From contig OX597817.1 in assembly GCA_951406725.2 (NCBI GenBank), forward strand, positions 164,796,001 to 164,860,000: DNA of 64,000 bases, in the 5' to 3' direction. Made by a program: the position numbers and the translations under genes. The notes below the pieces were generated by a model. It searched no databases, was not told the DNA's origin, and worked only from the letters and a program-made list of their open reading frames with translations. This document shows positions 1 through 64,000 of the stretch, in pieces (positions within the stretch are counted from its first letter, which is position 1; the number at the start of each line of letters is the position of its first letter). The stretch is from Octopus vulgaris. Lineage: Eukaryota.

Positions 1-114
1 GCTGGTATGCATGGGCAACTGCTGGTCTTCCATTAACAACATTGCCTGGACTAATGCCTAGGAGGGTAACTTTCTAGGTGCAATCTCATGGTCATTCGTG
101 ATTGAAATGGGTCT

Positions 115-510
115 TTACTCTTTTACTCTCTTACTTTCAGTCATTTGACTGTGGCCATGCTGGAGCATCGCCTTTAGTCGAGCAAATCGCCCCCAGGACT
201 TATTCTTTGTAAGCCTAGTACTTATTCTATCAGTTTCTTTTTTACTGAACCGCTAAGTTACGGGGACGTAAACACACCACCATTGGTTGTCAAGCGATGT
301 TGAGGGGACAAGCATAGACACACAAACATATACACATACACATACACATACACGACGGGCTTCTTTCAGTTTCCGTCTACCAAATCCACTCACAAGGCTT
401 TGGTCAGCCCGAGGCTATAGTAGAAGACACTTGCCCAAGGTGCCACGCAGTGGAACTGAACCCAGAACCATGTGGTTGGTAAGCAAGCTACTTATCACAC
501 AGCCACTCAT
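115..510 (-). mobile_element. tRNA-derived octopus-type CORE-like SINE
   Basis: Minus strand has a tRNA-like head (GTGGCTGTG..GGTTCAGTTCC), a CORE-like GGCACCTTGGGCAAGTGTC segment, an internal (TG)n and a (GTAAAAGA)n tail. Many copies in the window. Confidence 0.8.
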
Positions 511-1074
511 AGTTCTAGGCTAACTAAAGCCTTTTGTGTGAATTCGGTACATAGAATCTGAAAGAAGCCCATTGTATGTGTGTATGTGTGTGTGTGTGTG
601 TGTGTCTCCTTGTCTTGATGTGTCATAGTTGTTAAATGAATGTGACCATCATACAAACATTGTAATTCATTTTTCAACCTATTATCAAAACGTGTCATAA
701 AGAAAATATTGTCTTGCTTGGAAAACAAATGTGGCTCAATGAATTCTGTCTCACCTGTGCAAGCATGGAAAAGTAGACATTATAACAATGATGATGATGA
801 CGATGATGAGTCTTCTAATGCTCTCTTTATTAAATATGTTAGCACTAATTTAACTCACGTGTTTCAGATGGTTGACATTTTGGAATTATTTATTCTGTAA
901 ATGGTGTTATTTACTTAACCAGTGTACAATCTTGAACAATTAATTAGTTATCTCTTATCATTACTTTGGCAAACACACTTAAGATTGTGCTTTGTGAGGA
1001 AGTCACAATAATCCTAAAACCTGTCTTGTCTTCTTTTATACTTCAGGGAGAAATGAAACTAATATTAGTCATCA

Positions 1075-1646
1075 ATCATCAATCATCATCGTTTAACATC
1101 CGCTTTCCATGCTAGTATGGGTTGGACGATTTTGACTGAGGGCTGGCGAACCAGATGGCTGCCCCAGGCTCCAATCTTGATCTGGCAGAGTTTCTACAGC
1201 TGGATGCCCTTCCTAACGCCAACCACTCTGAGAGTGTAGTGGGTGCTCTTTACGTGCCACCGGCACGGGCGCCAGTTACTGGCAATGACCTCGCTCGAAT
1301 CTTTTTTACACGTGCCACCGGCACAGGTGCCAGTGAAGCGACGTTGGTAATGATCACGCTCGAATGGTGCCTTTTACATGCCACGGGTACGGAAGCCAGT
1401 TGGCTGCTCTGGCAACGATCATGTTCGGATTTGCACCCTACTAACACATGCACAAGTGCCAGTAAGGCGACACTGGTAATGATCATACTCGAACAGTGCC
1501 CTTTTATGTGCCACTGGCACAGAAGCCAGTTAGCCGCTCTGTCAATGATCGCACTTGTATGGTGCTCTTTGCACCCCGCTGGCACAGATGCCAGTCATCG
1601 AATTGATTTTGGTTTTGATTGATTTTGATTTCACTTGCCTCAACAG
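1075..1646 (-). mobile_element. SINE/non-autonomous retroposon with (GAT)n tail
   Basis: Shares GATGCCCTTCCTAACGCCAACCACTC and an (ATC)n end with copies near 12845-13220, 14920-15145, 18465-18755 and 20610-20830. Flanked by a 151-bp direct duplication. Confidence 0.8.
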
Positions 1647-1929
1647 GTACAATCTCGAACATTTAATTAGTTTTCTCTTAGCATTACTTTGGCAAATACA
1701 CTTAAGATTGTGCTTCATGAGGAAGTCACAATAATCCTAAAACCTGTCTAGTCTTCTTTTATACTCCAGGGAGAAATAAAACTAATATTAGTCATCATTG
1801 ACCTGCATTATTTTTTTCCTTGCAACATAATTATTTTCAGTTAAAAAATATGTCACAAACATATTTTAACTTACCTAAAGTTTGTGTTTATTCATAATCT
1901 CTGTTTGGCACTGATACTGCTATATGTCT

Positions 1930-2241
1930 CGTAGAAGCGTCATCCAACCAAAGTATAAATATATGGGAAACTACCACCTGTATCATCTCTTGTGAAAGGT
2001 AGAAGAGTCCAGTTTGCTGGACATTGTTGTAGAGCTGAAAACGAGGTCATTTCTACTCTTCTCCTCTGGAAGCCATCTGCTCGCGATACCAGAGGGCGCA
2101 CACTCTCCTACTCTGATATAATCTTCAGGCATACAGGCATCCAGCAACAGGACCTCCGTAATGCTATGATGGACCGTGAAGTCTGGCGTAACATAGTAAA
2201 TTCCATTGTCTCGACCACGGTCAAACGATGATGATGATGAT
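1930..2241 (+). mobile_element. 3' fragment of an RTE-type LINE
   Basis: Translates to YGKLPPVSSLVKGRRVQFAGHCCRA..LLLWKP..AMMDREVWR, an RTE-like ORF2 C-terminus, followed by a (GAT)n tail. Confidence 0.7.
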
Positions 2242-2592
2242 ACTATATGTATCCTGACCAGGTGGTTAAGTAGCACAACTCAGTCCCTGATGTTGACTGT
2301 TTTTCTTTTTTTAAGGGAAAGCCACAGATTTGTATCTGTCCAGGGTTATTTTCCTTCGGTATTTCCCATGGAGAAAGGCTAAAGAGCTAGGAATGGCTGT
2401 CTAGGAATCTGATAGAGCAAGCCCTGGGCAAATACAGTGTTTTTACACATTTTATTACCATATGAAAGAATTATTTCTCCATGGTAACTGCAGTGAATTT
2501 ACCTTTAGCAGTCGAAATATGTCGCAAACATGTTTTAACTAACCTAAAGGTTGTTTATTTCTAATCACTGCTTGGCACTGATGTTGCTATAT

Positions 2593-2816
2593 TCTTTTAC
2601 TTGTTTCAGTCATTTGACTGTGGCCATGCTACAGCACCACCTTGAAGGGTTTTTAGTCGAATGAATTGACCCCAATACTTATTTCTTTTTTAAAGCCTGG
2701 TACTTATTCTATCCATCCCTTTTTGCTGAATCGCTAAGTTACTGGGATGTAAACACACCAGCACTGGTTGTCAAGTGGTGATGGGGCGGGGGCAAACACA
2801 GACACAAAGACACGCG

Positions 2817-2850
<34 letters not shown>

Positions 2851-3012
2851 CAACAAGCTTGTTTCAATTTCCATCTACCAAATCCACTCGCAAGGCTTTA
2901 GTAGGCTTGAGGCTATAGTAGAAGACATTCACCTAAGGTGCCATGCAGTGGGACTGAACCCAGAACCATGTGGTTGGGAAGCAAACTTCTTACCATACAA
3001 CCATGTCTGTGC
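2593..3012 (-). mobile_element. octopus-type CORE-like SINE
   Basis: Collinear with 115-510. Confidence 0.75.
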
Positions 3013-3049
3013 CGATTATCTGTTAACATTAATTTAACTATTATTTCTA

Positions 3050-3370
3050 GTGGCCAAAATGTGGTTCCCCCAAAGGATATCAGGAGTAATGTTACTAGAC
3101 GGGGTGTGTATCTTGGAGATCAGGGTGTCTCTCCAGGTCAAGCCACTGCCTATCTGTATTAAGGAGCCACAGCTCTGTTACTATAGATATGCAATCAGAA
3201 TGTTGCGGGAAAGAAACGCAAAACAGATTCTTCAAACTCAGCCAACTGGTAGATCAAAAACGAGATGGTTGGATATGATATCCATAGTCTAAGTTGGTCA
3301 CATTTAAGAATCCAGCTGAAAAAGTGTAATGGTGGTTGCTTCTGATTGGACCCTGTAGAGGAGGTACCTG
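3050..3370 (+). mobile_element. degraded RTE-like LINE 3' fragment
   Basis: IKEPQLCYYRYAIRM..QPTGRSKTRWLD resembles the RTE C-terminal 'QLRWFGHV.RM...GRPRTRW.D' region. Confidence 0.5.
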
Positions 3371-3719
3371 AAGACTCTACCCCAAAACTTTCACAAGAAT
3401 AGTGGCTGGGTGGGTTGGCAGGTGATGGAGGAAAAAGGGGACGAAAAGGAGGAGTGTTGTGAGTGGATTTGGTAGACAGAAACAGAGAGAAGCCCATCGT
3501 ATATGTATATGTGTGTGAGTGTCTTTGTATCTGTTTGTTCCACTATCATTGCTTGACAACCGGTGTTGGTGTGTTTACATCCCTGTAACATAGCAGTTCG
3601 GCAGAGAGACTGATAGAATGAGTACTAGGCTTAAAAGTAAGTCCTGGGGTCGAATTGTTTGACTAAAACACTTCAAGGCAGTGCTCCAGCATGGCCGTAG
3701 TCAAATGACGGAAAACTAA

Positions 3720-4093
3720 TCTCTCTCTATATAAACGGCAGTTTGTCTGTCTGTGTGTCTGTGTGTCTGTCAGGTTGTACCCTCACCCTGACCACGGCTT
3801 TCAACCGATTCTGATGAAACTTGACACACACATAGCCCAATGTCATAATTCAAAACTAACGCAGCCAAAATTTTGAAAAGTTCCCCCAGTTCTGAAAAAA
3901 ATCGATAAATTCGACATGGGGTCGAGAATCAGAAACACAAACTAGGGGACGCAACTCCACCTTTTTTAACTCTCAAAAAAAGTTTACCATCATTTTTTTT
4001 CCATTTTTTTGCTATTTTTTGGCTATAACTCTCTAAAAATGCTTTATAGTTATTTCCCTTACAAACCTGAGCAACGCCGGGCGATACTGCTAG
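3720..4093 (+). mobile_element. non-autonomous Helitron
   Basis: Starts TC..TATATAAA, ends with a subterminal GC hairpin (CCTGAGCAACGCCGGG) and CTAG. Inserted between A and T inside a SINE tail with no TSD. Confidence 0.8.
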
Positions 4094-4373
4094 TGAAAGA
4101 ATAAAATAAACATTGTATTTGACAAAATAAAATCTGAATGCTGAAGGGTTTAAAACTCATTTTCACTTCAATCATAAAAGATAGATAGTAAAACAGGAAA
4201 TGAAAGAAGACTGATCAAGCTGTAAAGAAGAATTCTGACTGAGCCAAAGGCTAACCTTTGATATGTGTGGATGTAGAGCAATAAAACAATGAAGCCAATG
4301 TCTTTATAATGAAAAAAAAAATCTCTTTTCTCGACCAGTGGGACTTGCCTGGTTTTGTTTATTCTGTTTCCAG

Positions 4374-4488
4374 TGGAATTGCGTGGCTACAGATATATCA
4401 AAAGAATCTCGCTATCTGACTCACGAAAATGCCCATCGATGCAAACTTGCAGATCGAATCCAAATTATAGAGCACGACATCAACAAAG
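4374..4488 (+). CDS. HEMK1: HemK methyltransferase (HEMK1-like), internal coding exon A; upstream exons not found in window
   Basis: ttccag|TGG acceptor and G|gtaaac donor. Encodes WNCVATDISKESRYLTHENAHRCKLADRIQIIEHDINK, resembling the HemK 'VAVD..A..LT.ENA....L.DRI' segment. Splice phase matches the next exon. Confidence 0.88.
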
Positions 4489-4583
4489 GTAAACATCTTG
4501 TTTCTCAGTTTACTACTTATTACTAGTGCGACTAATAATATGCTAATGACAGTAGTAGTAGTTGTGGTGGTGGTGGTGGTAAC

Positions 4584-4612
<29 letters not shown>

Positions 4613-4622
<10 letters not shown>

Positions 4623-5270
4623 CTTCTTCTGTTCTCCTCTTCTTTGTCATCGTCATCCTCCTCATCCTCTTCTTCCTCCTTGTCTGCTTCGTTGTCTTCT
4701 TCCTCATCCTCTTTGTCCTCCTCTGCTTTGTCCTTTTCTTCTTCCTCTTTGTCCTCTTCCTTCTCCTCTTTGCCCTCTTCCTTCTCTTTGTCCTCTTCCT
4801 TCTCTTTATCCTCTTCCTTCTCCTCTTTGCCCTCTTCCTTCTCTTTGTCCTCTTCCTTCTCCTCTTTGTCCTCTTCCTTCTCCTCTTTGCCCTCTTCCTT
4901 CTCCTCTTTGCCCTCTTCCTTCTCCTCTTTGCCCTCTTCCTTTTCCTCTTTGTCCTCTTCCTCCTTCTCTGCCTCTGCTTCTTCCTCCTCCTTCCCTTAT
5001 CCCTCCTCCTCTGCTTCTGCCTCTGTCTCCACCATTCCCTCTTCTTCCTCTCTCTTTCTCCTCTCATCTGCTCCCATCCTAACCTTCTCCCCTCATCATC
5101 TCCCCTCCTCCTTACCCTCCCCCCTTCCGCCTCCACTTCCTCCTCGTCTCCTCGTCTCTTCCACCCCTCATCTCCCTTCGTCCTCATCCTCATCTTCCTC
5201 TCTTCTCTCCCCCCTCCTCTCCATCATCCCCTCCTCTTTGTCCTCTGCTTCCCCTCCCCTACTCCCTTCT
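4613..5270. repeat. polypyrimidine low-complexity tract with an 18-21-bp CT minisatellite, preceded by (GATT)n
   Basis: Repeats of cttctcctctttgccctcttc. Almost no purines on the + strand. Confidence 0.9.
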
Positions 5271-5765
5271 CTTTTTATTTTGGCAAATAATTTGATTTGT
5301 TGAAGCCAAAACAGTTACAGCATGGAAGACAGAAAATCACAAGTTAGCCATCCAAAAACACACACAAACACTGTTAACTTCATTTAAGCTATTGATTATT
5401 TAGTGTCAAAACTTGTCACACCTATCTGCATGCAACCTGGTCACTGATACAGTTCTACCTTTACCAAAAGCTGATAGTGGATGTCATCTCTGTCTTAAAT
5501 TTTATCCTACTAGAATTTCTGATATTTAAAATTTTTTTAGCTAAAGACAACAGGTTCAAATTCAGGATTTCTAATTCTTTTACTTCTGTGTCTAACTTCC
5601 ATCACTAAAGGGAGCTTTTCTGGGATGTAGTGGTGGTTGAGGGGGGGTTGTTTGACTTGCTAAAAATAGTATCCAATCCAATTATCCTTCTAATCACGTT
5701 TTAATGTCTTAACTAAGAAGGGTCATATTAAATAATGTAGACTGTATTGACTGTGATAAACTACC

Positions 5766-5981
5766 TCTTTTACTTGTTTCAGTCATTTGACTGTGGCCAT
5801 ACTGGAGCACCGCCTTTAGTTGAGCTAATCGACCCCCAGTACTTGTTCTTTGTAAGATAGTACTTATTCTATTGATCTCTTTTGCCGAACCGCTAAGTTC
5901 TGGGGGCGTAAACACACCAGCATCCGTTGTCAAACGATGCTGGAGGGACAAACACAGACACACAAACATACACAAACAAAC

Positions 5982-6014
<33 letters not shown>

Positions 6015-6101
6015 CATACGATGGGCTTCCATCAGTTTCCGTCTACCAAATCCACTCACAAGGCTATGGTCGGCCCCAGGCTATAGTAGAAGACACTTGC
6101 C
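5766..6101 (-). mobile_element. octopus-type CORE-like SINE, head truncated
   Basis: Collinear with 115-435 and broken at agacacttgcc by a TA tract. Confidence 0.75.
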
Positions 6102-6122
6102 TATATATACATATATATATTT

Positions 6123-7001
6123 ATGTCCCGTCCGTGTTTTTTGTATCGTCTTCTAAATGTTTTACGTTCTTGTCCCAGTTTGTATTTTTCTACATATAGT
6201 ATATATAGCGGCGCCCGTACCCTCTTTGGCCTTGTATGTAAGTACATATTCCTTTAAATTTGGTACGACTCTATAACACTGTCTCTCTCTCTCTCTCTCT
6301 TCTTCTCCTCCTCCTTTTCTCTTTTCTTGCCTCTGATTCTTTGGTCTCCTCTTCCCCCACTCTCTCACATTTCTCTGTCTTTCTCACTTTGCACCTCACT
6401 GATTCTGTCGCCAAGCCAATCCTTGGCACACTCTCTTTCTTCTCCCCTCTTTAATTCCTTCTTTCTTTCTCTTCTCCCCCCTTTGGTGTCTTCGTCCCTC
6501 TTTTTCTCTCTCTCTTTGATTCCTTTGTCCCCTTTTTTTCTCTCTCTTCTCCTCTCATGTGACCGCTGGTCAACCAGCCTTTCGGCTTCTAACCAGTGCC
6601 ACGAGAACATCGTTGTCTTGGTCTGCTGAAAAAGGCATTTTTTTTCCCCAAATACGCCAGCTAAACTAAGTTGTACTGTCTATTAGTCGTAAGACACCCG
6701 CTGTTTTTGTCCTGTTTTTACCAATATCGTTTTTTTGTATTTATATTCGTGTGGCATCGTCCGTTTTTCTGTCCTTGTTTTGTATACATTCGATCCTTTT
6801 TCCAAGAAATCTAATGCTCGTAGCTTAGTTTTTCCTTGGGGCTGGCCGGATCGGAGCGATCTCAAGATTAATCAGCCGAAATTGTGAGGATGATCCGGTT
6901 CTTGACTGAAGATTGAAGGCTTCGAATGTCCCATCCATGTTTTTTGTATCGTATTCTAACTGTTTTACGTTCTTGTCCCAGTTTGTATTTTTCTACATAT
7001 A
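6123..7001. mobile_element. unclassified element bounded by ~75-bp direct repeats, inserted in (TA)n
   Basis: 6123-6197 closely matches 6926-7001 (atgtccc..ttttttgtatcgt..ttctacatata). TA tracts lie on both sides. Confidence 0.55.
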
Positions 7002-7014
7002 ATATATATATATA

Positions 7015-7812
7015 TCTCTATATATAAACGGCAGTTTGTCTGTCTGTGTGTCTGTCAGGTTGTACCCTCACCCTGACCACGGCTTTCAACCGATTCTGAT
7101 GAAACTTGACACACACATAGCCCAATGTCATAATTCAAAACTAACGCAGCGAAAATTTTGACAAGTTCCCCCAGTTCTGAAAAAAAATCGATAAATTCGA
7201 CATGGGTCGAGAATCTAAGCTTTTTATATGCAACACATTTTCTACAGACTGTCTAGGGGACGCAACTCGACCTTTTTAACTCTCGGAACACGTGGGGCAA
7301 GTATCCCAAAATGTATAAAAATGTACAAAAACGGCAAAAAAGCGGGCAGCAATGTGAGTGACAACAACGAAAAAGTCAAAAGTGACCAAACTCAACAAAC
7401 GAATGGAAAAGGTTTTTTTGGAGCACACGACAAAAGCGGTTTATAATAAACCGAGAGTTTGCAAGTAGCGTCCGAGGACCCTTAGGGTACGTCAAAAATT
7501 TAAGGTAAAACGTTTGGGGTGGTAGTTATAAAGAAAGTGTAAACAAAAAAAGTATTTGAATAACTTGCGGCTGCAGCAGCTATTAGCAGAAGTGGCGGTG
7601 TTGGGGGTAAAGTCTCGAATGTAATTTCTTCCTGATAGGAATTGGTTGGGTTGAATTATCGATAGCTGTTTGATAGTTATTTGGGAGTGAAGAGAAGACA
7701 TTGCAACCTACACATGCGCCTTCGTTCCCTAGAGGGAAAGGACTAGATTGGGATTAGTCATTGCCTACTAGGGGCTCTTACATACCCGGGCAACGCCGGG
7801 CTATGCTGCTAG
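7015..7812 (+). mobile_element. non-autonomous Helitron
   Basis: First ~270 bp match 3720-3975. Ends CCCGGGCAACGCCGGG..CTAG|T. Confidence 0.8.
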
Positions 7813-8146
7813 TATATATATAAAAACCCAGATGGTCAAAACAGGACTGCCTTTGATCATAACTCTGCTCCATCAGGGATAATCTGAAGCTGAAGAACAA
7901 CAAGAATACAGTAAAGAATTGGTCCTGAAAGAGCGGCATTTATAGGTAAAGGTTTAGGTGCGTTGAAAGAAAGTTTTATTATCAAAATCATAAACACTTG
8001 GACGTTAAAATGGCTGAAGTAACGATATTTAATTGTCTATACTTATTCTAGTTTCATTTAGTGGCCTGCTGCAGTACCGTTTTCGAATGTTTTACTTTAA
8101 CATTTACTTCAGTAGATCGCCTCGTATTTATATATTTATATATATA

Positions 8147-8653
8147 CTAGCAGTATCGCCTGGCATTGCTCGGGTTTGTAAGGGAAATAACTATATAAGC
8201 ATTTTTAGAGAGTTACTTCCCTTATAAAATTCGGGCTTTCTTAGCCATTTTTGTTTTGGTGTCTTCAAGCCATGAAGTCGTTGTTCTAAAAGAACGCTGG
8301 TTTCCTTCACAACGCATTACGACGTTGATTTCTTTACACTCCCTTCCCCACAGCTTCACGAGGGAGGGAAGGGGGAGAAGCAAACAGGTGCAGCTGTGAG
8401 CGTGGACGCCAACTCCGCCGCCATCGACACACGATGCATTTTATGCATTAAAATGGAATAAAAAATGATGTTAAATTATTTTTAAAATCGTAGACTCATC
8501 GTTGACGCGCGCTAATAGTCAGACGGGCTCGATATGAATCACGACTATAAGATACCCGAATTTGGTTAAACTGCACCGCAAAATGTGGGAGGAGTTAGGA
8601 ATCTAAATCGAAGGGGACAGATACTCACACAACTAGAGTTTTATATATATAGA
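8147..8653 (-). mobile_element. non-autonomous Helitron
   Basis: Minus strand starts A|TCTATATATATAAAA and ends with a hairpin and CTAG|T. The 3' ~70 bp are the reverse complement of 4025-4093. Confidence 0.78.
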
Positions 8654-8837
8654 TTTATATATTTATTTATTTATTTATTTATTTATAGTCACACCAAAAG
8701 ACGGAAGTCATTACTTGTTAGGGGAAGCAACTGGGGCGATAAGGGGAGGCAACTTAGACATAACTGTCGCAAGATATTTTTGATGCGTTGATTTGACCAC
8801 ACACTCTGTGACTGCCTGCATGCGTGTCTGTCTCACT

Positions 8838-8868
<31 letters not shown>

Positions 8869-8947
8869 TCGCTCTCTCTCTCTCTGCTCTCTCTCTCTCA
8901 TGCTCTCTCTCTCTCATGCTCTCTCATGTCTCTCTCTCTCTCTCATG

Positions 8948-8993
<46 letters not shown>

Positions 8994-9540
8994 TACATAC
9001 ATGTGATAAGCTTTCCACAATTTCTATCTGACTTTTTTGCTAATTTTTGGAGGGACAGAACCCACAACTTTTGCAAACCATATCGGCCTAGTTTCGATCT
9101 CCCTGTGCGGCTCTTTGGGCAAGTTTTGAAAGTGTCTTAGCATCGCGCACCTTTGTTAGATTCTCACCAACTGACCCTTTTGTCACCAAATTTCTCTTGA
9201 AATACGCTGCCTTTGTTTCAATTCATTTTGTGTGGATGGATGGATTGAGGAAAGCTTTGGTGGTTAGAGGGCTTCTTTCAGTTTCCACCTACCAAATCCA
9301 CTCACAAGGCTTTGGTCGGACCGAGGCTATAGGAAAAGACACTTGCCCAAGGTGCCATGCAGTGGGACTTAACCCAGAACCATGTGGTTGGTAAGCAAGC
9401 TACTTACCACACAGCCACTCCTACTGAGCATGAACTTTTTAATTTTCGTTGCTTACTTTCGTTACTTGACTTACTATTGTTTTCTGTCTCCTCGTTTACT
9501 TTTACAAGTTTTACTGCACAGGAACATTGTATACAAAAAG

Positions 9541-9584
<44 letters not shown>

Positions 9585-10165
9585 GACAGTGAGCAGGCAG
9601 AATCGTTATGCACCGGACGAAATATGTAGCAGTATTTCGCCTGTCACTACGTTCTGAGTTAAAATTCTGCTGAGGTCAACTTTGCCTTTCATCTTTTCAG
9701 GGTTGATAAATTAAGTACCAGTTGAGTACTGGGGGTCAATGTAATTGACTGCCTCTTCTCCCCAAATTTCAGGCCTTGTGCCTATAGAAGAAAGGATTAT
9801 TATTATTATTACTACTAAGGCAGTGAGCTGCCAGAATCATTTGCCTGCTGGACGACATGCTTAGCAGTAATTCGCCTGTCATTACGTTCTGAGTTAAAAT
9901 TCTGCCAAGGTTGACTTTACCTTTCATCCTTTTGGGGTCGATAAAATAAGTACCAGGTGAGCACTGGGGTCGATGTAATCAACTCATCCCCTCCCCCAAA
10001 ACTGCTGCCCTTGTGGCAAAATTTGAAACCATTATTATTATTATTATTATTATTAAATTAAGTACCAGTTACGCACTGGGGTAGATATAATCGACTTAAT
10101 CCGTTTGTCTGTCCTTCTTTGTCCTCTCTGTGTTTAGCCCCCTGTGGGCAATAAAGAAATAAATT
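9585..10165 (+). mobile_element. cluster of SINE copies with a GCCTTTCATCCTTT..GATAAA..AAGTACCAG domain and (ATT)n tails
   Basis: Two head-to-tail copies plus a fragment. The same family lies on the minus strand near 14420-14650 and 21415-21650. Confidence 0.7.
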
Positions 10166-10401
10166 ATTATTTATTTCCACTTATACCCAAACGTAATTTA
10201 GCAGTTTTATAGACAGAGATCGATCAAATTAATACCGGACAGAAATAAATATTCGGGTAGATATGACCGGCTAAAAACGTTTGAAGGTTGTGCTCCAGCA
10301 TGGCTGCAGTGCAATGGCAAACTAGTAGAAGAATACAAGAATAAGCCATGTTTTGTTCCAGTTTTCCCAATCTTGTTTTTCCCCATTGTTTTGTTATGCA
10401 G

Positions 10402-10504
10402 GCGCAGAGAGGTTGAAGGAGTTCTCTCCCTTCGACTTCCTTGTCAGTAACCCACCTTATATCAACGATAAAGATATGAAAACTCTTTTACCAGAAGTGA
10501 AATT
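10402..10504 (+). CDS. HEMK1: HEMK1-like exon B with catalytic NPPY motif
   Basis: atgcag|GC acceptor and TT|gtaagt donor. Encodes (G)AERLKEFSPFDFLVSNPPYINDKDMKTLLPEVK. D-x-x-VSNPPY is the HemK/PrmC signature. Confidence 0.93.
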
Positions 10505-10543
10505 GTAAGTTGACTGATTAGTATTTTCTTCCTTAATGTTTTT

Positions 10544-10587
<44 letters not shown>

Positions 10588-10989
10588 TTTTTTTTTTGCG
10601 CCCTTTTAAAGCCTAGCCAGGCTCATGGGCCTGGTTTCCCGGTTTAAATGGCGTATGTGTTCCCCAGCTGGACGGGAAGGCAGTCCATCGCAGCGTTACT
10701 CATTTTTGCCATCCGAGTGAACTGGAGCAACGTGGTGGGACAGAATTCTACACTAGTAACTGCGTTGATTTCCTAGTTGATCTGAGAGTTTATCTCACAT
10801 ATCATTGATGTACGAGTCAGAATCTCTGAAGAGAATGTCCTTAGGCATGGGTGGTCACAGTTGGATTCCATTCATCCCTTGATTGTACCCTTCCTCTTCC
10901 TCACAGCAGAGAAATATCTGAAAAGGCTTTCCAGACTGCCACATGTTACCGGCAGACAAAATAGAAGAAGCAGAAGAACATATGAATAA

Positions 10990-11375
10990 ATTAGCTGTGT
11001 GGTAAGTAGCTTGCTTATGAACCACATGGTTCCAGGTTCAGTCCCACTGTGTGGCATCTTGGGCAAGTGTCTTCTACTATAGCCTCGGGCCGACCAAAGC
11101 CTTGTGAGTGGATTTGGTAGACGGAAACTGAAAGAAGCCCGTCGTGTATATGTATGTGTATATAAATATATATATGTATGTCTGTGTCTGTCCCCCCAAC
11201 ATCGCTTGACAACTGATGCAGGTGTGTTTACATCCCCATAACTTTTGGTTCGGCAAAAGAGACCGATAGAATAAGTACTAGGCTTCCAAAGAATAAGTCC
11301 TGGGGTCTATTTACTCGAATAAAGGCGGTGATCCAGCATGGCCACAGTCAAATGACTGAAATGAGTAAAAGAATA
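10990..11375 (+). mobile_element. octopus-type CORE-like SINE
   Basis: Reverse complement of 115-510. Confidence 0.8.
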
Positions 11376-11384
11376 CATAACAAT

Positions 11385-11730
11385 TTGAGGGTGCATGGCT
11401 CAGTGGTTAGAGTGTCAGGCTCACAATCATGGAGTAGTGAGTTCGATTTCTGGACTGGGTTGCGTGTTGTGTTCTTGGGCAAGCTGCTTTATTTCACGTT
11501 GCTCCAGTTCACTCAGCCGTAGAAATGAGTCGTGATGTCACTCATGCCAAGCCGTATTGGCCTTTGCTTTCCCTTTGGGTAACATTGTTGGCATGGAGAA
11601 GGGAGGTTGGTATGCATGGGTAACTGCTGGTTTTCTATAAACAACCTTTCCCAGACTTATGTCTTAGAAGGGAACTTTCTAGGTGCAATCCCATGGTCAT
11701 TCATGTCCGAAGGGGGTCTTTACTCTTTAT
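11385..11730 (+). mobile_element. tRNA-derived SINE, second family
   Basis: A-box TGGCTCAGTGG and B-box-like GTTCGATTTC. Its 3' part matches window bases 1-120. Confidence 0.7.
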
Positions 11731-13342
11731 AACAATCAATTGAAGGAATTGTGTTTTGTTCTCTCACTGGCATCAGCTACCTTGAGGAAAACATCAGAGG
11801 AAACCAGCTACTTAGATGGCTTGATTGGTTTTTAGCCCCTACATCCAGTTCTGATGATTGAGCAGCACATCAGAGGTGATTAGGATATCCTCCAGACTTT
11901 CCTCTGTGCTTTGATCTGACTGGTACAAATTTAGAGAAATAGATAATAGGGATAATGTATTGAATCATATGAGAGAGAGAGAGAGAGAAAGGTGGGGGGA
12001 TAGTTGTCAAAATCTACCTCAAGTCGCTTCTCACTGTCTGAAAAAACATATGCTTAGAAATAAGAAAAATTAAAATTAAAATTAAAAATACATTGGATAA
12101 TTTAATCCTAGGTACACTATTTCTACAAATAGGCAACAATAGAAGCAAAAAGGAAACAAAGAAACATGTAGGAGTTTCATGTCTGCAACATGTTTGATCA
12201 AAGGAGTTTCATGTAGGAATATGTTTGATCAAAGTATTACTAGATCAGTATTGACACCAGCAACATTAATATATGATGAAGAGAGTCATTATCTCCTGTT
12301 CCATGCTGATATGGGTTGGATGATTTGATAGGGTCTGATGTGTCCAAAGACTGCATCAAGCTCCAATGTCTGCTTTAGCATGGCTTTTGTGGCTTGGATG
12401 CCCTTCCTAATGCCTACCACTTTACAGCATGAACTGGGTGCTTTTTGTTTTGTGCCACCTGTACTAACGAGGTTGTCATGCAGTTTGCAGGACTACAAAC
12501 CCTGGAGTTGGCAGGTGTGTGTGAATTCATGCTATGAGACACGGAAATTATTATGAGGGAAGGGAACAGAGCTGCTTCCTGCAGAGAGATCTGCATGGCT
12601 GATCACGTTTAGTATGGGAAAAGTGGAGTGGAAAGAAAAAGAAAAATTGTTATCAGTAGGAGCTGCAAGATGTAGATAATGGCAATAAAGTTTCAATAAA
12701 ACTTTGTCTAACCTATGCAAGCATGGAAAAGTGGATGTTAAAATGATGATGAAGTACTTCTAGGGTTCTGTGGTCAATGTTGGCCATTCATCTACACAAG
12801 TCGTCTTGCAGGTCTGAAACAAGTAAAAGGTAAGAGATATATACATCATCATCATCGTTTAACGTCTGCTTTCCATGCTAGCATGGGTTGGACGATTTGA
12901 CTGAGGACTGGCGAACCAGATGGCTGCACCATGCTCCAATCTGATCTGACAGAGTTTCTACTGCTGGATGCCCTTCCAAACGCCAACCACTCCGAGAGTG
13001 TAGTGGGTGCTTTTACGTGCCACCAGCACTGGCAACAACCTCGCTCGAATCTTTTACACATGCCACCGGCACAGGTGCCAGTAAGGTGATGCTGGTAACG
13101 ATCACGCTTGAATGGTGTCTTTTACATGCCACTGGCACGGAAGCCAGATAGCCGCTCTGGCAACAATCATGCTCAGATGGTGCTCTTAACACCCTACTAG
13201 CATGGGGCTCGAGTGCCAGTTGATATTATGAAGTCCATGAAATGCAGAAATAAACATACAAGACTCCTTGATATCATTAATTCTACAAAGAGTGCAGATA
13301 TGTTCTTTTCTTTCTAATTGCACAATTATTTCCTTTTGTCAG

Positions 13343-13438
13343 TTACGAAGACCAACGAGCTCTACGTGGAGGAAAGGATGGATTGGATCTCATTAAAGCT
13401 GTTTTAAAGACAGCATGCCATCTGGTGTCTCCTTCAGG
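13343..13438 (+). CDS. HEMK1: HEMK1-like exon C
   Basis: tgtcag|T acceptor and GG|gtcagt donor. Encodes (F)YEDQRALRGGKDGLDLIKAVLKTACHLVSPS(G), the PrmC 'YE...AL.GG.DGLD' motif, which fits HEMK1 rather than N6AMT1. Confidence 0.93.
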
Positions 13439-14180
13439 GTCAGTATCATCTCTCTTCTTTTATCTTTTACCTGTTTCAGTCATTGGATTGCGATCATGCT
13501 GGAGCAAGTGACATCTTCTATAATCTCAGACTGACCAATACTTTTGTGAGTGAATTTAGTAGATGGAAACATGATAGGCTTCCACACAGTTTCCATCTAC
13601 CAAATTCACTTGCAAAGCATTGGTTAGTATCATCTCTCTTCTTTTATCTTTTACTTGTTTCAGTCATTGGATTGCGATCATGCTGGAGCAAGTGACATCT
13701 TCTATAGTCTCAGACTGACCAATACTTTTGTGAGTGAATTTGGTAGATGGAAACATGATGGGCTTCCACACAGTTTCCATCTACCAAATTCACTTGCAAA
13801 GCATTGGTTAGTATCATCTCTCTTCTTTTATCTTTTACTTGTTTCAGTCATTGGATTGCGATCATGCTGGAGCAAGTGACATCTTCTATAGTCTCAGACT
13901 GACCAATACTTTTGTGAGTGAATTTGGTAGATGGAAACATGATGGGCTTCCACACAGTTTCCATCTACCAAATTCACTTGCAAAGCATTGGTTAGTATTA
14001 TCTCTCTTCTTTTATCTTTTACTTGTTTCAGTCATTGGATTGCGATCATGCTGGAGCAAGTGACATCTTCTATAGTCTTAGACTGACCAGTACTTTTGTG
14101 AGTGAATTTGGTAGATGGAAACATGATGGGCTTCCACACAGTTTCCATCTACCAAATTCACTTGCAAAGCATTGGTTATC
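13439..14180. repeat. tandem 4 x 184-bp repeat of a SINE fragment starting at the exon C donor
   Basis: Near-identical units start at 13439, 13623, 13807 and 13991. Confidence 0.92.
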
Positions 14181-16123
14181 CTAAGGCTATAGTAGATGAC
14201 ACTTGTCCAAGGTGGTGCACAGTGGGACTGAACCCAAAACCACATGGTTACAAAGCAGGCTTCTTAAGCACGCAGCCATATATGCATCTGTTAGGTTAAA
14301 GTTTTTGTGATTGTTTTTGGAATTTTATCTTTTGTTTGTGAAATCTGTTGCAGATTGATATTTTGAGAATTCTCATGTTCTACAGATCCTTGTTTCTCTT
14401 CTTCTATGTCTATTTAATAAATATTCTTATTTCTTTATTGCCCACATAGAGGGGACAAACAAGGACAGACAAGGAGATTAAGTTGATTACATCGACCCCA
14501 GTGCGTAACTGGTATTTAATTTATCAACTCCAAAAGGATGAAAGGCAAAGTCGACCTCAGCGAAATTTGAACTCAGAACGTAACGGCAGACGAAATACTA
14601 CTAAGTATTTTGCCCTGCGTGCTAACGTCTCTGCCAGCTCGCTGCCTTATATTTAATAAATATTCTGTTAAGCAATGTTTTGCTTTTTTTTTTTGTATTC
14701 ATTCATTAATAGTTCCTTTGACCCTATATGGAACATAGGGCACCAGCAAGAGATTGCCATCAGTTTTGATCTTTGGCAATAGATTGCAGTTGTCCCCAGG
14801 TGTTGTCCTCTCCCAGTTCCCCAGTTTCTGTGGATCTTATCCATGTTGTTTTTTATCTGCCCTACTTCTATCTCCCTTGGGTGTCCATTGGAGGGCTTAA
14901 AAAAAGAAAAACACGATTTTTTCGTGGCTGTTGCCAGTACCGCCTGACTGGCCCTCGTGCCGGCGGCACGTAAAAGCACCCACTACACTTTCGGAGTGGT
15001 TGGCATTAGGAAGAGCATCCAGCTGTAGAAACTCTGCCAGATCAAGATTGGAGCCTGGTGCAGCCATCTGGTTTGCCAGTCCTCAGTCAAATCATCCAAC
15101 CCATGCTAGCATGGAAAGCGGATGTTAAACAATGATGATGATGATTTAACATTTACATTCCATACTGGCATCATTTGGATGGTTTGACAGGAACTGGTAA
15201 GCCAGAAGACTGCACCAAGCTCTACAATCTGCTTTGACATATTTGACGTATTTCTTTGACATATTTCTGTGACCAGATGTCCTTCCTAATGTCAACCCCT
15301 TTACAAGGTGTACTGGGTGATTATTTTATGTGGCACCAGCACCAGTGAGGTGACCAAGTAACTTCTGAAACAAGACCCCAAAATTCGAACGAGAGCACCC
15401 AGTGTTCCTACGTTGATTGAATGACATCATCAGTCTTCAATTTTGAAGTTTACAACTGGCAGAAAGAAAAGGAAAGAAAAGAGGAGAAAAAAGAAAAGAA
15501 AAAAGGAAAAAGAAGAAGAATATTTAATCAAACAGTTTTGTGTAAATATGATGAAATCTCTTGTCATATTATTCATCCATCCAGGACGTGATGTTTATAA
15601 CTCGCAAACATATTTCTCCTCATGCATGTTGAGGACTGAATAATATTGCAGGAAATGGTTTTATGCAAGGTGATGACTGGTTAGAGGACAGTAAAATGTG
15701 TCTTGCAGTAGACATCAGAAGAAAAAGGGGGAAAAGCCTTGGTCTACACCACTTATCGGACACATAATCATTGAAAACAAAGCTGTACAATTTTATAACT
15801 GATGCAGTTGAGTATAGAAGACAACCATGATTAGCAAATTATTGCCAGAGCATTCTTTCAAGTGTTGTATTAGTTTGACCCTTTCGTTACCAACCTGGCC
15901 AAAACCGCCTCTGGCTCTGTAGTACAAATGTCTTGTTTTCAGAAGTTTTGAATTAAAATCTTCCACCAAACCTTAGTCACAATTTATGTTCCTAACACTA
16001 GCTGAATGATAACTAAGTTATTTTACTAAATTCTTTGTTATAGTTAAAGTAATTGAAAGAAACACAGAGCATCTCAACAGAAATACAGTAAATTAATAAA
16101 TGTTATTAAAAATCTTTTTTCAG

Positions 16124-16237
16124 ATCAATTTGGCTTGAGGTTGACTGTAGCCACATATCAGAGCTATATAAATGGGTTGTATCAGAGACAAAGCTCTGCT
16201 TAAGGACTGTCAATATACTTCCTGACTATAGTGGAAG
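16124..16237 (+). CDS. HEMK1: HEMK1-like exon D
   Basis: tttcag|A acceptor and AG|gttagt donor. Encodes SIWLEVDCSHISELYKWVVSETKLCLRTVNILPDYSG(R), matching HemK 'G.I.LEV' and 'D..G..R'. Phases are consistent. Confidence 0.9.
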
Positions 16238-16270
16238 GTTAGTAATTTTGCTATTTTCTTAATTGTTATT

Positions 16271-16498
16271 TTAACCCTTTCGAATTCAGATTTCTTTGTC
16301 AAATGTATTGCTTATTTATTCACATTCTTCTGACTTAATCACATATTGTCTTGTGGCTTCAAGATTTCATTGGTGTATTTGTATATTTTTAGAATGACAT
16401 TGTAGGGTAGGTGCAAGAGGCTGGATCTAAGCAGTTTTAACATAAACCAGTTTGAATATATGGGCTGGATATGGCTGGATTAAATGCTAAGGGGTTAA
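16271..16498. mobile_element. piggyBac-like MITE
   Basis: TTAA CCCTTT ... AAGGGG TTAA. Homologous to 22202-22430. Confidence 0.65.
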
Positions 16499-16714
16499 GG
16501 GTTAACTCTTTTGATACCAGCCTGCCTGAGACTATCTCTGGTCCTGTGATATAAATTTCTTGTTTTAAAGAAATCTGATTTTAAACTTTTCATTAAAATT
16601 TCATGTTAATTTACATTCCAAACACCAGCTTAATTATGAGAAAGTTATTTTACAAAATGTTTCATTATTTTCAAAATTAACTGATATAAAAGTAGTGTAT
16701 TTCAATAGAAATAT

Positions 16715-17075
16715 ACTCTTTTACTCTTTTACTTGTTTTAGTCATTTGACTGTGGCCATGCTAGAGCACCGCCTTTAGTCGAGCAAATCGACCCCAGGAC
16801 TTATTCTTTGTAAACCTAGTACTTATTCTATTGGTCTCTTTTGCTGAACTGCTAAGTTATGGGGACACCAGCATCAGTTGTCAAACGATGTTGGCGGGAC
16901 AAACACACACATATACGACAGGCTTCTTTCAGTTTCTGTCTACCAAATCCACTCACAATGCTTTGGTCAGCCCTTGGCTATAGTAGAAGACACTTGCCCA
17001 AGGTGTCATGCAGTGGGACTGAACCCGGAACCATGTGGTTGGCAAGCAAGCTACTTACCACACAGCCACTCCTAG
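16715..17075 (-). mobile_element. octopus-type CORE-like SINE
   Basis: Collinear with 115-510. Confidence 0.8.
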
Positions 17076-17352
17076 CCCAGACTTCATTTTTTTAGATTCT
17101 TGTCTGATCTCTTATGAAACTTTAGAGGAGAGTAGAGCCTTTTAAAGAGCCTGGGTCATTGAAAGAAATGGCTGTAACAAAGATGGCTACTAACTCATTT
17201 GTCTAAGATTTTGTCCATCATTTACTGACCACTCATTTTAAGTGATCCTTAATTATGATACAGTTTCAGATGATTTTTTTACCTTGACACTTAAACTTAT
17301 TACAACAGCTGTTATGAAATTTCTCTTGTAAATTATTTTTGATTTCTTGCAG

Positions 17353-17404
17353 AGACCGTTTCTTCCATTTTATGAGGACTGAAGATGATTCAGGACCAGA
17401 TTAA
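17353..17404 (+). CDS. HEMK1: HEMK1-like terminal coding exon
   Basis: ttgcag|A acceptor completes Arg, then DRFFHFMRTEDDSGPD and TAA at 17402-17404. Completes the C-terminal 'D..G..RF' strand of HemK proteins. Confidence 0.88.
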
Positions 17405-17624
17405 GCAAAACAACAGGTTTATTTCAAAACTTCCTTTATTTAATTGGCAAGACATTAAAACATAATGAGTGATGAATATGAATTAGCAAATCAAAAATTG
17501 AGTTTTCTTCCAGCTTGTTCTCGAGGTCAGACTCTGCAACTAAATCAAATATAGCCTATTTTCATTTAACTTCATTATTTTATTATTATTATTATTTTTT
17601 TTTTGAGGAAATGGTTTATATTCA

Positions 17625-17630
17625 AATAAA
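17625..17630 (+). promoter_or_regulatory. candidate polyadenylation signal of the HEMK1-like gene
   Basis: AATAAA about 220 nt after the stop codon. The region is AT-rich, so a chance match is possible. Confidence 0.3.
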
Positions 17631-17767
17631 TTTTCTACCTGAAGCAGAAGTACAACCTGCTTAATACTCGAGATGAGCTAAATATAAAGAGTTATGTACC
17701 TTGTCCAGTGTTACATCACAATAGCTTACATATAAGGTTTGGCCTCAACTATTATACTACAATACAT

Positions 17768-17959
17768 AGTTAATTAGTTAGTTAATTTTTGGCTCAAAAA
17801 GCAAAAAGCAAGGCCATGTAGGGGGACATGGAGTTATGTACAGGGTGGTGTTCATGTAGAGAGTTCAAGCCACTTGTGGTCAAGGGAGACTTTGAACCGA
17901 GCGGTCATCAGCATCTTCACCATCTCGTCCGGCAGCTTATTCCACGGATCCGCAACCCG
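17768..17959 (-). mobile_element. 3' fragment of a CR1-like LINE
   Basis: Minus strand encodes RVADPWNKLPDEMVKM..RFKVSLD, the CR1 ORF2 end motif 'WN.LP..V....FK..LD', followed by a short repeat tail. Confidence 0.65.
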
Positions 17960-19004
17960 CAACATGCTATAAATGATATATGATCAGTGTTGTGTGATGC
18001 GAAAATGGGCCTTTATCAAGAGTTTCTTACATCATCTGTTGTAATGTAATGGTATAATGACTATAAATAACTTTAGATAATACAAAGCTCTTCCATGTAT
18101 TTCTCATTATTTTTTTAACATTTCCCATATTTTAATGTGTATAAGGAACCCCCTAATTTTGGGGGTTTTTAATTTTTGAAAAATGGTTTTGTAAGGGATT
18201 ATAATACTATCCATGTATAAGAAACTCCCATACTTCTTAAACCTAATTTTTGACAAAAAAGGGTTCCTTAAAATACAGTATATATAAAGTATGTCTTGTA
18301 TGTATCATTAGATGTGTGACAGCTACTGTCGAGTTTAGACCTCCATGTAGATAATCATCACTCTGTCTGCTTCCAGTATAAGGGTTTCAATGATTTGACT
18401 GCTGTATTTAGTAATATTACTGGTTATGATGTACTGAACTAATGTCAGAGAAATTATGATAAACACATCATTATCATCATCGTTATACATCCATTTTCCT
18501 TGCTGTGATGGGTTGGATGGTTTGGCCGGGGTCTGGGAAGCCAGGAGGCTGCGCCAGGCTCCAGTCTGATCTGGCAGTGTTTCTACAGCTGGATGCCCTT
18601 CCTAATGCCAACCACTCCATGAGTGTAGTGGGTGCTTTCTATGTGCCACCGGCACAGGGGCCAGACGAGGCTGGCAAATGGCCATGGTTTGTTGGTGCTT
18701 TTTACGTGTCACTGACATGGACCTCAGTCAGGTGGCGCTGGCATCATCCACGTTTCAGCTGAATATACGTCATTGATTGGTTGAAATTACCGAAATATGA
18801 CAACTTTAACAAGAAACAACTTCCAAAATACAGAATTTTCTCAACAACACCAAGAGTAAAAGATGTTTTATGTGACACATTCTACAAGTATACAAAGTTT
18901 GAAAGTGTTTAGTTACAAAAAATTATTTTTTAAATCTGTCGGTCAAAAGGTAAAGTTCCATAAATGGTATAGATTTGTGTTTATTGGAATTTCTCAAATA
19001 TATC

Positions 19005-19400
19005 TCTTTTCTTTTACTTGTTTCAGTCATTGGATTGGAGCCATGCTGGGGCACTGCTTTGAACGAATCAACCCCAGTACTTATTTTGTTGAAGCCTGGT
19101 ACTTATTCTTTTAGTTTCTTCTGCTGAACCACCAAGTTACAGGGACATAAACAAACCAATACCAGCTGTCAAGTGGTGGTGGGAACAGACATAAATAGAA
19201 AGACACACACACAGAAATATGTACCTGTATATATATACAATGAACTTATTTTAGTTCCTGCTTACCAAATCCAATCACATGCCCTTGGTCAGCCCAGGGC
19301 TGTAGGAGAAGACATTTACTCAAAGTGCCACACAGTGGGACTGAACCTGTATCATGTGGTTGGGAAGCAAACTTCTTGCCACACAGCCATGCCTGCACCT
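19005..19400 (-). mobile_element. diverged octopus-type CORE-like SINE
   Basis: Collinear with 115-510 and followed by (CA)n. Confidence 0.7.
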
Positions 19401-22201
19401 ATTTACACACATACACACACACACACACATACACACACACACACACATACACACACATACACACACACGCATGCATGCTCACTGCTTGTAATTAGTATTT
19501 TTCAATAAAATATTTCAAAATGCTTTTTAGTTTGAGTTATAACTGATTTGGTTTATAATTTGTTTTTGTTGTTTGTTTATTGCAGATTATCTTCTGATTT
19601 AGCCGATCTATAATCAGATATTCCCACTTGACATTTAATTTGTAGGTAGAAACAATAGCATGATGTCGAGGATTAATTAGCGTGTATGTCCATTCTTTTA
19701 AAGATGCCAAGATTTAAGTAGTTTTAAGGAAAATTTGGCTAATATTTCTAGCAGAATGATTGACTTGTAGTAGCTCCTCTGTTGGCTGGTTTGAGTTATA
19801 ATTAATAATTACATCACTAGGTAAGACAAGCTGACACTGAATCAGCTTCGCTGACTGACAGGTGACAATCGTTTAGAGAATGCGCGGGCTAAGACTACGC
19901 GCCTTCACTAGTCAGTTAAGGTGAGACAGTGTCACGTGACAACTTGCTTGGGCTGCCTACTGGAGCCTAGTAGCAGGTATTTAAAGGGAAAAATTTGACA
20001 AGTCAGTCAGTCACCAGCTGACACTCGCTGACGATACATCGAAGAGGCTAGGGAACATAAGAAAGAAGACATGCACCCAACACCAGAGCTGAAGACACCT
20101 CCGAAAGTGTGGGGGGGGGGGGGGGGGGCCGCCACGTCAAAACGGTAGAGGAGTAGGGGCCGAAACCGGACGTGGTTCCTCCTGATGATGTCTTGAGCTA
20201 ACTGGATCCTATAAAGGAGCTTTTGTGGTAGCAGACCACGAAACACGGTTGTAATTCCTGTTGCTAATAGATGTAAAACTTACTTTTCTAATCTACTGGC
20301 CTTGCAAACACTGAAGGAAGCATACAACCTTTCCTCTCGTTATTACTCCTTCAATACTTCTAGATATCTAACTTGAATAGTCTCATCACAAGGAATATCT
20401 GTTCTCTACCTAAATTATAATATTTGATGCTGTCATTGTTAAGCTCCAGTTGAAAAATGATTGATCAGGCTTCAGCTATCAGCATCCTATCTTATTTTTG
20501 GAGATTGTATAGCTGTGTGTTAAGAAGTTTACTTTCCAGCCCCATAGTGTTAGATTCAGCCCCACTGTGTGACACTTTGGGAAAGTGTTTTCTACTATTA
20601 ATGGACCGGCTAGTGGCCGTTTGCCAGCCTCGTCTGGCACCTGTGTCGGTGGCACATAAAATCACCCATTACACTCTCGGAGTGGTTGGCGTTAGGAAGG
20701 GCATCCAGCTGTAGAAACACTGCCAGATCTGACTGGTCTGGTGCAGCCTTCAGGCTTCCCAGACCCCAGTTGAACCGTCCAACCCATGCTAGCATGGAAA
20801 GCGGACGTTAAACGATGATGATGATGATGATTAACTAGAGGCAATTCTTTCTTTCTCTCTGAATTGGTTATATTTCATTATAAGAAATATTGTGAAGAAC
20901 CATTTGCAGGGAGGGAAAGTGTGAGGAATGCATGGTGCTGACTGGAAAGGATGAAGGTGGCATCATCTTTGCTCAAATACGAATAGAACAGAGTGGTGAC
21001 ATTTAGTAGAGATGACCTGGATGTAGTTCCTCTTTGATTACTATTGCAAACAACAGTAGCTTTCTTCAACTGAATACATATCGTTGATTGGTTGAAATTA
21101 CCCAGATATGACAACTTTAACAGGAAATAGCTTCTAAAATACCAAATTTTGTCAAAAATGTTCAAAGTAAACTGTGTTCTACATGAGATTCCACCAGTAT
21201 ATAAAGTTTCAAACTGTTTGGTTAAAAAAAATTAATTAAAAAAATCTGTGCACCAAACTGAACAGATCCCAAAATTCTAATTAGTCACAGTTTGTCAATG
21301 CTCAGAACAATACTAAAACTGTAGTATGAAAGATGTTTTACTAGGGTCAGTACAGTCATGCCTTTACACAACCTCTCAGCACTGAATGTCAAGAGTTCAC
21401 ATTTTGGAGAGAGGCTTCTTATTTCTTTACTGCCCACAAGGGGCTAAACACAGAGAGGACGAACAAGGACAGACAAACTGATTAAGTCGGTTACATCAAC
21501 CCCAGTGTGTAACTGGTACTTAATTTATCGACCCTGAAAGGATGAAAGGCAAAGTCGACCTTGGCGGAATTTGAACTCAGAACGTAACGGCAGACGAAAT
21601 ACGGCTATGCATTTCGCCCGGTATGCTAACATTTCTGCCAGCTTGCCACAGCAGTCATATTTCTTGTTTATATTGGAGAGAGGCTTCTGCACATGATTAT
21701 CAGGATTTGGAACAGACTTCCAAGGATTATCACAAGAGGCATTTTCGTCAACAAAGTATAAGCTTTTAAATTGTGTGTGAGCAAACACTCCTTGTTATTT
21801 TTGCCATTGGAAATGCAATGAACTCAGTGACTGGCCTGTTGAAAATCTATAATTAACAACTGTTTACAAATATATGATAGAGATGGAAGAATGTAAAAGA
21901 AAATGGTTAAAGCAGTCATATTTGTTGTCTGTATTATGACCAATTAAGACAGTGCAAAACACTGAACTTGTTAGCTTTATTAACAAATGCCCGTTTTTTT
22001 TTTTCTAAAAGTTTCCATCTTTGGCTATAGATAAGTGTCAAGTTGTGTTATATAGGTGAAAAAATGTTTTCATTATGAGACTTGTTAAAAAGCTTAGAAA
22101 CTGAAGAAGAAAAAGATGATGTAAACAAACAATTAGACTACCAAAACAAAAAAAAATGGTTCACTTGAACAATATTGATTTTTCTTTATATTTTTAGGTA
22201 T

Positions 22202-22430
22202 TTAACCCTTTAGTGTTCGCATTATTCTGCCAAAACTAATGCTTTTTTATCTACATTGTTTTGAACTAATCATGCCTTATCTTGTAGCTATGAGATTTTG
22301 ATGCGGTGGCTGTTAATTTTTAAAATGATATTGTAGGGTTGGTCTGAGAGACCAGATCTGGCCAGTTTGAACATAAAACAGTCAGAATACTTTTGGCCAG
22401 ATATGGCCGGTTTAAATGCTAAAGGGTTAA
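22202..22430. mobile_element. piggyBac-like MITE
   Basis: TTAA target duplication at both ends and inverted termini CCCTTTAG...CTAAAGGG. Confidence 0.72.
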
Positions 22431-22689
22431 ACCTGACCCAGTTGGTAACAAATAATGGAAAACCTTTAGAGAGATCTTGCCAAAGTCTATTGTCTGAGCA
22501 TCTTCCCTGTAATATATTGCACGTGTGTAGCTGGTGTTCCATTTTACAGTCAAAAGTCTACTTTGCAGTAACAGGAACTTCCAATGTGTGTATGAAAGGA
22601 GCTGTAGATACCTTGTAGCTATGCACTCTCAAACTACCCTTTATTTTTATATTTATAGATGGAGATTTTTTGTACATTTGAAAACATTG

Positions 22690-22844
22690 CACACATACAC
22701 ATGCACACACATGCACAAGCATTTGCACATACATGTACACATGCACATGCACACACAAACATGTGCACACATGTACACACAAGCATATGCACACATGCAC
22801 ACACAAACACACACACACATACACACACACAAACACAGACATAA

Positions 22845-22882
<38 letters not shown>

Positions 22883-23061
22883 GCATATGTACGATGGGCT
22901 TCTTTCAGTTTCCGTCTACCAAATCCACTCACAAGGCTTTAGTCGGCCCAAGGCTATAGCAGAAGACACTTGAGCAAGGTGCCACGCAGTGGGACTGAAC
23001 CTGGAACCATGTGGTTGGTAAGCAAGCTACTTACCACACAGTCACTCCTGCACACACATGC

Positions 23062-23097
<36 letters not shown>

Positions 23098-23100
23098 CAT
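22690..23100. repeat. degenerate (CA)n/(TA)n microsatellites flanking a SINE head (22890-23050, minus strand)
   Basis: Directly visible in the sequence. Confidence 0.85.
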
Positions 23101-23621
23101 CACATTTAGACTACAAACTGTGAATTAAGGGGAAACAAAAAAAATAGCTGGTCCGTCACTCCATGAATTCTGCCATTTCATCAAACTCTAGTAACACTTT
23201 CAAATTTTGGCACATGGCTAGCAATTCTGATGGAAGTGAGTTAGTAAATGACATCGACAAGCCCCCACCCCACCCCCAGGGCTTGATTTATCGACCTTAA
23301 AAAGATGAAAGGCAAAATCAACCTCAGCTGAATTTAAAGAGCCAGAAGGAATGCCACTAAACATTTTATCCAAAGCACTAATGATTCTGCCTACCCACTC
23401 TGTGTGTGTGTGTGTGTGTGTATTATAGGCACAGAACCCTGGAATTTGGGGGAATGGGGATAGTTGATTACTTTACCCCCAAAGCTCAACTGGTACTGTT
23501 TTATCAACCCCAAAAGGATCAAAGACAAAGTTAACCTTGGCAGCATTTGAAAGTAATGCTGCTGAACATTTTATCGAATAGGTTAATGATTTTGCCAGCT
23601 TGCTGTCATCTTATCCCCATC

Positions 23622-23658
<37 letters not shown>

Positions 23659-24355
23659 TTCTATAAAGGCTTCTTCTTTATTTTCATTCCATGCTGTTCT
23701 AGATCACTCTTTTCTTAGACAGTTCCAGTAGAATAACGGTTTTCTTCTGTGATGAGGTCGCTCCTTACATACCTTCTTCATTTATGGAGAAGAGAAAACT
23801 GAGTTGTTCTTACGACTCTTCCTACAATACAATGTGGATGATTCTGAGAGAGAGAGAGAAAGAAGCAGAAGAAGAAGAATCGATGCTAGTACTTTATTGG
23901 TACTTTATTTGTCAATTTTAGATGGCTGGAAGACTTTCACAGGATTTGGACTCTGAGTGTAGAAAGCTACAATAAATTCCAGAAGTCATTCTATCAGATG
24001 TTCCACTGACTATTAATTTGTTTCTTGTCTAATATCGGCAGAAGGTCACACATTTTGGGTGAAGTACAGCTTATTAGATTCACCACTGTATTTGCGATAC
24101 CGATCCTAGAAAGATGAAAGAATTACCATAGTAAAATTTGAACTTTGTAGGTTAGCAACATTGGAAGATATTTAGTCTGAGCTACCAATTCTACCATCCA
24201 CTGCCTTTTACAATGATTGTTTGTAATGTAAGCACAAGACCAGAGCTTTGGAAGAAGGACATTAATTGATAAACACTTTTGTTACTATATTTATGTTGAA
24301 ATACACCACCAGTGTTAAAAAGGATTTTGAAAATAATAAAGATTGTATTAAGATA

Positions 24356-25466
24356 TTAGGTTGTCAAGAAGTTCTTGTGGAATTTTTAATTTTGGTTTTA
24401 AATGATGTATTTTCAAATTAATTTTCGATAAATTACTTTTACTTTATATATAATTTTAAAGCCCGTTTTTCGCTCTATCTAATCGTGTTGCTCTTTTTCT
24501 TTTTGAATAATTAGGCCATTTTTTCCGGAATGTTGAATACAACATGGACAAAAACCAAATTGGCACAATTTTCTTATTCCAGTTCAAGCTAGGCCGAAAA
24601 GCTGCTGAAACAGCTCGCGATATCAACGATACATTTGGCCCAGGAACCACTAATGAACGTACAGCACAATGGTGGTCCAAGAAATTTTGTAGTGGTGACG
24701 AGAGTCTTGAAGATGATAAGCATAGTGGTTGACCATCAGATGTTGACAACAATCAACTAAGAGCTTTAGTGGAAGCCAATCCATGCACACGTGTTCGAGA
24801 GCTTGCTTCTGAATTAGACATAACATATACGACAATTTCCAACCACTTGAAAGAAGTTGGAAAAACAAATATACTTGAGAAATGGGTGCCGTGTGAACGA
24901 CAACCAAAAAACGCCGTCTTGAACAACAACCAAAAAAACGCCGTTTTGAAGTGTCGTCTTCCCTTCTTTTACACGATAAGAATGACCCATTTCTTGACTG
25001 GATTGTGACTTGTGATGAAAAGTGGATTCTCTACGACAACTGACAACACTCAGCTCAGTGGTTGGATGCCGACGAAGCTCCACAGCACTTCCCAAAGCCA
25101 AAGTTGCACCAAAAGAAGGTCATGGTGACTGGTGGTTTGCGGCCAGTCTCATCAATCACAGCTATTGTATCCAGGTGAAACCATTATGGCAGAGAAGTAC
25201 TGTCAGCAAATGGATGAAATGCATAGGAAACTCCAACAACAACAGCCAGCATTGGTCAATAGAAAAGGACCAATTCTTCTCCATGACAACGCTCGGCCGC
25301 ATGTCACACAACTGACCCTGCAGGAGTTGAATGAATTGGGATACAAAACTCTGCCTCATTCGCCTTACTCACCAGACCTCTCGCCTACCGACTACCACTT
25401 TTTCAAGCATCTCAACAACTTCCTGCATGAGAAATGCTTCAAAAACCTAGACGATGCCAAACATGC
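24356..25466 (+). mobile_element. decayed, 3'-truncated mariner transposon (Hsmar1/cecropia-like)
   Basis: TA followed by TTAGGTTG.., resembling a left TIR. Transposase remnants include WVP, TCDEKW, HDNARPH and YSPDLSPTDYHFF (D,D34D). Confidence 0.9.
24544..25466 (+). pseudogene. mariner transposase pseudogene
   Basis: ATG at 24544 (MDKNQI..FKLGRKAAETARDIN), in-frame TGA at 24730, a local ~26-bp duplication near 24895-24950 and further frameshifts. Confidence 0.9.
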
Positions 25467-25845
25467 CTATTTTTATTTTCCTAAAATTTTCGTTGCGTCT
25501 TGCAACCTTTTCAATAGTCTAACTCATATAAAGAATCTTGCAAACCAAATCCCAAAACGAAAGGTAAAAAATTACTAAAGACAAAATTTGTAAATCTACT
25601 CCATACATTGCAAGTTAATGACTTCCTGGTGCCTGATGGGATCTAGTTAAACTTTCTATATCAGGTTGGGCAACTGTTGAGAACCTCTGCAGTAGAGTGC
25701 TGTGAGTACATGACAGTAGAGTAGAGTTACATGACAACATTCCAGATATCAGGTGTCCAGGCTTATTCTTTGTTTAATTCAGGAATGCTTCAAAGCTATG
25801 GGTAGAGCTATGGGAAAATGTGTCTGACATAAAATGGCACATTTA

Positions 25846-26016
25846 CATCATCATCATCATCATCATCATCACCATCACCATCATCATAATCATCATCATC
25901 ACCATCACCATCATCATCATCATCACCATCACCATCATCGTTATCATCATCATCATCATCACCATCATCGTCATCGTCGTCGTCATCGTCGTCATCATCA
26001 TCATCATCATCATCAT
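25846..26016. repeat. (CAT/CAC/CGT)n trinucleotide microsatellite, expanded SINE tail
   Basis: Directly visible and abuts a minus-strand (GAT)n-tailed SINE. Confidence 0.9.
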
Positions 26017-26502
26017 TTAATGTCCATCTTCCATGTTGGCATGAGTTGTATGGTTTGACAGGAGCTGGCCAGGAAGACTACACCAAGCTACTGTGTCTGT
26101 TTTGGCATGATTTTTATGGCTGGGTGCCCTTCCTAACACCAACCACCCCATAGTGTGGTCTGAGTGCCTTTTTACCTGGCACCACCACAGGTAAGATCAG
26201 CTTCAGCATGGTTTTTACAGCTGAATGCCCTTCCTAATTGCCAACCACTTCAGAGTGTGAAATGGATGCTTTTTATACCTGGCACCAACACTGGCAGGTT
26301 CACTAAGTAACTTGCAAGACAGCTTTCGAAAATTTTCGAAAATTTTCACTGAAAATTTTCACCGAAAATTTTCTCCAAAAATTTTTCGAAAATTTTCACT
26401 GAATATTTTCCGCAAAAATTTTCACCGAAAATTTTCACCGAAAATTTTACCCAAAAATTTTTCGAATATATCACCAAAAATTTCTCAAAAATTTTTCAGA
26501 AA

Positions 26503-26650
26503 TTGGCACCGCTGGCTTTCCATACTTTGTGATTTGGGCACCGCTGTCTTTCCGTACTTTGTGATTTTGGCACCACTGGCCTTCCATACTTTGTGATTTT
26601 GGCACCACTGGCCTTCCATACTTTGTGATTTTGGCACCACTGGCCTTCCA
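26503..26650. repeat. 32-bp minisatellite TTGGCACC(G/A)CTGGCCTTCCATACTTTGTGATT (first of many islands)
   Basis: Units start at 26503, 26535, 26567 and so on. Similar islands recur up to about 61570. Confidence 0.92.
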
Positions 26651-27392
26651 TAATTTACCCAAAAATTTTCCGAAAATTTTAAGCCAAAAAGTTTTGGAAA
26701 TTTTCACCTAAAAAGTTTGCGAAAATTTTCGCTGAATATTTTCCCAAAAAATTTTTCGAAAATGTTAACCGAAAATTTTACCCAAAAATTTTTCAAAAAT
26801 TTTTCAGAAATTGGCACCGCTGGCTTTCCATACTTTGTGATTTGGGCACTGCTGTCTTTCCGTACTTTGCGATTTTGGCACCAATGGCCTTCCATACTTT
26901 ACCCAAAAATTTTGCGAAATTTTCACCTAAAAAGTTTTCGAAAATTTTCACTGAAAATTTTCACCGAAAACTTTACCGAAAATTTTACCCAAAAAGTTAT
27001 CGAAAATTTTCACTGAAAATTTTACCCAAAAATTTTCCGAAAATTTTCACCGAAAACTTTCCCCAAAAACTTACCGAAAATTTCACCTAAAAAGTTTTCG
27101 TAAATTTTCACCGAAAACTTTCCCCAAAAATTTACCGAAAATTTTCACCGAAAATATCAAGTAATGAGTTTTCGAAAATTTTCACTAAAAATTTTCACCG
27201 AAAATTTTACTCAAAAATTTTTAACCAAAAATTTTTCGAAAATGTTAACCGAAACTTTTACCCAAAAATTTTTCGAACATTTCACCAAAAATCTTTCGAA
27301 AATTTTCACCGAAAATGTTACCCGAAAATTTTTCGGAAATTGGCACCGCTGTCTTTCCATATACATATATATATATAAATTTACATATATAT

Positions 27393-28531
27393 TGTTACGA
27401 CAGGGTGGGACCTCCGATTCGAACTGTTACGGAAATCCTCACACAGGCCCGTTCGATGCAGCGAATAAGCTACGGAAACTCGTCGGAGAGAGGAGAGAGA
27501 GGAGATATACACAACAACAACAACAACAACAACAGCAGCAGCCCAGAGGCAATCGAGAGAGACGCAATGAGGCAAAACGGCAACAACTGCTGGCTTACAT
27601 TCAACAACAGTTTATATGACAATCAATTGTTACACATCAAGATACATCAACGCATTTAAGGGAAACAACAAATCAATACATCATACAACAGATCAAAGCA
27701 TTTAAACATGCATGTAACAATATAACAGTGTTCATACACAAAACAAGTTCAGATCAAATAATGTTCACGATACGTCACAGTCCAATCAGAACACTTCGAT
27801 ACATTATACAATGTTCGTATCACAACAATTCACGTTACAATTCAAAGTTCATTATCGTCTACATCAGAGTCCTTCTTTTTCTCTCTTCTTTCTCTTCTTT
27901 TCTTTTACATCATAACATGTATCAATACATAATCAAATACCTTAATTTCTAACTGAACTGCCAGTGTCCCATCCTGCACTCCATCTCTCTCTCAATACTG
28001 CTAACTCCAGCTCGCCAGCTCTCGCCTCCCAATCGCTTGCTCCTAAAATTCCAACTCCTTGCCGACTTCCAAGATCCGTCTGTGCTCTTCGACGACCGAC
28101 TACCAACTACCCAAAACCTCACTTGCTCTCCCTCCTTCCCACTACCCTAATCTCCATCTGTCCCTACTGCTTATAGCCTCTCTATCTGCCCTGGTCCCTA
28201 ACTGCCTATCTCTATCGCCCGCTGCTGCTACCCTCTCATGAGAGCTCTGCCATACTCTCTGCCTGTCCTTCTCTGACCCCTCATCCTCTCTCACTACTAA
28301 TATCCTCTCAATCTGCTCTCAGCCCTTACTCTACCTTTATCTCACTACTGCTAGATTCTCCCTCACATCTCTCTCTGACCCGTAATCGACCGCAAAAGGT
28401 CAAAGTTGTCCCTCCAAAACCCCATTAATCTCCCAGTAAACAAAGGGCTGTCTCTTTTCTTCCAGTCCTGCCGGCACCATCATTCACAAAGTGGGTCACC
28501 AAGAAATACTGCACTAGCCAAACCCATAACA
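27393..28531. mobile_element. solo LTR (Gypsy-like), full length 1139 bp
   Basis: TGTTA...TAACA termini with an ATAT duplication on both sides. The matching empty site occurs near 29141-29180. Confidence 0.8.
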
Positions 28532-29048
28532 ATATTTATAAATTCACTGAGAGACATTTTCACCCAAAAAGTTTTCGAAAATTTTCACCGAAAATTTTAC
28601 CCCAAAATTTTTCGAACTATTCATCAAAAATTTTTCGAAAATTTTCACCGCTGGCCTTCCATACCTTCTGGTTTTGGCAGCGCTGGCCTTCCATACTTTG
28701 TGATTTTGGCACCGCTGGCCTTCCATACTTTGTGATTTTGGCACCACTGGCCTTCCATAGTTTTGTCGAAAATTTTCCCCAAAAAATTTGTAGAAAATTT
28801 TACCAAAAAATATTACCCAAAAAGTTTTCAAAAATCTTCACCGAAAAATTTCACTAAAAAGTGTTCGAAAATTTTCACTGAATATTTTGCCCAAAAATAA
28901 TTCGAAAATTTTCACCGAAAATACCAAGTAAAAAGTTTTCGAAAATTTTCACTGAAAATTTTCACCGAAAATATCAAGTAAAAGGTTTTCGAAAATTTTC
29001 ACTGAAAATTTTCACCGAAAAATAAACCCCCAAATTTTTAATCACTGA

Positions 29049-29091
<43 letters not shown>

Positions 29092-29490
29092 AAATTCACT
29101 GCGGAGAGACTTTTTAACACTGTGTATATATACATATATATATAAATTTACATATATATATATATAAATTCACTGTGGAGAGACTTTTTTACCCAAAAAT
29201 TGTCGAAAATTTTCACCGAAAATATTCTACAAAAATTTGTCGAAAATGTTCACTGAAAATTTTACCCAAAAAGTTTTCGAAATTTTCACCGAAAAGATTA
29301 CCCAAAAATTTACCGAAAATTTCACCTAAAAAGTTTTCAAAAATTTTCACTGAAGATTTTCCCCAAAAATATTTCGAAAATTTTCACCGAAAATATCAAG
29401 TAAAAAGTTTTCGGAAATTTTCACTGAATATTTCCCTAAAAATTTTTCGAAAATTTTCACCAAAAATATCCAGTGATACCAAAAATATCC

Positions 29491-29669
29491 AGATTCTTCC
29501 TCACATCTCTCTCTGACCCCTAATCGACCGCACAAGGTCAAAGAGGTCCCTCCAAAACCCCATTAATCTCCCAGTAAACAAAGGGCTGTCTCTTTTCTTC
29601 CAGTCCTGCCGGCACCATCATTCACAAAGTGGGTCACCAAGAAATACTGCACTAGCCAAACCCATAACA
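29491..29669. mobile_element. right-end fragment of the same LTR
   Basis: Matches 28354-28531 and ends CCCATAACA. Confidence 0.8.
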
Positions 29670-30156
29670 ATATATATAAATTCACTGAGAGACTTTTCCA
29701 CCCAAAAGTTTTCGAAAATTTTCACCGAAAATATTCTCCAAAAATTTGTCAAAAATGTTCACCGAATGTTTTACCCAAAAAGTTTTCGAAAATTTCCACC
29801 GAAAATTTTACCCTTAAATTTTCCGAAAATTTTAACCAAAAAGTTTTCGAAAATTTTCACCGAAAATTTTACCCCAAAATTTTTCGAACTTTTCATCAAA
29901 AATTTTTCGAAAATTTTCACCGCTGGCCTTTCATACCTTCTGATTTTGGCCGCGCTGGCCTTCCATACTTTGTGATTTTGGCACCGCTGGCCTTCCATAC
30001 TTTGTGATTTTGGCACCACTGGCCTTCCATACTCTTTTCGAAAATTTTCCCCCAAAAATTTGTAGAAAAATTTTACCAAAGAATTTTCCAGGAAATTAAA
30101 AAAAGATTTTTGTAAAATTTTCACCGAAAACTTAACCCAAAAATTTTACCCATAAA

Positions 30157-33100
30157 TCTTTGATCTCTGTCGATATTCCATTTGATCTCTGTCGGCATTC
30201 CTCTTTGATCTCTGTCGGAACTCCCCTTTGATCTATGTCGGCATTCCTCTTTGATCTCTGTCGGCATTCCTCTTTGATCTTTGACGGCATTCCTCTTTGA
30301 TCTCTGTCGGTACTCCTCTTTGATCTCTGTCGGCATTCCTATTTGATCTCTGTCGGTACTCCTCTTTGATCTCTGTCGGTACTCCTATTTGATATCTGTC
30401 GGTACTCTCCTTTGGTCTCTGTCGGCATTCCTCTTCGATCTCTGTCGGCATTCCTATTTTATCTCTGTCGGTACGCCTCCTTGATCTCTATCGGCATTCC
30501 TCTTTGATCTCTGACGGCATTCCTCTTTGATCTCTCTCGGTTCCCCTTGGATCTCTGTAATTCATTCCTCTTTGATCTCTGTCGGTACTCCTCTTTGAAC
30601 TCTGTCGGCATTCCTCTTTGATCTCTGTCCGTACTCCCCTTTGATCTCTGTCGGCATTTCTCTTTGATCTTTGACGGCCTTTGTCTTTGATATCTGTCGG
30701 TACTCCACTTTGATCTATGTCGGCATTCCTTTTTGATCTCTGTCGGTACTCTTCTTTGGTCTCTGTCGGCATTCCTCTTCGATCTCTGTTGGTACTCCTC
30801 TTTAATCTCTGTCGGTACTCCCCTTTGATCTCTGTCGGCACACCTCTTTGATATCTGTTTGTAATCCCCTTTGATCTCTGTCGGTACTCCTCTTTGATCG
30901 CTGTCGATACTCCTCTTTGATCTCTGTCGGCATTCCTCTTTGATCTCTGTCGGTTCCCCATGGATCTCTGTCAGCATTCCTCTTTGATCTCGGTCGGTAC
31001 TGCTCTTTGAACTCTGACGATACTCCTATTTGATCTCTGTCGGTACTCCCCTTTGATTTCTCTCGGTACTCCTCTTTGATATCTGTCGGTACTCACCTTT
31101 GATCACCGTCGGCATTCCTCTTTGATCTCTTACGGCATTCCTCTTTGATCTCTGTCGGTACTCCTCTTTGATCTCTGTCGGTACTCCTCTTTGATATCTG
31201 CCGGTACTCCTCTTTGATCTCTGTCGGTACTCCCCTTTGATCTCTGTCGGCATTCCTCTTTGATCTCTGTCGACACTCCGCTTTGATCTCTGTCGGCATT
31301 CCTCTTCGATCTCTGTCGGTACTCCCCTTTGATCTCTGTCGGCATTCTTCTTTGATCTCTGTCGGTACTCCTTTTTGATCTCTGTCGGTACTCTCCTTTG
31401 GTCTCTGTCGGCATTTCTCTTTGATCTCTGTCGACATTCCTATTTTATCTCTGTCGGTACTCCCCGTTGATCTCTACCGGCATTCCTCTTTGATCTCTGA
31501 CGGCATTCCTCTTTGATCTCTGTCGGTTCTCCTTGGATCTCTGTAATTCAATCCTCTTTGATCTCTGTCGGTACTCCTCTTTGAACTCTGTCGGCATTCC
31601 TCTTTGATCTCTGTCCGTACACCCCTTTGATCTCTGTCGGCATTTCTCTTTGATCTTTGAAGGCTTTTGTCTTTGATATCTGTCGGTACTCCACTTTGAT
31701 CTATGTCGGCATTCCTCTTTGAACTCTGTCGGTACTCTTCTTTGGTCTCTGTCGGCATTCCTCTTCGATCTCTGTTGGTACTCCTCTTTAATCTCTGTCG
31801 GTACTCCCCTTTGATCTCTGTCGGCACACCTCTTTGATATCTGTCTGTAATCCCCTTTGATCTCTGTCGGTACTCCTCTTTGATCGCTGTCGATATTCCT
31901 CTTTGATCTCTGTCGGCATTCCTCTTTGATCTCTGTCGGTTCCCCTTGGATCTCTGTCAGCATTCCTCTTTGATCTCGGTCGGTACTGCTCTTTGATCTC
32001 TGTCGATACTCCTATTTGATCTCTGTCGGTACTCCCCTTTGATTTCTCTCGGTACTCCTCTTTGATATCTGTCGGTACTCACCTTTGATCTCTGTCAGCA
32101 TTCCTCTTTGATCTCTGTAGGCATTCCTCTTTGATCTCTGTCGGCATTCCACTTCGATCTCTGTCGGTACTCCCCTTTGATCTCTCTCGGCATTCTTCTT
32201 TGACCTCTGTCGGTACTCCTCTTTGATCTCTGTAAGCATTCCCCTTAGATCTCTGTCGGTATTCCCCTTTGATCTCTATCGGTATTCCTCTTTGATCTCT
32301 GTCGGCATTCCTCTTTGATCTCTATCGGCATTCCTCTTCGATCTCTCTCGGTACTCCCCTTTGATCTCTGTCGGCTTTTCTCTTTGATCTCTGTCGGTAC
32401 CCCCCTTTGATCTCTGTCGACATTCCACATTGATATCTCTCGGTACTCCCCTCTGATCTCTGTCGGTACTCCTATATGACATCTCTCGGTACTCCCCTTT
32501 GATCTCCCTCGGTACTCCTCTTTGATCTCTGTCGCTTAACCCCTTTGATCTTTGTCGGGATTCCTCTTTGATCTCTATCGGTATCCCCTTTGATCTCTGT
32601 TGGCATTCCTCTTTGATCTCTTTCGGAACTCCCCTTTGATCTCTGACGGCATTCCTGCTTGATATCTGTCGGTATTCCTCTTTGATCTTTGACGGCATTC
32701 CTCTTTGATCTCTGTCGGTACTCCCCTTCGATCTCTGTCGGCATTCCTCCTTGATCTCTGTTGGTACTCCCCTTTGATCTCTGTCGGCATTCCTCTTTGA
32801 TCTCTGTCGGTACTCCCCTTTGATCTTTGTCGGCATTCCTCTTTGATCTCTGACGGTACGTCCCTTTGATCTCCGTCGTTATTCCTCTTTGATATCTGTC
32901 GGTACTCTCCTTTGATCTCTGTCGGCATTCCTCTTTGATCTCTGTCGGCATTCCTCTTTGATCTCTGTCGGCATTCCTATTTGATCTCTGTCGGTACTCT
33001 CCCTTGATCTCTATCTGCATTCCTCTTTGATCTCTAACGGCATTCCTCTTTGATCTCTGTCGGTTCCCCTTGGATCTCTGTCAGCATTCCTCTTTGATCT

Positions 33101-36100
33101 CTGTCGGTACTCCTCTTTGAACTCTGTCGGCATTCCTCTTTGATCTCTGTCCGTAATCCCCTTTGATCTCTGTCGGTATTTCTCTTTGATCTTTGACGGC
33201 CTTTGTCTTTGATATCTGTCGGTACTCCACTTTGTTCTATGTCGGCATTCCTCTTTGATCTCTGTCGGTATTCTTCATTGGTCTCTGTCGGCATTCCTCT
33301 TCCAACTCTGTTGGTACTCCCCTTTGATCTCTGTCGGCATTCCTCCTTGATCTATGTCGGTACTCCTTTTTAATCTCTGTCGGTACTCCCCTTTGATCTC
33401 TGTCGGCACACCTCTTTGATATCTGTCGGTAATCCTCCATGATCTCTGACGGCATTCCTCTTTGATCTCTATCGGCATTCCTCTTCGATCTCTGTCGGTA
33501 CTCTCCTTTGATCTCTGTCGGCTTTTCTCTTTGATCTCTGTCGGTACTCCCCTTTGATCTCTCTCGGTACTCCTCTTTGATCTCTGTCGCTTAACCCCTT
33601 CGATCTTTGTCGGCATTCCTCTTTGATCTCTGACGGAATTCCTCTTTGATCTCTGTTGGCATTCCTCTTTGATCTCTATCGGTACTTCTCTTTGATCTCT
33701 GTCGGCACTCCTCTTTGATCCCTTTCGGAACTCCCCTTTGATCTCTGACGGCATTCCTGCTTGATATCTGTCGGTATTCCTCTTTGATCTTTGACGGCAT
33801 TCCTCTTTGATCTCTGTCGGTACTCCCCTTTGATTTCTGTCGGCATTCCTCTTTGATCTCTGTCGGTACTCCCATTTGGTCTCTGTCGGCATTCCTCCTT
33901 GATCTCTGTTGGTACTCCCCTTTGATCTCTGTCGGCATTCCTCTTTCATCTCTGTCGGTACTCCCCTTTGATCTTTGTCGGCATTCCTCTTTGATCTCTG
34001 ACGGTACGTCCCTTTGATCTTCGTCGTTATTCCTCTTTGATATCTGTCGGTACTCTCTTTGATCTCTGTCGGCATTCCTCTTCCAACTCTGTTGGTACTC
34101 CCCTTTGATCTCTGTCGGCATTCCTCCTTGATCTCTGTCGGTACTCCTTTTTAATCTCTGTCGGTACTCCCCTTTGATCTCTGTCGGCACACCTCTTTGA
34201 TATCTGTCGGTAATCCTCCATGATCTCTGACGGCATTCCTCTTTGATCTCTGTCGGTACCCCCCTTTGATCTCTGTCGGCATTCAACTTTGATATCTGTC
34301 GGTACTCCCCTTTGATCTCTGTCGGTACTCCCCTTTGATCTCTGTCGGTACTCCTCCTTGATCTGTGTCGGCATTCCTCTTTGATCTCTGTCGGTACTCC
34401 TATTTGACATCTGTCGGTACTCCCCTTTGATCTCTCTCGGTACTCCTCTTTGATCTCTGTCGCTTATCCCCTTTGATCTTTGTCGGCATTCATCTTTGAT
34501 CTCTGACGGTACTTCCCTTTGATCTCTGTCGGCATTCCTCTTTGATCTCTGTCGTTACTCCCATTTGGTGTTTGTCAGCATTTCTCTTTGATCTCTGAGG
34601 GTACTGCCCTTTGATCTCTGTCGGCATTCCTCTTTGATATCTGTCGGTACTCCTCTTTGATCTCTGTCGGCATTCCTCTTTGATCTCTTTCAGCATTCCT
34701 ATTTGATCTCTGTTGGTACTCCCCTTTGATCTATGTCGGCATTCCTCTTTGATCTATGTCGTTACTCCTATTTGATCTCTGTCGGCACTCCTCTTTGATC
34801 TCTATCGGTACTCCCCTATGATCTCTGACGGAATCTCTCTTCGGTCTCTCTCGGTACTCCCCTTTGATCTCTGTCGGTACTCCTCTTTGATCACTGTCGG
34901 TACTCCTCTTTGATCTCTGTCGGCATTCCCCTTTGATCTCTGTCGGCATTCCTATTTGATCTCTGTCGATACTCCTCTTCGAACTATGTTGGTACTCCCC
35001 TTTGATTTCTCTCGGTACTCCTCTTTCATATCTGTCTGTACTCACCTTTGATCCCTGTCGGAACTCCTCTTTGATCTCTGTCGGTACTCCTCTTTGATCC
35101 CTGTCGGCATTCCTCTTTGATCTCTGACGGCATTCCTCTTTGATCTCTGTCGGCATTCCTCTTTGATCTCTGTCGGCACTCCTATTTGATCTCTGTAGGT
35201 ACTTCTCTTTGATTTATGTCGGTACTCTCCTTTGATCTCAGTCGGCATTCCTCTTTGATCTCTGTTGGAACTCCTATTTGATATCTCTCGGTACTCCCCA
35301 TTGATCTCTGTCGGTACTCCTCTTTGATCTCTATCGGCACTCCTCTTTGATCTCTGTATGTACTCCTCTTTGATCTCTGTCGGTACTCTCCTTTGGTCTC
35401 TGTCGGCATTCCTCTTCGATCTCTGTCGGCATTCCTATTTTATCTCTGTCGGTACTCCCCCTTGATCTCTATCGGCATTCCTCTTTGATCTCTGACGGCA
35501 TTCCTTTTTGATCTCTGTCGGTTCCTCTTGGATCTCTGTAATTCATTCCTCTTTAATCTCTGTCGGTACTCCTCTTTGAACTCTGTCTGCATTCCTCTTT
35601 GATCTCTGTCCGTACTCCTCTTTGAACTCTGTCGGCATTCCTCTTTGATCTCTGTCCGTACTCCCCTTTGATCTCTGTCGGCATTTCTCTTTGATCTTTG
35701 ACGGCCTTTGTCTTTGATATCTGTCGGTACTCCACTTTGATCTATGTCGGCATTCCTCTTTGATCTCTGTCGATATTCCCCTTGGATCTCTGTCGGCACA
35801 CCTCTTTGATATCTGTCTGTAATCCCCTTCAATCTCTGTCGGTACTCCTCTTTGATCGCTGTCGATACTCCTCTTTGATCTCTGTCGGCATTCCTCTTTG
35901 ATCTCTGTCGGTTCCCCTTGGATCTCTGTCAGCATTCCTCTTTGATCTCGGTCGGTTCTGCTCTTTGATCTCTGTCGGTACTCCTATTTGATCTCTGTCG
36001 GTACTCCCCTTTGATTTCTCTCGGTACTCCTCTTTGATATCTGTCGGTACTCACCTTTGATCTCTGTCGGCATTCCTCTTTGATCTCTTACGGCATTCCT

Positions 36101-37105
36101 CTTTGATCTCTGTAGGCATTTGTCTTTGATCTCTGTCGGTACTCCTCTTTGATCTCTGTCGGCACTCCTCTTTGATCTCTGTCGGTACTCCTCTTTGATA
36201 TCTGTCGGTACTCCTCTTTGATCTTTGTCGGTACTCCCCTTTGATCTCTGTCGGCATTCCTCTTTGATCTCTGTCGGTACTCACATTTGGTGTTTGTCAG
36301 CATTCTTCTTCGATCTCTGACGGTACTCCCCTTTGATCTCTGTCGGCATTCCTCTTTGATATCTGTCGGTACTCCTCTTTGATCTCTGTCGGCATTCCTC
36401 TTTGATCTCTTTCGGCATTCCTATTTGATCTCTGTCGGTACTCCCCTTTGATCTATGTCGGCATTCCTCTTTGATCTATGTCGTTACTCCTATTTGATCT
36501 CTGTCGGCACTCCTCTTTTATCTCTATCGGTACTCCCCTTTGATCTCTGTCGGCATTCCTTTTTGATCTCTTTCGGAACTCCCCTTTGATCTCTGACGGC
36601 ATTCCTCTTCGATCTCTGTCGGTACTCCCCTTTGATCTCTGTCGGTTTTCCTATTTGATCTCTGTCGGCATTCCTCTTTGATCTCTTACGGCATTCCTCT
36701 TTGATCTCTGTATGCATTCCTCTTTGATCTCTGTCGGTACTCCTCTTTGATCTCTGTCGGCACTCCTCTTTGATATCTGTCGGTACCCCCCTTTGATCTC
36801 TGTCGGTATTCCTCTTTGATCTCTATCGGAACACCTCTTTGATCTCTGTCGGCACTCCTCTTTGATATCTGTCGGTACTCTCCTTTGATCTCTGTCGGTA
36901 CCCCCCTTTGATCTCTGTCGGCATTTCTATTTGATCTCTGTCAGTACTCCCCCTTGATCTCTATCGGCATTCCTCTTTGATCTCTGACGGCATTCCTCTT
37001 TGATCTCTGTCGGTTCCCTTTGGATCTCTGTCAGCATTCCTCTTTGATCTCTGTCGCATTCCTCTTTGATCTCTGTCGCATTCCTCTTTGATCTCTGTCG
37101 GCATT
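30157..37105. repeat. 23-bp satellite CTCTTTGATCTCTGTCGG(CATTC/TACTC), about 300 monomers
   Basis: Continuous tandem array. Three monomers give the 23-aa periodic pseudo-translation in the ORF track. Confidence 0.97.
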
Positions 37106-37227
37106 GCCCAAAAATTTTTAATCACTGTGTGTATATATATATATATGCAAAATTCACTGCGAAGAGACTTTTTTAACACTGTGTATATATAACTTTATAA
37201 AATTAACTGTGGAGAGACTTTTGAACA

Positions 37228-37271
<44 letters not shown>

Positions 37272-37341
37272 CTGTGGAGAGAAATTTGAACACTGTGTAT
37301 ATATATATATATATACACATATATATAAATTACATATATAT

Positions 37342-37964
37342 TGTTACGACAGGGTGGGACCCCCGATTCGAACTGTTACGGAAATCCTCGTTCGATGCAG
37401 CGAATAATCTACGGTAACTCGTCGGAGAGAGGAGATATACATAACAACAACAACAACAACATCAGCAGCCCAGAGGCAATCGAGGGAGACGCAATGAGGC
37501 AAAACGGCAATAACTGCTGGCTTACATTCAACAACAGTTTATATGACAATCAATTGTTACACATCAAGATACATCAACGCATTTAAGGGAAACAACAAAT
37601 CAATAAATCATACAACAGATCAAAGCATTTAAACATGCATGTAACAATATAACAGTGTTCATACACAAACATGTTCAGATCAAATAATGTTCACGATACG
37701 TCACAGTCCAATCAGAACACTTCGATACATTATACAATGTTCGTATCATAACAATTCACGTTACAATTCAAAGTTCATTATCGTCTACATCAGAGTCCTT
37801 CTTTTTCTCTCTTCTTTCTCTTCTTTTCTTTTACATCGTAACACGTATCAATACATAATCAAATACCTTAATTCCTAACTGAACAGCCAGTGTCCGATCC
37901 TGCACTCCATCTCTCTCTCAATACTGCTAACTCCAGCTCGCCAGCTCTCGCCTCCCAATCGCTT
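37342..37964. mobile_element. left part of the LTR (variant B), truncated
   Basis: TGTTACGACAGGG start, ends at cccaatcgctt, lacks the acacaggcc segment. Confidence 0.8.
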
Positions 37965-40900
37965 TTCGAAAATTTTCACCGAAAATTTTACTCAAAATTT
38001 TTCCGAAAACTTTAACCAAAAAGTTTTCGAAAATTTTCACCGAAAATTTTACCCAAAAATTTTCCGAAAATTTCAACCAAAAAGTTTTCGAAAATTTTCA
38101 CCGAAAATTTTACCCAAAAATTTTCCGAAAATTTCAACCAAAAAGTTTTCGAAAATTTTCACCGAAAAGATTACCCAAAAATTTACCGAAAATTTCACCT
38201 AAAAAGTTTTCAAAAATTTTCACTGAAGATTTTCCCCAAAAATATTTCGAAAATTTTCACCGAAAATATCAAGTATAAAGTTTCCGAAAATTTTCACCGA
38301 GAATTTTACCCAAAAATTTTGCGAAAATCTTCGACGAAAATTTAGTGAAAATTTTCACCGAAAATTTTACACAAAAATTTTCCGAAAATTTCAACCAATA
38401 AGTTTTTGAAAATTTTCACCGAAAAGATTACCCAATAATTTACCCAAAATTTCACCTAAAAATTTTTCAAAAATTTTCACTGAAGATTCTCCCCAAAAAT
38501 ATTTCGAAAATTTTCACCGAAAATATCAAGTAAAAAGTTTCCGAAAATTTTCACCGAAAATTTTACCCAAAAATTTTTTCCATAAATTTTTCGAAAATTT
38601 CAGCCAAAAAGTTTTCGATAATTTTCACCGAAAATTTTACCCAAAAATTTTTCGAATATGTTCACAAAAAATTTTGCCCCAAAATATTTAGAAAATTTTA
38701 CCCAAAAATTTTAACTCAAAAAAGGTTTCGAAAATTTCACCCAAAAAGTTTTCGAAAATTTTCACTGAATATTTTCGCCAAAACTTTTTGGAAAATTTTC
38801 ACCGAAAATTTTACCCAAAAATTTTTCGAACATTTAACCAAAAATTTTTCGAAAATTTTCACCAAAAAGGTTTCCCGGAAATTTTTCGAAAATTGGCACC
38901 ACTTGCTTTCCATACTATGTGATTTTGGCACCACTTGCCTTCCATATTTCACCGAAAATGTTACCAAAAATTTTTAGCAAATTGGTACCGCTGGCCTTTT
39001 ATACTTTGTGATTTATCCGAAAATTTTAAACCAAAAACTTTTCGAAAATATCACCCAAAAATATTTCGAAAATTTTCACCCAAAATATCAAGTAAAAAGG
39101 TTTCGAAAAGTTTACCGAAAATTTAATCCAAAAATTTTTCGAAAATTTTAACCAAAATTTTTCGAAAATTTTAACCAAAATGTTTCGAAAATTTTCACCG
39201 AAAAATTTACCCAAAAATTTTTCAAAAATTTTCACCGCTGGCCTTCCATACTTTCTGATTTTGGCACCGCTGGCCTTCCATACCTTTTCGAAAATTTTCC
39301 CCCACAATTTGTAGAAAATTTTACCCAAAAATTTTAACCGAAATTTTTCAAATTTTTTCTAAAATTTTCACTGAAATTTTACCAAAAAATTTTCACCGCA
39401 ATTTTTCAAAAATTTTTTTAATATTTTCACCGGAAATATCAAGTAAAAAGTTTTCGAAAATTTTCACCGAAAATATTCTCCAAAAATATGTCGAAAATGT
39501 TCACCGAAAATTTTACCCAAAAAGTTATCGAAAACTATTACCGAAAATTTTACCTTAACATTTTTCCGAAAATTTTAACCAAAAAGTTTTCGAAAATTTT
39601 CACCGAAAATTTTAACCTTTTTGGTTAAAATTTTACCCAAAACTTTTTCAAACTTTTCACCACAAAATGTTTTTGAAAATTTTCATTGAATATTTTCCCC
39701 AAAAATTTTTCGAAAATTTTCACCGAAAATATCAAGTAAAAAGTTTTGAAAAATTTTCACTGAATATTTTCCCGAAAATTTAATCCAAAAATTTTTCGAA
39801 AATTTCACCCAAAAAGTTTTCGAAAATTTTCAACGAAAATATTCTAAAATTTGTCGAAAATGTTCACCGAAAATTTCACCCAAAAAGTTTTCGAGAATTT
39901 CACCCTAAAATTTTTCCGAAAATTTTAACCAAAAAGATTTCGAAAATTTTCACCGAATATTTTACCCAAAAATCTTCCGAAAATTTTAACTAAATTTCTT
40001 TCGAAAATTTTCACCGAAAATTTTACGCAAAAATTTTCCGAAAATTTTAACTAAACTTTTGTCGAAAATTTTCATCGAAAATTTTATCCAAAACTTTTCC
40101 GAAAATTTTAACCAAAAAGTTTTCGAAAATTTTCACCAAAAATTTTTCGAACATTTCACCAAAAATTTTTCGAAAATTTACACCGAAAATGTTACCCGAA
40201 AATTTTACGGAAATTGGCACCGCTGGCTTTCCATACTTTGTGATTTGGGCATCGCTCTCTTTCAATACTTGGTGATTTTTGCACCACTGGCCTTCCATAC
40301 TTTGTGATTTTCGCACCACTGGCCATCCGTACTTTGTGATTTTAGCACCGCTGGCCTTCCAACATTTTCGAAAGTTTTCGCAGAAGATTTTCCTAAAAAT
40401 TTATTCAAAAATTTACCCAAAAAATTTGTAGAAGATTTTATCCAAAAATTTTCCAAAAATTTTCAACGAAATTTTTCAAAAATTAAAAAAAATTTTCACC
40501 CAAATTTTACCCAAAAATTTTTCCCATAAATTTTTTGAAAATTTCACCCAAAATTTTTCTAAAATTTTAACCGACAATATTCTCCAAATATTTGTCAAAA
40601 TGTTCACCGAAAATTCTACCCAAAAAATTTTCAAAAATTTTCACCGAAAATTTTAATCAAAAATTTTCCTAAAATTTTAGCCAAAAAGTTTTCGAAAATT
40701 TTAGCCAAAACTTTTTCGAACTTTTCACCCCAAAATGTTTTTGAAAATTTTCACTGAATATTTTCCCCCAAAATTTTTCGAAAATATTAAGTGAAAAGTT
40801 TTCGAAAATTTTCACTGAAAATTTTCACCGAAAATTTAACCCAAAAATTTTTCGAAAATTTCACCCAAAAAGTTTTCGAAAATATTCTAAATTTTGTCGG

Positions 40901-41026
40901 AAATGTTCACCGAAAATTTCACCCAAAAAGTTTTCGAGAATTTTACCCTAAAATTTTTCCGAAAATTTTAACCAAAAATATTTCGAAAATTTTCACCGAA
41001 TATTTTACCCAAAAATTTTTAATCAC

Positions 41027-41064
<38 letters not shown>

Positions 41065-41095
41065 AAATTCACTGCGGAGAGACTTTTTAACACTA

Positions 41096-41127
<32 letters not shown>

Positions 41128-42526
41128 AATTTACATATATATATATATATATAAATTCACTGTGGAGAGACTTTTTCACCCAAAAATTTTCGAAAATTTT
41201 CACCGAAAATATTCTACAAAAATTTGTCAAAAATATTCACCGAAAATTTTACCCAAAAAGTTTTCAAAAATTTTCACCGAAAATTTTACCCAAAAATTTT
41301 TCAACCTTTTCACCAAAAATTTTTCGAGAATTTTCACCGAAAATTTTTAGGAAATTGGCACTACTGGCCTTCCATACTTTGTGATTTATCCGAAAATTTT
41401 AACCCAAAAAGTTTTCGAAAATTTCACCCAAAATGTTTTGAAAAATTTTCACTGAATATTTTCCCCCAAAATTTTTCGAAAATGTTCACCCAAAATAATC
41501 AAGTAAAATGTTTTCGAAAATTTTCACTGAAAATTTTCACCGAAAATTTAAATCCAAAAATTTTTCGAAAATTTTAACCGAAAATTTTCACCCTAAAATT
41601 TTACCCAAAATTTTTCCGAAAATTTTAACCAAAATTTTTCGAGAATTTTACCCAAAACTTTTTCGAACTTTTCACTCGAAAAGGATTTTGAAAATTTTTA
41701 ACCAAAAAGATTTCGAAAATTTTCACCGAATATTTTACCCAAAAATTTTCCGAAAATTTTAACTAAATTTTTTTCGAAAATTTTCACCGAAAATTTTAAC
41801 TAAAAAGTTTTCGAAAATTTTCACCAAAAATTTTTCGAACATTTCACCAAAAATTTTTCGAAAATTTACACCGAAAATGTTACCCGAAAATTTTACGGAA
41901 ATTGGCACCGCTGGCTTTCCATACTTTGTGATTTGGGCACCGCTGGCCTTCCATACCTTGTGATTTTCGCACCACTGGCCATCCGTACTTTGTAATTTTG
42001 GCACCGCTGGTCTTCCAACATTTTCGATAGTTTTCACAGAAGATTTTCCTAAAAAATTATTCAAAAATTTACCCCAAAAATTTGTAGAAAATTTTATCCA
42101 AAAATTTTCACCCAAAATTTTACCCAAAAATTTTTCCCATAAACTTTTCGAAAATTTCACCAAAAAATTTTTCGAAAATTTTCACCGAAAATATTCTCCA
42201 AAAATTTGTCAAAAATGTTCACCGAAAATTTTACACAAAAAGTTTTCGAAAATTTTCACCGAAAATTTTAACCAAAAATTTTCCGAAAATTTTAACCAAA
42301 AAGATTTCGAAAATTTTACCCAAAACTGTTTCGAAATTTTTCACCCCAAAATGTTATTGAAAATTTTCACAGAATATTTTCCCCAAAAATTTTTCGAAAA
42401 TTTTCACCGAAAACATCAAGTAAATAGTTTTCGAAAATTTTCACTGAAAATTTTCATCGAAAATATCAAGTAAAAAGTTTTTGAAAATTTTCACCGAAAA
42501 TTTAACCCAAAAATTTTTAATCACTG

Positions 42527-42564
<38 letters not shown>

Positions 42565-42643
42565 AAATTCACTGCGGAGAGACTTTTTTAACACTGTGTA
42601 TATATATCTTTATAAAATTAACTGTGGAGAGAATTTTGAACAC

Positions 42644-42697
<54 letters not shown>

Positions 42698-42719
42698 TCA
42701 CTGTGGAGAGAATTTTGAA

Positions 42720-42757
<38 letters not shown>

Positions 42758-42769
42758 TTACATATATAT

Positions 42770-43408
42770 TGTTACGACAGGGTGGGACCTCCGATTCGAA
42801 CTGTTACGGAAATCCTCACACAGGCCCGTTCGATGCAGCGAATAAGCTACGGAAACTCGTCGGAGAGAGGAGAGAGAGGAGATATACACAACAACAACAA
42901 CAACAGCAGCAGCCCAGAGGCAATCGAGGGAGACGCAATGAGCTAAAACGGCAACAACTGCTGGCTTACATTCAACAACAGTTTATATGACAATCAATTG
43001 TTACACATCAAGATACATCAACGCATTTAAGGGAAACAACAAATCAATACATCATACAACAGATCAAAGCATTTAAACATGCATGTAACAATATAACAGT
43101 GTTCATACACAAACAAGTTCAGATCAAATAATGTTCACGATACGTCACAGTCCAATCAGAACACTTCGATACATTATACAATGTTCGTATCACAACAATT
43201 CACGTTAAAATTCAACGTTCATTATCGTCTACATCAGAGTCCTTCTTTTTCTCTCTTCTTTCTCTTCTTTTCTTTTACATCGTAACACGTATCAATACAT
43301 AATCAAATACCTTAATTCCTAACTGAACAGCCAGTGTCCGATCCTGCACTCCATCTCTCTCTCAATACTGCTAACTCCAGCTCGCCAGCTCTCGCCTCCC
43401 AATCGCTT
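42770..43408. mobile_element. left part of the LTR (variant A), truncated
   Basis: Same start and same breakpoint as the 37342 copy. Confidence 0.8.
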
Positions 43409-45133
43409 TTCGAAAATTTTCACCGAAAATTTTACCCAAAATTTTTCCGAAAACTTTAACCAAAAAGTTTTCGAAAATTTTCACCGAAAATTTTACCCAA
43501 AAATTTTCCGAAAATTTCAACCAAAAAGTTTTCGAAAATTTTCACCGAAAAGATTACCCAAAAATTTACCGAAAATTTCACCTAAAAAGTTTTCAAAAAT
43601 TTTCACTGAAGATTTTCCCCAAAAATATTTCGAAAATTTTCACCGAAAATATCAAGTATAAAGTTTCCGAAAATTTTCACCGAGAATTTTACCCAAAAAT
43701 TTTGCGAAAATCTTCGACGAAAATTTAGTGAAAATTTTCACCGAAAATTTTACACAAAAATTTTCCGAAAATTTCAACCAATAAGTTTTTGAAAATTTTC
43801 ACCGAAAAGATTACCCAATAATTTACCCAAAATTTCACCTAAAAATTTTTCAAAAATTTTCACTGAAGATTCTCCCCAAAAATATTTCGAAAATTTTCAC
43901 CGAAAATTTTCACCCTAAAATTTTACCCAAAATTTTTCCGAAAATTTTAACCAAAATTTTTCGAGAATTTTACCCAAAACTTTTTCGAACTTTTCACTCC
44001 AAAAGGATTTTGAAAATTTTTAACCAAAAAGATTTCGAAAATTTTCACCGAATATTTTACCCAAAAATTTTCCGAAAATTTTAACTAAATTTCTTTCGAA
44101 AATTTTCACCGAAAATTTTACGCAAAAATTTTCCGAAAATTTTAACTAAACTTTTGTCGAAAATTTTCATCGAAAATTTTATCCAAAACTTTTCCGAAAA
44201 TTTTAACCAAAAAGTTTTCGAAAATTTTCACCAAAAATTTTTCGAACATTTCACCAAAAATTTTTCGAAAATTTACACCGAAAATGTTACCCGAAAATTT
44301 TACGGAAATTGGCACCGCTGGCTTTCCATACTTTGTGATTTGGGCATCGCTCTCTTTCAATACTTGGTGATTTTTGCACCACTGGCCTTCCATACTTTGT
44401 GATTTTCGCACCACTGGCCATCCGTACTTTGTGATTTTAGCACCGCTGGCCTTCCAACATTTTCGAAAGTTTTCGCAGAAGATTTTCCTAAAAATTTATT
44501 CAAAAAATTTACCCCAAAAATTTGTAGAAGATTTTATCCAAAAATTTTCCAAAAATTTTCCAAAAATTTTCAACGAAATTTTTCAAAAATTAAAAAAAAT
44601 TTTCACCCAAATTTTACCCAAAAATTTTTCCCATAAATTTTTTGAAAATTTCACCCAAAATTTTTCTAAAATTTTAACCGACAATATTCTCCAAATATTT
44701 GTCAAAATGTTCACCGAAAATTCTACCCAAAAATTTTCAAAAATTTTCACCGAAAATTTTAATCAAAAATTTTCCTAAAATTTTAGCCAAAAAGTTTTCG
44801 AAAATTTTAGCCAAAACTTTTTCGAACTTTTCACCCCAAAATGTTTTTGAAAATTTTCACTGAATATTTTCCCCCAAAATTTTTCGAAAATATTAAGTGA
44901 AAAGTTTTCGAAAATTTTCACTGAAAATTTTCACCGAAAATTTAACCCAAAAATTTTTCGAAAATTTCACCCAAAAAGTTTTCGAAAATATTCTAAATTT
45001 TGTCGGAAATGTTCACCGAAAATTTCACCCAAAAAAGTTTTCGAGAATTTTACCCTAAAATTTTTCCGAAAATTTTAACCAAAAATATTTCGAAAATTTT
45101 CACCGAATATTTTACCCAAAAATTTTTAATCAC

Positions 45134-45171
<38 letters not shown>

Positions 45172-45202
45172 AAATTCACTGCGGAGAGACTTTTTAACAC
45201 TA

Positions 45203-45234
<32 letters not shown>

Positions 45235-46629
45235 AATTTACATATATATATATATATATAAATTCACTGTGGAGAGACTTTTTCACCCAAAAATTTTCGA
45301 AAATTTTCACCGAAAATATTCTACAAAAATTTGTCAAAAATATTCACCGAAAATTTTACCCAAAAAGTTTTCAAAAATTTTCACCGAAAATTTTACCCAA
45401 AAATTTTTCAACCTTTTCACCAAAAATTTTTCGAGAATTTTCACCGAAAATTTTTAGGAAATTGGCACTACTGGCCTTCCATACTTTGTGATTTATCCGA
45501 AAATTTTAACCCAAAAAGTTTTCGAAAATTTCACCCAAAATGTTTTGAAAAATTTTCACTGAATATTTTCCCCCAAAATTTTTCGAAAATGTTCACCCAA
45601 AATAATCAAGTAAAATGTTTTCGAAAATTTTCACTGAAAATTTTCACCGAAAATTTAAATCCAAAAATTTTTCGAAAATTTTAACCGAAAATTTTCACCC
45701 TAAAATTTTACCCAAAATTTTTCCGAAAATTTTAACCAAAATTTTTCGAGAATTTTACCCAAAACTTTTTCGAACTTTTCACTCGAAAAGGATTTTGAAA
45801 ATTTTTAACCAAAAAGATTTCGAAAATTTTCACCGAATATTTTACCCAAAAATTTTCCGAAAATTTTAACTAAATTTTTTCGAAAATTTTCACCGAAAAT
45901 TTTAACTAAAAAGTTTTCGAAAATTTTCACCAAAAATTTTTCGAACATTTCACCAAAAATTTTTCGAAAATTTACACCGAAAATGTTACCCGAAAATTTT
46001 ACGGAAATTGGCACCGCTGGCTTTCCATACTTTGTGATTTGGGCACCGCTGGCCTTCCATACCTTGTGATTTTCGCACCACTGGCCATCCGTACTTTGTA
46101 ATTTTGGCACCGCTGGTCTTCCAACATTTTCGATAGTTTTCACAGAAGATTTTCCTAAAAAATTATTCAAAAATTTACCCCAAAATTTGTAGAAAATTTT
46201 ATCCAAAATTTTCACCCAAAATTTTACCCAAAAATTTTTCCCATAAACTTTTCGAAAATTTCACCAAAAAATTTTTCGAAAATTTTCACCGAAAATATTC
46301 TCCAAAAATTTGTCAAAAATGTTCACCGAAAATTTTACACAAAAAGTTTTCGAAAATTTTCACCGAAAATTTTAACCAAAAATTTTCCGAAAATTTTAAC
46401 CAAAAAGATTTCGAAAATTTTACCCAAAACTGTTTCGAAATTTTTCACCCCAAAATGTTATTGAAAATTTTCACAGAATATTTTCCCAAAAATTTTTCGA
46501 AAATTTTCACCGAAAACATCAAGTAAATAGTTTTCGAAAATTTTCACTGAAAATTTTCATCGAAAATATCAAGTAAAAAGTTTTTGAAAATTTTCACCGA
46601 AAATTTAACCCAAAAATTTTTAATCACTG

Positions 46630-46667
<38 letters not shown>

Positions 46668-46746
46668 AAATTCACTGCGGAGAGACTTTTTTAACACTGT
46701 GTATATATATCTTTATAAAATTAACTGTGGAGAGAATTTTGAACAC

Positions 46747-46798
<52 letters not shown>

Positions 46799-46820
46799 TC
46801 ACTGTGGAGAGAATTTTGAA

Positions 46821-46858
<38 letters not shown>

Positions 46859-46870
46859 TTACATATATAT

Positions 46871-47509
46871 TGTTACGACAGGGTGGGACCTCCGATTCGA
46901 ACTGTTACGGAAATCCTCACACAGGCCCGTTCGATGCAGCGAATAAGCTACGGAAACTCGTCGGAGAGAGGAGAGAGAGGAGATATACACAACAACAACA
47001 ACAACAGCAGCAGCCCAGAGGCAATCGAGGGAGACGCAATGAGCTAAAACGGCAACAACTGCTGGCTTACATTCAACAACAGTTTATATGACAATCAATT
47101 GTTACACATCAAGATACATCAACGCATTTAAGGGAAACAACAAATCAATACATCATACAACAGATCAAAGCATTTAAACATGCATGTAACAATATAACAG
47201 TGTTCATACACAAACAAGTTCAGATCAAATAATGTTCACGATACGTCACAGTCCAATCAGAACACTTCGATACATTATACAATGTTCGTATCACAACAAT
47301 TCACGTTAAAATTCAACGTTCATTATCGTCTACATCAGAGTCCTTCTTTTTCTCTCTTCTTTCTCTTCTTTTCTTTTACATCGTAACACGTATCAATACA
47401 TAATCAAATACCTTAATTCCTAACTGAACAGCCAGTGTCCGATCCTGCACTCCATCTCTCTCTCAATACTGCTAACTCCAGCTCGCCAGCTCTCGCCTCC
47501 CAATCGCTT
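46871..47509. mobile_element. left part of the LTR (variant A), truncated
   Basis: Essentially identical to 42770-43408. Confidence 0.8.
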
Positions 47510-48948
47510 TTCGAAAATTTTCACCGAAAATTTTACCCAAAATTTTTCCGAAAACTTTAACCAAAAAGTTTTCGAAAATTTTCACCGAAAATTTTACCCA
47601 AAAATTTTCCGAAAATTTCAACCAAAAAGTTTTCGAAAATTTTCACCGAAAAGATTACCCAAAAATTTACCGAAAATTTCACCTAAAAAGTTTTCAAAAA
47701 TTTTCACTGAAGATTTTCCCCAAAAATATTTCGAAAATTTTCACCGAAAATATCAAGTATAAAGTTTCCGAAAATTTTCACCGAGAATTTTACCCAAAAA
47801 TTTTGCGAAAATCTTCGACGAAAATTTAGTGAAAATTTTCACCGAAAATTTTACACAAAAATTTTCCGAAAATTTCAACCAATAAGTTTTTGAAAATTTT
47901 CACCGAAAAGATTACCCAATAATTTACCCAAAATTTCACCTAAAAATTTTTCAAAAATTTTCACTGAAGATTCTCCCCAAAAATATTTCGAAAATTTTCA
48001 CCGAAAATTTTCACCCTAAAATTTTACCCAAAATTTTTCCGAAAATTTTAACCAAAATTTTTCGAGAATTTTACCCAAAACTTTTTCGAACTTTTCACTC
48101 CAAAAGGATTTTGAAAATTTTTAACCAAAAAGATTTCGAAAATTTTCACCGAATATTTTACCCAAAAATTTTCCGAAAATTTTAACTAAATTTTTTTCGA
48201 AAATTTTCACCGAAAATTTTAACTAAAAAGTTTTCGAAAATTTTCACCAAAAATTTTTCGAACATTTCACCAAAAATTTTTCGAAAATTTACACCGAAAA
48301 TGTTACCCGAAAATTTTACGGAAATTGGCACCGCTGGCTTTCCATACTTTGTGATTTGGGCACCGCTGGCCTTCCATACCTTGTGATTTTCGCACCACTG
48401 GCCATCCGTACTTTGTGATTTTGGCACCACTGGTCTTCCAACATTTTCGATAGTTTTCACAGAAGATTTTCCTAAAAAATTATTCAAAAATTTACCCCAA
48501 AAATTTGTAGAAAATTTTATCCAAAAATTTTCACCCAAAATTTTACCCAAAAATTTTTACCATAAATTTTTCGAAAATTTCACCAAAAAATTTTTCGAAA
48601 ATTTTCACCGAAAATATTCTCCAAAAATTTGTCAAAAATGTTCACCGAAAATTTTACACAAAAAGTTTTCGAAAATTTTCACCGAAAATTTTAACCAAAA
48701 ATTTTCCGAAAATTTTAACCAAAAAGATTTCGAAAATTTTACCCAAAACTGTTTCGAAATTTTTCACCCCAAAATGTTATTGAAAATTTTCACTGAATAT
48801 TTTCCCAAAAATTTTTCGAAAATTTTCACCGAAAACATCAAGTAAATAGTTTTCGAAAATTTTCACTGAAAATTTTCATCGAAAATATCAAGTAAAAAGT
48901 TTTTGAAAATTTTCACCGAAAATTTAACCCAAAAATTTTTAATCACTG

Positions 48949-48979
<31 letters not shown>

Positions 48980-49061
48980 GCAAAATTCACTGCGGAGAGA
49001 CTTTTTTAACACTGTGTATATATATCTTTATAAAATTAACTGTGGAGAGAATTTTGAACAC

Positions 49062-49116
<55 letters not shown>

Positions 49117-49140
49117 GACTGTGGAGAGAAATTTGAACAC

Positions 49141-49172
<32 letters not shown>

Positions 49173-49187
49173 AATTTACATATATAT

Positions 49188-49810
49188 TGTTACGACAGGG
49201 TGGGACCCCCGATTCGAACTGTTACGGAAATCCTCGTTCGATGCAGCGAATAATCTACGGTAACTCGTCGGAGAGAGGAGATATACATAACAACAACAAC
49301 AACAACATCATTAGCCCAGAGGCAATCGAGGGAGACGCAATGAGGCAAAACGGCAACAACTGCTGGCTTACATTCAACAACAGTTTATATGACAATCAAT
49401 TGTTACACATCAAGATACATCAACGCATTTAAGGGAAACAACAAATCAATACATCATACAACCGATCAAAGCATTTAAACATGCATGTAACAATATAACA
49501 GTGTTCATACACAAACAAGTTCAGATCAAATAATGTTCACGATACGTCACAGTCCAATCAGAACACTTCGATACATTATACAATGTTCGTATCACAACAA
49601 TTCACGTTAAAATTCAACGTTCATTATCGTCTACATCAGAGTCCTTCTTTTTCTCTCTTCTTTCTCTTCTTTTCTTTTACATCGTAACACGTATCAATAC
49701 ATAATCAAATACCTTAATTCCTAACTGAACAGCCAGTGTCCGATCCTGCACTCCATCTCTCTCTCAATACTGCTAACTCCAGCTCGCCAGCTCTCGCCTC
49801 CCAATCGCTT
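49188..49810. mobile_element. left part of the LTR (variant B), truncated
   Basis: Shares the diagnostic deletions of the 37342 copy. Confidence 0.8.
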
Positions 49811-52800
49811 TTCGAAAATTTTCACCGAAAATTTTACCCAAAATTTTTCCGAAAACTTTAACCAAAAAGTTTTCGAAAATTTTCACCGAAAATTTTGCCC
49901 AAAAATTTTCCGAAAATTTCAACCAAAAAGTTTTCGAAATTTTCACCGAAAAGATTACCCAAAAATTTACCGAAAATTTCACCTAAAAAGTTTTCAAAAA
50001 TTTTCACTGAAGATTTTCCCCAAAAATATTTCGAAAATTTTCACCGAAAATATCAAGTATAAAGTTTCCGAAAATTTTCACCGAGAATTTTACCCAAAAA
50101 TTTTGCGAAAATCTTCGACGAAAATTTAGTGAAAATTTTCACCGAAAATTTTACACAAAAATTTTCCGAAAATTTCAACCAATAAGTTTTTGAAAATTTT
50201 CACCGAAAAGATTACCCAAAAATTTACCGAAAATTTCACCTAAAAATTTTTCAAAAATTTTCACTGAAGATTCTCCCCAAAAATATTTCGAAAATTTTCA
50301 CCGAAAATATCAAGTAAAAAGTTTCCGAAAATTTTCACCGAAAATTTTACCCAAAAATTTTTTCCATAAATTTTTCGAAAATTTCAGCCAAAAAGTTTTC
50401 GATAATTTTCACCGAAAATTTTACCCAAAAATTTTTCGAATATGTTCACAAAAAATTTTGCCCCAAAATATTTAGAAAATTTTACCCAAAAATTTTAACT
50501 CAAAAAGGTTTCGAAAATTTCACCCAAAAAGTTTTCGAAAATTTTCACTGAATATTTTCGCCAAAACTTTTTGGAAAATTTTCACCGAAAATTTTACCCA
50601 AAAATTTTTCGAACATTTAACCAAAAATTTTTCGAAAATTTTCACCAAAAAGGTTTCCCGGAAATTTTTCGGAAATTGGCACCGCTTGCTTTCCATACTA
50701 TGTGATTTTGGCACCACTTGCCTTCCATATTTCACCGAAAATGTTACCCAAAATTTTTAGCAAATTGGTACCGCTGGCCTTTTATACTTTGTGATTTATC
50801 CGAAAATTTTAAACCAAAAACTTTTCGAAAATATCACCCAAAAATATTTCGAAAATTTTCACCCAAAATATCAAGTAAAAAGGTTTCGAAAAGTTTACCG
50901 AAAATTTAATCCAAAAATTTTTCGAAAATTTTAACCAAAATTTTTCGAAAATTTTAACCAAAATGTTTCGAAAATTTTCACCGAAAAATTTACCCAAAAA
51001 TTTTTCAAAAATTTTCACCGCTGGCCTTCCATACTTTCTGATTTTGGCACCGCTGGCCTTCCATACCTTTTCGAAAATTTTCCCCCACAATTTGTAGAAA
51101 ATTTTACACAAAAATTTTCACCGAAATTTTTCAAATTTTTTCTAAAATTTTCACTGAAATTTTACGAAAAAATTTTCACCGCAATTTTTCAAAAATTTTT
51201 TAAATATTTTCACCGGAAATATCAAGTAAAAAGTTTTCGAAAATTTTCACCGAAAATATTCTCCAAAAATATGTCGAAAATGTTCACCGAAAATTTTACC
51301 CAAAAAGTTATCGAAAACTATTACCGAAAATTTTACCTTAACATTTTTCCGAAAATTTTAACCAAAAAGTTTTCGAAAATTTTCACCGAAAATTTTAACC
51401 TTTTTGGTTAAAATTTTACCCAAAACTTTTTCGAACTTTTCACCACAAAATGTTTTTGAAAATTTTGATTGAATATTTTCCCCAAAAATTTTTCGAAAAT
51501 TTTCACCGAAAATATCAAGTAAAAAGTTTTGAAAAATTTTCACTGAATATTTTCCCCGAAAATTTAATCCAAAAATTTTTCGAAAATTTCACCCAAAAAG
51601 TTTTCGAAAATTTTCAACGAAAATATTCTAAAATTTGTCGAAAATGTTCACCGAAAATTTCACCCAAAAAGTTTTCGAGAATTTCACCCTAAAATTTTTC
51701 CGAAAATTTTAACCAAAAAGATTTCGAAAATTTTCACCGAATATTTTACCCAAAAATCTTCCGAAAATTTTAACTAAATTTTTTTCGAAAATTTTCACCG
51801 AAAATTTTACGCAAAAATTTTCCGAAAATTTTAACTAAACTTTTGTCGAAAATTTTCATCGAAAATTTTACCCAAAACTTTTCCGAAAATTTTAACCAAA
51901 AAGTTTTCGAAAATTTTCACCAAAAATTTTTCGAACATTTCACCAAAATTTTTCGAAAATTTACACCGAAAATGTTACCCGAAAATTTTACGGAAATTGG
52001 CACCGCTGGCTTTCCATACTTTGTGATTTGGGCATCGCTCTCTTTCAATACTTGGTGATTTTTGCACCACTGGCCTTCCATACTTTGTGATTTTCGCACC
52101 ACTGGCCATCCGTACTTTGTGATTTTAGCACCGCTGGCCTTCCAACATTTTCGAAAGTTTTCGCAGAAGATTTTCCTAAAAAATTATTCAAAAATTTACC
52201 CAAAAAATTTGTAGAAGATTTTATCCAAAAATTTTCCAAAAATTTTCAACGAAATTTTTCAAAAATTTTAAAAAAAATTTCACCCAAAATTTTCTAAATT
52301 TTCACCCAAATTTTACCCAAAAAATTTTTCCCATAAATTTTTTGAAAATTTCACCCAAAATTTTTTTCTAAAATTTTAACCGACAATATTCTCCAAATAT
52401 TTGTCAAAATGTTCACCGAAAATTTTCAATTTTCACCGACAAAAACCAAAATTTTCAAAAATTTTCACCGAAAATTTTAATCAAAAATTTTCCTAAAATT
52501 TTAGCCAAAAAGTTTTCGAAAATTTTAGCCAAAACTTTTTCGAACTTTTCACCCCAAAATGTTTTTGAAAATTTTCACTGAATATTTTCCCCAAAAATTT
52601 TTCGAAAATATTAAGTGAAAAGTTTTCGAAAATTTTCACTGAAAATTTTCACCGAAAATTTAACCCAAAAATTTTTCGAAAATTTCACCCAAAAAGTTTT
52701 CGAAAATATTCTAAATTTTGTCGGAAATGTTCACCGAAAATTTCACCCAAAAAGTTTTCGAGAATTTTACCCTAAAATTTTTCCGAAAATTTTAACCAAA

Positions 52801-52850
52801 AATATTTCGAAAATTTTCACCGAATATTTTACCCAAAAATTTTTAATCAC

Positions 52851-52888
<38 letters not shown>

Positions 52889-55800
52889 AAATTCACTGTG
52901 GAGAAACTTTTTCACCCAAAAAATTTTCGAAAATTTTCACCGAAAATATTCTACAAAAATTTGTCAAAAATATTCACCGAAAATTTTACCCAAAAAGTTT
53001 TCAAAAATTTTCACCGAAAATTTTACCCAAAAATTTTTCAACCTTTTCACCAAAATTTTTCGAGAATTTTCACCGAAAATTTTTAGGAAATTGGCACTAC
53101 TGGCCTTCCATACTTTGTGATTTATCCGAAAATTTTAACCCAAAAAGTTTTCGAAAATTTCACCCAAAATGTTTTGAAAAATTTTCACTGAATATTTTCC
53201 CCCAAAATTTTTCGAAAATGTTCACCCAAAATAATCAAGTAAAATGTTTTCGAAAATTTTCACTGAAAATTTTCACCGAAAATTTAAATCCAAAAATTTT
53301 TCGAAAATTTTAACCGAAAATTTTCATCCTAAAATTTTACCCAAAATTTTTCCGAAAATTTTAACCAAAATTTTTCGAGAATTTTACCCAAAACTTTTTC
53401 GAACTTTTCACTCCAAAAGGATTTTGAAAATTTTTAACCAAAAAGATTTCGAAAATTTTCACCGAATATTTTACCCAAAAATTTTCCGAAAATTTTAACT
53501 AAATTTTTTTCGAAAATTTTCACCGAAAATTTTAACTAAAAAGTTTTCGAAAATTTTCACCAAAAATTTTTCGAACATTTCACCAAAAATTTTTCGAAAA
53601 TTTACACCGAAAATGTTACCCGAAAATTTTACGGAAATTGGCACCGCTGGCTTTCCATACTTTGTGATTTGGGCACCGCTGGCCTTCCATACTTTGTGAT
53701 TTTCGCACCACTGGCCATCCGTACTTTGTGATTTTGGCACCGCTGGTCTTCCAACATTTTCGATAGTTTTCACAGAAGATTTTCCTAAAAAATTATTCAA
53801 AAATTTACCCCAAAAATTTGTAGAAAATTTTATCCAAAAATTTTCACCCAAAATTTTAACCAAAAATTTTTCCCATAAATTTTTCGAAAATTTCACCAAA
53901 AAATTTTTCGAAAATTTTCACCGAAAATATTCTCCAAAAATTTGTCAAAAATGTTCACCGAAAATTTTACCCAAAAAGTTATCGAAAACTATTACCGAAA
54001 ATTTTACCTTAACATTTTTCCGAAAATTTTAACCAAAAAGTTTTCGAAAATTTTCACCGAAAATTTTAACCTTTTTGGTTAAAATTTTACCCAAAACTTT
54101 TTCGAACTTTTCACCACAAAATGTTTTTGAAAATTTTGATTGAATATTTTCCCCAAAAATTTTTCGAAAATTTTCACCGAAAATATCAAATAAAAAGTTT
54201 TGAAAAATTTTCACTGAATATTTTCCCCGAAAATTTAATCCAAAAATTTTTCGAAAATTTCACCCAAAAAGTTTTCGAAAATTTTCAACGAAAATATTCT
54301 CCTAAAATTTGTCGAAAATGTTCACCGAAAATTTCACCCAAAAAGTTTTCGAGAATTTCACCCTAAAATTTTTCCGAAAATTTTAACCAAAAAGATTTCG
54401 AAAATTTTCACCAAAAATTTTTCGAACATTTCACCAAAAATTTTTCGAAAATTTACACCGAAAATGTTACCCGAAAATTTTACGGAAATTGGCACCGCTG
54501 GCTTTCCATACTTTGTGATTTGGGCATCGCTCTCTTTCAATACTTGGTGATTTTTGCACCACTGGCCTTCCATACTTTGTGATTTTCGCACCACTGGCCA
54601 TCCGTACTTTGTGATTTTGGCACCGCTGGCCTTCCAACATTTTCGAAAGTTTTCGCAGAAGATTTTCCTAAAAAATTATTCAAAAATTTACCCAAAAAAT
54701 TTGTAGATTTTATCCAAAAATTTTCCAAAAATTTTCAACGAAATTTTTCAAAAATTTTAAAAAATTTTCACCCAAATTTTACCCAAAAATTTTTCCCATA
54801 AATTTTTTGAAAATTTCACCCAAAATTTTTCTAAAATTTTAACCGACAATATTCTCCAAAAATTTGTCAAAATGTTCACCGAAAATTCTACCCAAAAAAT
54901 TTTCAAAAATTTTCACCGAAAATTTTAATCAAAAATTTTCCTAAAATTTTAGCCAAAAAGTTTTCGAAAATTTTAGCCAAAACTTTTTCGAACTTTTCAC
55001 CCCAAAATGTTTTTGAAAATTTTCACTGAATATTTTCCCCAAAAATTTTTCGAAAATATTAAGTGAAAAGTTTTCGAAAATTTTCACTGAAAATTTTCAC
55101 CGAAAATTTAACCCAAAAATTTTTCGAAAATATCACCCAAAAAGTTTTCGAAAATATTCTCCTAAATTTTGTCGGAAATGTTCACCGAAAATTTCACCCA
55201 AAAAGTTTTCGAGAATTTTACCCTAAAATTTTTCCGAAAATTTTAACCAAAAATATTTCGAAAATTTTCACCGAATATTTTACCCAAAAATTTTCCGAAA
55301 ATTTTAACCAAATTTTTTTCGAAAATTTTCACCGAAAATTTTATCCAAAAATTTTCCGAAAATTTTAACCAAAAAGTTTTCGAAAATTTTCACCAAAAAT
55401 TTTTCGAACATTTCACCAGAAATTTTTCAAAAATTTACACAGAAAATTTTACGGAAATTGGCACCTCTGGCTTTCCATACTTTGTGATTTGGGCACCGCT
55501 GTCTTTCCATACTTTGTGATTTTTGCACCACTGCCTTCCATACTTTGTGATTTTCGCACCACTGGCCATCCGTACTTTGTGATTTTGGCACCGCTGGCCT
55601 TTTCGAAAGTTTTCACCGATTTTCCTAAAAAATTATTCAAAAATTTACGCCAAAAATTTGTAGAAAATTTTATCCAAAAATTTTCCAAAAATTTTCACCG
55701 AAATTTTTCAAAAATTTTTCTAAAATTTTCACCGAAAATTTTACACAAAATTTAATAGAAAATTTTGACCAAAAATTTTCCAAAAATTTTCACCGAAATT

Positions 55801-56260
55801 TTTCAAAAGTTTTTGTAAAATTTTCACTGCAAATTTTACACAAAAATTTTCACCGAAATTTTTCAAAAATCTTTCGGAAATTTTCACCGAAAATATCAAG
55901 TAAAAAGTTTTCGCAAATTTTCACCGAAAACTTAACCCCAAAACTTTTCCCATAAATTTTTTCGAAAATCTCCCCCAAAGTTTTCGAAAATTTTCAACGA
56001 AAATTTTACCCACAAATTTTCCGAAAATTTTAACCAAAAATTTTTCGAAAATTTTCACCGAAAATATCAAGTAAAAAGTTTTCGAAGATTTTCACTGAAA
56101 ATTTTCACCGAAAATATTAAAAAGTTTTCGAAAATTTTCACTGAAAATTTTCATCGAAAATATCAAGTAAAAAGTTTTTGAAAATTTTCACTGAAAATTT
56201 TCACCGAAAATTTAACCCAAAAATTTTTAATCACTGTATGTATATATATATATATATATA

Positions 56261-56852
56261 CATACTGATCGAAAAAAAGGATGCCAAAATGGCCGAGAAT
56301 GTGAACTCCTTCACCCAAAGATGTGCCGCAATTCGCTGAGAAAAAAAGAATGTTTTGGTGAGAATTGCAAATTTATGCACCGGAAGGGTACAATTCGCAT
56401 AAAAACTACTGAACCCACACCACCAGGACCAAGCTCAGCAGGGTATGAAAACCATTTCCCAAAAATGCGGAAACCAGGTCATGGCTCAGCAGGGTATGAA
56501 AAACCATTTCCCAAAAATGCGGAACCCAGGTCATGGCTCAACAGTGAATGAAAATCATGCTACTCAATTGCATACATCAGCTGTAACAAACCCAAACTCG
56601 CAGAAATTCGATATAGTAATGAATGAAAACAGTTTTTTAGGCATAATCTACCAACTACAACAACAGCTGTACTCCATACAGACGACTCAGCAAAACCAGG
56701 CAACATTGATACAAAGGCTGACACCTGGACTTACAGGGCACATACAACAAATACAGACAGCCCAGCAGACCGAATATCCAGTCAGCACAGTCCCAGCAAC
56801 TACAACAGTCTTGCCAACAATAGGGCAGATGTATCCGGTACAACAAGCATAA
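56261..56852 (+). CDS. LINE ORF1, C-terminal part (CCCH zinc fingers, Q-rich tail), with a 1-nt frameshift near 56500
   Basis: HTDRKKGCQNGRECELLHPKMCRNSLRKKECFGENCKFMH gives C-x8-C-x4-C-x3-H. An extra A in the second 51-bp repeat shifts the frame. TAA at 56850-56852. Confidence 0.7.
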
Positions 56853-57730
56853 TAACAGCAAATATCCAGGGTCTTTATCCGAAAACAAAACAGTGTAAAG
56901 TCCCTTTCTTGGAAGAATTAGCAAGAGAAAACAACTCCAAAATAATTGGAATTACTGAAAGTCATCTCAACGAAAACATCCGCAACAGCGAAATCACAAT
57001 CAATAGATTCAACATCTTCAGATGTGATAGACAAGGCAGATCCCATGGGGGCGTTATCATGTATATCCATGATACCTATGCATGCATAGAACTTGTCAAT
57101 GAATCAAATGCCTACTGCAACCTGCTGTGCATAAAAATCATCCAACTTAATACAGTTGTAACAATAATGTACAGACCGCCAAACAGCCCAACATTATCCT
57201 TCACTGAGCCACTGACGAAGCTCCAACAAATTCTGGGAAACATGGCAAGTCCAATGCCAGACATTATCCTCCTTGGTGACTTCAACTTCCCTAACATCAT
57301 CTGGCCACATGGACACATACTAAAACTGGGGACAAAAGCTGAACAAATACAGGCAGCCAAACTGTTGGAAGTCACAGAGAAATTATACCTCAAACAAATG
57401 ATGACAGAAGCAACAAGAAATAATAATACGATCGACTTGGTTTTCACCAACAACGAGGACACGCTATTTGACCTTCACTCAACCCCAACAATCCTTTCAG
57501 ACCACAATATTATTGAAATGCATTTACACATTGGTAATGAGCCCAATGCCATAACTCTTAAACAAAAGGACATGCCAAAGCTATGCAGGTATGATTATCA
57601 CCAGGCAAATTGGGAAACTATTAACAACCAGTTACAAATCATTGACTGGGATCTCTACCTTACTGGGCCAGATAAACACAAGAAATTCTTAAACAAGGTC
57701 GAAGAAATATGTGAAAAAATGTTCCTCTAA
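56627..57730 (+). CDS. LINE ORF2 N-terminal part: APE-type endonuclease, no initiating AUG
   Basis: The frame is open from 56627. Motifs ANIQGL, ITESHL, DR..RSHGGV, YRPP, GDFN, IDLVF and SDH. Confidence 0.9.
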   Translation, partial: KQFFRHNLPTTTTAVLHTDDSAKPGNIDTKADTWTYRAHTTNTDSPADRISSQHSPSNYNSLANNRADVSGTTSIITANIQGLYPKTKQCKVPFLEELARENNSKIIGITESHLNENIRNSEITINRFNIFRCDRQGRSHGGVIMYIHDTYACIELVNESNAYCNLLCIKIIQLNTVVTIMYRPPNSPTLSFTEPLTKLQQILGNMASPMPDIILLGDFNFPNIIWPHGHILKLGTKAEQIQAAKLLEVTEKLYLKQMMTEATRNNNTIDLVFTNNEDTLFDLHSTPTILSDHNIIEMHLHIGNEPNAITLKQKDMPKLCRYDYHQANWETINNQLQIIDWDLYLTGPDKHKKFLNKVEEICEKMFL

Positions 57731-59838
57731 AGAAAACCAAGTCCACAAAAAAACCTGTACCACGGGAGCGAAAGATCCTGATGCGCAAAAGGTCAAGACT
57801 AAGAAACAAAACATCTAAGCTGACATCAAAACATGAATTACAGAAAGTCCTTGACCAAATATACAGATTAGAAGACAATCTAAAACAACACTATGATGAA
57901 GAACGTAACAATGCAGAAAAGAGAGCCATAGAAAACATCAAGAAAAATCCAAAATGTTTCTACAGTTTTGCAAAGAAATACTCGAACACCAAGTCAACAG
58001 TAGGACCTCTCCAGAGACAAAATGGGGATGTGGTGAATAACCCTATTGAAATGGCAGAAATGTTGGGTCAACAGTATGAAAGTGTCTTCAGTGAGCCATC
58101 TAAAACCATGAAGATCCATGACCCAGGAAAATTCTTCAAGGATATCGACCATACTAAACCTACCCTATCCGACATTGATTTCAACCCAGAAGACATAGCA
58201 AGAGCCATAGACAAGCTCTCCATGCACTCGGCTGCGGGGCCTGACGGTTTCAATGCCATGATACTTAAAAACTGCAAGGTACAATTGTCGAAACCCCTTT
58301 ACATGATATGGAGGGAATCTATGGAGAATGGCAAAATACCAAATACATATAAAGAAGCACACATAACTCCAATACATAAAGGGGACAGCAAATCAAAACC
58401 AAAGAACTACCGACCAATCTCACTGACATCACACATTATCAAGGTCTTCGAAAGAATAGTTCGTGGAAAACTGGTTGAGTTCCTGGAATCCAACAATCTG
58501 ATGAATTGCAACCAGCATGGATTCAGGTTAGGTAGATCATGCCTTTCCCAACTACTGACACACCATGACCAAATCCTAGAAAATCTAGAGAATGGATACA
58601 ACACAGATGTTATCTACCTCGACTTTGCCAAGGCATTTGACAAGGTAGATCATGGCATCCTGGGTCACAAACTTCGAAAGCTAGGAGTAGGAGGAAAAGT
58701 TGGTACATGGATACATGAGTTCCTTACAAATAGAACTCAAACAGTCACTGTGAATGGAACCCATTCAACACCATCACCTGTGACCAGCAGTGTTCCTCAG
58801 GGTACAGTACTCGGCCCAATCCTGTTTCTCATCCTCATCTCTGACATAGATGAAGATACAACCAGCAACGTCTCATCCTTTGCTGATGACACCAGGGTCA
58901 TGAGACAAATCAAAGACGAGGTGGATATAGAGGCCTTACAAAAGGACCTGACCACCATATATAAATGGCAGGAAACAAACAACATGTTGTTCAATGATAA
59001 GAAGTTTGAACTAATTCGCTACGGAACAGATCAAGATCTGAAAAATACAACAAACTACAGAAACCCATCAGGACAACAAATAATGGAAAAACAGTATGTG
59101 AAAGATTTAGGCATCCACATGGGAACCAACCTAAAATTCAGAGAACACCTTGACTCAGTCTGTCTTACTGCAAGAAAGTACAGCGGGTGGATCTTGCGCA
59201 CCTTCAAATCAAGAGATACCTCAACAATGAAAACCCTCTGGAACAGTATGATACTTCCGAGGATTGACTACTGTTCTCAGTTGTGGTCACCAACAACAAA
59301 GGGCCAACTATCTAAGATAGAATCGCTCCAAAGAAATTTTACCTCATACTTCTCAGAAACGAGGGACCTGGACTATTGGCAAAGACTCAAAACCTTGAGG
59401 ATGTACTCAATAGAAAGAAGATTTGAGCGATACCGAATTATATACATTTGGAAAATGATAGAGCAGAAGGTGCCAAACTTTGGTATCAAAACCTACCACT
59501 CACTGCGCCACGGAAGACGCTGCCAGCTGCCACCAATCAACAAAAAGGCTGGCCAGGCAGCAAAAACCATGCGAGAATCAAGTCTGTTGGTTCGAGGAGC
59601 ACAACTGTTCAACTCCATTCCGGTACATGTCAGAAATCTATCAGGATGCAGTGTGGAATCATTCAAATTGCAACTGGATAGATACTTAAGCACCATTAGA
59701 GATGAACCCCATCTCCCAGGATATACACAACGAGCACAAACTGACTCAAACTCGCTCCTACACATGTCAAAATTAAACAGAGAATACAACCTGGCAACCA
59801 CACCAGACTCTGAGGGTGGAGTCTTCGACTTGGCCTGA
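57718..59838 (+). CDS. LINE ORF2 C-terminal part: reverse transcriptase
   Basis: Motifs AGPDG, NYRPISLTS, QHGFR, YLDFAKAFDKVDH, VPQGTVLGP, FADD and KDLG. One extra A in the A6 run at 57714-57719 would join it to the endonuclease frame. Confidence 0.95.
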   Translation, partial: NVPLKKTKSTKKPVPRERKILMRKRSRLRNKTSKLTSKHELQKVLDQIYRLEDNLKQHYDEERNNAEKRAIENIKKNPKCFYSFAKKYSNTKSTVGPLQRQNGDVVNNPIEMAEMLGQQYESVFSEPSKTMKIHDPGKFFKDIDHTKPTLSDIDFNPEDIARAIDKLSMHSAAGPDGFNAMILKNCKVQLSKPLYMIWRESMENGKIPNTYKEAHITPIHKGDSKSKPKNYRPISLTSHIIKVFERIVRGKLVEFLESNNLMNCNQHGFRLGRSCLSQLLTHHDQILENLENGYNTDVIYLDFAKAFDKVDHGILGHKLRKLGVGGKVGTWIHEFLTNRTQTVTVNGTHSTPSPVTSSVPQGTVLGPILFLILISDIDEDTTSNVSSFADDTRVMRQIKDEVDIEALQKDLTTIYKWQETNNMLFNDKKFELIRYGTDQDLKNTTNYRNPSGQQIMEKQYVKDLGIHMGTNLKFREHLDSVCLTARKYSGWILRTFKSRDTSTMKTLWNSMILPRIDYCSQLWSPTTKGQLSKIESLQRNFTSYFSETRDLDYWQRLKTLRMYSIERRFERYRIIYIWKMIEQKVPNFGIKTYHSLRHGRRCQLPPINKKAGQAAKTMRESSLLVRGAQLFNSIPVHVRNLSGCSVESFKLQLDRYLSTIRDEPHLPGYTQRAQTDSNSLLHMSKLNREYNLATTPDSEGGVFDLA

Positions 59839-59967
59839 GCATGGACTCAAACCCAAATGAAATGAAATATATATATATATATATATGCAAAATTCACTGC
59901 GGAGAAACTTTTTTAACACTGTGTATATATATCTTTATAAAATTAACTGTGGAGAGACTTTTGAACA

Positions 59968-60033
<66 letters not shown>

Positions 60034-60104
60034 CACTGTGGAGAGAATTTTGAACACTGTGTATATATATATATACATATATATATATAAATTTACATAT
60101 ATAT

Positions 60105-61243
60105 AGTTACGACAGGGTGGGACCTCCGATTCGAACTGTTACGGAAATCCTCACACAGGCCCGTTCGATGCAGCGAATAAGCTACGGAAACTCGTCGGAG
60201 AGAGGAGAGAGAGGAGATATACACAACAACAACAACAACAACAACAGCAGCAGCCCAGAGGCAATCGAGAGAGACGCAATGAGGCAAAACGGCAACAACT
60301 GCTGGCTTACATTCAACAACAGTTTATATGACAATCAATTGTTACACATCAAGATACATCAACGCATTTAAGGGAAACAACAAATCAATACATCATACAA
60401 CAGATCAAAGCATTTAAACATGCATGTAACAATATAACAGTGTTCATACACAAAACAAGTTCAGATCAAATAATGTTCACGATACGTCACAGTCCAATCA
60501 GAACACTTCGATACATTATACAATGTTCGTATCACAACAATTCACGTTACAATTCAAAGTTCATTATCGTCTACATCAGAGTCCTTCTTTTTCTCTCTTC
60601 TTTCTCTTCTTTTCTTTTACATCGTAACACGTATCAATACATAATCAAATACCTTAATTTCTAACTGAAAAGCCAGTGTCCCATCCTGCATTCCATCTCT
60701 CTCTCAATACTGCTAACTCCAGCTCGCCAGCTCTCGCCTCCCAATCGCTTGCTCCTAAAATTCCAACTCCTTGCCGACTTCCAAGATCCGTCTGTGCTCT
60801 TCAACGACCGACTACCAACTACCCAAAACCTCACTTGCTCTCTCTCCTTCCCACTACCCTAATCTCCATCTATCCCTACTGCTTATAGCCTCTCTATCTG
60901 CCCTGGTCCCTAACTGCCTATCTCTATCGCCCGCTGCTGCTACCCTCTCATGATAGCTCTGCCAGACTCTCTGCCTGTCCTTCTCTGCCCCCTCATCCTC
61001 TCTCACTGCTAATATCCTCTCTATCTGCTCTCAGCCCTTACTCTAACTTTATCTCACTACTGCTAGATTCTTCCTCACATCTCTCTCTGACCCCTAATCG
61101 ACCGCACAAGGTCAAAGAGGTCCCTCCAAAACCCCATTAATCTCCCAGTAAACAAAGGGCTGTCTCTTTTCTTCCAGTCCTGCCGGCACCATCATTCAGA
61201 AAGTGGGTCACCAAGAAATACTGCACTAGCCAAACCCATAACA
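60105..61243. mobile_element. solo LTR, second full-length copy
   Basis: Collinear with 27393-28531 (first base T>A) and has the same flanks. Confidence 0.8.
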
Positions 61244-61640
61244 ATATATATAAATTCACTGAGAGACTTTTTCACCAAAAAGTTTTCGAAAATTTTCACC
61301 GAAAATATTCTCCAAAAATTTGTCAAAAATGTTCACCGAATGTTTTACCCAAAAAGTTTTCGAAAATTTCCACCGAAAATTTTACCCAAAAATTTTCCGA
61401 CAATTTTAACCAAAAAGTTTTCGAAAATTTTCACCGAAAATTTTACCCCAAAATTTTTCGAACTTTTCATCAAAAATTTTTCGAAAATTTTCACCGCTGG
61501 CTTTCCATACCTTCTGATTTTGGCCGCGCTGGCCTTCCATACTTTGTGATTTTGGCACCACTGGCCTTCCATACATTTTTCGAAAATTTTCCCCCAAAAA
61601 TTTGTAGAAAAATTTAACCAAAGAATTTTCCAACCCATAA
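61244..61640. repeat. A4T4 satellite with a 32-bp island
   Basis: Near-copy of 29670-30156. Confidence 0.9.
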
Positions 61641-64000
61641 ATCTTTGATCTCTGTCGATATTCCATTTGATCCCTGTCGGCATTCCTCTTTGATTTCTGT
61701 CGGAACTCCCCTTTGAACTATGTCGGCATTCCTCTTTGATCTCTGTCGGCATTTCACTTTGATCTTTGACGGCATTCCTCTTTGATCTCTGTCGGTACTC
61801 CTCTTTGATCTCTGTCGGCATTCCTATTTGATCTCTGTCGGTACTCTTCTTTGATCTCTGTCGGTACTCCTATTTGATATCTGTCGGTACTCCCCTTTGA
61901 TCTCTCTCGGTATTCCTCTTTGATCTCCGTCGGTTATCCCCTTTGATCTCTGTCGGCATTCCACTTTGATCTCTGACATCATTCCTCTTTGATCTCTGTC
62001 GGCATTCCTCTTTGATCTCTGTCGGTACTCCTCTTTGATCTCTGTCGGCACTCCTTTTTGATCTCTGTCGGTACTCCTCTTTGATCTTTTCGGTACTTTC
62101 CTTTGATCTCTGTTGGCATTCCTCTTTGATCTCTGTCGGTTCTCCTATTTGATATCTGTCGGTACTCTCCTTTGTTCTCTCTCAGTACACCTCTTTAATC
62201 TCTGTCGGCACTCCTCTTTGATCTCTGTCGGTATTCCTCTTTGATCTTTGTCGGTCCTCTCCTTTGATCTTTGTCGGCATTCCTCTTTGATCTCTGTCGG
62301 CATTCCTCTTTGATCTCTGTCGGTCCTCTCCTTTAATCTCTGTCGGCATTCCTCTTTGATCTCTGACGGCATTCCTCTTTGATCTCTGTCGGTACTCCTC
62401 TTTGATCTCTGTCGGTACTCCTCTTTGATCTCTATTTTTGTTGTTTTTGTAAAATCTCAGAAAATGATTAAAAATTCACATTTTTATCAAATTATTTTGA
62501 TCTCCGACGGCATTCCTCTTTGAACTCTGTCGGTACTCCCCTTTGATCTCTATCGGCATTCCTCTTTGATCTCTGTCGGTACCCCTCTTTGATCTCTGTC
62601 GGCATTCCTCTTTGATCTCTGTCGGCATTCCGCTTTGATCTCTATCGGCATTCCTCTTTGATCTCTGACGGCATTCCTCATTGATCTCTGTCGGTACTCC
62701 TCTTTGATCTCTATCGGCAATCCTCTTTGATCTCTGTCGGTACTCCCCTTTGATCTCTGTCGGCATTCCTCTTTGATCTCTGTCGGATGAATTCTTTGAT
62801 CTTTGTTGGCATTCCTCTTTGATCTCTGACGGCATTCCTCTTTGATCTCTGTCGGTACTCCCCTCTGATCTCTGTCGGCATTCCTCTTTGGTCTATGTCG
62901 GTACTCCTCTTTGATCTCTGTCGGCATTCCTCTTTGATCTCGTCGGTACTCGTATTGGATATCTGTCGGTACTCCCCTTGATCTCTCTCGGTATTCCTAT
63001 TTGATCTTTGTCGGTAATCCCCTTTGATCTCTGTCGGCAATCCTCTTTGACCTCTGACGGCATTTTTATTTGATCTCTGACGGCATTCCTCTTTGATCTC
63101 TGTCGGTACTCCCCATTGATCTCTGTCGGCATTCCTCTTTGATCTATGTCGGTACTCCTCTTTGATCTCTGTTGGCATTCCTCTTTGATCTCTGTCGGTA
63201 CTCCTATTTGATATCTGTCGGTACTCCCCTTTGATCTCTCTCGGCATTCCTATTTGATCTTTGTCGGTAATCCCCTTTGATCTATGTCGGTACTCCTCTT
63301 TGATATCTGTCGGCAATCCTATTTGATGTCTGTCGGCACTTCTATTTGATCTCTGTCGGTACTTCCCTTTGATCTCTGTCGGCATTCCTCTTTGATCTCT
63401 GTCGGTATTCCTATTTGATCTCTGTCGGTACTCCCCCTTGATTTCTCTCAGTACTCCTCTTTGAGCTCTGTTTGTACTCACCTTTGATCTCTGTCGGCAT
63501 TCCTCTTTGGTCTCTGACGGCGTTCCTCTTTGATCTCTGTCGGTACTCCCCTTTGATCTCTGTCGGCATTCCTCTTTGATCTCTGACGGCATTCCTCTTT
63601 GATCTCTGTCGGCATTCCTCTTTGATATTTGACGGCATTTATCTTTGATATCTGTCGGCAATCCTCTTTGATCTCTGTCGGCATTCCTCTTTGATCTCTG
63701 CCGTAATCCTATTTGATCTCTGTCGGTACTCCCCTTTGATCTCTCTCGGTAGCCTCTTTGATCTCTGACGGCATTCCTCTGTGATCTCTGTCGGTATTCC
63801 CCTTTGATCTCTGTCGGCATTCCTCTTTGATCTCTGTCAGTACTCCTCTTTGATCACTGTCGGCACTCCTCTTTGATCTCTCTCGGTACTCCCCTTTGAT
63901 CTCTATCCGCATTCCCCTTTGATCTCTGTCGGCAATCCTCTTTGATCTCTGTCGGCATTCTTCTTTGATCCCTGTCGGTACTCCTATTTGATCTCAGGCG
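61641..64000. repeat. 23-bp satellite, second array, runs off the window
   Basis: Same monomer and same entry junction (cccataaatctttgatctctgtcgatattcc) as at 30150. Confidence 0.97.

What the first reader, a model, noticed from the sequence alone, without database searches (positions are those of the whole stretch)
56624..56911. LINE ORF2 appears to need a retrovirus-style -1 ribosomal frameshift at U_UUU_UUA
Seen: ORF1 reads AGT TTT TTA GGC (S-F-L-G) at 56631-56642, which puts the heptamer T_TTT_TTA (56633-56639) in correct X_XXY_YYZ phase. The -1 frame has TGA at 56624-56626, opens 6 nt before the heptamer and stays stop-free through a ~220-nt overlap with the end of ORF1 into the endonuclease (..TTSIITANIQGL..ITESHL). 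It has no ATG until inside the APE domain (~57059), after conserved motifs. Known: U_UUU_UUA is the HIV-1 gag-pol slippery site, and -1 frameshifting is typical of retroviruses and some LTR elements, whereas well-studied LINEs such as L1 express ORF2 by reinitiation. Inference: this family makes an ORF1-EN-RT fusion protein by frameshifting. I see no obvious downstream hairpin or pseudoknot by eye.
Basis: partly seen in the sequence, partly recalled or inferred. Interest (0 to 1): 0.82.

Follow-up and report, generated by a model that had tools for sequence, protein, structure and literature searches.

The report
HIV-type slippery site in octopus LINE
An octopus jumping gene (a LINE) and dozens of distant relatives keep the same seven-letter slippery sequence as HIV right where the reading frame of their second gene opens, one base out of step with the first gene and often with no start codon of its own, so ribosomes likely slip back one base and make a fused protein, a route seldom proposed for LINEs.

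Summary
Observation confirmed. The window holds a 5'-truncated, broken copy of a young LINE (ORF1: PHD-like plus three CCCH fingers; ORF2: APE-RT). Copies with long ORFs show the same junction: ORF2 in the -1 frame, 226-nt overlap, first AUG at codon 145 inside the endonuclease; U_UUU_UUA is intact in 28 of 29 copies. Distant relatives decide it: of 49 metagenomic/own families reaching the endonuclease (median EN identity 29%), 45 have ORF2 in -1; 38 of 45 carry in-phase T_TTT_TTA (control Phe-Leu pairs in ORF2: 3 of 112), and the other 7 carry other known shift sites. The -1 frame opens a median 9 nt before the site and has no stop after it (about 96 expected). A stem starting about 8 nt downstream is enriched in relatives but absent in this family. 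Splicing and stop-coupled reinitiation fit poorly. Best reading: programmed -1 frameshift giving an ORF1-EN-RT fusion (0.85); no translation data. Precedent: -1 shifting claimed for Dictyostelium TRE5-A/TRE3-A. The scan earlier noted similar junctions in other LINEs (e1-8041403, e1-7350016).

The parts
56263..59868 (+). 5'-truncated copy of a LINE family whose full length is about 5.7 kb; inserted in a (TA)n tract of an AT-rich satellite
56263..56852 (+). 3' part of ORF1 (full ORF1 469 aa: PHD-like finger, three CCCH fingers, Phe-Leu-led helix, Q/P-rich tail); 1-nt insertion near 56503 breaks it in this copy
56312..56391 (+). coding stretch of the last CCCH finger, used as the anchor to find relatives
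56624..56626 (+). last -1 frame stop (TGA) before ORF2
   Evidence: 29 of 29 covering copies
56633..56639 (+). slippery heptamer U_UUU_UUA in ORF1 phase (predicted -1 shift site), followed by G
56627..56852 (+). 226-nt dual-frame overlap: ORF1 tail in frame 0, predicted S/T/P-rich linker to the endonuclease in frame -1
56850..56852 (+). ORF1 stop TAA, 11 nt before the first-strand Asn codon (56861) of the endonuclease
57059..57061 (+). first ATG of the ORF2 frame, inside the endonuclease
56627..59838 (+). ORF2 (1070 aa stop to stop in intact copies L032, L038): APE endonuclease about 56852-57514, RT about 58378-59040; broken by a 1-nt deletion near 57718 in this copy
59855..59868 (+). 3' (AAATG)n tail

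Best explanation
This LINE family and its relatives likely make their endonuclease-reverse transcriptase by a programmed -1 ribosomal frameshift at the conserved U_UUU_UUA site inside ORF1, which would yield an ORF1-EN-RT fusion protein. Shown: the site, its phase, the -1 frame of ORF2, the stop-free overlap, the lack of a usable AUG and the conservation of all these across deep divergence. Inferred: most ribosomes read through the site and finish ORF1 (469 aa, with the helix and Q-rich tail); a minority slip back one base on tRNA-Phe/tRNA-Leu, replace the last 70 ORF1 residues with a roughly 75-residue S/T/P-rich linker and continue into EN-RT (about 1,465 aa, 167 kDa), as Gag-Pol is made in retroviruses. 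This would set a low ORF2:ORF1 ratio and tie the RT to zinc fingers that would bind its own RNA. In about half of the relatives a stem starting about 8 nt downstream is the predicted stimulator; the octopus family has none, so it would rely on the U6A-G site plus an unstructured or distant stimulator, at probably low efficiency. No protease domain was found in ORF2, so the fusion would stay uncut.
For: Own family: heptamer in 28 of 29 covering copies; first Met at codon 145 in the long-ORF2 copies. Proteins: 126 of 133 ORF1 relatives have Phe-Leu in an otherwise unalignable tail (shuffles: mean 28); the residue before it is never K/E/Q/M/W, whose codons cannot end in U (0 of 126, 28% expected). 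DNA: 45 of 49 families have EN in -1; 38 of 45 have in-phase T_TTT_TTA; 66 of 71 families with a tail Phe-Leu use exactly these codons versus 3 of 112 Phe-Leu pairs in ORF2. The other 7 have G_GAU_UUU (4), G_GUU_UUU (2) or A_AAA_AAC (1) within 54 nt of the frame opening, sites or tolerated triplets named in reviews. 43 of 45 have a canonical or tolerated site within 60 nt of the -1 frame opening; background 11% of 1254 ORF2 windows. 0 stops in -1 after the site versus about 96 expected under synonymous recoding in 38 families; control frames match expectation (281/278 upstream, 186/159 in +1). Median EN identity 29%, RT identity to the own family 31-61%. The 51 nt after the site fold better than synonymously recoded versions (65 families, mean z -1.28, p 1e-7; 30 below -1.5; next two windows not significant), and 5'-arm pairing rises at +8. 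U_UUU_UUA is the HIV site and the G-rich 3' context matters there. In-frame finger-EN-RT ORFs exist (L122, P0027).
Against: No translation evidence of any kind. The octopus family and its nearest relatives (L059, L060, L090) show no stem at the canonical spacing (own z -0.34). G follows the site in 61 of 66 families, which also makes an AG. 17 of 44 families do have an in-frame AUG before the EN Asn, 5 within 30 nt of the ORF1 stop. The 7 alternative sites were recognised after the fact. Families are related, so they are not 45 independent origins, and only ORF1s with one exact finger spacing were sampled (120 of 147 relatives fit it).
Confidence: 0.85

Rival explanations
1. ORF2 is made separately by termination-reinitiation or internal initiation at a non-AUG codon near the ORF1 stop (here AUA codons overlap the stop as AUAA/UAAUA, like SART1 UAAUG or AUG-independent L1 ORF2); the heptamer does something else.
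For: ORF1 stops close to the EN start in most families; in the window two AUA codons overlap the stop; L1 ORF2 tolerates non-AUG starts and SART1 uses UAAUG; non-AUG reinitiation occurs in caliciviruses.
Against: Does not explain the conserved heptamer codons, the frame opening at the heptamer, or 70-529 nt kept stop-free. The stop-to-Asn distance varies from 2 to 371 nt and is 11 nt or less in 20 of 44 families, so a restart at the stop would clip the first EN strand (strand length recalled from the APE fold). 27 of 44 have no usable AUG.
Confidence: 0.07
2. TTTTTTAG is a splice acceptor; an intron from a donor in ORF1 joins ORF1 to ORF2 in frame.
For: AG follows in 61 of 66 families; an automatic gene model (P0004) joins ORF1 to RHNLP at this point; a GG|GTATGA donor-like word in matching phase lies in the ORF1 repeats.
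Against: 5 of 66 lack the G and the G_GAU_UUU and A_AAA_AAC families lack this AG; no pyrimidine tract upstream (43% Y); strict T6 with no T/C exchange; none of 21 genomic copies examined has a deletion ending at the AG, although spliced RNA would be copied back; contigs of runs X1 and X5 cross the site unbroken and none of 4 runs shows a joint there (weak: contigs drop rare forms and RNA status is a guess).
Confidence: 0.04
3. The U run causes polymerase (transcriptional) slippage that adds one U to some transcripts, putting ORF2 in frame without ribosomal slippage.
For: A homopolymer run sits at the frame opening.
Against: The run is fixed at six and in codon phase; replacements such as G_GAU_UUU have only 4 U; no insertion listed at the site in laid contigs or in 29 copies, though added-U transcripts would be copied into the genome.
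Confidence: 0.02
4. Phe-Leu is only a conserved helix start (capping box S/D/N-F-L-E) and the codons and overlap are incidental.
For: Residues around Phe-Leu fit a helix cap (S, D, H, N before; E, D after; capping rule recalled).
Against: Amino-acid constraint cannot fix synonymous codons: 66 of 71 versus 3 of 112; leaves ORF2 without any way to be translated.
Confidence: 0.02

Closest known systems
HIV-1 gag-pol -1 frameshift (and alphavirus 6K/TF)
   Same: Same heptamer U_UUU_UUA followed by G (PMC5009743 passages); structural ORF upstream, enzyme ORF in -1, long overlap; stem about 8 nt downstream in many relatives. Semliki Forest virus shows a stimulator need not be a structure.
   Different: Non-LTR element with APE-RT, no protease or integrase domain found; no stem in the octopus family; frameshifting not measured.
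Dictyostelium TRE5-A and TRE3-A (L1-clade non-LTR elements)
   Same: APE-type LINEs stated in a review to require a -1 frameshift for ORF2 (PMC5911963 legend).
   Different: Different clade and ORF1; the review cites the 1992 and 1998 sequence descriptions, which I did not read, so the strength of that evidence is unknown to me; here a defined heptamer, phase, overlap and stem are shown conserved over 45 families.
SART1 (UAAUG coupling), mammalian L1 and Zorro3 (reinitiation-type ORF2 translation)
   Same: Bicistronic LINE RNA with low ORF2 output.
   Different: Those make a separate ORF2p from a start at or after the ORF1 stop; here the ORF2 frame is held open far upstream, to a slippery site.
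CR1/L2-lineage LINEs with PHD-bearing ORF1 (Metcalfe and Casane 2014, PMC4120745)
   Same: PHD-type finger in ORF1, APE-RT ORF2, short 3' tandem tail.
   Different: Three CCCH fingers follow the PHD; that paper has no occurrence of 'CCCH', 'frameshift' or 'overlap'. Not the single-ORF RTE-2_OV of Octopus.

Membership tests
Programmed -1 ribosomal frameshift (eukaryotic, tandem slippage) | X_XXY_YYZ heptamer in phase with the upstream ORF | tested here: met
   definition from PMC3542737
Programmed -1 ribosomal frameshift (eukaryotic, tandem slippage) | Downstream ORF in -1 frame, open from the site, without its own start | tested here: met
   (own family and 27 of 44 have no usable AUG)
Programmed -1 ribosomal frameshift (eukaryotic, tandem slippage) | Site conserved at nucleotide level beyond amino-acid need | tested here: met
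   66 of 71 versus 3 of 112
Programmed -1 ribosomal frameshift (eukaryotic, tandem slippage) | 3' stimulatory structure 5-9 nt downstream | tested here: inconclusive
   not found in the octopus family; enriched across relatives, 30 of 65 below z -1.5
Programmed -1 ribosomal frameshift (eukaryotic, tandem slippage) | Transframe product shown experimentally | not testable with these tools
   no reporter, ribosome profiling or proteomics available
APE-type non-LTR retrotransposon (LINE) | APE + RT ORF2, dispersed 5'-truncated copies, tandem-repeat 3' tail | tested here: met
CR1 group | PHD-containing ORF1 | tested here: inconclusive
   Pfam PHD E 0.04, below the curated cut-off; Cys/His pattern invariant in 107 relatives; PHD also occurs in L2 lineage
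CR1 group | RT groups with CR1-group references in a tree | not tested
Stop-start reinitiation (SART1 type) | AUG overlapping or next to the ORF1 stop | tested here: not met
   none in the family (1 of 30 copies has TAATG by mutation); 5 of 44 relatives have an AUG within 30 nt

The most novel reading that the evidence does not exclude
A large, widespread class of LINEs (over 2,000 ORF1 clusters at 50% identity) uses a retrovirus-style -1 frameshift with an HIV-type heptamer and hairpin to make an uncut Gag-Pol-like ORF1-EN-RT protein, and the ORF1-plus-shift-site module is shared by two very distant RT lineages (31-34% RT identity), so frameshifting is a main, overlooked way that LINEs express ORF2.
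Probability: 0.6. Interest if true: 0.85.

Novelty: new variant of a known kind. Interest (0 to 1): 0.74.

Why it matters
How LINEs translate ORF2 is an open question (PMC3894237), and the tested cases point to reinitiation that gives a separate ORF2p. A conserved -1 site means a different particle design: the RT would be covalently tied to ORF1 zinc fingers and made at a fixed low ratio, as in retroviruses. It gives an exact 7-nt target for a reporter or retrotransposition test, supplies dozens of natural U6A sites with and without stems for studying frameshift stimulators, and means consensus libraries and gene models mis-start or mis-splice these ORF2s (P0004 is such a model).

Tried and rejected
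Folding of the octopus downstream region, plus a simple stem and H-type pseudoknot enumeration over 100 nt, found nothing convincing. RNAalifold on 25 families chosen by an Arg four codons after the site gave no consensus structure, so the stem is not one shared fold; 3' arms differ among families. The search for related loci with the 107-sequence ORF1 alignment could not run; a degenerate finger pattern was used instead; it found nothing in viral contigs and was not accepted for the own genome, so diverged families inside G000 were not surveyed. Search for longer fused ORF1-ORF2 proteins found none among 3663 candidates (weak). No RNA holder listed as RNA on record; expression is not shown. 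Cluster look-up of 10 ORF1 relatives gave no host names; the Atlas gave no taxa. The careful tree did not finish; only a quick EN tree of 40 of 45 families was obtained (L055, L081, L087, L090, L101 left out as too short). My first AUG count misplaced the EN start in one subclade and was redone against the Asn motif (44 of 45, L076 not placed). P0004's intron was rejected as a prediction, not evidence.

Full report
Observation. Every coordinate in the finding checks out: T_TTT_TTA at 56633-56639 in ORF1 phase, TGA at 56624-56626, a -1 frame open from 56627 through a 226-nt overlap into the endonuclease, first ATG at 57059. Four downstream windows fold no better than shuffles. Pfam finds APE-type endonuclease and RT domains. 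The window copy is dead: truncated at 56263, with 1-nt indels near 56503 and 57718.

The family. A 501-nt query scored 40 copies in G000 (a lower bound), 30 returned as loci. Twenty were fetched at 10 kb. The full element is about 5.7 kb with a 5' UTR of about 1.2 kb, an ATG-started ORF1 (469 aa) and ORF2 of 1070 codons stop to stop, intact in L032 and L038; wherever the ORF2 frame is open that far, the first Met is codon 145, apart from two broken copies with one at 140. The heptamer is intact in 28 of 29 covering copies and the upstream TGA in 29 of 29. These copies are 93-99% alike, so this shows the junction is the family's design, not that it is selected. ORF1 has a PHD-like finger (Pfam E 0.04, below cut-off) and three CCCH fingers. 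A protein 100% identical to ORF1 is labelled Octopus vulgaris by its sources. The 3' end is (AAATG)n.

Relatives as proteins. ORF1 has 2277 relatives at E up to 0.001 among 50%-identity representatives; the best 150 were listed. Of 147 examined, 133 had a tail of 40 residues or more after the last finger; 126 of 133 hold Phe-Leu (shuffled tails: mean 28, max 39). The preceding residue is never K, E, Q, M or W, the residues whose codons cannot end in U (0 of 126, 28% expected); the next residue has a G-starting codon in 111 of 126. A helix-capping box could explain part of this, so DNA was needed.

Relatives as DNA. A degenerate pattern for the last finger gave 120 metagenomic loci, 80 with flanks (hosts unknown). 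With L033 they form 89 clusters at under 75% nucleotide identity; 49 reach the endonuclease. EN is in -1 in 45, frame 0 in 3 and +1 in 1; those four still carry TTTTTTAG, three look like broken copies and L122 is one 1427-codon ORF. 38 of 45 have in-phase T_TTT_TTA in the overlap; over all clusters with a tail Phe-Leu, 66 of 71 use these codons against 3 of 112 Phe-Leu pairs in ORF2 of the same loci. The -1 frame opens a median 9 nt before the site and the ORF1 stop lies 70-529 nt after it. No -1 stop lies between site and ORF1 stop in 38 families, where synonymous recoding predicts about 96; upstream -1 stops (281 versus 278) and +1 stops (186 versus 159) match expectation; the octopus family alone is uninformative (P 0.55). 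The seven families without U6A have G_GAU_UUU (4), G_GUU_UUU (2) or A_AAA_AAC (1) near the opening; this was seen after the fact, but 43 of 45 families have a canonical or tolerated site within 60 nt of the opening against an 11% background. Median EN identity is 29% and RT identity to the octopus element 31-61% in 16 long loci, so silent sites should be saturated. Two deep ORF2 lineages, split by a long, fully supported branch in a quick tree of 40 families, both carry the arrangement.

Stimulator. The 50 nt after the site fold better than dinucleotide shuffles (66 families, mean z -0.81, p 0.0006; six other offsets not significant) and than synonymous recodings (65 families, mean z -1.28, p 1e-7; next windows p 0.65 and 0.06). 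5'-arm pairing rises at +8, within the 5-9 nt spacing given in PMC3542737. One subgroup uses a 7-bp stem; others pair the same 5' arm with a later 3' arm, and no single consensus fold emerged for 25 families. Against the reading: the octopus family (z -0.34) and its nearest relatives lack such a stem. Structure-free stimulation is known for Semliki Forest virus.

Rivals. Splicing: G follows in 61 of 66 families and a gene model uses the AG, but five lack the G, there is no pyrimidine tract, none of 21 genomic copies has the deletion, and contigs of two of four laid runs cross the site unbroken with no joint in any (weak). Reinitiation: 27 of 44 families have no usable AUG, 5 have one within 30 nt of the ORF1 stop, and the stop lies 11 nt or less before the first-strand Asn in 20 of 44. 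Polymerase slippage does not explain phase or the alternative sites.

Mechanism. Shown: architecture and its conservation. Inferred: tandem -1 slippage, an ORF1-EN-RT fusion of about 1,465 aa beside more abundant ORF1p, uncut because no protease domain was found. In-frame finger-EN-RT ORFs occur (L122; P0027, 3 members), while a search for longer fusions found none (weak).

Literature. I read passages, not whole texts, of PMC5009743 (first 300,000 of 449,034 characters held), PMC5405496, PMC5911963, PMC1965478, PMC3542737, PMC4120745, PMC9115989, PMC13343379, PMC3894237 and PMC2881922 (81, reference line only); no supplements. The 2016 frameshifting review names HeT-A as needing a frameshift within gag and favours unusual initiation for L1; a 2018 review says TRE5-A and TRE3-A need -1 frameshifting; Paramecium LINEs are suggested to use +1 shifting, reinitiation or readthrough. 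Ten searches listed no paper whose title or abstract start describes a conserved -1 heptamer in LINEs of this ORF1 type; the two CR1-group papers opened contain no 'frameshift'. The library lacks most subscription journals and I could not search Repbase notes, so prior mention is not excluded. Kojima 2005, Alisch 2006 and the primary TRE papers were seen only as citations. Earlier scan notes report U_UUA_AAC-stop and G_GAA_AAC-stop junctions in other LINEs; I did not test them, and they differ in having the site beside the ORF1 stop.

Verdict. Real, strongly conserved, most likely a programmed -1 frameshift; a new variant of a known mechanism in a group of LINEs where I found no description of it. 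Interest 0.74.

Noticed in passing
L070, L073, L120, L124 (also L076, L108, L113): A second ORF2 lineage with only 31-34% RT identity to the octopus element shares the same CCCH ORF1 and a -1 site, suggesting exchange of the ORF1-plus-shift-site module or a very old origin.
   Followed up: partly
L122; P0027: Single in-frame ORFs joining CCCH fingers to EN-RT: L122 keeps the heptamer (one contig, could be a mutation); P0027 lacks the Phe-Leu helix (3 member sequences).
   Followed up: partly
P0003, P0004, P0005: Copies of this LINE are annotated as host genes; P0004 is named 'fission process 1' and joins ORF1 to ORF2 by a predicted intron ending at the heptamer's AG.
   Followed up: partly
window 56430-56545; L033 6040-6160: A 51-nt tandem duplication in ORF1 is present in the window-like copies and absent in several more diverged ones, marking two subfamilies.
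   Followed up: partly
L033 3830-5050: Long 5' UTR (about 1.2 kb) with an internal duplication of about 160 nt (4192-4349 and 4524-4690).
   Followed up: no
window 56240-56262 and 59869-59886; loci L001-L030: The window copy splits a (TA)n tract; 6 of 24 checked 5' junctions lie next to (TA)n, not tested against background.
   Followed up: partly
window 60107-61204: A 1.1-kb insert in the satellite whose minus strand starts TGTTA and ends TAACT, possibly a solo LTR.
   Followed up: no
window 38000-56240 and 61220-61520; 30000-37000 and 61520-64000: Long AT-rich satellite (about 27% GC) and a strongly strand-skewed tandem repeat surround the element.
   Followed up: no
heptamer plus next base, 62 of 66 families: U_UUU_UUA followed by G or A puts a UAG/UAA stop in the +1 (-2) frame directly at the site, which would end -2 slippage products at once.
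   Followed up: no
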